A stretch of 63,696 nt of DNA, filler included, from Asterionella formosa (Eukaryota), in the NCBI GenBank assembly GCA_002256025.1. It is 16 parts of 16 records of this genome, joined end to end, with 100 filler letters (N's around TTAATTAATTAA, not from the genome) between each part and the next. Parts side by side here need not be neighbours in the genome. Positions count along the whole stretch, not along the records: positions 4,003 to 7,901 come from NKIB01013843.1; positions 8,002 to 11,896 come from NKIB01013844.1; 14 more parts are not named here. The stretch is one strand, 5' to 3'. Each line of letters begins with the position of its first letter. Position 1 is the stretch's first letter. Positions 1-63,696 of this stretch are shown one piece after another. The notes under the pieces are model-generated. The model saw nothing but the letters and a program-made list of their open reading frames with translations, did not search any database and was not told the DNA's origin. The position numbers and the translations under genes were made by a program.

Positions 1-1335
1 ATCTATAGGTTGTGGAGACTATCCTACACGTTTCTTGATCAAAGCATATTTATCATATGATAAACGATCTCAATCATATGAGAACATGAATCCTCTAATT
101 ATTATAAGATTTGTACCATATGGAAAAAGTTGTATGAATCAGGCTAATTGAGGAGCTTAGTAATTAAATCACTGACTTCAAGGTACAAAAATTGATATGG
201 AAAAAATTCAAAAACAGTACATCAGGTCATGGAAAACAATGATATCCTCATCCATTATATACATTTGAATTATTTCTAAGCTTAACTGATATATTATACA
301 CATGATGCGTGATACAAAGAGTTTTTTGAAATATGCAAATTTTCAACTGCATATATATTTATACATTTTCAAATTCTTTACAAATGCATACATGGCTAAT
401 ACATTTGAAATCATGTTTTTGAATGTTGCTTCCTTTTCATGCATGCCGGTACAGATCCTGGAATGAAAGATCACATTAGCCATATGATGAGGAAAACTGA
501 AGTGACGCTACAACACAATGATAAGCCTTGCGGCTTCGAAGGATTGAAAATTGAAAAGTTAATGGAATCTATCTCTGGGACATCTAGGGCTAATGCCAGG
601 ATGATCGATCGTTGGGTTCACAAAAACTAAATCATGATTTGATTCAAAAGCTCATTTGCATTTGGTGCTGGGAAACCGCTAATGTGGACAAAACAAAATT
701 GTGAAGTACCTGTGTTGGATCAATGTGCAACTGTTAGTACATAAGTGACACTCCTTGCATGTTTATTATTCAAGATAATTTTAATCAAACAGCAGTTTTT
801 GTAAGTTGTAAATGACCTCGGTGCAACGATCCATTGATGTGTACTTTGCGATACTCGACTGACACATTGTTATTCAGAAATGTCAGAAATACATCGATCA
901 TTTGGTAAGTCAATCAAGAATTAGATGCATTTGTTCTGGTATAAACAATCAAAACATAACTAACAACTTGATGCTATCAAAAAATAGGCCAAGGTGGTAG
1001 GATAGTGTAAGAACGACATGGCGAAAAAGCGGTTAGTAGATGGAAAGAAAGAAATGATTTCTAATTATGGTGATATTACAGTCTATTTCGTCATATTTTG
1101 AACAGTCACTTTGATTAGATTTTCGATCATGTTAAGATAGATATATGATGAAAGAATGTAAATTATAGGATAATGTTTTGATAATCATATGGTGTGTTGC
1201 GTATTATTTGTATGCTTGATATGATCATATACTTATAGTATGCATTTATCATACATATAACAGAATAAGTATCATGCGGTGAAAATTTCTGTGCCACTTA
1301 TCATACGATACACGTGATCTTATAAATATGATATT
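1..1335 (-). mobile_element. AT-rich, ATCAT/ATGAT-rich degenerate repeat; diverged relative of the terminal region seen at 30246 and 55142
   Basis: TGTGCCACTTATCATACGATACACGTGATC at about 1290-1320 resembles TGTGCCACTTAGCGTACGATACCCTTGATC at 55083; no credible ORF. Confidence 0.35.
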
Positions 1336-1399
1336 TGCTTGCTAAATAAGAAGGTAAACTGGAAAAGCATAACTGCCTATCTTGTCACTATTGTTGGGT

Positions 1400-1790
1400 T
1401 CCATTTCAGTGGGTACTAGTCAAAAGGACAACTATCAGTTACACTGTCTAGCACAGAAGCCAAGTATGTGGCAATGTTCTACTAGTGTGCACAAGAGATC
1501 AAGTTTGTAGCAATGCTACTTAATGAGGTTACTAGTGGTAGCTAAGATTATTTTACCAAATATCCTACATGATGATAATAAAGGAGCTATTTTTATCTCG
1601 AAGAATCAGCGGATCGGAACAAGGACAAAGCACATTAATATTAAGTATCATCATGAGAAGGACATGATTGGAGGTCATTTTTATCAGGTCAGAAAATATC
1701 TCTGCAGACATTAGTATGACCAACAAGGACGTCAAGGAACAGATTCATGCAAGATTGTTTGAACCAGTTCTGGGCTGAATGATGTGACAG
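1400..1790 (+). pseudogene. Ty1/copia RNase H relic
   Basis: Frameshifted motifs VTLSSTEAKYVA and DNKGAIFISKN..GTRTKHINIKYH. Confidence 0.85.
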
Positions 1791-1815
1791 CTTCTCGAAC
1801 TTGGCAATGGGAAGA

Positions 1816-2100
1816 TGTCAAGAATTTTAGTTCGAGCCATGAGGATTGTGAGGATTGTGAACTCAACTGTAATCGAATGAGTCAAATCAAATGAATTGTG
1901 CTGCCAATCAGCAATCTAAAAGATCAAATTGTGACGACTTCTAAGAAAATGTTAAGTGGAAATTCGAAGAGAGTCATAGAATGACTTTGTGGGAAGTAAA
2001 GATGTATGAAAATAGTTTAGCCTATACCTTAAGAATTAAAAATTGAGTTATTGTTTGACAGGAAGTTCAAATAGCTCATCTAGTAGAAAGGCTAGCAGAG
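1816..2100 (+). mobile_element. Copia 3' LTR (right boundary uncertain)
   Basis: Starts TGTCAAGAA right after a purine-rich tract (GGGAAGA) downstream of the RNase H; aligns by eye with 39523-39830. Confidence 0.7.
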
Positions 2101-2644
2101 AAAAGTAAGTGGTTCTTGGGAGTACCACTAGTAGTACATGAGAATCTACGTAAAGAACACAACCCGCCCATGGGAAGGAGAACAAAGCTTTTCACCACAG
2201 TACCACAGGTAGAGATCCCTTGGAGTAGCAACATGACTAGGCCAATGGTAAAAACAGTATCTAGCAGCTGGCACAACTTCATAATTAAACATTCTGAGGG
2301 TGTGAAGCAAGAAACTAGATCATGAAATAGCAAATGATGCTAAGGTCTTACTATGCCTTATGATAGATGATATATGACCATATTATGTTGTATCAACAAA
2401 AAAAAGGGGAATTAATAATAGTGATTGGTCTCCCAGTAGGCTAGCTTGACTTTCTGACTTTCCTCTTAGCTGGGCTTTCGAAATTTTGAGTAGGAGAACT
2501 TTCTATCAACTCAGAACTACTCAGAACTTCTTGGACTTTGAATCTGAAAAAATCAAAATGAACCATAAATGAGACATTTGCACAAAACAAAAGGACGCAT
2601 TCAAAAAAATCCATGAAGTCACCAAAATTGTACTCACCAGAAGT

Positions 2645-3757
2645 TCACACCTTTGACATTTCATGCTGCCCCCCCTTTCCCTCTTCGACCTCCCCTGCAG
2701 GAGGAGTTGGTGATGGGCTGGGTGACTTCCCAGATGCTGTCATGTCACTTCTGCTTTCGTTCATCTTGATAAGGGTATATAGGAGTGATCCGCCCAAGAC
2801 AGTAAAGATCCCCAAAACACCCATAAAGGTGGCTGGGTTTCCCCAAATGTAAAATGCCATCATGGATTGGACTGCAGCCTTGGCAGTGCCACTAATATTG
2901 TGGGAAAGTGGACTTGTTGCCTTGATTTGAAGGACAGTGACAATACCAATACTGAAACCAAAGAAACCAGCAACAGTCATGGCAGCCCAAAATGCCGAAG
3001 AAATCAGCTGCTTGTCAAGAGCTTCAATAAGGGCTGGGCCTTCAAAATATGCAACGAGGGGAATGAACAAGATACAAGCATTGATGTTGTTGTAATATGT
3101 GAGTCTCCAGTGATTGTCATCCACGGCAGGCAAAACTTTCTTGGTATATATAGAGTTCAGAGAGACAAAGAGGGAAGATGCGACACCAGCAATGGTACCC
3201 TTCATCGAAAAGTTCATCTCGCCCTGTGCTCCCATGATGAAACCCACAATTACAACCAAAAGACAAGCAAGCGTCGTACACGACGTAGGAATTCCGAGTA
3301 AAACGCGAGAGAAAAAGACATTGAATACAATGGTGAGAGATCTGGCAACATTGTAGAAGGACACTTCGACCCACTTCAAACAAAGATTGTTGAAGGTGAT
3401 CATTCCCACAAAAACCAATGAGAGGGGAAAGATCCGCCTGGCAGTTCCAACAAGGTATTCCGCCTTTGGAAATTGGGAGAAAAAAGAAGGTTTGCGCTGG
3501 CTCACATTGGAACTTCCCTCTTCTTGACTGACTGCAGAGTAACTTTGTTCTGTGGACCGGTTTGCGAGCTCGCCACACTTTCCGGCAGCAACGCAAATAA
3601 GTGCAGTGACGATACACTGAAACCATGTCACGAACAGAGGTGCAGGAATGGAAATTCCTTCATTTGACATAAGAATCTTGTTGAGGTAGACCATACTGAT
3701 CGAAATGAACCAGTAGGCTGCCACAACAGATGCAACGTAAACTGCGTTGTCATTCAT
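2645..3757 (-). CDS. SLC35C1: GDP-fucose transporter (SLC35C1-like nucleotide-sugar transporter)
   Basis: Intact 370-aa multi-TM ORF with YWFISISMVYLNK, FNNLCLKWVEVSFYNVARSLT and QIKATSPLSHNISGTAKA motifs. Confidence 0.92.
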   Translation of the reverse strand: MNDNAVYVASVVAAYWFISISMVYLNKILMSNEGISIPAPLFVTWFQCIVTALICVAAGKCGELANRSTEQSYSAVSQEEGSSNVSQRKPSFFSQFPKAEYLVGTARRIFPLSLVFVGMITFNNLCLKWVEVSFYNVARSLTIVFNVFFSRVLLGIPTSCTTLACLLVVIVGFIMGAQGEMNFSMKGTIAGVASSLFVSLNSIYTKKVLPAVDDNHWRLTYYNNINACILFIPLVAYFEGPALIEALDKQLISSAFWAAMTVAGFFGFSIGIVTVLQIKATSPLSHNISGTAKAAVQSMMAFYIWGNPATFMGVLGIFTVLGGSLLYTLIKMNESRSDMTASGKSPSPSPTPPAGEVEEGKGGQHEMSKV

Positions 3758-3902
3758 CGTGAGGAAGTCTTTGCGAATAGACGAGTGTGCGAGGTGTGCT
3801 TGGATAGTTGATTGGGGAACGTTCTTTCGCGTTTCCGATGAGACTATTATATCTAATGTGATAAAGTAGAGACTCTATCTTGAATCTTATAACAAGGGAG
3901 GA

Positions 3903-4002
3903 NNNNNNNNNNNNNNNNNNNNNNNNNNNNNNNNNNNNNNNNNNNNTTAATTAATTAANNNNNNNNNNNNNNNNNNNNNNNNNNNNNNNNNNNNNNNNNN
4001 NN
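3903..4002. other. Artificial contig linker (first of 15; the others start at 7902, 11897, 15892, 19887, 23882, 27874, 31865, 35850, 39831, 43812, 47790, 51768, 55751, 59727)
   Basis: Identical 100-nt N-run/TTAATTAATTAA/N-run spacers with stops in all six frames; the contigs between them shrink from 3902 to 3870 nt. Confidence 0.98.
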
Positions 4003-6481
4003 GAACCAGTACAGCTCATGGCAGGATTGCTACGTGATTCCAATATCATGCAACATTTTGTATGTCACCCACAAGTGAAACTTACAACTTGTGGAGAACG
4101 CATATATGACAAAGTAACTTCTGCGACTTGGTTTGAAAATGCATTCAACAATACTCCTGAATCAGAAAATGGAGTGTTGAAGACAGGGTGTTTATTTGTT
4201 GCCCTAGCAGTTTTCAGTGATGGTTCACCTATTGATAAACAAATGAAACATTCCGAGCATCTGCCCGTTTTTGCTGACAATGTTAAACTTAACGTTAGAA
4301 GGAAGAAAAAAAGTTGATGGATGGCAATTAGTATCTCTTTTGCCAGACATTGAAGTCAGTGATCTGGAGAAACAAATGAATCATAAGTTATCTGGTGACG
4401 ACTTGTCCTTTTGTAGACTCAAATTATATCATTATGTTAAAGGATTTCTATTGTCGCCTTTCGAAGATCCAAACAAGTCATATCCCGATGGAAAATTGCC
4501 ATGTATCCCACCTGAGTATTGTGTCTCCCAATCTAATTGCAAATAAGCAACAGCAAATGAGTGGTGCCGTGTTATATTGCAATAAATTATTATGCCTGCA
4601 CTAATAAATCATTTTTTTGGTGGTGACTTAGAAGGATTATTTGGTGCAACTCCATTTGAGGTTCTTCATCAGTTACTACTTGGAATATTTAAGTACATTT
4701 TGGAATCTTTCTACCATTATCGGACTATCCCTGAAGAATGGACATGTCATTTTAAAGAAAGAAAATCTCCAGATATTCCAGAAAACATCTCCGATCATAA
4801 ACGAAACACTGAAACAACAGACTCTGCTTTTCTTGATCAAGAGCAACCGAAGAAATGGGCAAAGACCAAAAAGGACACACGCACCAGTTATCAAAATATC
4901 TACACTGGCAAAAATCAAGACCCAACACTTGTACCAGCACCAGAAATGTATTTTCGAAACTATACCATACTTCGAACAAAGTACTAGATATATCAATAGT
5001 CATTTGGAAAGGCAAAGCGATCGTCATATTCCAAAATTGTCTAACAGATCTGGGATGACAGCGTTGTCAAAAATGTCAGGGCAAGAAATTCCCGGATTAT
5101 GTCTGTTAACCATTTTTTCAATGGGTGGAATGATGGGTTCAGAGAACATGCACCTAGAAAAGGATTTCACATTGCTGTTATGGTTAAGTATATCTATCAA
5201 TTACACTTTATTCATACCGCAGTATACATCAATATGTATTGATATTTTTGCTGTTATGGTTAAGTATATCTATCAATTACACTTTATTCATACCGCAGTA
5301 TACATCAATATGTATTGATATTTTAGAGGAAAGGATTAAGAGATTTATGTCAGTTACTAAGATTATGATTGATCCCCAACGGGAAATGATATCTCAAATT
5401 GGCTTACAAATGGCAAAATTTCATGGAATGAAACATGACCCTCATCTGATGGAAAAGTTCGGATCTCCTCTTAATTTCTTTGGTGGATATTTGGAGTCTT
5501 TTTGAAAGACAAATTGAAACGACCCAGTAAGCGTGTGAACGGACAATTACATCGATTAAAGCATGACATTTTAACAAGGTCATATGAAACAAGGCAGTTT
5601 GCATTGGCACGAAAAATTGTTTTTGTAAGTGATTCATTACATACAGAAAAAACAAAAAAAGAAGAAGAGTAGAGAAAATACCATCAATGTAAATGAGGTT
5701 ATTTCAACAGAAATTGATTTCGAAAGAATGATTCCGGATACAATGATGTGGTTGCCTAGTAGGTCGCCTGAAAATTTGGGAATATCGCCTGCTACCAAAA
5801 TCCATTCACCAGCCCTTCCTGTTAAAGCTCAATTCTCTCTCTGCTTCATCATCAAATGGTCTATGGACTATAGCAGGAGTCCCTAATAAGATTGGGCATG
5901 TATCACGGAGTAAGGATGCACCCTTGTCTCAATTGGTTCATCCTAATTTACCAAAGGGGGCCAACTACGTAAAGAGCATTGCGAATTCAGTAATAGAAAT
6001 AGCAAAAATCAAAAGTCTTGAAGATGGGATTGGGCCTGTTTCCATTGTAAGAATCTCTGGTCGTGAATGGTTTGACTGGGTCGAAGTGAACTGGGAGAAG
6101 GGAGATGGATCAAGTTTCTACACAGTTCCTGCAAAACTACTTCTTTGGGGAAATGTTATTTTCTCCAACTCAACAACCATTCTCTTAGCGTGTATTCGTT
6201 CGTTGAAAAGTTCAACTGAAATGAAACTTCATAAACGTATGTTTTTTGCAAGAAGAGACACCTTATGCAATGATACAACTGAATTGAGCGTTGATGAATT
6301 TCATAACATACTTTCGGCAGCATTTGTTGTTCCTGCTTTGAAACCTCAGGAATCAAGGAAATCTCTGAAACCGCAAGAAGTTTTGGAACAGATACGGAAA
6401 GATTATTTTTATGTTGACATGCCTCCACGTAATTTATGGAAATCAATCGGGTGGGACCAAAAACTAACAAGCGAACGTTGA
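4003..6481 (+). pseudogene. Plavaka-like (CMC-related) DNA transposase, family A, degraded
   Basis: Fragments AVFSDG, ATPFEVLHQLLLGIFKY, KFHGMKH..MEKFGSPLNFFGGYLES and REWFDWVEVNW; several frameshifts; paralogue at 59827-62041. Confidence 0.7.
5172..5323 (+). repeat. 76-bp tandem duplication that frameshifts the transposase
   Basis: TTGCTGTTATGGTTAAGTATATC... at 5172 and 5248; single copy in the paralogue at about 61672. Confidence 0.9.
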
Positions 6482-6599
6482 TAAATATATAAAAATAATA
6501 TAAATGATAATGGGAACAATATATATTCGCATACTAAATTGGTTATTATGAGGTTTTCACTAACTACAATTTCCTAAGAAATGATTATCCAATGGTCCA

Positions 6600-7856
6600 T
6601 TATTTTTTCTTTTTCACTCCCAAAGAACCTAAGATGGTCCTTCTCGTTTCGTCCGAAATTTTGCTTCTCCACTTTTCAACTGCAGTTCGATATGAGTCTG
6701 CAAACTTCTTCAAGTTGATTCCAGAAGGGCTATCATCAGATACAAAATTTTCTTTCAACATTTTGTCAATTTTGATGCATCCAGAAATTTTGCCAAGAGG
6801 TGCATGATTATACCATTTGAAGGGAGCAAGTTTGTCATTGCTTTGTTGTATCATGGATTTTACGTAGACAACTTCATCCTTCTTGAAAGAAGAGTTGCAA
6901 GGAACTCGTCCAAATACTTTGTTCAACATCTTTAAATCTAAATAGGATGTCAAGATTTTGTCGATACAAAATTGAAGAACAGTTATTTCCAACTGAAACA
7001 TATCCTCACGAGAATTTTTCGTTGTCACTTGAGGCCAAACTGTTCCAAGATGAAAGTATGTTGACTTGGTTGGTGGGTCAGATGTAATGGATAAAAAATC
7101 GTCTGTTAGATCTGTTGCTGCCACCTGACGTTTTAAAGCTTTCCAGGACTCAGTCTCCAAACAGAAATGTGCCCATTTGCCAAGAAAGTTGGTTTTGCCA
7201 TTCCTTTCTAATTGCAATAGAGTTTCCAACACTTTCACAATTGTAAAAGGTCCACATGACCATCTACTGTCATCTTCTGGTTGAAATAACATGGAATCAT
7301 GCATATTCAGTGGCCATACTGATCTGCAATGGTGCTTTGGTGCCAGTATAGAAAGATTCCAAGAACCCAATTTCTTCAGGTATATGGAATTCTTCTGGAA
7401 GATATCCTGCATTGGTGCATAACAATTCCAATTCTTTTCTGCATCCGGGGATGATGCAGTACTTACGAACAAGGTGAAATACTTGATCATAATGTTCATC
7501 CAAACTTGCATCTTTTCCTGGATCACAGACTTGACATAATCCATCATTTATAGCAAAAAGATAATGCACAAATTATTCTTTTCCTCCTCATCTGATCTTT
7601 TGCAATACACAATTAGCACATAGTTACTTTCGTGATGAAGTGGATGACAATCACCTTGGTATATATATGGATTGTTATTACCCTTTTCTGGGTTCTCATC
7701 AAGATTAAATATAACCTTTACATCACTTGGATGAAGTTCATGAATTATATAATGGATCATAGAGGTAATTGTTTCAAGGTCCCAATATGCAAGATCTTTA
7801 AAATCTGAACATGATTTTTTGATACCTTTGACTCCATAAAATACAGAGGCGTACAC
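6600..7856 (-). pseudogene. Ulp1/C48-like cysteine protease-type gene, convergent with the transposase, one in-frame stop near 7548
   Basis: FQPEDDSRWSCGPF resembles the Q-x-D-x-x-(S/D)CG catalytic motif; truncated paralogue at 62098-62366 in the same arrangement. Confidence 0.5.
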
Positions 7857-9334
7857 CAGCTGGTCTAACAGAATATAGCTAACTTCCAGACTATGGATAT
7901 TNNNNNNNNNNNNNNNNNNNNNNNNNNNNNNNNNNNNNNNNNNNNTTAATTAATTAANNNNNNNNNNNNNNNNNNNNNNNNNNNNNNNNNNNNNNNNNNN
8001 NCTCCATCAATTACATAATTATTAAGATTAACACACCACTATCAAAATATTAGTCATTACAATCCATAAATACTACCAGTTGTTTCATCCTCCTCATCTT
8101 CAGATGATGAGGTTTGGTCATCATGAGAGTGTTCAGCATCAGCATTGATTTCAATATTGATGGAATGTGATTCATCGCAGTTGCTGCTACTGGAAATGCT
8201 AATAAAATGAATACACTCTCAAGTAGAATGCTCTATTTCTTGCTGATGTCCTCCAGCATGATGGTAACTTTGCAAGATGAAATGGAATCATAACACTGAA
8301 AAGCTTAAGGCAACAAGCTTTAACTCCTTTTCTCTGTCATTGCAGTTTATTTGCATGCTTCGATTTCGGCTGTAAGCTTCACTTGATAAGCCCAGAAATC
8401 CGTTTCCAGGAGAGGCTGTTGAAAATATCATGCGAGTAAATTATAAAAACATTTATGCCAACAGCAAATGGATGAATAAATATTTGCGCATGAGTAATAC
8501 ATACCCCGTGTTGGACAGCTGTGTCAGTATGATACCCATGGTATATCAGGAATACCGGTACCCTGGTACCCTAAAAAGACGATCCCAAAGATTTTTATTA
8601 AGTCGTGTTTAGCTCTGGAGTACTGCCTACAGTAAGTACAGTGCATCAACTCTATAAATTTCATACCGTTACATCGTGTCTACGAACAATGTTGTCTATA
8701 GCTCTAACTGTATGTATCAAAGCATACAAATCATGTCATACACATGGATCAATACATACTGATAGGTTTGTTCATGCCCTTGAGTAATTACAAAAAATAT
8801 CGTTTGTCCGTAAAGTTTATGCACATGCATCCCCAGTTGAGAAAGACCGAAGCTACAAAGAATTCAAAATGTTTGCCGCCAATTGGCTAACGCACCGCCA
8901 ACACGTCCTAGCCGGCATATCCAATTTTGCTGATGACAACCATACATAGTATGTACTGGTACTTGCCATCGCTTGATTATCTGAAACGTGTGAAACATCA
9001 ATACACGGTACCAGTCCGGAGTAGCGAGTATTCCGAACAACATCGACAACTGTCAAATCGTTCGTCTGTTTTAAACACATAGGGAGATGAACTCGTTCCG
9101 TACTTCTTTGAATATTCGAATATTCGGAAATGTATATTCAGCTGTCATTGCTTTTCACTATAGAGCAAGAAGGACATGATGTTGCACTTAACAAATATAT
9201 ACTTATACCGGTACATAGTAAAGTAATATCGTAATAGTAACTCTCCAGTTGTTTGAACGGATCTGTACAAATTGTTTGTTGCTACTGAATATTCAGAATT
9301 GCTGGTGTTGAGGTACGAACAAACCAATGTTAAC

Positions 9335-10141
9335 ATGATGTTTCAACGACGTCGCAGCAAGAAAAAGAATTCAAGCAGCATCGACGATCAGCTGCTACGC
9401 TTGTTGGTATCCCCCTTCCTTGCGTATTATGTCGTCGCGTTCGTCTTGAACGGAATCTCCATCATAGTTTCTCTTATAAGTCACGCTCATCAGGGGCATG
9501 CTCGGTATTATAGCCGCTCGTACAAATGGGCAAATTCCTATTACTTCACCAATGCTATCTTCGCCATTTTGCATATGTGTGCGGCTGTTTACATTGTGTA
9601 CGCGTTGCAGAACCCACCGCCACTATACGATGAAGAGACGGCTCGTTATATCATTCATCCCGACGAATTACAGGAACCTGCGCCTGGTCGAGTAGGAGCT
9701 GCTCCACCGACAGACAAGAGCGGCGATGATCCATTGAGGTTGGCTGAAGGCAAATTGAAGGAGGCCCATGACCTGAAGAAGCAGCCTTCGCGGACGTGGT
9801 GGTCAAAGAAGAAAAAGGGACAATCAGGAGCAATCAAACAATCAAGCACTTTGGATAGCGAACAACGTACCCGGTCTGCTTCTTTCTCGGAGGAGGCTCC
9901 TGCGCCCAAGACCGACGGCTGGTCAATTGTCAAACAAATGGTATTGAAAGACAGAATTGTGCACTTGTATATTGTGGTTTTCATTCTTTATATCTTATGG
10001 CATATCTTTGCTTGTGCAGGGAATGTCTACCACTCTCGTGATTCTGGTATTCGATTTGTCAGCACATGTGTCAGTGTCTTTATATTCGCAGGACCTGTCT
10101 CATTTTTCGGATCTGTAATGTTTTGGAACCCAAACGAATGA
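9335..10141 (+). CDS. Hypothetical membrane protein (about 4 TM segments, charged central loop)
   Basis: Intact ORF from ATG 9335 (MMFQRRRSKK) with host-like composition and hydrophobic blocks at both ends. Confidence 0.65.
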   Translation: MMFQRRRSKKKNSSSIDDQLLRLLVSPFLAYYVVAFVLNGISIIVSLISHAHQGHARYYSRSYKWANSYYFTNAIFAILHMCAAVYIVYALQNPPPLYDEETARYIIHPDELQEPAPGRVGAAPPTDKSGDDPLRLAEGKLKEAHDLKKQPSRTWWSKKKKGQSGAIKQSSTLDSEQRTRSASFSEEAPAPKTDGWSIVKQMVLKDRIVHLYIVVFILYILWHIFACAGNVYHSRDSGIRFVSTCVSVFIFAGPVSFFGSVMFWNPNE

Positions 10142-10957
10142 TGGGCATGGGAAGGTTGGTGTCTTGTTTGGTCAAATTTAGTTCCATACACTGGCAAAAA
10201 TAGATAGCTCGTGTATAATTCCACCGTTAACTGTAGCTAGTCTGAGTGCATTGAAAAACACGTACTCCACCACTTCAAGAATAACCAGCAACTAGATCAA
10301 TGAAACTTCTATGATAGAATGCCTAGCGTGATGGATCCATTGTTCTCCTTGCATCTCTTCGAATGATGTCCACACAAATTCATACTGATTCAAGTTGCTT
10401 TGCTTCCCTTGCACCACAGTTGTGGAGTCAAAGTAATGGTAAAATCAAATTGAAAACTTCAGGATTAGTGAACAAAGACCTTACCTTCCCAAATGCTGCA
10501 ATATTTCACCATGGCATAAATGACATAAAAACAATAATGCTCTGCCTGGTTAAAGAGTGTTTAGGACCATCTAGTATTGATGTGGTCATGGCAGCCTTGA
10601 CAGTCAATTCTTCCTACTACTTCACCAAATGTCTTCATTTATTATGACTAATGTATACTTAATTTTCCTCGAGCCCCCAATGTACACTGCTGTGACTGAA
10701 TTTGACTGATTTCCAAGACTTTGATGAGACTTCCCTTATACTAGAAGACCTAGGTACATTTGATTAGTTCTACAGGATGGTGAGCACTTTTCAAATGTAT
10801 ATTAGTATGATCACCATTTTCGTCAAGTGACAAATGAAAAAGTTCTTTACCTTTCAAGATAAACGCGACATCATGGTGTTATTGTTGACTTAGATTCTCG
10901 TTGTTAATTTTAGTGTTATTACAATAAATATCTTCCAGTTGCATTGACTATACAATT

Positions 10958-11896
10958 TTGGCAATTATATTGTCTGGAGTTCAAGAGACTCAGAAATCTG
11001 GTGGCTTCAAGTATAATTTCAATTTCCATGGCAAACAGCATAGCCTGGTTGTAAAGGTACCGGTCGGGTTGGTGCTTGGCGATGCGAAAGGATTGGACAA
11101 TCAGTGTGGGAGGATTAAATATTACCTGAAAACTTTTCGTCTCTGTCGGGAATGTGATTGTTCATACGACAGTTTAGACAAACCATCAATCAAATGCTCT
11201 CCAGTAGGGCAAGTGGGTTATGCTGCCCTATGAGGAAGGGACGACAAAACACTAATGGATGCTGTGTCACAACGTTTTATTACACCTTGCTGGTATGCGT
11301 TGGATTTTGGTGGAGATCCATTGGGAATCAATGGCCATTGCCCTCCTGAAAAGTTGCACTCAATACATGAGGGAATGATGCGTTATCTCATTCTTCTGTT
11401 CTCGGTAAAGTTCGGCACTGTTACCTCTGCTCAGGGGTTGAAAAATAGAACCGCTTTTGATACATTATTCATAAAAGTGTCAAAGATGATGTAACATCAA
11501 AGCGATCGGGATATGCCAAGGTGCAATTTTCATGGTGGATTCCATGGATGTTGTCCAAAGATTACAGGAAATGAAACAGATGGGGTAATGCTTGTTGCTT
11601 GTTTGGTAATGGCTACAGACGCCGGAATCAAGCTTTGCAAGGATGAGGTTGGAATGTCAATGCAGGAAATAAAAGACATCCAAATAATTTTCGAGGGCAT
11701 GGTTTGTTATAATTCCTGGTTCAGCCAAGAAAGTTATGACGTACATCGATTGATGGGAATTGATTGTCGATCCATTGTCAAGTACTACACAAAATTAGTC
11801 AAGATTTTCCCAAGAGAAACGACAGAGCAAGGCTGGAAAATGACAAAGTTTCATCAGCAGATGCATACTGTCCGAAATATCGAACGGTTTGGCAGT
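10958..11896 (+). pseudogene. Plavaka-like transposase, family B, degraded and cut by contig end
   Basis: VLGDAKGLDNQCG..CRECDC, CPPEKLHSIHEG and WKMTKFHQQMH..IERFGS motifs, with a frameshift and a stop. Confidence 0.7.
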
Positions 11897-11996
11897 NNNN
11901 NNNNNNNNNNNNNNNNNNNNNNNNNNNNNNNNNNNNNNNNTTAATTAATTAANNNNNNNNNNNNNNNNNNNNNNNNNNNNNNNNNNNNNNNNNNNN

Positions 11997-13919
11997 AAGT
12001 ATCAAGTTCACGCTGGGTGGGAGTGGTAGTCTCCAAGAAGATGTTTGTTCCGCTGATCTGCAGCGGAATATCGATTTCCGTTGTCGAGATTGACAGCGGT
12101 GCCGCTTTATCGAATGGATTGTCGTTGACAACCACCCCGGAAAATCGCAATTGGTTAGGGTTGAGGCGGCTGTGTTCAAGCTTGTTGCCAAAATAAAGTC
12201 CCTCATTGATAATTAAAATGAAGGTCTCTCCGCTTTGTTGGAAAGTAAATGCTGTCGCTCCGCAAACAATAGGGATGTCTCGTTCTGGTTCGTAAGCACC
12301 TGCGTTGTATGGAATGACATCGCAGACACGTCCTGTAAAGTAAAGAGGTAAAAAATTACATACAAGAGCACAGGTGTCAGCGTGAGAGTCAAGTTCACAT
12401 TTCGCAGCGCGCTGGGTTAATTGTGTAAGTACAGACATCGATAATTGGTGAGGCGGGAGCGGCTTCCGATGCGAAGAACGAAATGCCGCTATCTCAAGTC
12501 GATCACTTTTGCTTCGTTTTGCGCTTTCACGCCCACCAAAAGAATTGCCAGCATTTGACTTCTTCGGCGTATCCGACTTGTCGTCATCGCATGTTCCGGA
12601 GTCGCTAACTGCTGCTGCCTTAATAGAACTAATGATGGCGGAAGCAAGTTGCTTTGTTGTCATCTCGGAAATGGTACGCTTCGATCCTCCTTGCTCTCCT
12701 TTCTTGTCGTGTTCCTTTCGGACTCGATCACGCTCCTCATATGAAAGCTTTTCCCATTCTGTTGTTGAGTAGTAAGTGGTTTTATGTGGAGTGGTTCCGC
12801 GGCTGGCACCGCGACCCTGGAAGCCACGACCGTCGCCGCGTCCTCCGCCACGATGTCCGCCATGGCCGGTTCTGTTTGTTGCGTTAATTCGTCTGGATAG
12901 CTGATAATCAGGCGTTTGTGACACCTCAGAGTTTAAATGGTTCGCTGCGACAGTAAAGGTAATACCGGTTGTATTGAGCTGGTATCTGAGTTGAGCGACT
13001 GCGGCAGATAAGCCGGAGCTCTGCACTTTGGACAATAGCTCGTCTACTTTCGCTCTCTCGGACAAAGGCTCGTTCTCTTCTTCGAAGATCATGAACATAC
13101 GTTGTAGTGAATCCAAGAACTTGTTAAAAAAATGCACGCTCGATCTTGTAGTGGAGGGACAATTGAATCTTCTTGGCGTCGGCAATCCTACGTGTGGAAT
13201 TTCCTTCGCCAGAGTACTAGTGCCGCCTCAACGCGACCATGTCCCTACGACCGTCCTGATAACGAGAGATGGAACGAATCCAATTTTCTGTCTGTTAGCC
13301 CTGTAGAAAACCAAGTAACAATGTATGCACACGTCTCGCATCCGCAATGTAATACTCACCGTTAAGGGGGGGCACGATGGATCATGCGCTCGTTGAATGA
13401 GCCATAATCGGCCTCAGCTTCGGGATCCTCCGCTTCTCTTACCACATAAGACAACGGTATGCCACTAACGCCAGGAATGACAGCCAAGTAGTTGATAAAG
13501 ACCTTTTACCACTCAGGCCACTTCCTCTCATCTTTAAATTTTCCCGGATTGGCAGCCTTGGAATTAGTAGCAACAAGATCCATGTCGGACTTCCTGATCT
13601 GCGCAAGGCTCAACGATTGATACAGAATCTCAACATTGAAATCGTTATGGTCCGGAACGTCGTTAACTCGATGGCAATCCTGGACCCAATGCATAACACC
13701 TGTCAATTTCTTTGTGCGTCCAAGTCCAAAAACAATCTTACCGTTTGCCATGCTACGCTTCCCAAATTCGTCCGCCATGTCACGAATGTCCTTTTCTACT
13801 AGATAACGGAAATCCTCAAACTCGCTAATACCTGCTGCCATGATGTTCGTACGTTCGACAGCGACCTCAAAGCCGATTGCCAACAGAAAGTGGGCGACTC
13901 CGACCAAGTTGTTCGCCAT
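11997..13919 (-). mobile_element. Diatom CoDi-type Ty1/copia gag-protease region, degraded
   Basis: ELDSHADT aspartic protease motif, LIINEGLYFG..LNPNQLR, gag KFKDERKWPEW and GIPLSYVVRE; stops and frameshifts. Confidence 0.85.
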
Positions 13920-14532
13920 GGTAATGAGTAGATTTGCTGGGAAAACAGAATGGTAGTAATTCGCAAACGCATGTCATCAGTGGATTCCCGCTGTAACGAG
14001 TAGTACTTGTGTGCAGGCAGCACAGATATGCCAATGCCGTCGTTGAGTGATCAGTTCAACTCCGGCCACAATTGCTATCTCTCGCTGGTCGTCTGCGGAT
14101 ACCCGTCGGTACGACTCGAGTGCAAACAGTCACTGACGCCTGCGAATGATCGTCATCATCCAAATTCGGTACGCACACGTGACACTACATACTGAATATG
14201 AAAAGTTCGTTACGAACACGGGACGCCAGACGCCTTGTCCTCGATGGTTCGAATTCGACGCTACTAATCGCTCGCACTGTACGCTCTTCTCCGATACAAA
14301 GATAACTCAAGTGGTCATCGGTAGAGGCTGGGTCTGATAAACCGAAAAAATACGCTACCGTGGTCGGCAGAACAGCTTACATGATGCTAAAGGAAAGAAA
14401 GATAAAGGTTGGAAATATAATCTTAAAGATATATATACCTACGCCGTTCTAGCGCATTCGCTGTCCAAGCTCGTACGCTGTACTATCGCTAAAGCACTCT
14501 AACGGCTAGTTAGTGCACTGTACCGTATGACA
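13920..14532 (-). mobile_element. 5' LTR and leader of the CoDi-type element
   Basis: Begins TGTCATACGG on the minus strand at 14532; highly similar second copy at 28638-29249. Confidence 0.7.
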
Positions 14533-14590
14533 TGGTACGTGCACCCATGCGCCCACACTGCACAGCAATATTCGTTCAAGCTTGGTATGC

Positions 14591-14620
14591 TTAGGGTCGT
14601 TCTTATCATTTTTTTTCGTG
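14591..14620 (+). mobile_element. Putative PIF/Harbinger left end (TTA followed by GGGTCGTTC...)
   Basis: TTA then GGG about 300 bp upstream of a Harbinger transposase; the partner end is not in the contig. Confidence 0.45.
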
Positions 14621-14887
14621 TATCACGGAATTTGAATTTTTTTGAAAATGTATCAGCAACGGTAACTCGATTTGAACTGAATTTCATTCATTCCAAAAGT
14701 GTCACTGTATCACTAATTTGTGATCACATTGTATCATGGAGTAAAATGAATCTTCAACGGCAACAGGCTGGCGAAGATCATGTGTATATCCCTCCAGAAT
14801 ATAATGATGGTCTTGATATCAAGCAACAACAAAATATAATTACCGGGAAACTAAATATAATATTAAAAACACACATTTGCATGAATC

Positions 14888-15891
14888 ATGTCGTCGCCAT
14901 TTGATTTACTTGATGATAATGACGATGACAGTAGTGATCTTGATTTCTTCTTCCTCTGTCATTTAACTAAGGAAGCAGAGGAAAAAGAACACTCATCCAA
15001 ACGACAAAGGCGACGCTGTAAACGGCAGCTTCAGTCATCTGAACGACGACGACAACGAAGGCACAAGTGGCACCACGAAAGAATCTCCTGGCAATCACAT
15101 GTCGAGAAACTCAATCACGAGATTGCTTTCGAGAAGACATACAGAATGTCACACAGAGCATTCAAAAAACTCACCTCCATGCTGGAAATTCAGATTGCAG
15201 GGAATTATTCCAAATGTGGCACTTCTGAGCCCATAATTCCCGAAATTGTGGTAGCCATTGGTTTGCGATGGCTGGCTGGTGGCAGTTACATCGACATTCG
15301 TCATGCCTACGGTTGTAGCATTGCTTCACTTTATCGATGTCGTGATTTGTTCATTGATGCTGTACTAAACTGTGAAGAACTCGAAATTATTTTTCCAAAA
15401 GAAAAAGAAGAATTTATCAAATTGGCTTCCAGCTTTGAATGCAAAAGCTCAGAGGGCGTGATGAGAGGATGTGTTGGTGCTATTGACGGCTTCCTTGCCA
15501 CCATCAACCGCCCGACTATAGTTGAAAGTGGCAACAACCCTGGTTCATTTTTTTCCGGTCACTACATGACTTATGGAATCAATGTCCAGGCTGTTTGTGA
15601 TGCTGACTCAAGATTTATTTATTTTGGTGTAATTGCACCGGGAAAATGCAGTGACCAAGTAGCTTTTGAAAAAACTTCCATTTTCGATCAAGTTGCAGCA
15701 TTCAACACAGGTTTTTATCTGGTCGGCGATGCAGCTTACACATTGTCTGATGTAATGCTTGTTCCCTTTGTTGGCTCACAACGTGATGATCCAACACAGG
15801 ATACATTTAACTTTTTCCTTTCACAGCTAAGGATAAGAATAGAAATGGCATTTGGTCTTCTTCAGACAAAATGGTGTGTTCTGAAAAAAAA
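14888..15891 (+). CDS. PIF/Harbinger transposase (DDE_Tnp_4 type), open to contig end
   Basis: GCVGAIDG, GINVQAVCDADSRF, LVGDAAY and FNFFLSQLRIRIEMAFGLL motifs; uninterrupted ORF. Confidence 0.93.
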
Positions 15892-15991
15892 NNNNNNNNN
15901 NNNNNNNNNNNNNNNNNNNNNNNNNNNNNNNNNNNTTAATTAATTAANNNNNNNNNNNNNNNNNNNNNNNNNNNNNNNNNNNNNNNNNNNN

Positions 15992-17500
15992 ACTAATGTT
16001 GCGTCTCTCTCCCTTCTGTTAGTGTCATTCTGAACTCGCCGGCTATTCCGTTTGATCGGTTTTATTGTCCTATGCAGTTACAGTAACAATGAGAAGGAAT
16101 GACTTGTTAGCTAGACATGTTACACTGACACAACATCACGCCATTCCATTGTATCCTCTTGCTTACTTCACTTACCACAGCCAAATCAAAGCAAGTGATG
16201 CATAAGTCTGTAATAGTAAATTGTCAATAAATTCTGGAAGAAGTAAGTTTCAGGTTGCTTTCCAATGTTGCCGAATAAAACTTACCGATTCATTTTCGTT
16301 AGCTTAACTTTGAGAGAAGGTGAACGTGGCGTGGTGTCTGTCAGTTAGCTATGTTCCATCAGAAGTGAATAGGTTCAACGACAATAGCACTTACCAATTT
16401 TGTTTTGTTTTACATTGGTGCTCCCCAACAGGCGAAACGAGCTGTTGAACCAACTGAGAAAAAAGGAAATGTGCGTTTAGTTTACAATTTGTTGTTGTCC
16501 TGCCTCCCAATGATTGTCATCCAAGTACCACATTGATGGCTTCATTACCTTAAACATACTCCATCCTTCGAAGGCGCAATGTGTCGAAGCCACAATGTTT
16601 TTCGATATGTATTGCATAAACTTTCCTTTCTTGTCATGTGCTTTACTACGGTGTTTCTTTTCATGAAGCAGGCATTGTTTGTGAACATGACAGAACGATT
16701 TCAAATCTATTTGCCATGTATATAGTTATAAAATTTGTAAATATTTAAATATATCAAGTGTCGTACATTTATAAAAAGCAAAGGCACTCTCAATATGGAA
16801 CGTCTGGTATTGTTGAGAGGATCATATTCGCATATAGATAATTCGAAAATATTCAATGCACGATATGTCCATGATTGTTTTCCGCGACTTCGTGTACCGG
16901 TACTGTTTTTTTGAAATTTGTTTGCATCAATATTTTCTACATCTGTTGGAACTAATTATTTAGACCATTCAATTGGTGTACTAAGTCATAGCCCATTTGT
17001 ATCATTATTTTACGCGAGGATTTTGGTAGCAAATTGTTTAAGCCCCTTTTTTGGGCGGGAGTTCTTCATGTGTACCGGTACATCATACCACAATAACATT
17101 TTATTATATATATACAGAATACCAGTAGCAAGTAGGAAGTGATATACTGGGGGTACCAGGTATTCAGAGTACCAGGTAGTAAGCGAGCAACAGAGCACCA
17201 CCATATGTTCATGACTGTTGCTACTACAGCAGGACAGTAAATCATCATAGTCTTAGGATTGTACGATCGTAAAATTGAAAGAGAGTAGTCGGAGTAGTAA
17301 GCGAGCAACAGAACACCATATGTTCATGACTGCTGCTACTGCAGCAGAACAGTAAATCATCATAATTTAAGGATTGTATAATCGTATAATTGAAAACAAG
17401 ATATGCTATTACTCAAACTCGGTTCTGATTTTGTATATGATAATGTAAATAGCACTGTTGGTTTTATGGTATCATATCTAGACAGCAGCGTAAAATATTA
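15992..17500 (+). repeat. Multi-copy non-coding repeat upstream of the orphan spliced gene
   Basis: Aligns with about 30800-31379 (+) and 53400-54875 (-). Confidence 0.85.
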
Positions 17501-17605
17501 TATGTATTGGCTGATGATTCATTTCATTGTAGCTTCCAACACCTGATTTTAAGATCATCAAACTTTAAGGAAGACAATGACAACAGTTATCTAGTAGTAC
17601 AAGCA

Positions 17606-19030
17606 ATGTCTTCAAAAAACCATCAAAAGGTGCATGGAAACAAGCGACATGTGGCAAATACTGCCGGTATTGAACAAAGTAGCAAGTACCAAAATGAGTT
17701 AACAAAGAAAAAGTGAATAGGCGATTATCCAAAGGAACCCAATCGGCGACAGGGAGTTAGTGGGGGTACTACCCCACCATCAGCTACTAGCACAAAGGAT
17801 CCCGTAATTGATACTGAAAGCAATGATGACGTTTTTTTTTCAGTTGTTGATACAAGAAAAATGGCTCCTGTTGATGATACCATTAATAACTCCCGGATGC
17901 AGATGGACAACATGGTACCATATATTAAATTTTCTTAGTCGCACGGACCAACAAGTACCTGACAAGCTGAGGGGAAAACATTTTGCACTTGCCAAAGGAT
18001 ATTATCAATTGGTCAATGAACTCAATCACTACAAAGGTCGTAATTCGGTTCAAAACTCGCTTGTCCATACGAGGTTATCAAGAATCTTCAATTTCAACAG
18101 CCTTATCAGAACGTCGTTCCCGCTTAGCTAAAGTGGAACCGATCCATCAATTGTCACAAAGGTTGTGAGTTTTATTTTCAAGACCAAGAAGTTTTGCTGT
18201 GAACATGTAAGTTTGAGGTGATAGTTCGTGAATTGCAGGTACTGTAAAACAGAATATCAATCTAATGTGCTTTTTTCTGGTCCAAAAGAGACTCAAACAT
18301 CCCGCCCTATCTGGTCCAGGTAGTAGTATGAAAGAAATTTCTAATCACAAACAGGATTGGTTTGCCCAATGTTGCCTAGCTCGGCTATACATTGTGAAAC
18401 CGGAGTTAGGCAAAGAATTGGAGAGTGACCCAGAGCTTACCGATTTCATATGGAATGGTTCTGATGCACTACTTCCGATGAAATCAAACCATTGAAAGTA
18501 CCAACAAGGCACGTTTAGATTATATTAATTCAACATTTGGTGGCATGTGCATTAAAAAGTTGAGCGAGAGAATGTCAGAATTATATTGAATAATCGATTT
18601 AAAGGAATCTTAGGTAAGTTCTTGCAGGGCAGGAGATGCTCTGCTGAAAGCATGATTTTTTGAGTCGGTGATTATATTCTATCAAATATGTTTGAATTTA
18701 AAATGGTAACATAATTCATGACACACCAACTGGTCTAACAGAATAAAACTTCCAGACTATGGATATTGATGACTCTAGCTATTAGGTGGGCGTTCACGCT
18801 TTATCATTTTGCGCACTCAAAAAAATTGATAGGGGAAGCCAAGCTTGTACCAGTCAATTTAGCCAAACGTTGGTCAACAGATGTCTTTTCAATTTGTCCA
18901 AAGCATTCAGAATTCCTTGGGATACCTTGTCTTCAACATCTGCTAGTATATCCTTGGCATACAAGACATCCTGAGCGAGGTAGATTGGCAAGCTTTTCAG
19001 TCTCACCGCATGTATACTTCTTACTCGTTC
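17606..19030 (+). pseudogene. Orphan spliced gene, probably a transposon accessory gene, degraded copy
   Basis: Paralogue of 51868-53341; GTAAGT donors at about 18207 and 18614; frameshifts; no recognisable domain. Confidence 0.6.
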
Positions 19031-19532
19031 TGACAATTCAAGTATATGGATACGAAATTGGCAAGTTAAGTGAACAAATTATTGAACAGATATTGGAGGG
19101 CTGTAATTTTGAGGATCACGTGTATTCCTATATAGTTATGCATATTAATATAGTACTAGCACGGATTCGATATATTCTGGTTCAATTCAGGCTGGTACCA
19201 GTAGGTCTATGGTGGTGCAATGTGGTGCAGCGACAATATGACGTCAGCAAAAACTGCCTTAGTTAAAAATTCATTATTGGTAGTAACCTATATATATGAT
19301 AAAAAATGCTTGCAATACTTCATTAGTACCGATATGTCCCATTAGATGTATGTACCGGGTAGCCTACGCCGTTGGCTAGCACAAAATACACATCTTACAT
19401 GAATCTGATCGCGATCCTATGTAGAAAATATCACTACGGTAGTGCAGGCCGTAGCACGGATTTTATACTTGGGTAGTCTGATGGTGCAATTTTGGTGTCT
19501 CTAAGTAATAGTGGTGCAATCGGTGGTTCAAT

Positions 19533-19770
19533 TGTGGTGCAAATGCCAATGGGCAGTTGAATTTACGAATAGTTTTCTCTTTTTCAACCCTGTTTGGGAA
19601 AAGTCCCGTAAACATACCGGTATACATGTTAGGGTTAGGGTAGTCTACTCGAAGTATTGTGGTGCAAAATGCCAATGGGCAGTTTGAATTTACTACCAGT
19701 TTTAGTTTTTACTGTTTCATCTCCCGTTTTGGGAAAAGTCCCGCATATCAACATACCGGTATACATGTTT
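19533..19770 (+). repeat. Diverged tandem duplication (about 125-bp offset)
   Basis: TGTGGTGCAAATGCCAATGGGCAGT...GGGAAAAGTCCCG...ACATACCGGTATACATGTT occurs twice. Confidence 0.8.
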
Positions 19771-19986
19771 CCCACACTCACAAAATTCCTTGACAATGGC
19801 GCCGCCTACAAATAATTCCTCGACAGTTGGCATTGTTGTCATTTCCATTCTCTATGCTATTGCGCTACTCCATCAATTGCCACTAGNNNNNNNNNNNNNN
19901 NNNNNNNNNNNNNNNNNNNNNNNNNNNNNNTTAATTAATTAANNNNNNNNNNNNNNNNNNNNNNNNNNNNNNNNNNNNNNNNNNNN

Positions 19987-20251
19987 CAAGACACGATTGG
20001 TAACACAAACAATTCCTTCCCAATTAGGACTGGTGGCTTCAATCCAATATTTAGTACGAACCGAAGGGATCCAAGCATTGTATGCTGGTGCACCAGCGCG
20101 AATGATTTGGAGTGGAGCATTTTCTGCAATTGGCTTTGGGACTTTTGAATTTGCCAAAACAGTGTTGGGGGTGCAACCATGCAGTAGTGGTAGTAGTTTG
20201 ACAAATACTACCAGTGGTATCACCTTTGTTCCGAAAAAATTTCAAAGATAA
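19987..20251 (+). CDS. Mitochondrial carrier family protein, C-terminal fragment
   Basis: GLVASIQYLVRTEGIQALYAGAPARMIWSGAFSAIGFGTFEFAK matches a third carrier repeat; 5' part lost at contig edge. Confidence 0.8.
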
Positions 20252-20723
20252 AAAAAGCAGCATAATAAGAATACTAATAGTAGGCTATAGCTATTTTCTT
20301 GTTGCCGACGCATTAAAATTGTGCTGCAACTGTTATGGAATTCTTTGCCTTTGTACAACCACCAGTGAAATCCAATGAATTCTGTCTATACCATTTGCAA
20401 CTGCTTGCGCTTGGGATCCGATCTATTCAGGAAATCAATTCTGTTCCACTTTCTTCAGCAATATTGCTTGGCTATGCACACCCCTCCTTGCCACCTCCAT
20501 TTTGATTGATTCCATGTGACCATATTCTACTGTGGTGCTTCAATATACAAAAAAATTGTCAATCAAATCTTATAGTACGTTAAAGCTATCCAATAATTCA
20601 CACTCGTGCCCAAATAAATGGACAAAATTAGTACCGGTTTTATTCGTCCGTATGGTACAACAGGACCTGTCTCCTCATCAGCCACACACCCCGGAACAAT
20701 AGGGACTAGAATAAAGGACCACA

Positions 20724-20790
20724 GGTGCATCATGCAGGAATCGAACCCGCCACCTCATGAGGTGTGATTACCACTAGCTAAGCCACTCCC
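20724..20790 (-). repeat. tRNA-derived SINE-like head or tRNA pseudogene
   Basis: A-box-like TGGCTTAGCTAGTGG, then GAGGTG and T-arm GCGGG-TTCGATT-CCTGC; anticodon and acceptor arms defective; related copy at 28104-28156. Confidence 0.6.
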
Positions 20791-21099
20791 TTAGCTACTA
20801 CTCTTGCCTCGTTTGGCCTCACCAGTCACAAACCCCACCAAACAAGCAAATCCTGTTCCTTTCCTTCCAGATATCTTATTATTTCATGAGATGGGGTGGA
20901 TATTTTGAATGAATCACTGTCCTATCATGACATAGATTCATGTGTCTGTCTGTGTGTCGGTGAATGCCTGTCTCGTGTTCTCTCTTTACTCTCTATCTCT
21001 ACAACAACTACATTAAATATGATACTCTAATCACTCCTTTTACATACCCCCCTTTAAGCTTTTATTGAGCTGCTTCAACTTACCTTATAGTTTCAACAT

Positions 21100-21700
21100 T
21101 GCATCATTGAGCTTTCCAGGGTACAATCCCAACTCTCCTCCATTTTTTTAGTAATACGACTACATCGCTCGGCAGTATGTAGCTAGTGCTGCTGCTGACA
21201 CCATGTCCTCTTTTGACACTGCAACTCCATTCGCTTGTCGCTTACCTGCCTCTCCTCCACATGTTTTCATGCTCAACTTTCTCTGTTATACCTGCTGGTC
21301 ACTTCACAACAAAATCAGTCAAATTCGCCTCTTCCTTCCTGAGGAAACAACTTTTGACTGCTTTGCACACCTCTGGCAGCACTTTTGTCAAACAACTGCT
21401 TGTTCCTACTCCCACAAGCTTCCTGTCCTTCTCAACCACATCTAGTTGTCTCATATTCACCTGGAAGAACACTAGACCCTCCAGAAAATCAAAGAAAATG
21501 TTTTCTATTGCTGCCACCCACATTCTCACCTGCCAATGGTCACCAAAGAAAATAAGAATTTCACTTTTCTCTGATGTCTCTACTGCATTGGCAATCCAAA
21601 CATCGCCTCTTGCAACTTGCAATCTATCATTGCCAATTCCAGCTCCTAATCTACCATTGGATTTATCATTTCATAAAGTATTGCTCAATTAATTATTGTC
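21100..21700 (+). pseudogene. Possible C-terminal relic of a Penelope-like reverse transcriptase
   Basis: Broken motifs HIHLEEH and QSIIANS/APNL, recalled as similar to the FxHLxYHP and IIAYSRAPNL ends of such RTs; heavily degraded. Confidence 0.3.
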
Positions 21701-21959
21701 AAAACCTGTAACCACTCCAATCACATATCTATTCAAGTTTTTCTCCAGCCCTGCTTTAAAGCGTTTTGACAACTTATTTTATCACTTCTAGACTCTACAA
21801 GCCAAGTGGGCTATCACCCACACTCACGCCTATTAAAGTTCCAGAATATTTTTCCTCCACAATCCAAGAGCCATATGGGCTCCATGCCCAACTCCAACAC
21901 CTACAATCCTGGCCTTCTGAGCCACAGTGCAACCCAACTAATCCACTGTAGTTGAGGCT

Positions 21960-23470
21960 CTATATTCTGTGATACAATCTCCGAGAAACTAAATCACTGA
22001 CCCTTGTCCTCTCTGCCTCCATGGTCCTAATTCTGCTCAATTCATCCTCTTCATATGTGTCAATAGAAAACTCGGAGGAGGAAATCAGTTTACTCACTTT
22101 CAAGGGCCACCCACCAGTCATTTCTAAGATATTTTCAGCATCACTCTCTTTAGCCAGTTCCTTAAAGGCGAGCTGTAATTCTTCCAGATCCATGCTGCAA
22201 CTGTGTTTATATTCCGTAAACCCAGGTCCAATCTCTTTGTCTGATGAAGCTGAAACGACGGAGACAATGTGGCGTCCTTTCATCATTCTTTTGATGGCAC
22301 TAAAAGGAAAGGGAATTGCACCCAGATCATTGCCTTTTGTTCCCTCGAATCGAGAAAGCAATTTGTTGCTCTCATCGAAAACTAGGACCCACTTCTTTTT
22401 CATACGTCGAAGAATCAAGTCAATGGCATTGACAAAAGTATCCAGGTTTGTAGACTTTTCATTTAAATCTGAGCCCATTGGCCACGAGAGAGCCGAGAAT
22501 GAAGTACCAAACGAACTGCAGATTGCAGTGTACAAATCGCCAACAACTACCCATTGATCACAGTCTGGAATGAATGTTACAAGGTACTCGCAGCTGCTGT
22601 CATACTGCAGCGTACGAACCAAGTTAACTAGTGAGTGAGACTTGCCAATTCCTTCCGGTCCCTTAATCATGATTCCAGTCCGACGGTTTTTGCTAAAGGC
22701 ATTGTCAACCATATTCATCATTTCCTTCACAATTTCAGGGCGAAATAAGATGCCCCTACTATCACAATCATCGAACAGCAACTCTTGGACATTTTCGATC
22801 CAGTAACTATCTTCGGGGGAAAAGGCGGATACAGTAGTAGGATCAGAAGGAGGTAGAGTAGGATTCGAAGGAAGCTCGTTCGGATCAATCTTGTAGATAT
22901 GCATTGTTTTTGGAACGCTTCGCACTTTCTGATCCGCCTTCAAGCGCTCGAAATGGATGTTGAGCTTCTCCTCTAGAAGCACTATTAAGGAGGCAACGTC
23001 CTGCTCACCATTTAGTTTCTTGCGTTTCGTCGCTCTTTGGACTTTACAACAGTAGCGAGTATATGTGTCGGATGGATGATACAAAATGATACGTGAGTAT
23101 TATGAGAGCAATACTTGTTTCTGCAGTGAAATAAAATACAATACAATGGCAGGTATTCCATGAGGTCAGAAAACGTACCAATAGCAGGTGCAACAATCAC
23201 AAACGTAACAGAATCCCCATTCAGATCATCAACACGACGTCTAGGATCCAAGGCTGTATCATCAGCTCCTTCAGGAATCGGCACTTGAGTTCCAGGTGGG
23301 TACACACGGAGCTGCGCTGAGGAAACACCTTGAAGGTTTTCACCACATTCAATCTTCACGGCCCCCTTCAAGTCGTCAATGTCATCATTCTGATTCAAAG
23401 TTACTTTTACGGGATCTAGTGCAGTGTCTCCAAGAAACAACTGGAACCAAACCTTTGTTGTTGTCGACAT
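21960..23470 (-). CDS. Crinkler/RHS-type protein: N-terminal Ubl-like header plus P-loop NTPase; exons 23470-23179 and 23041-21960
   Basis: Header VWFQL..DDIDDLKGAVK..QLRVYPPG..VIVAP; GTACGT..TAAAG intron joins the two ORFs in frame; Walker A GPEGIGKS and Walker B VLVFDE. Confidence 0.75.
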
Positions 23471-23725
23471 GATGATGGTGATATCTGTTAGGGATTACAA
23501 GGCAATGGAAGTGAAAGGGAGGAGAGGTGGAGAACCTTCTGTCAATCTAAGAACAATGGTCAGCAAATTTGTGAACAGAACATATTATGATGATACGGTA
23601 CCGGTTTTCTATGTATTGCTTGCTGTGATTTGCTGTCACGGTACTCTGGTCAGCGTGGATGTCTTTGTACAACAACTGGTCGTGATACCATTGCCAAGGC
23701 AGAATATGCTGTTACGGTCTACACA

Positions 23726-23846
23726 GTTTGGGTTAGTTTTAGGTTTTGATGGGAAGAACGCCTTTTGTTCTTCGATCGTGTCCATAGTTTGGGTTAGGTT
23801 TTGATGGGAAGAACGCCTTTTGTTCTTCGATCGTGTCCATGGTTTG
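23726..23846 (+). repeat. About 55-bp tandem duplication containing a GAAGAAC/GTTCTTC hairpin
   Basis: TAGGTTTTGATGGGAAGAACGCCTTTTGTTCTTCGATCGTGTCCAT occurs twice. Confidence 0.85.
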
Positions 23847-24123
23847 TACGATCCTATGTATCTGTTGAGTACACACCAATANNNNNNNNNNNNNNNNNNN
23901 NNNNNNNNNNNNNNNNNNNNNNNNNTTAATTAATTAANNNNNNNNNNNNNNNNNNNNNNNNNNNNNNNNNNNNNNNNNNNNTTTTCTCTATGATATGTAT
24001 GTAGTATCACATGCATGTCCTCGACTCAATCGTAAATGAACGCTATTTTATTTCATATTGGTTAGTACATCCCATTGCCGCTTCCAAACCATCGCTCCAA
24101 GATAGAACCAATAAGCACGAATA

Positions 24124-25326
24124 ATGTCATTACCACGGGGACGTCGAGCTTACGATCGCGTCAATGCGAGCGAGGAAGAGCCCGATGTTGCAGTCGCAAC
24201 TGAAGGGCAAGTAGCGGAAGAACAGCAAACGTTAACAGACGAGAACCCACCAACTACCGTATCATTCGACGAGCCACTTGCCAGCAACGGTGAAGGAGAC
24301 GGAGAATACATCAACGTCCTTGTAATGGACCCTGCCCAGACAAAGTTTGAAATCAGGGCACAAGCGGACTGGACCATTCAGAAATTTAAAGAAGTTTCAA
24401 TGACAGTTCACAAGGTTCCACCTTCTTCCCAGCGTTTGATTTACAGGGGCCAAATGCTTGCCGACCAGACGACTCTTAGAGATGCCGGTATCACCAAGGA
24501 CCATACGATCGTGCATTTGTTTCCAAAGCCAAGGGTAGTCGTAACTTCAGACGATCAAACACCCAACCAGCCGGAAGCAGCTAGTGGCGGTGCCCATATC
24601 CCTCAGATTGTTCTCGATCCTCATGAAGCCGAAATGAGAGCGTCGATTCTCGTGTTGGGATCGACAGAAGTCATGGAAGCTCAGAATAATGTCAAGCTTC
24701 TATCTTTTCTGCTGTTGATCATGTGCTCGATGGAATTATTGGCTCTTTTTACGATTATGCTCGGCGTCCCCGACGATCCTGCTGCTGAACTGACAGACGA
24801 TACTTCGCCCCCTCCTAGCGGAGACGATATCGTTCATAGCACTGGTGAGCCTCGCACATGGAGAAACTCTGACTATTTCGATTTGTTCTTATCTGCCTTT
24901 GGCTTTTATGTCGCGACACTTGGAATCAAAGCCACGACTGACAATACCCGCGCCCTATCACTTCGCTACTTGATAGGCACAGTCATCGTTGGCTGCTGTT
25001 GGAATGGATTTTATTACTATCTTACAGTTCAAGGTGAAAAGGAAGCAGACGCAAAGCGAATTGCTAATCATACCGATGATGCGATTCCGCCAATGACAAC
25101 TAGTGATTTCTACTCGCAGGCTTTTATTGCCATTCTTATACCTGGTATGGTTTGGGTGTTATGCTGCATTCGAGCATTTCAATTTCACTCTCTTTTACGT
25201 GAAGCTGAACAAGAAGCAGAAGGGCGAATTCGAGGTGAGTTGGATGTGGAAACAGGAACGCAGAATACGAGACCACCTCCAACCCAAGAGTTGGCATTGC
25301 AAAATGAAAACGCTAGTTTGACGTAG
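24124..25326 (+). CDS. Ubiquitin-like domain membrane protein
   Basis: Intact 400-aa ORF; Ubl motif VPPSSQRLIYRGQMLADQTTLRDAGI..HTIVHLF followed by about 4 TM helices. Confidence 0.85.
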   Translation: MSLPRGRRAYDRVNASEEEPDVAVATEGQVAEEQQTLTDENPPTTVSFDEPLASNGEGDGEYINVLVMDPAQTKFEIRAQADWTIQKFKEVSMTVHKVPPSSQRLIYRGQMLADQTTLRDAGITKDHTIVHLFPKPRVVVTSDDQTPNQPEAASGGAHIPQIVLDPHEAEMRASILVLGSTEVMEAQNNVKLLSFLLLIMCSMELLALFTIMLGVPDDPAAELTDDTSPPPSGDDIVHSTGEPRTWRNSDYFDLFLSAFGFYVATLGIKATTDNTRALSLRYLIGTVIVGCCWNGFYYYLTVQGEKEADAKRIANHTDDAIPPMTTSDFYSQAFIAILIPGMVWVLCCIRAFQFHSLLREAEQEAEGRIRGELDVETGTQNTRPPPTQELALQNENASLT

Positions 25327-26193
25327 CCGTCCACACATACCAACTGACGTTGAAGTTTTCATTGATTAGAAGTTGCAAAAGATGCTGTATAGTGCCTAGA
25401 TGGCGTCCTAATCTTATCATGACTTATTTCAATACCTTTGTCTTATTCCTTGGCCAGAATTTTCGTAGGCGGAATTTTGGACTTTTTGTCAGCTGTGATT
25501 AGAGCCTTTCGCATGTAGCTATGACGAGCCCCTGCTAAAGTAAGAAGCAACAGGAAGCTAACAGTACATCTAGTACCTACATTCCAGCGAAGTACTACCT
25601 ACGAAGCTATGACACAGACTAAATATGGAGAAAGACGAAATGGACGAGACGGTAATTGTGTCGAAGTTACTTCGCACCAGCAAGTTGCGGTGATTTGGCT
25701 TAATTAAACAATTTAATATAAGTTAAAGATAGCTAAATACACAGTTACAGCACAATTACCGCAGCTTGCAGGAGTGCAAACAAGTCCTCGTCTCCGGTAC
25801 CCCTAGTACCAGGGTACCAGGTACCAAGTAGTAGGTACTGTAGTAAGTACAGCCAATATGCAGAAGCCGCCCAGCAAGATTGATGACCCGTCTGACCGAC
25901 GGCTCCACGTTGCAAAATGAAACAAGCAACCCGGAAAATCTAAGTTGCTGGAGCACAGCATGTATACCAAGCCGATGATGCCGACAAAGCAGGCACAAAA
26001 ACTGCGTCTGTATTCATCCCAGACTACCATACCAGTACTTATAGCAGCCATCCTCGTCATCAGCAACCATCCGATTGATTGACTTTGCTCCAAGATTGAC
26101 TCCTGAGAACCTTCATCATAGCTCGACCATTGCCGCCTGCTATATTCCACATTGGACGACAAGCTCCTTTTGACCAGACGTTTTCATCCTAAA

Positions 26194-27374
26194 ATGGCAG
26201 GCTTCAACAAAATGTTCGTCATGATTCCCGTCATGCTGGCTGCAAGGAAGCTGGACGTGGAAGACCCCAACGTGATTTATTGGCTCAGAGTTATTTATGG
26301 CACTGTGCAGTCCATATTGGTGCTCGTGGTGGTATATGTCTACATTATGGCGTCGAGCATGAGTAAGGGAATGGATCAAATAGTCTATGTTCCGCCGCCA
26401 GTTCAGGTACGTCTCTGTTTTGTTTACAGTTAGAACCAGTTAAATTTTTGCGCGCTGTAGCTGCCCATGGGATAGACTGCACTAATATCTTTTACTTTCC
26501 ATTTCCAGCCTTTCGCAGACCCCAATGCAAAGAAAAAGTACACCGAAACGGTCTATGGAGGTAAGATTCGCGAATGGAAACTCGTGTGCATTACGTCTTG
26601 TGCCACTCCTTCAAAACTGACAATCTGAACTCAGCACACGTACTTAGTCAAGCCAGATCGTTGTTAGGAAGCACTTTGTTTGGTATTTGTATGACACTCG
26701 GTCTGCATTACTACCGAGGCATGGTGATTGGTCTAGCCATTCAGTCTATTATGGGACCTTTGAACTTGACGGACAATGCCGTAGTCAAGGCAATTCTAAT
26801 GGGAGGAAGCATTGGACCTGACAAGAAAATTTTCGATGAAAAGAATATTGATGAACTGACTGAAGAGGACGAAGTGGTAAATGCACAAGGTAATCCTGTT
26901 GTGAGGTCCATTATGAAGGCGGGAGAAAAAACCTTTGAAGATCTCTTGTTGGATACCTGGGATGCCGGTTCCAAAGCAGATGTGGGACCCTTGATGGCCG
27001 CTATCAACAGGAAGAATTGCAATTTCAAAACGAAAGAGAATGGATGGACTCCTCTTATGATTTTGTCGGGTTTAGGTGTGAAGGGAACAGCTAGTGCGAT
27101 TCGACAAGTAATTGAGTTGGGAGGCGACCCTGCTATTGTGGATGTAGAGGGATGGAATGCCATGCACTGGGCTGCTTTTCATGGATCTGTTGAAGCTGCC
27201 AAGGCCCTGCGTGATTCTGGGAAATTATTTGCCGTCAAGGACAAGGAAGGGAAAACACCTCTCGTGCAAGCTCGGGCGGAGGGAAATGATGATGTTGCTG
27301 CGATTCTGGAGGAACTCGAAGCGGCTGAAATAGTTGACGACAAGAAGGATGATGGACTTCGAAAACGCAAATAG
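26194..27374 (+). CDS. PHO88: Pho88/Snd3-family protein fused to C-terminal ankyrin repeats; exons 26194-26406, 26509-26560, 26635-27374
   Basis: MLAARKLDVEDPNVIYWLRVIY and LHYYRG..LAIQSIMGPL match the Pho88 pattern; two GT-AG introns keep frame; GWTPLM, GWNAMHWAA and GKTPL ankyrin motifs. Confidence 0.82.
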
Positions 27375-27973
27375 ACCAATCATTAGGTTCATCTTTTGGA
27401 ATTATCAACAATACACTTACTGAGCACGGGATTTGACTGGACTCTGAAAAGAAACGCGAAACGTAACGCAAGTATTTACTTTTTTGTTTGCTTATTTTCT
27501 TGACTGCTTCTCGAGACAGTGCACAATTTAGTATTGGTGGGCCCTAATCAGACCAAGATATTTCTCGATATAGCGAGAGAGACTACTATACATGGATAGT
27601 TTATTGTCAGTTGGTTTAAAAAATTGAAGCAGACTACCGGTACTTTTAACTGTTCGATTTATACAACGCAACTAAATAGTCAATACCGGTTACATTGGTC
27701 ATCATGATGAAAACACTTGACTACGGTAGGCAAGAGGGAGCACCAAAGACGTATAACCTGGCCGCCATCCGCCCAGTGTTGTCCACGATGTACTATAACA
27801 AACAGTTCCAACGTAACGTAGGTATTCCTCAACTTTTTTACTCCGTACCGGGTACATACTGTATTGTACTCCGNNNNNNNNNNNNNNNNNNNNNNNNNNN
27901 NNNNNNNNNNNNNNNNNTTAATTAATTAANNNNNNNNNNNNNNNNNNNNNNNNNNNNNNNNNNNNNNNNNNNN

Positions 27974-28103
27974 TCCAGTCATTTGTCAATAAGTAAACAT
28001 CTCCAGTCATTTGTCAATAAATGTCGAAATGTTTTGGGTCTTGGTTTCTAATCACTACTAAGAATATTGATTCTCGATTCGTTGGATTCCATATATTTTA
28101 TCA
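27974..28103 (-). mobile_element. Copia LTR fragment, same family as 43084-43505
   Basis: Near-identical to about 43385-43505 and ends at the same TGATAAAA terminus. Confidence 0.9.
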
Positions 28104-28156
28104 AGTTACTAGCTCACCTTCTGAGGTGGCGGGTTTGATTCCCGCATTCTCCACCA
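28104..28156 (+). repeat. tRNA-derived repeat, 5'-truncated at the LTR
   Basis: CACCTTCTGAGGTG then GCGGG-TTTGATT-CCCGC, matching 20724-20790. Confidence 0.55.
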
Positions 28157-28389
28157 GCTTAGTTTATGTATTCCCTTGGGTTTTTGTGGGTGGTGAGGCA
28201 GATAACAACAAGTAGCAGGTCTAAGGCCCTCTTGGGGTCCAAGTGCGCGCGGCTTCAAAGCCTCCACAATTATCGAGTTCTTTAACAATAGCATACTTTA
28301 AAATGCACTCCCTCTGTTCTGGTATACCTGCAAACTACCTTTAGGTCACTGCCTCACATGAAGTGCGACCTCCAATTATTCTCCATCTA

Positions 28390-28637
28390 GTAGCCCCCCT
28401 TATTTCTCCTGCTAGCTGAATCAAATCAGTAACTTGATGAGGAGCATATCGATCTTCCAAGTACTGCCAGGCAAGAAAAGCATCTCCATCCATCAAATCA
28501 TCTGTCTTGGCAGAATTCACAATCCCAAATGCAATCCCACTGACACTAAGAATCAATAGCTGATATGCCTTGTCATTCAACTCATACTTCTTCTTCTCGT
28601 CATCATCAGTAGACACCAAATAGGCATCATCGTCGAT
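28390..28637 (-). pseudogene. Copia gag fragment, family of 42473-43072
   Basis: STDDDEKKKYELNDKAYQLLILSVSG..DRYAPHQVTD almost identical to the other copy. Confidence 0.92.
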
Positions 28638-29624
28638 CGGTACAGTGTACTAACTAGCCGTTAGAGTGCTTTAGCGATAGTACAGCATACGAGCTTGGAC
28701 AGCGAATGCGCTAGAACGGCGTAGGTATATATATCTTTAAGATTATGTTTTCAAACTTTCTCTTTCTTTCCTTTTGCACCATGTAAGTTGTTCTGCCGAC
28801 CACTCTAGCGTATTTATTCGGTTTAACAAACCCATGCTCTACCGATGACCACTTGAGTTATCTTTGAATCGGAGAAGAGCGTACAGTGCGAGCGATTAGG
28901 AGCGTCGAATTCGAACCATCGAGGACGAGGCGTCTGGCGTCACATGTTTGTAACGAATTTTTCATATTCAGTATGTAGTGTCACGTGTGCATACCGAATT
29001 TGGATGATGGCGATCATTCGCAGGCGTCAGTGACCGTGTGCACTCGAGTCGTACCGATGGGTATCCGCAGGCGACCATCGAGCGATAGCGATTGTGGCCG
29101 TAGTTGAACTGATCACTCAACAACGGCATTGGCATAACTGTGCTGCCTGCACACAAGTACTATTTGTTACAGCGAGAATCCACTGACGACATGCGTTTGC
29201 ATTTGCGAATTACTACCATTCTCTTTTCCCAGCAAATCTACTCATTATCATGGCGAATAACTTGGTCGGAGTCTCCCACGTTCTGTTGGCAATCGGTTTT
29301 GAGGTCGCTGTCGAACGTACGAACATCATGGCAGCAGGTATTAGCGAGTTTGAGGATTTCCGTTATCTAATCGAAAAGGACATTCGTGACATGGCGGACG
29401 AATTTGGGAAGCGTAGCATGGCAAACGGTAAGATTGTTTTTGGACTTGCAGAGCTCCGGCTTATCTGCCACAGTCGCTCAACTCAGATACCAGCTCAATA
29501 CAACCGGTATTACCTTTACTGTCGCAGCGAACCATTTAAACTCTGAGGTGTCACAAATGCCTGATTATCAGCTATCCAGACGAATTAACGCAACAAACAC
29601 AACCGGCCGTGGCGGACATCGTGG
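28638..29624 (+). mobile_element. Internally deleted CoDi-type copia copy (LTR/leader and gag pieces)
   Basis: Matches the reverse complement of 12848-14525 with about 690 bp missing at 29448. Confidence 0.9.
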
Positions 29625-30245
29625 CGTCTGCAAATAAAAACTATCATATTTCCATCATGCATCATAGGATTGTGATCATCTGATCATAATTTTTCGTTAT
29701 ATCATCTAGGAATATAAATGCCTTTGTAATTTAAATAGTAACCCTTTTGACTACATATATTTAATTATTATATGTATTGATTCTACTTGATTCCTGTATT
29801 CGAATTTCTTCGTAGGATAATGTACCAGTTCAAGTAATGTAATTTGGCTCGTCATTTCCATCCGTCATCACTCCGAGTTTTGCAACAACAACGAAATACT
29901 AGCGATGACAAGCGGAATGAATGTTTGCGATAACGTCTTCAATTTGTTGGTCAAGTGATCATTATATCTTCGAGTAATCGTCATGTGCAGTGAACCTTTG
30001 TTCATAATCATTCAATTAAGAGTTTACAGGAGAGAAGAAATCATTCGAACTCGTAATGGTTCCGCACACAGCGCACAAAGTATATCCGTTTCGTCCACTT
30101 CAGCACGACAATCTCGCCAATCAACTCGATAAACAAACACATTCTACTTGTTCTCGTTGAAATTTTCAATTCTCACATGATACTGCATCTACTATTGAGA
30201 TTCATCATAGAAAGAGATACGAAAATGTGCGTAACAGACTACTGG
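29625..30245 (+). mobile_element. Putative DNA transposon end B (CGTCTGCAAATAAAAA...)
   Basis: Interrupts the copia gag; inner part matches about 56560-57047 on the opposite strand. Confidence 0.6.
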
Positions 30246-31379
30246 GTCTGCAAATAAAAAGTATCATGCATATAGGATCAAGGGTATCGTACGCTAAGTG
30301 GCACAGGATTTTCGTATATATGATAATTTTTGGATCAAAAATATGATCAAGGTATCTTGTATCTATGATGATTTATTAATATGTTACCAACCTTGAAGTA
30401 AATTGATAATAAGAGCATTATCATCACACAATGTATATAAACTGATCAACAACATTTCTCCTACATTTCTCGTCAATATCATAAACCTTCTCATATTATT
30501 TTCACTTCTTGTGATCGCCCGATGTAAATTATAACTACAATGCATCCTAAAATCAGCTAAACTATATGATATCATGTGAATTTTTTCATCATATATCTAT
30601 CTTAAACATGATCATAAAAGTAATCACAAGGATTGTTAAAAAAGGATTGGAACGGATCTTAATTTAACTATCAAATTTAGCATTGCTATCTATGATTTTA
30701 CAGGCCAGCGACCCGACGTCTCTCTCTACTTGGCTCAATGTATATTGTTCCTGTCTCGCGCTTTCCTTCCTCTATTCTGAATCTTGTGTGAGGCAGTGCC
30801 AACTAATGGTTGCGACTCTTTTCCTGCTGTTGGTGTCACTCTGAACTCGCCGACTATTCCGTTGTTTGATTATTTTTTTTGTCCTATGCATGCAGTTACA
30901 GTTACAATGAGAAGGAATGATTTGTTAGCTAGTCATGTTACATTGACACAACGATTTTCATGCTGCAGCAGGCATTGTTTGTTAACATGACAGAATGATT
31001 TAAAAAATATATATGCCATGAATATAGTAATAAAATTTGTAAATATATATATAAATATATATCAAGTGTTGTCTACATTTATAAAATTCAAAGGCGCTCT
31101 CGATATGGAACATCTGATATTGTTGAGATGATCATACTCGCATACTATACATAATTCGAAATTACTCAATGCACTATATGTCCATTGTTTTCCACGACTA
31201 CGTGTACCGGTATTGTTTCTGAAATTTGTTTGCATCGATATATTCTCTGTCCGTTGAAACTAATTATTTAGACCATTCAATTGGTGTAAGTCATAACCGC
31301 AAGGGTTTTGGTAGCAAATTTTTTAAGCCCCTTTTTTGGGCGGGAGCTCTTCATGTGTACTGATACATCATATGACAAT
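30246..31379 (+). mobile_element. Putative DNA transposon end A plus the non-coding repeat
   Basis: GTCTGCAAATAAAAAGTATCATGCATATAGGATCAAGGG matches the minus strand at 55142-54877 and leads into the 15992-17500 repeat. Confidence 0.7.
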
Positions 31380-31864
31380 GGGCGCGCTCTGATAATAAAA
31401 AATTATTATATCATGTGTATTATGACAAAAATCGTTGTACCCATAACCCCAAAATTTGTGTTTGTGTTGACCAAATTTGGTAAACCTGGTAAGCACGATC
31501 ATTATTTTAATATGTATATGCTTATAATTTTATTACCATTTTTTGCCTACCAGGTTTACCAAATTTGGTCAACACAAACACAAATTTTTTACAGTTATAA
31601 ATAACAGTGCATTATAAAAAAAGATGTTTAGACATGAATGACTATATAGAATTTCCCGGAATATTTCAAGACTTGCTTGCTCATACTCAAAATGGCTTGC
31701 TCTTGCCAAAATAGGTATGCATATACATATGCATATCGTTACATATCAATCAACCTCCTCAATAAATCGATCGTCATCGCTTTTAGATTTCGGCCATGTC
31801 TTCATCTTCTTCTAGTCAAAGGAGAGCAGCCAGGGAGGGCTTCCCTTCCTCGTCTCCAAGGCTG
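31380..31864. mobile_element. End of a Harbinger-like element (TIR GGGCGCGCTCTGATAATAAAAAA)
   Basis: First 45 bp or so shared with 35607 and 62796, then different sequence; inserted after AAT in the non-coding repeat (empty site at about 17094). Confidence 0.75.
31451..31588. repeat. Perfect 41-bp inverted repeat with 56-bp AT-rich spacer
   Basis: AAAATTTGTGTTTGTGTTGACCAAATTTGGTAAACCTGGTA (31451-31491) and its reverse complement (31548-31588). Confidence 0.92.
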
Positions 31865-31967
31865 NNNNNNNNNNNNNNNNNNNNNNNNNNNNNNNNNNNN
31901 NNNNNNNNTTAATTAATTAANNNNNNNNNNNNNNNNNNNNNNNNNNNNNNNNNNNNNNNNNNNNTCC

Positions 31968-32180
31968 CTGGTATGGAGTATATAATAGGTACTCTGATAC
32001 TTCGGAGCTCCAGAGTACTTGAGGAAGTCTCGAGTACCAGTACAGCTGGTACGGCGGAATATGTACCTGATAGCTGGTACGGAGTATGTAACAGGTACTC
32101 TGATACTTCGGAGCTTCGGAGTACTTGAGGAAGTCTCGAGTATCGGTACAGCTGGTACGGCGGAATATGTACCGGGTACC
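31968..32180 (+). repeat. GTAC-rich tandem duplication of about 106 bp
   Basis: AGGTACTCTGATACTTCGGAGCT..GAGTACTTGAGGAAGTCTCGAGTA..TACAGCTGGTACGGCGGAATATGTACC occurs twice. Confidence 0.88.
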
Positions 32181-33644
32181 TTGTACCTTGTACGCAGTGA
32201 TAATTAAGTAAGTAGTGTAGCCTATGTACCGTACGGAAGCTTGGTCTGCTTACTGTACGTGGATGGTGCTGTGGATGGGACGATCAGCGATTCGGTTGTA
32301 CAATGAAGTAGATTGCACTACGTAGGTTTGTACGGTCGAAATTGCTATGACGAAAACACAAGTGATAACTTGCTCAATATCTTTGTCCGCCCCGCCCTAA
32401 TATGTATCAATGAACGTGGATGGTCTATCCAGATACCAAGGATGCCAGTCACAGTGAAATGATTGATTTTCGTATCACAATTTCGCTGTAGCAATAACAG
32501 TGACGAAACGAAAAACGAAAAAGCAAGTACCAGGTACGATGATTGGCCTTGGTGCTTCTGGTTCACAAGTGAACCGCACGACACCCAGTTAGATAAACCC
32601 CGTAGCCGGCAACTATCGATGTACTGTAGATCAATAGTGCAACAAAGTAGTGCGTAGGTTTGCGATTACGAAAGGTTTGCGATTACGAACGACGATCACC
32701 ACGTAGTGTAATAATTCCATAGCGGAAGATCTGACTCAACGAGAACGAACTACCGGAGTAGTGTATTGTGGTAACTGGTAAATAGTACTTATGAAACACT
32801 CGTGCACAGATGATCGTTTACAGTAGAGTATTTTCGTAGCCAAAGTGTGAAGATATGAAAACGATTCACGACGAAAAAAGAAAAACGCCGTTGACGATGT
32901 GTTGAGAATGAAAAGCAGGCAACCTTTGAATGTCAAATAGCACTCTTTTGATAAAGATTACTCAATACACTTGTCTACTTCTGCTGTGTAGTGTAGTATA
33001 TAGATAGACAGATGTAGCAGCCAAATGAATGATGCGAAAACAATCGAAAGCGAACGAGATTTTTCGATCGGCGCCGACAGTGAGATCGAATTAACAATCA
33101 ACAATTTCGTTTCTTTCAAGGAAACAGCATGGGCTCATAACCTGCAGTGAAAGAGGGGACGAGAGAGATCGACGAGGTCGATGAACGAGGAGACGATAGA
33201 GGAGGGGAGTCCGATAACTAACCTGACAAGCTCAAAAGGAGATTGGAAGGTGTGTTTGTTAAAAGAGTGATTAGATTAAGTTAATATAGAAGAACGATGA
33301 TTTATGCATAGGTACTGTCAGACAAACAGACACAGACATATACTGACACGTCATGTAAAGAGGTGATTCACAACAATAATTAGTTGTCCTACTTCAAAAT
33401 TGAATACCAATTCTTTCTTTGTAGTCAAAGAATATATTATATCGGTAAGTTTAAAATATAACTCAATTCATTGAGTTACCGGTAATACATTTGCCCCATT
33501 TTAATGAATCCATTTCTTTTTGGTTCCCATTTGGTTATATTGCATGATCACTTAGTAGTAGTAGTACCATAATAGCAGTGATATCTGTCATGTTGTAATT
33601 TCTGTGACATATCATTATGCAAAATAACTTACCAACGAGCAACA

Positions 33645-35018
33645 ATGGTGATCTCGAACAGCCTATGTGCATCCCAACTTGGGAGAATGATCCCCATTCT
33701 TCCAGTCCCACTTCTTGAGAACACATATCGGGTTGTGGTTGAATGGAGACTTCGAGTACTGCTTGATCAGCATTGTGACCACACTCATCGTATTTTACTT
33801 CGTCATTTCCTACGAGGTCATGTCGAAGATACCGTGAATGCGGACCTTGATAGTTTATTGGACGTCATGTTTAGGAGACTGGAGTCAGTGAATTCGTCAC
33901 CTTTCATTAAAAAGAAGGGTGGAAAGAAGATTGGATGGCATGCACTTGTTATTGATCATAGCAATGTCAAGTTTGCTAGAAGCTTTGTTGATGAGGTTTG
34001 GCCTTCGAACCAATGTGACCGCATTAAACATCTCAACATTTTCTTACCAAAAGTTGCAGACGCAATGAAAACTGTTCATTTGATTATTGATGATGATTTC
34101 ATGCTACAGATTGAAGGGACTCTATCTTCCAAGATATTTTTGTTGAATTTGTCTTTCCTTCCGGACCAATTTTTCGGAACAAAAGATTGTCCTTTTCTTG
34201 ACCTGGGCTTTAAACAAATTTTGGAGCAACTCAGAAATGATGAGGCTACCAATTCACTCATCAAGAAAACATTCGGTTCTAAAACTATAATCTGTCGTGA
34301 TTGATATAGGCAAATGACAGGCAAGGTAATGTCATTGATTGCCTATGGAGCATTCACTGACAAGATGATGATCTCGAATACATTACTTTCCAACAACATC
34401 GACATGTTTTGGAAAACTTTGTCTATGGTCATTCCCGGTTCTGTGCTGCAATCACTTGTAAGTGATGCAACATATGTCAGAAAGAGTATGCCTCACACCT
34501 GTACATTGTTGCACACTGCTGTAAATCACTGTAATGTTCCTCAGGAGCCACATTTTGACTATCAGCATGCAGAACTGGTAGTCAATGACTTCGAAAAGTG
34601 CCTTCCTTGGGGATTGGATATGTCCCTAGGTGCTGTTGGTTTCTCTATAAATGTCTGGGATGGCGAGTCATTTGAGTCTAACCTCAATTTAGATCGAAAA
34701 GGTAAATGTAAAGCGGAATTCAAGCAACATGCCATGGAACATGTAAAACAACATGCAATGCTTCTTCGCATTCCCTTCAAGTACATCTTCTTAATGCGAG
34801 GTGATACGGTTCATGCAGGTGCTATGGATAATCACCTAACAAATGGTGCATTGAGACTTCACATGTATTTGTCGCCTGGTTCCACTCCACAGCGAAACTC
34901 AGTTGCTATTTGCAAAAGATTCGGAAATGCCATTAACACAAAAGCAAATGGTACGGAGCGTATCCCTCCATCACTAGTTTCGTTTTTGTTTGATTCCTAT
35001 GGGGAAAGATGGAAGTAA
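33645..35018 (+). pseudogene. 2OG-Fe(II) dioxygenase-like gene with one in-frame TGA (34302-34304)
   Basis: Two same-frame ORFs; QEPHFD (HxD), MRGDTVHAG (distal His) and LRLHMY (Arg) motifs. Confidence 0.6.
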
Positions 35019-35606
35019 GAATTTTTTTTACTCATAAATAGTTACTAACAAAATGGTTATTTGTTTTTAATCAAGTAGTACAGCTATTTGCAAATAACCG
35101 CTGCTGGTGTCGTTTCTTTTGCTCCATTGACCAAGTCGGACAGAAGTGTCATGTTTTTGACAAGTCTCTTCGTTCCAACCACTCCTCATATTCAAAACCG
35201 TTTGATTCGTCGTTGTGGCAAGTTTTTTGTGCACTCGAATAATGGGAATTCATAGTAAGAAACTCCTTGTTCCTTGCCGTTTTTACAACGCTAGCGATGT
35301 TTTCTCCGAACTTGGGTTAAGCCGTGGCCGCAACCTGGAAGTAGTGTACTACACTCCGGTACTCCACGGGAGCTTGGTATGTTTACTTGTTGACTGTTGA
35401 TGAGATGATCATCAATTATTCGCTTGTCCAGTGAATCGGATTGAACGATGTAGGTATGTACAGTCGAAATTGCTAGGACAGAAAGAGAAGGAGCTTTTAT
35501 TTGGCCGCCCGGCTCTAAATAATCTGTACCAACGAACGTGAATGGTCTACCGCAATCACAGTGAAAATATTGATTTCGGTTTCATAATGTCGCGGTACCA
35601 GGTAGT

Positions 35607-35849
35607 GGGCGCGCTCTGATAATAAAAAATTTTTATATCATGTGTGTATTATAACACAAATTATTCTGGTGATCTGCTACATAATATTGTCCTTGCGCTC
35701 TGATAATAGAAATATTTTAGATTACTTCTCTGACATTATATATATTTTTAACTTTAATTTTCAACAGTTAAATTTTCATATCGATGCATCCTCTTGTATG
35801 CTATGCCGCCTCTTGTTCATTATATGCATGCGTTCTATATATTCATCAT
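35607..35849 (+). mobile_element. Left end of Harbinger-like element, near-identical to 62796-63038
   Basis: 243 bp with only a few substitutions; preceded by AGT. Confidence 0.88.
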
Positions 35850-35949
35850 NNNNNNNNNNNNNNNNNNNNNNNNNNNNNNNNNNNNNNNNNNNNTTAATTA
35901 ATTAANNNNNNNNNNNNNNNNNNNNNNNNNNNNNNNNNNNNNNNNNNNN

Positions 35950-36545
35950 GTAATGCTTGTTGCTTGTTTGGTAATGGCTACAGACGCCGGAATCAAGCTT
36001 TGCAAGGATAAGGTTGGAATGTCAATGCAGGAAATAAAAGACATCCAAATAATTTTCGAGGGCATGGTTTGTTATAATTCCTGGTTCAGCCAAGAAAGTT
36101 ATGATGTACATCGATTGATGGAAATTGATTGTCGATCCATTGTCAAGTACTACACAAAATTAGTCAAGATTTTCCCAAGAGAAACGACAGAGCAAGGCTG
36201 GAAAATGACAAAGTTTCATCAGCAGATGCATACTGTCCGAAATATCGAACGGTTTGGCAGTCCGCAAGTTTTCAATGGTGGACCAATGGAAAAAAATTTA
36301 AAATTCCTTTGCAAGTTACCAGCTAAAACATCTCAAAAACGACATCACCTAATGGACCTTCAATCTGGACAACGAATTATCGAAAACATTGCCATAGGTG
36401 TTGCATGTCGGGAATTTTTGGGAAAAGATCCTTTTGAACATGACGATACAGATTCGCTCGCCGATGATGGTTCTACTAATGAAACACCAAGCACTGGGAC
36501 TGACAGTATAAGCACATCTACAGGTGGTGCACGCTTTATATTCAT
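35950..36545 (+). pseudogene. Plavaka-like transposase, family B, C-terminal part
   Basis: Near-identical to 11585-11896 and extends it: FGSPQVFNGGPMEKNLKFLCKLPAKTSQKR. Confidence 0.75.
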
Positions 36546-37002
36546 TTCGTAGTGTAAGTCAGTGATTTCATCTGGCCATTCTATGTAGATTTCTTCGTCG
36601 AGGTCGGCTTCAAGGAATGCCGCTTCGATGTCCACAATTTCACATACAAATCTTTCCTGTGTACCGGTAGGGTGATTGCAAAAACAATCCGTAGGCCAGC
36701 ACCAGGTACCGTAACAACAGGTGCAAATGAATCTGTGAAATCGACACCTGGTATCTGCACATAGCCTTTTACCACAATACGGCCCTTGTAGCGCGTATTG
36801 TTGTCGTGCTCGTTCTTTTTTTAAATACCCATTTTGCTCCAAGTGGCTTTCGTCCATTTAGGTTCTTCCGAGGATGTAGTTTCCACACTTTGCGGGAGTA
36901 GAAGTTTTCAATCTCAGCTTTGATTGCCTTGGTCCATTCGTCTTTTTCGTTGCTTAGTAGTGCCTGCTTGTAGCTCTTGGGTTCCATTGGGTCAGAAGCT
37001 AG
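36543..37002 (-). pseudogene. Copia reverse transcriptase fragment
   Basis: EPKSYKQAL, KWVFKK, VKGYVQIPGVDFTDSFAPV and DIEAAFLEADLDEEIYIEWP motifs, frameshifted. Confidence 0.92.
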
Positions 37003-38177
37003 GAGTCCTAACTACATAGATGAGCTCACTTTAACATAGACCTGCATTGTTATGTAGTGTAAATGGTCTGGTTGCTGCAACCATGCGCATCACTGTAGTA
37101 TCCTGACACCAGTAGCAGTATTTCTGCCACAGTCATTCCTATGATCATTCCATTCTGAGCAAGTGTGATTGCCACGCTGCTCCAGCACTATTGACTCTCT
37201 CTAGCTGAGTATTCATGTAGCTTCTGATACAAACTCGTAATAGAAATGTAGCAAAGCGCGTTAGTGCAAGAAAAGCATTGCTTGGTGGCAATATTGACAT
37301 CATTGTCAACAACTATACAAGTCAACAAATACAATCAACAACGGCACAATACCACATCTTCAATGAGTAGTCATTGATAAATGCTTTGGTTCTTATGTAG
37401 ACATATACAATCGAAACAAAACGACAGTGCGTAATCACAAACAACAATGGAAGCAATCAAAACAAACCACGGAAGCAATCAAATCGGACCTTTGGCAATT
37501 TTCGAGGTTTAAGATAGGAAATATCCAAAATATATTTTATATGATGGGCAATAGTGACATTTATGCTTTATTTGTGGGCAGTAGGTAAGTGAATGACGCG
37601 ACGATAGCTAGAGCGGGAATTGCCTCAACAATACCCTTCTCGGCGGCTGCTTGGCTTCTCGTGTGCATGTGTACTCGCAGGCAAGAGACCACCTCGGGCG
37701 TGTATTTGCCTTCAGCAAGACGATAGCTAGAGTGGGGATTAGTATACCTGTATATACTTGGCATGGAGGGAGTACAAGGTACCAGGAGGTAGGAATATCA
37801 AGACCTTCCGGGTACCAGTATTTTGGGGTACCACTAGTTACCAGTGCATGTACCAGTATACTTATTCCATATTCAATACTCACTCCCATATGATATACCG
37901 GTATACCGGCATGTAAAAATTGTTTTGTTGTCTCAGTATGCTGCTGTGTGTTACTATGAATGATGTAGGGCAAGGCAATGCATTGCCTCTGTCGTGCACA
38001 ATTGATGTCGCTGGCCATTATATCCTTTATCTGAATGATTTGACTTTTGTTCGATCCCCCAATACGAAATCGATATCATAACTAAGCTCTCTAAGTACGA
38101 GATCCAGGGCGGCAAGGAAACGTAATTGTTTCTATTGCGTTCCTTACTCCCCTTCCTCACGATAATATATTATCGGT

Positions 38178-38606
38178 ATGCCAACCACTACAGCTCGCAA
38201 ACGACCTCGTCCCGGTGAACTCGTTACCCGGCAAGTGGCAGATGTATTGGAAGCAATACTTCCAGACACGGTACCACCATTGACTAATGGAGCTCTAGAA
38301 GGCTTGCGTCTAGCTCATGAAGCATTTCTGGAAAAAATCGCAGCAGAATTGCAAAAGTCGGAATCAAAAGGTATTGTGCAGCCAAACGAATTAGAGGATA
38401 TTCTTTGCCGCTTAGGGTATGCTAACCTGGCGAAGGAAGCGAAGACCAAAATGAAGGAGACTGAATCAACTGTACTGGACTCCAAAACAAAGTTGAATAA
38501 GAAAAAGAAGTCCCAGTTATGGACAACTGACATGGAAGCGGAGCAAGAGAGATTACTAGCACAATCAAGAACAACGATGGTTGGCAAAAATAAGGACCCA
38601 CGTTAA
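38178..38606 (+). CDS. Histone-fold protein, NC2beta/Dr1-like
   Basis: 142 aa; ILP..AFLEKIAAE..VQPNELEDILCRLGY and C-terminal EQERLLAQSR resemble Dr1/Ncb2. Confidence 0.6.
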   Translation: MPTTTARKRPRPGELVTRQVADVLEAILPDTVPPLTNGALEGLRLAHEAFLEKIAAELQKSESKGIVQPNELEDILCRLGYANLAKEAKTKMKETESTVLDSKTKLNKKKKSQLWTTDMEAEQERLLAQSRTTMVGKNKDPR

Positions 38607-38756
38607 TTTCGTCGTTCCTACGACTTGGCTACTTGCATGGTACGCGCTGCATGTGATTAAATTGAATTTAATCTCTCCAAGTCTTCAATTCTCGGCCCTG
38701 ATGTCCTCACCATCATAACTTGATGTGTTTCCATAATTTGTTCAATAAATGTCTAT

Positions 38757-39317
38757 TTAATCCAAAGCTGGGTTGGACGAAAAGTTTTTCACCGCAAAAC
38801 TTGATCCGCATCCACATGCGGATTCTGACTGCGGATTATTTATCACAGCAAAGGCGGATTTAATCATTTCCTGTGTAAAATCAATAGTTGAACCCCGAAT
38901 CAGATCTAACGATGCCGAATCAATTACCACACGAGTCTCGTCGGCTTCATACACAATATCTACTTCTGGATCAATAGGTTCATCCTTGTCTTGAGTTAAT
39001 TCAAACTTGTATTGAAATCCGGAACAACCACCAGCGTCGACGTATACTCGTAGATAGATATCTTGAAGCTTCACGGCATCTTGCCGTTTGCGGACCAGCG
39101 CTTGGATTCGGTTGATGCAAGATTGTGTCACGGAAATGTCCTCAGTGACAATGGGTGGGGGTGCTGGGATGGATTCGGGGATTACGGAGATTTCTGGTAA
39201 GGATCCAGCAGCTGTCTTGGTGACCATGACCATGCCTCGATGAGATATGTTCGTATGATGTAGTAACATTCGTTGAGCGAACCGTGTGACAGTTGGTAAG
39301 AGCAATCGTGATGCCAT
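38757..39317 (-). CDS. ISCA2: Mitochondrial A-type Fe-S cluster assembly protein (IscA/HesB family)
   Basis: LRVYVDAGGCSGFQYKF and NNPQSESACGCGSSF motifs; basic N-terminal presequence. Confidence 0.93.
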   Translation of the reverse strand: MASRLLLPTVTRFAQRMLLHHTNISHRGMVMVTKTAAGSLPEISVIPESIPAPPPIVTEDISVTQSCINRIQALVRKRQDAVKLQDIYLRVYVDAGGCSGFQYKFELTQDKDEPIDPEVDIVYEADETRVVIDSASLDLIRGSTIDFTQEMIKSAFAVINNPQSESACGCGSSFAVKNFSSNPALD

Positions 39318-39522
39318 TTTGATTGAGACGTGGTGTGATTGAATTGCAATGAAACGGGGACACTTCGTCTAGTTTCCTTTTTCTTGTAGGATTTCCTTCG
39401 AAAGTGCCTTGAAATGAGCGTAGGGAAGAAAGGAGCAGTAAACAAGTGACGAGAGTTGTGCACATAGAGGGGCCCTGAGGATTACACAGGCAAGTTTTAA
39501 ACTCAATTTGTGTGTACATACC

Positions 39523-39830
39523 TGTCAAGAATATTAGCCCGAGTCACAAGGATTGTGGACTCGATTGTAATCGAACGAGTCGAATATTGCATTGCCACGT
39601 CAATCAGCTGTCTAACGAGATCAGAGATTGAAGATTTCTATGGAAATGTTAAGTGGAAACTCGAAGAGAGTCTTAGAATGACTTTGCAGGAAGCAAAGAT
39701 GCATGGAAAGGAAACATTTAGTTTAGCTTATAATTTAATTTGAGATTTAGATTATCAACCGAGGAAACAGTGTGTTAATTGACAGGAAGGTCAATTAGTC
39801 TATCTAGCAGGAAGGCTAGAAGCAGAGACA
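39523..39830 (+). mobile_element. Copia LTR, cut by contig end
   Basis: Starts TGTCAAGAA and aligns with the LTR at 1816. Confidence 0.75.
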
Positions 39831-39930
39831 NNNNNNNNNNNNNNNNNNNNNNNNNNNNNNNNNNNNNNNNNNNNTTAATTAATTAANNNNNNNNNNNNNN
39901 NNNNNNNNNNNNNNNNNNNNNNNNNNNNNN

Positions 39931-42900
39931 GAACGTAGCCTTTCACTACAATACGTCCTTTGTATCGAATACTCTTATCCTGCTCGGATTTCTTCTTGAA
40001 TACCCAGCGTGTGCCTAAGGGTTTTCTGCCCTTGAGATTGTCACGAGGAACCATTTTCCAAACATTTCGCTTGTAGAAATTGTTGATTTCATTTTTAATA
40101 GCAACGGTCCACTGCTTGCTCTCGTCTCCTTTCATAGCCTCCTTGTAATGCTTTGGCTCCCCAGGATCGGAAGCAAGCGTTGTAGAATATGCATAGAACC
40201 TCTCTACTCCTTCTTCACTTTGAAATAGTTCATCATCATCCTGATAGGCCGCTTCAGAATAATCTATTTCTTCAATTGATCCTTTGTCCTTGTCATCTAG
40301 TTGTAAGTTGCGCCGAGCACTGCGTTTGCCAGTAACTTCTTTCCAACCATCAGGGCGTTTCAATTCTCGTTCCAATTTTGCTTTCTTCGAAGCATCTTTG
40401 TTGATCTCATCACCTAACTTCACCACTGCTTCGGATAGCTGAAATCTTGTTTGTTTCACAACTGGAACAGGTGTTTCCAAATCAATATCCTGCTGGATAG
40501 GTGGCACAACGGGAAGAACGTCTTCGTCCTGCTTTTCATCATCAATTGGAATAACAACCACTTCTGTGTCCCCTTCCACATTGAAATCCCTCAAACCTGC
40601 GATTGGACTTGTTTGGCCATGCCAATCAGCCCAGCGAATGTTTCAACTATTTAAAATCTTTCTTGTCTGAGGGTTAAACATTCGGTAAGTGTCTCCAGCA
40701 TGATCATGAGAATAACCAACCATCACACATTTAATGGCCTTTTCTTCGAGTTTATTTGTTTTCTTAGCACCAATTTTCACCCATCCGATCCTGCCAAAAT
40801 GCATTAGATGATCGTAAATCATTGGAACCTTTTTGTAAAACTTCTCATCTGCACTTTTTACATCATTAGATGTGGCCACAATGTTCGTGATTCGTGTGTT
40901 GGTGTTGATGGCCTCTCCCAAAAGTAAACCTTGAAATTCATCATTAAATTTTGCAGCAAACATTGCTGCACATGCTCGTTGACGAATGGTTACAAACTTT
41001 CGCTCAAAAATTCCATTCTGTTGTGGTGTGTAGGGTGCCGTAAACTCAATTTGAATATTGAATTTGTCACATAGTAGTTTTGTCAAACCTGAGACGTTTT
41101 CACCCGCATTGTCACAACGGAGAAACTTGGTAACATACTCAGCCGTTTTGAGTTTAGTCAACAAATCTTCAATCTTTGAAGCAAGTTGCGACTTCTTCTT
41201 AACAAAGAAACTCCAAGATTTTCCGGTGCAGTCATCAACAACAAGGATCCAATAGTCGTTTCCTAAAATCGACTTTTTATATGGACCGCTGATATCTGTG
41301 CACAAACGTTCGCCCGGTTGAGTAGCCTTGCTCATAGTCATTTTAGGAACACTTTTTGCTTTAGGCTTAGCTAGCTAGCGCACATCCTTCACATGTATAC
41401 ATCAAACCTGTCATTTTGATACCAAGCGATTTCATAGTAGCCCGCAAGAATGCTGCTTCCCCAATATGTCCGTATTTAGCATGAGCTTCATTAATGTCCA
41501 TACTAGTCAATTTCGTTGTGATGACCTCTGCAGATAAGATATCACTCCCACCTGGGTAAATTCCACGAGTTCCTTGGAAATAGTACAAAACATCTAAATG
41601 ATCACGTTTGAAATCTAGCGTCTCAGTTTTTCCCGCTTTTGTCAAAGTCATTTTGTTGTGCTTCATACCAAGTTCGTATTTACCATCACGTACAAAAGTA
41701 CCAATGCTGATAATATTTTTATGAAAGGTAGGTGTATAAAGGACATTCTTAAGCAAGAGTGTCTCATTGGTCACTTTGTTTCGCACGCAGAAATCTCCGC
41801 GTTCCTTGCAAATGACTTCTTTACCATCGCCTACAACAACGCGTACATTTACTGCTTTCACATTTGTTATATACTTATTGCACATAGTAATATGACTGGT
41901 TGCGCCTGTATCAGCTAACCAATGTTCATTTTCCTCGCTTGATGCGCAAATTTTACTCTCACTGTTTTTGATGCTTGCATGGTGTGCTTGATTGATCTCT
42001 TCATCCACAATTTCAATCGTCACTCCAATAAGTGCATATTCTGTTTCTTCGCATGTAATGTAGACCTTTGTGTCTTCAACATATTCATAGTCAAAAAACG
42101 TCTTGTTGTTTGTAGTCAAGTCAATTATTTCAAAATCATCATCTGTATCAGACTTTTCTTCATGGATTTCGATCGTTTCAACAATTCCAATAAACATTCC
42201 AGTTTCTTTCTTTTCCTTTGTTTTCTTTTCTTCAGGACAATCCTTAGCAATGTGACCTGCATACTTGTTGCAATTGAAACATTTGACACCTTTGCCTTTC
42301 GTTTCTTTGTTTGCGCCTGCTGTATTGTTCTTGGATCGGCAGTCAGCTGCCTTGTGTCCTTGTTTTCCACAATTCTTGCAAAGTCCCTTGAATTTACCAT
42401 TTGCAAACAAAGCAATCTTGTTGGTATTTAGATCCTTGAACTTCCTTTTGTAGAATGCACGAAGTTTAGATTTCAAATCTGATAGAAAGTAATAGTACCC
42501 ATTCCTTCAATAACAGTAATGACTTCACTGTACTCTTTAGGTAACTTGTTCATCATGTGCGCAATGACTTCAACCTCTTTCTTTTCAAATGATGTATCAA
42601 TTTGACGCATTCTGTTCTTGATGTTATCGAGAGCAATGAACCATTCATCTGGGTCTGCTTTAGTACTCTCCGAAGTACAATCGTTGAATTCACCTGTTAG
42701 CTGAATCGAATCAGTAACTTGATGAGGAGCATATCGATCTTCCAAATACTGCCAGGCAAGAAAAGCATCTCCATCCATCAAATCATCTGTCTTGGCAGAA
42801 TTAACAATCCCAAATGCAATCCCACTGACACTAAGAATCAATAGCTGATATGCCTTGTCATTCAACTCGTACTTCTTCTTCTCGTCATCATCAGTAGACA

Positions 42901-43072
42901 CCAAATAGGCATCATCGTCGATTGGCTTCATGTCTTTGGCATAAACATGCCTAAAACCTTTAGATTTCGCAAACTGAAGAGTCTTGATACTCCACTCATG
43001 CCAAGCAGTTTCGCTTCCATCAAACTTGATCAAGCGAACAGTCTCACCTGATTTCTCATCGGCCGTAACCAT
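39931..43072 (-). mobile_element. Ty1/copia gag-pol (gag, two CCHC knuckles, protease, integrase, start of RT) with three frameshifts
   Basis: CKNCGKQGHKAADC, WLADTGATSH, DISGP..LRCDNAGE..APYTPQQNG..ER, EPKHYKEAM..RWVFKKK; breaks near 42475, 41365 and 40645. Confidence 0.96.
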
Positions 43073-43083
43073 GTCTCTAGACC

Positions 43084-43505
43084 TGTAGGTTCGTTTTAAA
43101 ACATGTTAAATTGTCTAGTTGAAATATCACAGATCTTACTTTTAAGATCTCTAAAGCTGAAAACGTATTTTCACTTTACACTTTGTAATATTGTGAGCTT
43201 ACTGTTAATAGTCTATCTAGGTCTTGTTCTTGCCTGATTACTCATGTAATCCCAAACAAGACTTCTCACACTTTCCTTTATCTCGTCAAAATGATCTTGC
43301 TTACTTTGACAATAAGTAAGCATATTCATTTGACAATAAGTGAGCAGCACTTATTCTTTTGACAATAAGTGAGCATCTGATTCACTTGTCAATAAGTAAA
43401 CATCTCCAGTGATTTGTCAATAAATGTCGCATGTTTTGGGTCTTGGTTTCTAATCACTACTAAGAATATTGATTCTCGATTCGTTGGATTCCATATATTT
43501 TATCA
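43084..43505 (-). mobile_element. 5' LTR (about 422 bp, TG...CA) with five tandem TTG(A/T)CAATAA motifs
   Basis: TGATAAAA...ACCTACA on the minus strand directly upstream of gag; outer end confirmed by the copy at 28103. Confidence 0.8.
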
Positions 43506-43620
43506 CGATCGAAGGAGGCTCAGATGTCGACAATGAAGCTTTGAAATATCGCAATCATCATATCAGTGCAGAATATTCTGAACCTGCGTTCTGACATACT
43601 AAAGCACCAAGAAATCAACA

Positions 43621-43811
43621 ATGGGAAAGGAAAAAGGGTGCTTTGATGGCCTGGATGTGGCCGCCATGGTGGCGCATCTGGAATGCGAGCTCATTGGCCG
43701 ACGCATCATCAACATTTACGACGGCGTCTCGGAGAATGACTCCTTTCTCATCAAATTCGATGGAGAGAACAAGCAAGTGCTAGTCTTGGAAAGCGGCATT
43801 CGCTTTCATAC
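43621..43811 (+). CDS. NEMF: NEMF/Rqc2 ribosome quality-control factor, N-terminal fragment
   Basis: FDGLDVAAMV..LIGRRIINIYD..FLIKF..LVLESGIRFH matches the NFACT N-terminus; cut by contig end. Confidence 0.82.
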
Positions 43812-44039
43812 NNNNNNNNNNNNNNNNNNNNNNNNNNNNNNNNNNNNNNNNNNNNTTAATTAATTAANNNNNNNNNNNNNNNNNNNNNNNNNNNNNNNNN
43901 NNNNNNNNNNNGGTACCAGAGTACCGTATAGCTATTGTTGTATCTATGTATGATATACTGGTAAATGATGCGTCCTATATGTACTGATTCTACGATGATA
44001 ATAATTGGGTTTCTAGTGACTACATTCAAAGTAGTCAAT

Positions 44040-44244
44040 ATGGAATCCTACGTTTAGGTAACTTTGGGAGAAAAAAAACCTAAACGTAATGCGTTTGGGT
44101 AACTTATTGGGATATGGGCACGGAATCCCCTAAATGTAATGCGTTTGCGTTGGGTTTTCCACTCCCGTTAGCATCGTTTTTTAGGGTTACCGAAACCAAA
44201 ACACTGTTTGGTTTGGGTTTTGGTCCACCGTTAGCAACAGCCTG
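44040..44244 (-). mobile_element. Possible hAT-type transposon end
   Basis: CAGGCTGTTGCTAACGG terminus with subterminal AAACCCAAAC and GTAATGCGTTTG repeats. Confidence 0.35.
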
Positions 44245-44624
44245 AACAAGTCATTTGTTTCACGCATCTACATATAGGATGTCTTAACGCCCCATCGATG
44301 TTGTGTTCCAGTTGTTGAGATAAACGACCACGAAAATGTTGAGTGAGGCACATCGGAAGAAAATAAAATTACCTCGTTTAGCTGGGCCGACATTTTATCT
44401 TCATATATGATATTATATAAAATTTGAATACTCCAAATTTATATAGCTTCCTTTAACGCTTTTCTTGAGGTGGTTTATAATTACGGCGCGATTGTGTGCT
44501 ACATCCCAATGTAAACATGCACACTAGTTCGCATCATAGCAATTTAGTGATTTTGTACTGTCAACATAGATGCATCCTGAAATGCTCTCGAGACCATCAC
44601 AATATACCACATTTTCATTTGTCT

Positions 44625-45769
44625 GGATCTTACAAATTCAGCTTCGCAAAAAGAATTTTCTTGGCGTTTGGACTGAATGTCTGGATGATAAGGACAGAGT
44701 CCATTCCTTGCGTACTCTGCTTTTACGCCATGCTCATTCAAAATTGGAGCGTCATGCTTATGGCGTTCGAATGAAGCACCGAATTCCATGGTGGCTGATT
44801 TATGATTTTTGATCGTGCTTCTTTTGGAGAACTCCTCCGAATTTTACATGCTTTGATTTTCCTGATGATATATATTTCTTTGTCCTACCGGTAGTCGTGT
44901 TTGATCTACATACATAATTCTTGTGTTCTTCAACTTCCTCTCGTGGAATTCTACAGTATATGAAAGATCTAAATTCGTTCAGTCATCATTCCTATCCTGG
45001 AATTTTTGTCTAACGTGATAACAATTATATACTACTGAATATATCTATACGCGCTGTCCTAGATGCGATAGCATGAAGTCTCCTTCTTTGCCAGCAACAC
45101 AATCTCAGCCTTCAACCCAAATTCCAACCACTTCAATTCCGTCTCCGATTGCTGCAATTCTTTCCAAGATGAGATTGAATGAACGGAATGCTGACATTCA
45201 AAAAAAAAGGTTGTTCAGACCTTTGGGACTTGGCTTATAATAATGAAAACAACAGGGTGACAATTGCTGAAGCAGGAGGTATTACTACGATTCTGTCTGC
45301 AATGAAGACTCATTCCTCCAATGCTACTGTGCAAGAAAAAGGTTGTGCAGCACTACAGAACTTGACTTTTAATGAAAACAACAAGGTGACGATTGCTGAA
45401 GCAGGAGGTATCACTACGATTCTGTCTGCAATGAAGACTCATTCCTCCAATGCTTCTGTGCAAGAGCATGGTTGTGTAGCACTACAGAGCTTGGCTGTGA
45501 ATGACAACAACGAGGTGATGATTGCTGAAGCAGGAGGTATTCCTTCAATTCTGTCTGCGATGAGGACTCATTCCTCAAATGCTACTGTGCAAGAGCATGG
45601 TTGTGGAGCACTACAGAACTTGACTATTAATGAAAACAACAGAATGACGATATCCAATGCTGGTGGAAAAGCCGTTATTGAGTCTTCTATGCGAAATCAC
45701 CCATCGAATGCTGGTGTTCAAGAAAAAGGTAAAGCAGCACTTTGCAATTTGACCCATTGTGGGAAATGA
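44625..45769 (+). pseudogene. ARM-repeat protein gene with Cys/His N-terminal module; 5' part inverted
   Basis: 126-bp (42-aa) repeats ENNKVTIAEAGGITTILSAMKTHSSNATVQE.GC.AL.NL; frameshift at the A-run near 45200; paralogue at 49660-50940. Confidence 0.85.
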
Positions 45770-46554
45770 TCATCATGGTAATACTTAGGAGGATCATTTA
45801 GTTTATATTATTGTAATTACGGAACTGTTATGTTTTGATTATCAATAAGTAGGGTATGTTTTTGTTAAACTGTTTGTTGAAATTTACTTTTACACTCTTC
45901 TTTATGGATGTTTCTCTGATGATGATACATACATGGTGAGCGATGCTTGTTTTGTAAACTCGTTCATTTTGCATACAGAAGGATCCATCAACATGGACAT
46001 GGACATGGAGATGAATAGCACACCGTCACCATCTGGGGGTAGCCGGAATGAAACAAGTCCTTATATAATGTATTCGCAACAGCAACAAATCAGAAATGAT
46101 TCCTCGGAGAAAGTGATGAGTGAGTACCAGGTACCTGTCGTATCCCCGTCGTCTTGATCTACAGTATTGTTAAAGTATTACCTTTTGTATAGATCTATAT
46201 CGTTAGACAAAGAAGACTATAGATAGAGACGTTCGTTTCTCTTTCCGTTTCTATATTCTTATTGTGAGTTTACTAATCTAGTTTAGGTTGTTCTGTTTGA
46301 ACAAAACAAACGAACTATTCTCCAAATGCTGTTTGCATTTCTAGGAACATACAATCATAGATAGACCCATGTCTATCTCACACTTACTGAACATAGGTAT
46401 TTAACCATGATCATTCATTTCAAACTATCGGTCTTCCGAAATAGCTTATGTTGTCCGGCTCATTATAGTCGGAGTAGCAAAGTATAATGTGTGGTTGATG
46501 AGAGCTTTGTACATCAAAGTGGACTCATTCGAATCGTTTGACTCGTTTGACTCC

Positions 46555-47789
46555 GAGTCCTAACTACGTAGATGAGCTCACTTTAACATTACCTCACGAT
46601 GTAAACCTACAGCGCCATTACATATGTAAAAATACTACCTACATGTGGAGATATTATGATTGGCTGAACCCCCAATGTGGAGCGACTCATGATGCGGAGG
46701 GTCCATGTGGAGTTATTATGTCCGTGGAGATATTAAGAGGTTTACGGTATATAATTATTATCACGTTGGACAAAAATTCCAGGATAGGAATGACTGAAAG
46801 AATGTGGAGCTTTCATGTAGCTCACTGTTTGAAGTTGCGGAGTTTTGTGGTGCACTTGCAACATGAGCAAACATGGACGCCAAAGCAGGGCAACTTGGTG
46901 TGCACTACTTTCGCTCGGAAGTGGTCCTCGTTGAGGTACTGATGCTTCTCTGGGCTGGCATTGAATGCGGGACACTTGGCAGGAGGTACACCCGTGGACG
47001 AGTTTTTAGCTTTGCGAATGATGCAATTGACCGTTTCTGTGTTGGAAGCATGCCCACCTGAACAGGTGATGGCATCCCTTCTTTTCAACGAATTAACGGC
47101 TTACTTGTCAAGGCATAAGGCTGATGTGAAGTCATCACCTATTCCGAAAAGAGTAAGTGTTGAACCTACTTTGCCTTGCATTTAGATCTTCCTTGTTCGT
47201 GTCTCACATTTTGGAAGTTGATTTCAATGCAGAGATCCGTTGGAAGCGTTGATATAAAGGTGGACAACACTGCCGCTCTCTACGAGCGTTTACGAATTCT
47301 TCGTTATGTTAATGGTTGTTTCTGAAACTGTGAAATGAAGTATTGTACAACTTCAACATCTGTGGCAATTGTATGACATTCCTGCTGATAGGGAGGAGGT
47401 AATGGTGTTTGTTGCACATGCATCAACTTTTGGTGACTTCACAGAACTTGAAGCAGCAATAGCGCCTCGCCCTCAGGGTCAGAATGACTCAAGCCTATCC
47501 TCTGCTTTGTCTGATGAGGTAAGGACATTCGCTTTCCTTGACCTTTTCTGCTCACAAGCAGTAAGTTGGGACGAGTTGGGTGAGGGTGCGAACAAGAGTT
47601 TCTATCTCATGTTCAAGAAACTTTCCCAGTCACCTGCCGCTTCGCTTACAGCCAGCGGTCTCACTGTGTCACTTCTCTTGTCTCTTCCAATTAAAAAAGA
47701 ATATTGAGTCATAAATTTGATTTGTTGAAAATAACTGTTGACTTTGTGTAGTTGCTCCAAGAGGTCATCAGATCTGCTCCAAATGATCC
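46555..47789 (+). mobile_element. Unclassified repeat starting GAGTCCTAACTAC.TAGATGAGCTCACTTTAACAT, with degraded ORFs
   Basis: Same 35-bp motif at 37003, where it abuts a copia RT fragment. Confidence 0.4.
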
Positions 47790-48014
47790 NNNNNNNNNNN
47801 NNNNNNNNNNNNNNNNNNNNNNNNNNNNNNNNNTTAATTAATTAANNNNNNNNNNNNNNNNNNNNNNNNNNNNNNNNNNNNNNNNNNNNAACTATCTTGA
47901 AGAAGCCAGGGAACTATTTAAATTAGAGGGAAAAGGAAGGAAAATGGGTAGAGAATTCCTGTTCGAAGGGTGTTGGCGAATTTTGAAGGATGCCCCAAAG
48001 TGGAAGGGTGGGTG

Positions 48015-48874
48015 TGCATATGCCAATTTGGGTAGATTCCGTCAACCAAATAATACCCCAGATTGTGTTGTTGGTTGTTGATGGCAAACTGTACTTTTGG
48101 AGTCCTTCCAGCTGACAAATCATGGAAAAACGGTGAACGATCCAAAATATTAAGATCATTGTTTGCCCCGGGCATTCCAAACCATGCATGCCAGAACCAA
48201 AGTCTACAATCAACCGCAGCTTCCAAAGCAATTGTCGCCACTCCTTCTTTTCCTTGATATGCTCCTCTGTGTGCTTTGGGACAGTTTTTCCACTCCCAAT
48301 GCATGACATCCAATGAACCAAGAAGACCCGGCCAACCCTTTCCTTCATGCAAACGTAGAATCATCTCAAGGTCCTCTTTGGTCGGAGCTCTAAGATACTC
48401 TTTCCCATACCTGTTGATTATTGCGTTACAGAAGTGTTGCAAGTTGTTGAGTGTTGTTGACTCTGACATCCTTGTTAAATCATCCAACTGATCAGCCGAT
48501 GTTCCATAGGCTAACATGCGAAGCGCCGAGGTAAGTTTTTGGTGTGGCGAAAATCCCAGTAAACCCAAGGCATCCTTCTTCTGAGAAAAGTAAGAATCCG
48601 AAGAAACCAAATCATCAAGAATCTTCTCAAACAACGAACGTCTCATCCGGAAGCGCCTCCTGAACATTGCTGACGAGTAAATCGGATTTTCACCGAAATA
48701 ATCCTTTTTCAAAAGCTTGTCATAGTCTGTCCGAAAACGATTGAGATTGGATGCCTTTCCCACCTTTGATCCTCCTCCCTTGTTTCTTTCTTGCTTGGCA
48801 TTCTCGCGTTGCTTCCGGATATCGCGGAAGTGGAAGAAGCGATCGTCATCTGACGAGTCGCTATCATTGCTCAT
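48015..48874 (-). pseudogene. PIF-like transposase (Plant_tran type), 3'-truncated
   Basis: FRRRFRM, SALRMLAYG, GLLGSLDVMHWEWKNCP and YYLVDGIYPNW; similarity stops before the catalytic Glu region. Confidence 0.9.
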
Positions 48875-49239
48875 TTTCGCTGTGTCGAAACAAAAGTCAT
48901 ATTTATTGGTAATAATAAAGAAGCCACAATTCTCTACGAACAATATTCAAGTACATAGTTGTAATATTTTTTGATGGGCAGTACCAGCCAGATAGTACCG
49001 GTAGGAGTATTGCTAGCTGTTTAAGAATAAGGTATGTATGCGGCTACTTCATGAATTAAAAGCGATACACACGAAACTACAGTCTACCTTTATTTCTATT
49101 GGCTAATAATTTAGGCGCGAGATTTGACTAATATAAGATTTGGTCGATGCGGTGGGAAAAAAAAGAAAAATTCGACTATTGATAAAAAATTTCTCGACCA
49201 AGTGACGTGTATTGATATTTTCAACTGCAATTGGCTTTG

Positions 49240-49270
49240 GTATTTGGTCGATGCGGTGGCGATGCTCTGA
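49240..49270 (-). mobile_element. PIF/Tourist-type terminal inverted repeat (TCA then GAGCATCGCCACCGCATCGACCAAA)
   Basis: Resembles GAGCATCTCCA-type PIF ends; subterminal copy of TTTGGTCGATGCGGTGG at about 49139; upstream of the transposase. Confidence 0.65.
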
Positions 49271-49659
49271 CAGATAGCATACTGCTACCTGTAGACGAAG
49301 ACGACGGACATACAACTGGTACAGTACAATGTACTCAGTCATCACTGTCTGCAAGGCATCATGTCTGATTTATTGCTGCTGTTGCGTATACATTATATAT
49401 ATCGACGCAAACCCCCAGATGGTGGACGGTGGTGTGCTATTCATCTACATCTCCATCTCCATGTCCACGTCCATGTTGATGGATCCTTCTGTATGTAAAA
49501 TGAACGAATTCACAAAACGAGCATCGCTCACCATGTATGTATCATAATCAGGGAAAGTGTAAACGTAAATTTCAACTAACAGATTAATTGATAATCAAAA
49601 CATAACAGTTCCGTAATTACAATAATAGATACTAAATGATCCTCCTAATTATTACCATA

Positions 49660-50940
49660 ATGACCATTTCCCACAATGGGTCAAATTGCGAAGTGCTGCT
49701 TTACCATATTCTTGAACACCAGCATTGGATGGGTGATTTCGCATAGAAGACTCAATAACTGCTTTTCCATCATCATTGACAATCATCATCTTGATGTTAT
49801 TTTTCATAGCCAAGTTCTGAAGTGCTTCACAACCTTGGTGTTGCACATCAGCAATGGAGGATTGCTCATTCATAGCAGACAGAATTGCAGTGATACCTCC
49901 TGCTGCAGCAATTGTCACCTTGCTTGTTGTTTTCATTCAAAGCCAAGTTTGCAAGTGCTCCACAACCATGCTCTTGCACGGTAGCATTGGAGGAATGAGT
50001 CTTCATTGCAGACAGAATCGTAGTGATACCTCCTGCTTCAGCAATCGTCACCTGGTTCTTGTCATTTTTCCAAGCAAAGTTCTGCAGTGCTGCACAGTAG
50101 CATTGGAGGAATGATTCTTCATTGCAGACAGAATTGTAGTGATACCTCCTTCTTCAGCAATTATCACCTTGTTGTTGTCATTCAGAGCCAAGTTCGCGAG
50201 TGCTCCATAACCATTCTCTTGCACAGTAGCATTGGAGGAATGAGTCTTCATTGCAGATTGAATCGTAGTGATACCTACTGCTTCAGCAATAGTCACATTG
50301 TTGTTTTCATTAATAGTCAAGATCCAAAGTGCTGCACAACCATACTTTTGTACAGTAGTAGCATTGGAGGAATGAGTCTTCATTGCAGACAGAATCGTAG
50401 TGATACCTCCTGCTTCAGCAATCGTCACCTTGTTGTTTTCATTAACAGTCAAGTTCATAAGTGCTCCACAACCGTACTCTTGCACAGTAGCATTTGAGGA
50501 ATGAGTCTTCATTGCAGACAGAATCGTAGTGATACCTTCTGCTTCAGCAATTGTCACTTTGTTGTTTTCATTATTATAAGCCAAGTTCCAAAGTTCTGAA
50601 CAACCTTCTGTTTGAATGTCAGCATCCTGCTCATTCATTCTCATTTTTGAAAGAATTGCAGCAATCGGAGACGGAACTGAAGTGGCAGGCGACCCTTGGT
50701 TATTCATACGATCTTGATCGCATCTAGGGCAGCAGTCTCGCACAGTCTCATCAACTCCAAACAGATTCTCTTTGCGCTCCTAACGAGCTCTGCTTGTACG
50801 CCATGCTCAGACACAATTGGAGCTTCATGCTTATTGCGGTTGTATGAAGCACTGACTTTGATGTCGCCACACTCTAACCCAATTGCAGCTTCATGCCGAA
50901 TCTTGTTAGGGACGTATGAAGCACCGAGGTTGTTCGCCAT
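49660..50940 (-). pseudogene. ARM-repeat protein gene, second paralogue, frameshifted
   Basis: Same 42-aa repeat, about 7 near-identical units, deletions near 50090 and 50780. Confidence 0.85.
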
Positions 50941-51867
50941 GTGTGATTTATGAAAGGACGCTTCTTTATTCGTGGTGGGATTTGATTGTGCCCGTACTGC
51001 ACAGCTGGTTCCTCCTGGTCGTGGTTAAACTGCATAATTCTTGAGTTCTTCCACTGCCTCTCGTGGAATTCTACAGTACATGCAGGCTCCAAATTCATTC
51101 AGTCATCCAGAAGTCGCACATTTCTATCCTGGAATTTTTATCCAACGTGATGAATATATATATATATAATAATAATAAGTATGTACTAGACTGCATTATG
51201 TAGTGGTAGATGAAAGGGTTTTATTGTGGAGTGTTTTGCCAGTATCCCGGTATGAATATATCGAACACATCTATCACATAGATTCTACATAAACTTTCGT
51301 ACCGAGTATGATTGTCTTATTTTACATTGAATACAGGACGATGGATGACGTTGTTTCATCACGAATGAGATCATGAAGACATTTTGAGAAATTACGAACT
51401 TTGCTGTGTCCTGAATACCCGGTACACCAGTATCATTTTATATGCACAGGAGGTCCATTTATTGGAAAGAAAGGACTCGTACAGATACATGGACATAATA
51501 CGTACATTATACCGACCATAATTTCAAATTTCGTACCCGGTCACTTGTACAAATCTACTAAGGTCAAAAAAGGGACTTCAAGTATACTGAAAAAAAGGCT
51601 CTCTTTTCTGTCTACGGAGTACATGCTACCACCTAAAAACTGAGAGTCATACAAACTTTCAGTTTTGTACTGATAGTCATAACAAAACGGGGTAATCACA
51701 AGGTTTGAGACGAATATTTGTAATATTATAAATCTGTATTAGACAAAGTCCTTCCTGTGCATATAAGNNNNNNNNNNNNNNNNNNNNNNNNNNNNNNNNN
51801 NNNNNNNNNNNTTAATTAATTAANNNNNNNNNNNNNNNNNNNNNNNNNNNNNNNNNNNNNNNNNNNN

Positions 51868-53341
51868 TTTCATGGGTATCTGGATTGAAACCCAAATATT
51901 TTTGTTGTAATCGGAATTTTCCTTTCAGCACCAAGAAGCAAAATGCTTCTGTACTGGTATTGATCAGCAAACCAACAAAACGTGTTTGCAATTCACACTG
52001 TGCCCGAAGACTGAGTTGAAATTTGGTCACACCAGATTTGTCTCCTGTTAAAAATGGTTCTCCACGGCTTGTCCTGCCTATAAAATACACCGGAGCAAGA
52101 ACATCACGCCAGACTTGGTATCCATGGCTTCCCCTGTCAATGTCCTTTGACTGCGCAAAACGATAAAGCGTCAACGACCACCTAATAAAGTCATCAATAT
52201 CCATAGTCTGGAAGTTATATTCTGTGAAACCAGCAGGTGTGTCATGAATTATGTTAGCAAACATGTTTGATAAGAATATAATCCCCGACTCAAAAAATCA
52301 TGTTTTCGGAGCATCTCCCTGCAAGAACTTATCTAAGATTCCTTTAAATTGATTATTCAATAGCTACATTCTGACATTCTCTCAACTTTTTAATGCACAT
52401 GCCACCAAATGTTGATTTGATGTAATCTAAACGTGCCTTGTTGGTACGTTCAATGGTCTGATTCATTGGAAGTAGTGCATCAGAACCATTCCATATGAAA
52501 TCGGCATGCTCTGGGTCACTCTCCACTTCTTTGCCTAACTCCGGTTTCACTGTGTATAGCCAACATAAGCAACATTGGGCAAACCAATCCTGTTTGTGAT
52601 TTGAAACGCCTTTCATACTACGTGGACCAGATAGGGCGGGATGTTTGATTCTCTTTTGGGAACAGAAAAAAGCACATTTGATTGATATTCTGTTTTACAG
52701 TACCTGCAATTCACAAACTATAACATCAAACTTACATGTTCACAGGAAAACTTCTTGGTCTTGAATATAAAACTCACAACTTTTGTGACGATTGATGGTT
52801 CAATTTTAGCTAAGCGAGAACGACGTTCTGATAAGGCTGCTGAAATTGAAGAGTCTTGATGACTTTGTATGGACGAGTTTTGAACCGAATTACGACCTTT
52901 GTAGTGATTGAGTTCATTGACCAATTGATAATATCCTTTGGCAAGTACAAAATGTTTTTCCCTCAGGTTGTCATGTACTTGTTGGTCCGTGCGATTAGAA
53001 AATTTATGATATGGTACCATGTCGTCCATCTGCCTCCGGGAGTTATTAATGTCATCATCGACAGGAGCCATTTTTCTTGTATCAACCACTGAAGTAGAAA
53101 CGTCATCATTGCTGTCAGTATCAATTACGGGATCCTTTGTACTAGTAGCTGATGGTGTCCCCATCGACGATGGGGTATTACCCCCAACATCTCCCAATCG
53201 CCGATTGGGTTGCTTTGGATAATCGCCTATTCGCTTTTTCTTTGAAAACTCATTTTGGAACTTGCTTCTTTGTTCAATACCGGCAGTATTTGCCACATGT
53301 CGCTTGTTTCCATGAACCTCTTTATGGTTTCTTGAAGACAT
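51868..53341 (-). pseudogene. Orphan spliced gene (transposon accessory candidate), paralogue of 17606-19030
   Basis: Three colinear ORF blocks; GTAAGT donor after FSCEH; C-terminal INTSTEAFCFLVLK. Confidence 0.62.
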
Positions 53342-53399
53342 TGTACTACTTGATAACTGTTGTCCTTGTCTTTCTTAAAGTTTGATGATCTTAAATTCA

Positions 53400-53865
53400 T
53401 TTACTGTCCCGCTGCAGTAGCAGTAGTCATAGACATATGGTGTTCTATTGCTTGCTTATTACTCCGACTACAGCTTTTCAGTTTCACGATCATACAATCC
53501 TAAAACTATGATGATTTACTATCCCAGCACTGCAGTAGCAACAGTCCTGATTATATGGTGTTCTATTGGTTTTTAGTTTTACGATTATACGATCCTAAAA
53601 CTATGATGATTTACTGTTCGAATGTAGTAGCAACAGTCCTGAACATATGATGTTCTATTGGTTTTTAGTTTTACAATCATACGATCCTAGAATTATGATG
53701 ATTTACTGTTCGAATGCAGTAGCAACAGTCCCAAAAATATGATGTTCTATTGGTTTTTAGTTTTACGATCATACGATCCTAAAACTATGATGATTTACTG
53801 TCCCACTGCAGTAGCAACAGTCCTGAACATATGGTGTTCTGTTGCTAGTTTACTACTCCGACAAC
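53400..53865 (+). repeat. Minisatellite, about 5 units (92-bp core period)
   Basis: GATCCTAAAACTATGATGATTTACTG..GCAGTAGCAACAGTCCTGAACATATG.TGTTCTATTG repeated; only about 2 units in the paralogue at 17175-17400. Confidence 0.9.
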
Positions 53866-55142
53866 CCCCAGTATATCACTTACTACCTGCTACTGGTACT
53901 ATGTATATATATATGATATATTGTTATTGTCATATGATGTACCGGTACACATGAAGAGCTCCCAACCAAAAAAGGGGCTTTAACAATTTGCTACCAAAAC
54001 CTTTGCGGCAATTGAACGGTCTAAATAATTAGTTTCAACGGACGTAGAAAATATCGATGCAAACAAATTTCAGAAACAATACCAGTACAGGTAGTCGTGG
54101 AAAACAATGGACATATAGTGCATTGAGTATTTTCGAATTATGTATATGCGAGTATGATCATCCCAACCATATCAGATGTTCCATATCGAGAGAGCCTTTG
54201 AATTTTATAAATGTATAACACTTAATATATATATATATTTACAAATTTTATTACTATAAGCATGGCATATATATTTTTGAAATCGTTCTGTCATGTTAAC
54301 AAACAATGCCTGCTGCTTCATGAAAAGATACGTCGTAGTTAAGCACATGACAAGCAAAGAAAGTTTATGCAATACATAACGAAAAACATTGTGGCTTCGA
54401 CACATTGCGCATTCGAAGGATGATGGAGAATGTTTAAGGTAATGAAGCCATCAATGTGGTACTTGGATGACATTCGTTGGGAGGCAGGCAGCACAACAAC
54501 AAATTGTTAACTAAACGCACATTTCCTTTTTTCTCCGTTGATTCAACAGCTCGTTTCGCTTGTTGGGGAGCACCAATGTAAAACAAAACCAAATTGCGTA
54601 AGTGCTCTTGTCGCTCGTTGGACCTATTCACTTCTGTTGGAACAAAACTGACAAAACGTTTACCTTCTCTATAAGTTAAGCTGACAAAAATGAACCAGTA
54701 AGTTTTATTCGACAACATTGGATAACCGAAACTTACTTATTCAAGAATTTACTGACAATTTACTGTAATAGACTTATGCATCAGTTGCATTGATTTGTGG
54801 TAAGTGAAGCAAGAGGATACGGTGGAATTGTGTGTCGTTGTGTCAATGTAACATGACTAGCTAACAAATCATTCCATCGGGCGATCTCGAGAAGTGAAAA
54901 TAATATGAGAAGGTTTATGATATGGACAAGAAATGTTGTTGATCAGTTTATATACATTGTGTGATGATAATGCTCCTATTATCATTATACTTCAAGGTCG
55001 GTAACATATTAATAAATCATCATAGACAAAAGATACCTTGATCATATTTTTGATCCAAAAATTATCATATATCCGAAAATCCTGTGCCACTTAGCGTACG
55101 ATACCCTTGATCCTATATGCATGATACTTTTATTTACAGACG
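53866..55142 (-). mobile_element. Non-coding repeat plus putative transposon end A
   Basis: Reverse complement of 30246-30520 joined to the 16090-17150 repeat. Confidence 0.75.
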
Positions 55143-55439
55143 ATGTGTAGCGACTCCGTCAATTCATATAATTTGTCAAAGCACGTGTTTGTTTTGGCAC
55201 TTTTTTGGTCTCCCCGTGCCCGGAACCGCATCTGGACCTGCCACGCTTAGAGAGAGGTCCCGCTAGTAGTCATGATAGTGAATACTCGGATGGGAGTGGG
55301 GTAGGAGACAGAACTCCAGTGCATGCCACCCATAGCATCAAGAATCCTATCTCCTCCCCGTTGTTCGGTGGGGGAGGTAGTGGCAACCACTTCACTGTTA
55401 AACAAAAAACAGTACTAAGTTGTGTTGTTACTAGCCATT

Positions 55440-55750
55440 TTCCTCCCAGGGGTTGGACACCTGCGATGCTGCTCTTCTGGCGCCATCCTGCAGTCGCTGA
55501 GGCCCACCGCCAATAATGGCGAGGTTTCTCGCGCATATTGACATGAGCCTCCCTAATTGCCTTATACCATGCCCGCCTACCCGAGAGGCGGATCACCTTC
55601 CGCGCCCTCTCTTTGGCAGCCTTGTACATGTCCCCAAGCCGTGCTACATCTTCACGGTCTCCTCGCGACTCCGCCCTCCGGGTTTCCCGGAAGATCCTCC
55701 TTCGGGTCTCAATCGCCCGACGTACCTGTCCTGTCACTCTTGGTGGGTTT
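55440..55750 (-). pseudogene. Non-LTR retrotransposon (LINE) fragment, endonuclease-RT linker region
   Basis: GC-rich; TGQVRRAIETRRRIFR..YKAAKERARKVIR..KPRHYWRW pattern; A-run at about 55201-55206 may be the 3' tail. Confidence 0.55.
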
Positions 55751-56034
55751 NNNNNNNNNNNNNNNNNNNNNNNNNNNNNNNNNNNNNNNNNNNNTTAATT
55801 AATTAANNNNNNNNNNNNNNNNNNNNNNNNNNNNNNNNNNNNNNNNNNNNTTTATTCAATATTACGTATCATACTTTGGTGATGTATGCATCGATGTAAC
55901 CTTATCATGATATCACAGTATCATCTTATCAATCATGATGAGATGATTGGGAAGCAACTGTATTCTGCATTGTGCTACAGGGTATATTATTATATCACGC
56001 AATTTAGTAGCGAAGTCACTCCGCCTGTAATGTA

Positions 56035-56490
56035 CAAAAGTCGACAGTGCACATACCGGTACTCACACGCTAATCAGGTTTGAGGAAACGGACAGTGGTT
56101 CCAACGAGCGAATGATGATATGGTACCAATTTTTCCAACGAAAGAACTTGTCTCTCTATTGATGAGGATGACACGGTCACCGACTTTTCCAGGAGCAAAC
56201 AACAATGAAGAGACCCACTTGTCGCTCTATTGATGGTAACAACGATACGGACAAGTTCAACAGTGAATACAAGAACAACATACCATTGAAAACAAGTCGA
56301 CAGTGTGTGCACGCACACGCCAAGCAGGTTTGAGGCAACGGACAATTCCAACAAGCAAATGACGATACAGATATCAAATTCTTCTTACGAGCAAACAACA
56401 ATGAAAAGAGCCACTTGCTTTCGCTCTCTTGATGGTATCAAAGATGCGGACAAATTCAATAGTTAATTCAAGTACAGTATACCAAATGCA
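56035..56490 (+). repeat. Diverged tandem duplication (200-250 bp units)
   Basis: AAGTCGACAGTG..CAGGTTTGAGG.AACGGACA..GAGCAAACAACAATGAA..CGCTCT.TTGATGGTA occurs twice. Confidence 0.75.
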
Positions 56491-57047
56491 GAAATGAGCG
56501 AGCGATATGAAAATGAAATACATTCTAATCAGAATCATTCTATAACTATAGCTATGTGGACAGTAGTCTGTTACGCACATTTTCGTATCTCCTTCTATGC
56601 TGAATCTCAATAGTAGATGTAGTATCATGTGAGAATTGAAAATGTCAATGAGAACAAGTAGAATGTGTTTGTTTACGGGTTGATTGGTGAGATTGTCAAG
56701 CTGAAGTGGACGAAACGGATATACTTTGTGCGTTGTGTGCGGAACCATTACAAGTTCGAATGATTTCTTCTCTCCTGTAAACTCTTAATTGAATGATTAT
56801 GAACAAAGGTTCACTGCACATGACGATTACTCGAAGATATAAAGATCACTTGACCAAAAAATTGAAGACGTTATCGCAAACATTCATTCCGCTTGTCATC
56901 GCTAGTATTTCGTTGTTGTTGCAAAAATCGGAGTGATGACGGATGGAAATCACGAGCAAAATTACATTACTTGAACTGGTACATTATCCTACCAAGAAAT
57001 TCGAATACAGGAATTAAGTAGAAACAATACATATAATAATTAAATAT

Positions 57048-57410
57048 CTGTGAAACTGTAGGTTTGCCCTACCAGCATTCCCTTCTTCCCCTTGTTTCAA
57101 TACCCGGTCGGAACATGACGTGGCTACTGTGAAACTGTACCTATTACTACGCTGGTACTGTGAAACTGTAGGTTTGTCCTACCAGCATTCCCCTCTTCCC
57201 CGTTGTCTCAATACCCGGTCGGAACATGACGTAACTACCGGTACTGTGAAACTGTACCTATTACTACCCTGGTACTATGAAACTGAGTATGTCGGTGCTG
57301 CATCGCTTCTGTGAAACTGTACCTATTACTATGCTGGTACTGTGAAACTGTAGCTTTGTGCTACCAATCTAATGTCTATTACTGAGTATGTCGGTGCTGC
57401 ATCGCTTCTG
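57048..57410 (+). repeat. Patchwork repeat built on CTGTGAAACTGTA (7 copies)
   Basis: Copies at 57048, 57127, 57158, 57244, 57275 (variant), 57309 and 57340; intervening blocks are themselves duplicated. Confidence 0.9.
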
Positions 57411-57758
57411 ATCCAGCACTTGTCCTCTGTCTAATCCTATAATTGACAGACCATTATCCCTTTCTGCTTCCTTGTTCTGTTACAGTCACGTTATGGCCAC
57501 CTTACGGTCCCAAAGATTAAATAGTATGTCAATCCATACGTCAAATGACCGATCTCGAGAATTGAAATTTATTTCCTACATGAAAATTAGTAGTCTTGTC
57601 CGCAGGAATATCATAGTAAGTAATTATAATGAAAATTGTCAACACTCAATGCTCCATCATCATTGTTGCTGTTGTTGTTTTAAGGTGATTGGCCTTCACA
57701 TCGTCCTATCTCCTTTCTCCTCTGCTCTCACCACCAGCATCTCTCTATTAGTATCACA

Positions 57759-58858
57759 ATGGCGACTGAAGGACCAACAGAATACTCAACTGAGGAGGAG
57801 CATTCCTTTTGCGACCGTATTCAATATTGGATAGGCGGCCCCATTCAAGTGCACTTGCTTCGAAGTGTGCAGATTGCCTTTATATTTGCTGCTGGTTGTG
57901 AACTTCAACACAGGTTTGCATCTAGAGGGAGGAGAAGAAATTTCGAGATAGGGCTGAAGCGTATTTTCGAATTCTGGATGAAGACCTTGAGGATTATATG
58001 TGTGATACTGCCATAAAAACTCAGCTGCGATGTGCATGGGGGTCCAAGGATAAGTCGAGCATGACTGGCGATACCTTATGGAGAAAGTGGCAGGAGATTA
58101 GAAACAAACTTTGCAACAGTATCATTTCTGGTTCAAACATCGCCCAGGATTTGCACAAACTTCCATGTGGACAAGGTTTGAAGGATGCATATTTCAACTT
58201 TGTCTGCCATATTTAGAAGCAAAGTTTCCAAAAGAAGAATCCAATGTGTCAAATCATGATTGATGGAGTTGATCGACCTGGTCAATCAACCAGCAGACTC
58301 GAAATCATGGTTGTTCCAAGCCCACCCAATCATTGGGAATACAGGGATCCAACTTTGTGCTATTTGCTTACTTTAAAGATTTTTCGGAAGAATATGCAAT
58401 TGGTTCCAGATGTGAAGGACAGTGATGTTGTAAATATAAGACGACAAGAGATGCTGCTGGCAGATCGCGAAGAGAAGAGGAATAAGGAGCATGGAAGGAG
58501 CAACAAACGAAAGCATCACCATGATGAATATTCATCACCAAGCAAACAGAAAACCCCAACCATGATGGATATGTCGATGCTCAATTTTCAATCAGCACAA
58601 ACTCAAAAGGGAAAAACTGATGAGATTGTTGCTCATCTTGATCTATATGAAAGATTCAAGCACATACTCCCTGAAGACAGATATCATGCAGCTGTTTTGA
58701 ATTCTTTCGATAATCTACCTTCCCTAAAAACTTATGATGTTGAGAGTACAAGTGTTTTGACTGACAAAAGTGTTGTCCCAATTCCCTCTTTTGTTCGTAA
58801 TGATGAGCAAGATAAAGATCAAGGCCCAGGACTTGTTGGAGGCATTTGCACCGACTGA
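57759..58858 (+). pseudogene. Probable Harbinger accessory (Myb/SANT-like) gene, degraded
   Basis: TGDTLWRKWQEIRNKL motif; convergent with a Harbinger transposase; frameshift and stop. Confidence 0.5.
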
Positions 58859-59017
58859 ACAGTGAACACCTTTGCATTGATTGCAACAAATTTGTTTGCT
58901 TTTGGTGTTGTGGTGCTTGCTTTTCTATGCACAGCTCTGATATTCAGGAACTAATTTGGCAACATAAATACTCATGAATATATTTTACTAAGAATATATA
59001 TAGTTACATAATATATA

Positions 59018-59726
59018 TTAAGCTATCTTGCTAACTTGCTTCTTGTTACATCTTTTACGAAATTCGTCATAATGATCAACAAGTAGTTGAACTCTATTCC
59101 ACCATTGACTTTGTTTACCCCCAGCCACTGTTTCATTCAAGAAGTTGCGGTGTGAAATAACATGCAATTCCATGCAGTCACCTCGCACAGTATGCGCAAT
59201 ATGCTGTGTGTCAGAACTTTCACAGTCAAGGTAACCATTGCTTTCTAATAGAATGTTATGGAGCATACAGCATGATGTGAACGCATTTTCGATATACTCA
59301 GGTCAAGACAAGTTGTTCCAGTTCTTAAGAAATAACCATTGACTTTTCAATATACCAAAAGTACATTCATTATCTTTTTGAACTGACTCCACCATCATAC
59401 CACTTGCCCTTTCTTTTCCATGTTCATTGCCGTAAAATTGGACAAATCAACAATGGCCATCGTAGGTAGTACCCTCCATCACAAATGAAATAGTAGCCTT
59501 TACAAGTAATATAAGACTCAACAGTGAGCACATTCCACTCTTGCCTGCCAAGAAACGATTTTCTATCGTGTAGATTGGAAACAGCTGCATCAAACTTGAC
59601 TATGTGTTTGTCATTTCTTGTTCCTGGTTGTAGGTAGCTGATTGATAAAATCTTTCTTCTGTGATCAGAAACCACCTCAAAAACAACTGAAGGATACCCC
59701 GAGGAACCTTTAAATATATTCTTCTG
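59018..59726 (-). pseudogene. PIF/Harbinger transposase C-terminal half, degraded
   Basis: GTRNDKHIV, FICDGGY..WP, ESVQKDNECTFGILKSQW and CCMLHNILL motifs. Confidence 0.85.
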
Positions 59727-59826
59727 NNNNNNNNNNNNNNNNNNNNNNNNNNNNNNNNNNNNNNNNNNNNTTAATTAATTAANNNNNNNNNNNNNNNNNN
59801 NNNNNNNNNNNNNNNNNNNNNNNNNN

Positions 59827-62041
59827 AAACTCTCCAAGGATTGAATTCAGAGATCATGCAATATTCAGATTTCCAAGATCACACCGGCTTTCTCCCTGAA
59901 AATGCAATGGAAATGCCCCTTCCTCCTCAATTTCAACTTCCAAGTAAACATTCTCTGAACATGCGCGCATCCAATCGAATTAGAACTCATGTTATTCCTT
60001 AACGAGAATTAACTACCTTCCACCAGTTTACTTTGATCATCTAATGAAATGGCTGTTCAAGGCCAAAGCAATGAAATATTTTGATAGAAGGTATGTATCA
60101 AGCTCCATCCTACCAGACTTTGAAAAAACGCATGGATATTTCATTTCCACCAACATTAGCTGGTGGTCAACTGTTGACCAAACAAATACAGATTGATGAA
60201 AATTCAAACATGATCATCCCACTCACACTCCATTATTTCGAACCAGTACAGCTCATGGCAGGATTGTTACGTGATTCCGATATCATGCAACATTTTGTAT
60301 GTCACCCACAAGTGAAAGTTACAACTTGTGGAGAACGCATATATGTCGAAGTAACTTCTGCTACTTGGTTTGAAAATGCATTCAACAATTCTCCTGCATC
60401 ATAAATGGATTGTTGAAGACAGGGTGTTTATTTGTTGCCCTAGCAGTTTTCAGTGATGGTTCACCTATTGATAAACAAATGAAACATTCCGAGCATCAGT
60501 TTGTGTTGACAATGTTAAACTTAACGTTAGAAGGGAAAAAAGTTGATGGGTGGCAATTGGTATCTCTTTTGCCCGACAGTGAAGTCAGTGATCTGGAGAA
60601 ACAAATGAATAATAAGTTATCTGGTGATGACTTGTCCTTAGTATGTCGACTCACATTCTACCATTCTGTTACAGGATTTCTATTGTCGCCTTTCGAAGAG
60701 CGATCCAAACAAGTCATACGATATTTGGGTTCATGGTCTTGGTATGACAAAAGTTTATTTCCAGATTGGAATGATCATTGGTGATACAGAAGAGCACAAT
60801 AAAATTTGTGGTTTCAGGGGTGGTAATGGATTATATCGACGATATGTTTGTCGTGATTGCCTGGTTTCAACTGAGGATGCTGATAATCCTGATATTGGAT
60901 GTGAACATCGTAAAGTGTCAGATGTTAAAAAGTTTTTAAACAATTTTAAACAAGTTTCTTGACAAAAATGCATATCCCGATGGAAAATTGCCGTGTATCC
61001 CACCTGAGTATTGTGTCTCCCAATCTAATGGCAAATACGCAACAGCAAACAAGTGGTGCCATGTTATATCGCATAATCCTATAATGCCTGCACTAATAAA
61101 TCATTTTTTTGGTGGTGACTTAGAAGGATTATTTGCTGCAACTCCATTTGAGGTTCTTCATCAATTACTACTTGGAATTTTTAAGTAGTTACATTTTGGA
61201 ATCATTGTACAATTATCGGACTATCCCTGAAGAATGGACATGTTTTTTTAAAGAAAGAAAATCTCCAGATATTCCAGAAAACATCTCCGATCATAAACGT
61301 AACACTGAAACAACAGACTCTGCTTTTCTTGATCAAGAGCAACCGAAGAAACGGGCAAAGATCAAAAAGGACACACGCACCAGTTATCAAAAATATCTAC
61401 ACTGGCAAAAATCAAGACCCAACACTTGTACCAGCACCAGAAATGTATTTTCGAAACTATACTTCGAACAAAGTGCTATATATATATTAATAGTCATTTG
61501 GAAAGCAAGGCAAAGCGATGGTGATATTCCAAAATTGTCATACAGATCTGGGATGACAGCTTTGTCAAAAATGTCAGGGCAAGAAATTCCCGGAATGTGT
61601 CTGTCAACAATTTTTTCAATTGGTGGAATGATGGTGGGTTCAGAGAACATGCACCTAGAAAAGGATTTCACATTGCTGTTATGGTTATGTGTATCTATCA
61701 ATGACACTTTTTTTATACCGCAGTATACATCAACATGTATTGATATTTTAGAGGAATGGGTTAAGAGATTTATGTCAGTTACTAAGATTATGATTGGTCC
61801 CCAATGGGAAATGATATCTCAAATTGGCTTACAACAAAATGAGCGTTGTTGAATTTCATAACATACTTTCGGCAGCATTTGTTGTTCCTGCTTTGAAACC
61901 ACAGGAATCAAGGAAATCTCTTAAACTGCAAGAAGTTTGGAACAGATACAGAAAGATAATTTTTATGTTGCCATGCCGCCACGACGTCATTTATGGAACA
62001 AATCAATCGGGTGGGACCAAAAACTAACAAGCGAACGTTGA
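59827..62041 (+). pseudogene. Plavaka-like transposase, family A, second copy
   Basis: Paralogue of 4003-6481; keeps IIGDTEEHNKICG..CRDC, lacks about 875 bp near 61835. Confidence 0.72.
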
Positions 62042-62097
62042 TAAATACACAAGAATAATATAAATAATAGTGATAATATAGTTTCACATACTAGTAG

Positions 62098-62366
62098 TTA
62101 AGTTATTAGAAGGTTTTCACAAACTAAAATGTCCTGAGGAATGATGAGCTTGGATGATCCCAATGGTCCTTCTCGTTTTGTCCGAAATTTTGCTACTCCA
62201 CTTCTTTTCAACTGCAGTTTGATATGAGTTTGTAACTTTTTCAATTTGATTCCAGAAGGGCTATCTTCACGAGAATTCGTCGCTGTCACTTGAGGACAAA
62301 CTGTTCCAAGATGAAAGTATGTTGACTTGGTTGGTGGGTCAGATGTAACAGATAACAAATCGTCTG
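62098..62366 (-). pseudogene. 3' remnant of the Ulp1-like gene
   Basis: Matches 6540-7105 with about 270 bp deleted. Confidence 0.8.
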
Positions 62367-62475
62367 TTTGTTCATATTACTAGAAAGCTAGGGAGGTACA
62401 ACAAGGGATTTCATTTCATGACAAAACTATTAGAGGTGATGGTATTACCCACTCTATACAAGGCAGTATTTATAC

Positions 62476-62735
62476 TGAGCTTTGTCGAAGGTGCTAGTTA
62501 ACTACAACTGCACTACAGAGCGACGCCTTAATGTACCAGGTACCTGGTACCCAGTCTACCGGGGGTAAACGAGTTCCGGTATATCGCTACAAAGCTTTTT
62601 TGTCGAAGGTGCTACCGGTACTCCGTTAACTACGAGTGCAAACATAGCTTCGACAATATGTACCATGTACCCAGTCTACCCCGTATTCAAAAATATGTAC
62701 ATCGCGAGCTTTGTCGAAGGTGCTACCTGGTGACT
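62476..62735 (+). repeat. GTAC-rich repeat, three TTTGTCGAAGGTGCTA units
   Basis: Motif at about 62481, 62599 and 62710. Confidence 0.85.
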
Positions 62736-62795
62736 ATATGTATGGCCATAAAAGCTTGCGCTGAGAGTTGATTATTTTTCGGGTACGTTCGTAGT

Positions 62796-63053
62796 GGGCG
62801 CGCTCTGATAATAAAAAATTATTATATCATGTGTGTATTATAACACAAATTATTCTGGTGATCTGCTACATAATATCGTCCTTGCGCTCTGATAATAGAG
62901 ATATTTTAGATTACTTCTCTGACATTATATATATTTTTAACTTTAATTTTCAACAGTTAAATTTTCATATCGATGCATCCTCTTGTATGCTATGCCGCCT
63001 CTTGTTCATTATATGCATGATTTCTATATATTCATCATCGTCGGTCACTGACC
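62796..63053 (+). mobile_element. Left end of Harbinger-like element
   Basis: AGT then GGGCGCGCTCTGATAATAAAAAA; internal GCGCTCTGATAATA repeat at about 62884. Confidence 0.88.
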
Positions 63054-63696
63054 ATGTCGACTTTCATCTCATCTCCTGATGATGATGACATTATGATCAC
63101 ATTGCTACTGTTAGCAATGTGCTATCCACCAGTAAATAGGACGCCATCATTCAGGGAAAGTTTGACTGTTGATGAGGTCAGAAGAAGAAGCGGAAAAATC
63201 CGTTGCCACGCACTACAGCATCCATTATCGAGTCCATTCTGGACTTTGTTCAACAGCAAGCATGATGATGCTCTGATTACCTTGTGTGGGTTTGACCATG
63301 CTTCTTTCGAGCTCCTACACCAGCTGTTCAAACCTTGTTTTTATTCCTTCACTCCCTGTAGGAAAAATACGGATTTCATTGTTAGAAATTCAACAACAAA
63401 GAAAGGTCGGCAAAGATACCTCTGTTCCATCAGTTGTCTAGCGCTTGGGTTAGCATGGACCAGGACTCGTGGTTCCTATATGATTCTTCAGATTATTTTC
63501 GGATTAACTCATGGTTCTTTGAGTGTTTGGTTGAGGTTTTCAAGGCGAATGATTGTAAAAGTACTGCTGACACATGAAGATGCCGTTGTGAGACTGCCTA
63601 CTGCAGACGAAGCCACCTTGTTTGCAACCATGATCAATCAGAAATACCCACTTATAACAAATTGTTGGGGAGCAATGGATGGTCTGAAACTGACCC
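63054..63696 (+). CDS. Harbinger-like (DDE_Tnp_4 type) transposase, N-terminal part, open to window end and absent from the ORF track
   Basis: My translation from ATG 63054 is open for 214 codons: MSTFISSPDDDD..DDALITLCGFDHASF..LALGLAWTRTRGS..LQIIFG..KYPLITNCWGAMDGLKL. Confidence 0.85.
   Translation, partial: MSTFISSPDDDDIMITLLLLAMCYPPVNRTPSFRESLTVDEVRRRSGKIRCHALQHPLSSPFWTLFNSKHDDALITLCGFDHASFELLHQLFKPCFYSFTPCRKNTDFIVRNSTTKKGRQRYLCSISCLALGLAWTRTRGSYMILQIIFGLTHGSLSVWLRFSRRMIVKVLLTHEDAVVRLPTADEATLFATMINQKYPLITNCWGAMDGLKLT

What the first reader, a model, noticed from the sequence alone, without database searches (positions are those of the whole stretch)
4003..7901. Candidate large multi-gene DNA transposon: Plavaka-like transposase, Ulp1-like protease, orphan spliced gene, CGTCTG ends
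Seen: the transposase and a convergent SCG-motif ORF occur together in two contigs (4003-7856 and 59827-62366). The last 49 nt of this contig (7853-7901) match the orphan gene at 18723-18767. That gene sits behind a multi-copy non-coding repeat, which in two contigs starts from a (C)GTCTG(C/T)AAATAAAA end (30246, 55142). Known: CMC and Mutator elements often carry Ulp1 proteases, and Plavaka transposases were defined mainly in fungi. Inference: these pieces are one element larger than 10 kb with non-CACTA ends, now fragmented. The link rests on a single 49-nt junction.
Basis: partly seen in the sequence, partly recalled or inferred. Interest (0 to 1): 0.72.

Follow-up and report, generated by a model that had tools for sequence, protein, structure and literature searches.

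The report
Broken 12-kb three-gene diatom transposon
This stretch is a broken middle piece of a 12-kb DNA transposon repeated many times in a likely diatom genome; besides its transposase gene it carries a spliced gene of unknown family and a gene predicted to encode a SUMO/ubiquitin-type protease, which would likely help it escape silencing.

Summary
The element is real, but the 49-nt junction is not the link. Window 4003-7901 is a dead middle piece of a 12.1-kb family laid out as left end, 92-bp repeats, spliced orphan gene A, Plavaka transposase, convergent gene C, right end. The ends are 23-bp inverted repeats starting CGTCTG (356 exact 22-mers genome-wide, 0 in the control). A 2-bp target duplication flanks 8 of 10 copies with both ends. 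Of 34 copies, 15 hold all three genes. Sister copies pass Pfam's Plavaka cut-off. Gene C misses Peptidase_C48, but its model matches CE-clan (Ulp1/SENP/NEDP1) proteases and it keeps His-Asp-Gln-Cys. The junction is the start of a 123-bp gene A patch inside gene C, seen in three contigs; gene A really lies upstream of the transposase. No intact transposase was seen. The one copy with intact C lacks the transposase, and spliced RNA contigs from two studies span it. Giant Plavaka with cargo (red algae) and Ulp1 in plant CACTA/MULE elements are known. The CG ends, this cargo and the diatom host were not found in my five literature searches. This scan reported the family before on other DNA of the genome.

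The parts
4003..6481 (+). Plavaka transposase remnant, about residue 260 to the end of a ~1,170-aa gene. Frameshifted; a 243-bp deletion removes the second catalytic Asp and the CxxC; a 96-bp deletion near 6052
   Evidence: maps to family consensus 5159-7897 at 94-97%; sister copies pass PF18759; motifs
5172..5324 (+). 77-bp tandem duplication inside the transposase
   Evidence: self-match 100%
6600..7853 (-). gene C, about residues 305-720: CE-clan (Ulp1-like) protease domain plus C-terminal part, frameshifted; Cys codon of WSCGP at 7254-7256
   Evidence: 97% to consensus; intact sister P0001; fold matches
7853..7901 (+). first 49 nt of a 123-bp patch copied from gene A (end of intron 2, start of exon 3) into gene C; cut by the contig end
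   Evidence: same junction in 3 contigs; whole patch seen in two of them
15992..18843 (+). another, older copy: left subterminal region, tandem repeats, and gene A (start 17606, truncated)
   Evidence: consensus 551-3430 at 82-90%
29625..30244 (-). right end of a copy; 23-bp terminal inverted repeat at 29625-29647
   Evidence: consensus 12097-11475, 97%
30246..31379 (+). left end of another copy, directly abutting that right-end piece, internally deleted
   Evidence: consensus 2-703 and 1219-1612
51868..55142 (-). left end (terminal repeat from 55142), 92-bp tandem repeats (about 53399-53866), gene A from ATG 53341, cut by the contig end
   Evidence: consensus 1-3685 at 94% with a deletion
55851..57051 (+). 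right subterminal region with ~100-bp direct repeats
   Evidence: consensus 10778-11965, 96%
59827..62368 (+). second copy of the transposase with the 3' tip of convergent gene C, two internal deletions
   Evidence: consensus 4758-6733 and 7690-8154, plus a short gene C piece

Best explanation
The stretch is a broken inner piece of a 12.1-kb Plavaka-type DNA transposon family with 23-bp CGTCTG inverted ends, 2-bp target duplications and three genes; it likely spread by cut-and-paste, with gene C predicted to be a SUMO/ubiquitin-like protease that would loosen host silencing and gene A likely a partner protein binding the element's own repeats. Shown: ends, TSD, gene order, Plavaka profile hit, catalytic motifs in the consensus, splicing of gene A, decay of the window's copy. 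Inferred: that the DDE enzyme pairs the two ends, excises and inserts with a 2-bp stagger (established for this clade); that the 123-bp patch and internal deletions come from gap repair switching templates after excision; that gene C removes a ubiquitin-like tag from chromatin or from the transposase (about 45%); that gene A binds the 92-bp repeats, as plant TnpA or VANC proteins do (about 30%, by analogy only).
For: Ends: 356 exact 22-mers, 0 for the reversed control; the two ends match at 22 of 23 bases. TSD: 8 of 10 two-ended copies, against 36 of 493 mismatched flank pairs, P 3e-8. Colinearity: 15 of 34 copies hold at least 200 bp of all three genes; C3835, C3301, C13530 and C13563 have both ends, all three and a TSD. 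Plavaka: 32.9 and 36.1 bits against cut-off 26.3; D-D-E, CxxC and HxxxH motifs in consensus and relatives. Gene C: the first 15 Foldseek rows are poxvirus I7L or NEDP1 chains (best E 6e-3); in the Foldseek-free search 29 CE-clan-type chains (Z 8.4 to 4.7; best rmsd 4.2 over 145 residues) rank above the first unrelated one at Z 4.0 (clan labels recalled); Atlas neighbours include C48 clusters; His, Asp/Asn, Gln and Cys kept in three families down to 34% identity. Past selection on C: 10 of 48 copies of an older subfamily show pS 0.09-0.12 but pN 0.04-0.07. Silencing pressure: CpG transitions 0.078 against 0.021-0.024 at other cytosines. Gene A: both introns spliced in 3 of 4 RNA runs laid.
Against: Gene C has no Pfam C48 hit at E<=1 and no PDB sequence hit. 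Its model is middling (pLDDT 60, five sequences), no Foldseek row reaches E 0.001, and Z 8 is only moderately above background. The CE fold also covers deubiquitinases, viral processing proteases and acetyltransferases. Two of 10 two-ended copies lack the 2-bp TSD. No intact transposase of this family among 150 scored of 453 candidates. Gene A has no family, homolog, Atlas hit or usable fold. The ends fit neither published Plavaka type exactly.
Confidence: 0.8

Rival explanations
1. Same element, but gene C is not an anti-silencing SUMO protease: it is a deubiquitinase, a NEDD8 protease, a processing protease for the element's own proteins, or a CE-fold acetyltransferase.
For: Foldseek ranks poxvirus I7L and NEDP1 above Ulp1/SENP; the best Atlas cluster is mostly viral; no C48 hit; structural identities are only 7-16%.
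Against: The Foldseek-free search puts SUMO- and NEDD8-type proteases in 8 of its first 9 rows; the Gln-x7-Cys-Gly pattern is kept; Ulp1 cargo recurs in CACTA and MULE elements (PMC2528002, PMC13317346, passages).
Confidence: 0.35
2. The transposase-less copy with intact A and C (C14015) is merely the youngest neutral deletion derivative; its transcription is leftover promoter activity with no function.
For: It is the copy closest to the consensus (98.1%); pN/pS against the family majority is 0.85 for C and 0.46 for A exon 3 on only 31 and 11 changes. At the family's rate, staying intact has P about 0.03 (my arithmetic), unremarkable for a copy picked after the fact from 49.
Against: 0 of 48 other copies has gene C free of stops and frameshifts; the same junction is in RNA contigs of a second study with its own alleles; the junction is single-copy in the assembly.
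Confidence: 0.5
3. The three genes belong to separate repeats nested by chance, or the 49-nt junction marks the true order with gene A downstream of gene C.
For: The genome is rich in nested insertions, and most copies are fragments.
Against: The same order and spacing recur at independent loci with different flanks and TSDs; gene C resumes 35 bp further on after the 123-bp patch.
Confidence: 0.03

Closest known systems
PlavakaA and PlavakaB DNA transposons of Agaricomycotina, CMCT clade (PMC12730594; passages, supplement list and one supplement row seen)
   Same: PF18759 transposase with C(2)C and H(3-4)H motifs; inverted ends; 2-bp TSD as in PlavakaA (2 bp) and PlavakaB (2-3 bp).
   Different: Ends are CGT..ACG, not TGT..ACA (A) or CATCA..TGATG (B). 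The fungal cargo is a TET/JBP dioxygenase; 'Ulp1' occurs 0 times in that paper's main text. Host here is likely a diatom.
Giant Plavaka elements of the red alga Bostrychia (bioRxiv 10.1101/2025.02.11.637652; passages seen, supplements not seen)
   Same: Large (17-19 kb), high-copy, mostly decayed, several accessory genes, tandem repeats next to an accessory gene, proposed anti-silencing role.
   Different: Cargo there is PAG1 (unknown), PAG2 (adenine methylase plus SET) and PAG3 (ParB-like plus 2OG oxygenase), no protease named in the passages. Whether gene A is related to PAG1 could not be tested. A sister family here carries an oxygenase-like gene.
ULP1-carrying plant CACTA elements (Cactavine, PMC2528002) and Kaonashi/VANDAL MULEs (PMC13317346); passages seen
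   Same: A DNA transposon carrying a Ulp1-fold gene; the review says its function is unknown and links the carrier elements to anti-silencing.
   Different: Those are recognisable Ulp1 domains captured from plant genes, in CACTA or Mutator elements. Gene C is too divergent for Pfam C48 and sits tail-to-tail or behind a Plavaka transposase.

Membership tests
Plavaka transposons (CMCT clade) | Transposase matches Pfam PF18759 above its cut-off | tested here: met
   32.9 and 36.1 bits in two sister copies, 37 bits in C14504; cut-off 26.3. The window's own fragments stay below it.
Plavaka transposons (CMCT clade) | [quoted passage not shown] | tested here: met
   FSDG, IGDT, CRDC, FHGMKHYPH and YLES in the consensus, mostly kept in relatives; residue roles assigned by the motif description in PMC12730594. 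The window copy has lost IGDT and CRDC.
Plavaka transposons (CMCT clade) | Terminal inverted repeats and 2-3 bp TSD | tested here: met
   23-bp TIR; 2-bp TSD in 8 of 10
CMCT clade, usual termini | 5'-CA..TG-3' ends (most members) | tested here: not met
   Ends are CG..CG
PlavakaA | TGT..ACA termini | tested here: not met
   CGT..ACG, one transition away; a few copies read TGT or CAT, as CpG decay would give
PlavakaB | CATCA..TGATG termini | tested here: not met
PlavakaA / PlavakaB | Placement in the transposase tree | not tested
   Reference transposases were not available to the tree programs
Ulp1 / Peptidase_C48 | Match to Pfam PF02902 | tested here: not met
   No hit at E<=1 for the intact 784-codon frame or four other gene C frames, nor for a sister-family homolog at E<=0.5
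CE-clan cysteine proteases | CE-clan fold | tested here: met
   Model pLDDT 60; top rows of two structure searches are CE-clan chains, Z up to 8.4, Foldseek E 6e-3; support moderate
CE-clan cysteine proteases | His, Asp/Asn, Gln, Cys in that order | tested here: met
   Kept in three families; His and Asp also in five distant homologs, one of which has Ser in place of Cys; spatial contact not measured
Ulp1 / Peptidase_C48 | Cleaves SUMO | not testable with these tools
   Needs an assay

The most novel reading that the evidence does not exclude
A diatom lineage of Plavaka elements carries a two-gene counter-silencing kit (a repeat-binding protein plus a very divergent deSUMOylase), and one copy has shed its transposase while keeping the kit intact and transcribed across lake populations: a transposon anti-silencing module caught being domesticated, or serving the family in trans.
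Probability: 0.2. Interest if true: 0.72.

Novelty: new variant of a known kind. Interest (0 to 1): 0.45.

Why it matters
It extends Plavaka elements with defined ends and TSD to a likely diatom; the papers I saw name fungi, red algae and green algae. It adds a third terminus type (CGT..ACG) and a new cargo set. Why DNA transposons repeatedly carry Ulp1-fold genes is stated as unknown in a 2026 review (PMC13317346, passages). Here one intact gene C exists in a transcribed locus and can be cloned and assayed directly. Against that: large cargo-carrying Plavaka and Ulp1-carrying transposons are both known, the family looks dead in this assembly, and the mechanism is untested.

Tried and rejected
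Pfam on 19 window pieces gave no hit over a cut-off. Gene C against PDB sequences: one chance hit, E 0.82. Gene A exon 3: no Pfam family, no homolog among proteins of 430-2000 aa (shorter lengths not searched), no usable Atlas hit, and a model of pLDDT 39, so no fold search was run; its fold is open. An alignment spanning gene A's second intron misplaced the exon 2 rows and was dropped; exon 2 was never folded. The nearest database homolog of gene C (P0003) is a sister family of this same genome, 97% identical, so it is no evidence of wider range; most of the 83 hits are short fragments at 50-97% identity, and all five distant ones looked up are unnamed. The transposase 5' region had little or no cover in the two polyA runs; contigs cannot show absence. 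Runs X1 and X13 show the undeleted form at the A|C junction; whether they also hold the deleted form cannot be told from the cut tables. C14015's flanks could not be reached: four other contigs share the 200 bp at one of its ends exactly, and they are 97-98% like it further on. Rows dropped from the TSD count: C12477 (ends of another family; a 3-bp match) and a second, farther right end in C13530. One paper on VANDAL elements was not held.
Full report
Setting. The window is 16 unrelated contigs of about 3.9 kb joined by N spacers. 4003-7901 is contig C13843 of a 68-Mb, 15,436-contig assembly. Seven strong silicon-transporter matches (best 575 bits) and freshwater RNA runs make a freshwater diatom the likely host; that is an inference.

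Observation. The contig's DNA gave 125 matches among 40 scored of 715 candidate places. Nearly all long matches stop at window 7853, which already marks the last 49 nt as peculiar to this copy.

The element. Contigs C6255 and C9114 matched both the transposase piece and the orphan-gene piece, with the orphan gene upstream on the same strand. I fetched larger stretches, oriented 34 copies chosen from these hits, and built a majority sequence of 12,097 bp. Layout: left end; four 92-bp tandem repeats at 1694-2060; gene A from 2194 to 4074; transposase 4382-7897 (about 1,170 codons); gene C on the other strand, 10179 to 8016 (720 codons, no intron); ~100-bp repeats; right end. The two ends are inverted repeats matching at 22 of 23 bases and begin CGTCTG. 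The 22-mer occurs 356 times, the reversed control 0 times. Copies are 87.6-98.1% like the consensus, median 93.9%, and 15 of 34 hold at least 200 bp of each gene. Twelve inward-facing end pairs were found; after dropping two (another family's ends; a second, farther end), 8 of 10 have a 2-bp duplication (TC, CA, AA, TT, GA, TT, GT, TC), against 36 of 493 mismatched flank pairs. The misses are C13115 and C13498.

The junction. It occurs in 3 contigs. In the two that continue, 123 bp of gene A replace 35 bp of gene C and gene C then resumes. So it is an internal patch, likely from template switching in gap repair, shared by a few copies or alleles. It does not give the gene order.

Transposase. 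Window fragments do not pass Pfam, but 2 sister fragments do, and the family profile finds 43 places in the genome, 39 over the cut-off, from several families. The consensus has the D, D, CxxC, HxxxH and E motifs. The window copy has lost the second D and the CxxC in a 243-bp deletion and is frameshifted. Among 150 scored of 453 candidates none had a frame near full length; the longest, 551 codons, is of another family (150 of 161 rows listed). Collapsed young copies could be hidden in a fragmented assembly.

Gene C. One copy, C14015, has an open frame. It hits neither C48 nor PDB sequences. The Atlas lists an unnamed viral cluster first (0.95) and C48-bearing clusters at 0.93 and 0.91, a lead only. 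A model from five sequences reached pLDDT 60. Foldseek gave no E<=0.001, but its first 15 rows are I7L or NEDP1 chains. The wide search ranked 29 CE-clan-type chains (labels recalled) from Z 8.4 to 4.7 ahead of the first unrelated chain at 4.0. His, Asp/Asn, Gln and Cys are kept across three families. An older subfamily (10 of 48 copies) differs about twice as much at silent as at replacement sites, so the gene was under selection while the family spread. CE-clan protease: likely. Substrate: unknown.

Gene A. It has three exons. RNA contigs skip intron 1 (83 nt, GT..AG) and intron 2 in 3 of 4 runs laid; on C14015 intron 2 is 99 nt, GT..AG, in both polyA runs. Homologs at 30-60% identity sit in two sister families, so it is a conserved cargo gene. 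Four kinds of search left it unexplained.

The expressed copy. C14015 has lost the whole transposase, so A and C meet tail to tail; the junction is single in the assembly. A polyA contig of run X3 spans it with 1 difference in 2,956 letters, so X3 may be the assembly's own strain and is not independent. Run X6, a lake sample of another study, spans it with 9 differences and 3 inserted letters. Contigs show no strand, so sense transcription of intronless C is inferred. 0 of 48 other copies has C free of stops and frameshifts, but C14015 is also the least diverged copy and its pN/pS is 0.85. Youth and selection cannot be told apart here.

How it likely works. A DDE transposase pairs the ends, excises and reinserts with a 2-bp stagger; gap repair yields the deletions and patches. 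CpG transitions are 3.4 times those at other cytosines, which fits host CG methylation of the family and gives a reason to carry counter-silencing genes. I commit to gene C as a ubiquitin-like-tag protease acting against silencing (about 45%) and gene A as a repeat-binding partner (about 30%).

Known relatives. Fungal PlavakaA/B have 2-3 bp TSDs and other ends (PMC12730594; passages; supplement list and one row). Red-algal Plavaka are 17-19 kb with three other cargo genes (10.1101/2025.02.11.637652; passages). Plavaka are also reported from green algae and moss (10.1101/2025.10.09.681428; passages). Ulp1 cargo is known in plant CACTA and MULE elements, function unknown (passages). Searches: 'Plavaka' gave 20 papers, 16 listed, none on diatoms by title; diatom+transposon+EnSpm+Ulp1 gave 0; diatom+DNA transposon+CACTA+TIR gave 4, none on diatom elements by title; Zisupton+SUMO protease gave 0; a Ulp1-capture search gave 18. 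Repbase and most subscription journals were not searched, and unseen supplements may hold similar families.

Earlier notes. After forming this reading I saw eight notes of this scan on the same genome. Most describe this family or its sisters, and two also mention the expressed transposase-less copy. Two treat the oxygenase gene as a chance passenger. My check found it between gene A and the transposase in a sister family at several loci, though the cassette also occurs in other flanks.

Verdict. A real, well-defined new variant of Plavaka elements; the window's copy is dead; the cargo functions are untested. Interest 0.45.

Noticed in passing
window 33582-35018 (+); L216:7038-8423; L083:4933-5868 (-): ORF with an HxD...H...R pattern like a 2OG-Fe(II) oxygenase (motif recalled; no Pfam or PDB hit). 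Multi-copy: 148 matches. In C12103 it lies 0.9 kb behind the Plavaka family whose pieces are at window 10928-11896 and 35950-36552.
   Followed up: partly
G000 C11728, C2046, C13776, C8164, C6620, C8616: Sister family with a CGTCTG left end and the order gene A, oxygenase-like gene, transposase, convergent gene C. DNA runs on from oxygenase into transposase in 3 or more loci; the oxygenase cassette also appears with other flanks in about 6 contigs. Right end and TSD not found. Parallels red-algal PAG3 and fungal TET cargo.
   Followed up: partly
G000 C537:15567-23536, C7442, C6725, C13557: Second sister family with nearly the same ends but the transposase turned round (A forward, transposase and C both reverse); 2-bp TSD TT in C537.
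   Followed up: partly
proteins P0075 and P0081: Distant unnamed homologs of gene C carry a second, upstream Ulp1-like stretch (..CGPIAC / ..SGPIAC); in P0081 the downstream domain has Ser for Cys.
   Followed up: no
window 29625 and 28341-29626: The right end sits inside Copia-like gag sequence that matches 12846-14525 and 42689-42925; a left end then abuts the right-end piece at 30246: nested insertions.
   Followed up: no
window 39875-43105 (and 11997-14525): Copia-type retrotransposon fragments: zinc knuckle, protease barrel, integrase, SH3-like domain.
   Followed up: no
window 14885-15889, 47921-48946, 63021-63695: Harbinger-type transposase ORFs (DDE_Tnp_4 and Plant_tran for the first two; the third has no clear hit). 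A repeat starting at 31379, 35602 and 62791 precedes the third and may be its end.
   Followed up: no
window 45128-46164 and 49289-51164: Two related armadillo-repeat genes built of ~126-bp tandem units.
   Followed up: no
window 21960-23494 (-): AAA/STAND-type ATPase ORF with a short N-terminal ubiquitin-like-looking domain (ATPase_2 E 4e-6, below cut-off; the N-terminal label is by eye).
   Followed up: no
window 2645-3874, 24115-25326, 26122-27374, 38757-39368: Ordinary host genes: TPT-family transporter, ubiquitin-domain membrane protein, Pho88 plus ankyrin protein, and an IscA/HesB-like ORF (label recalled; no Pfam row returned).
   Followed up: no
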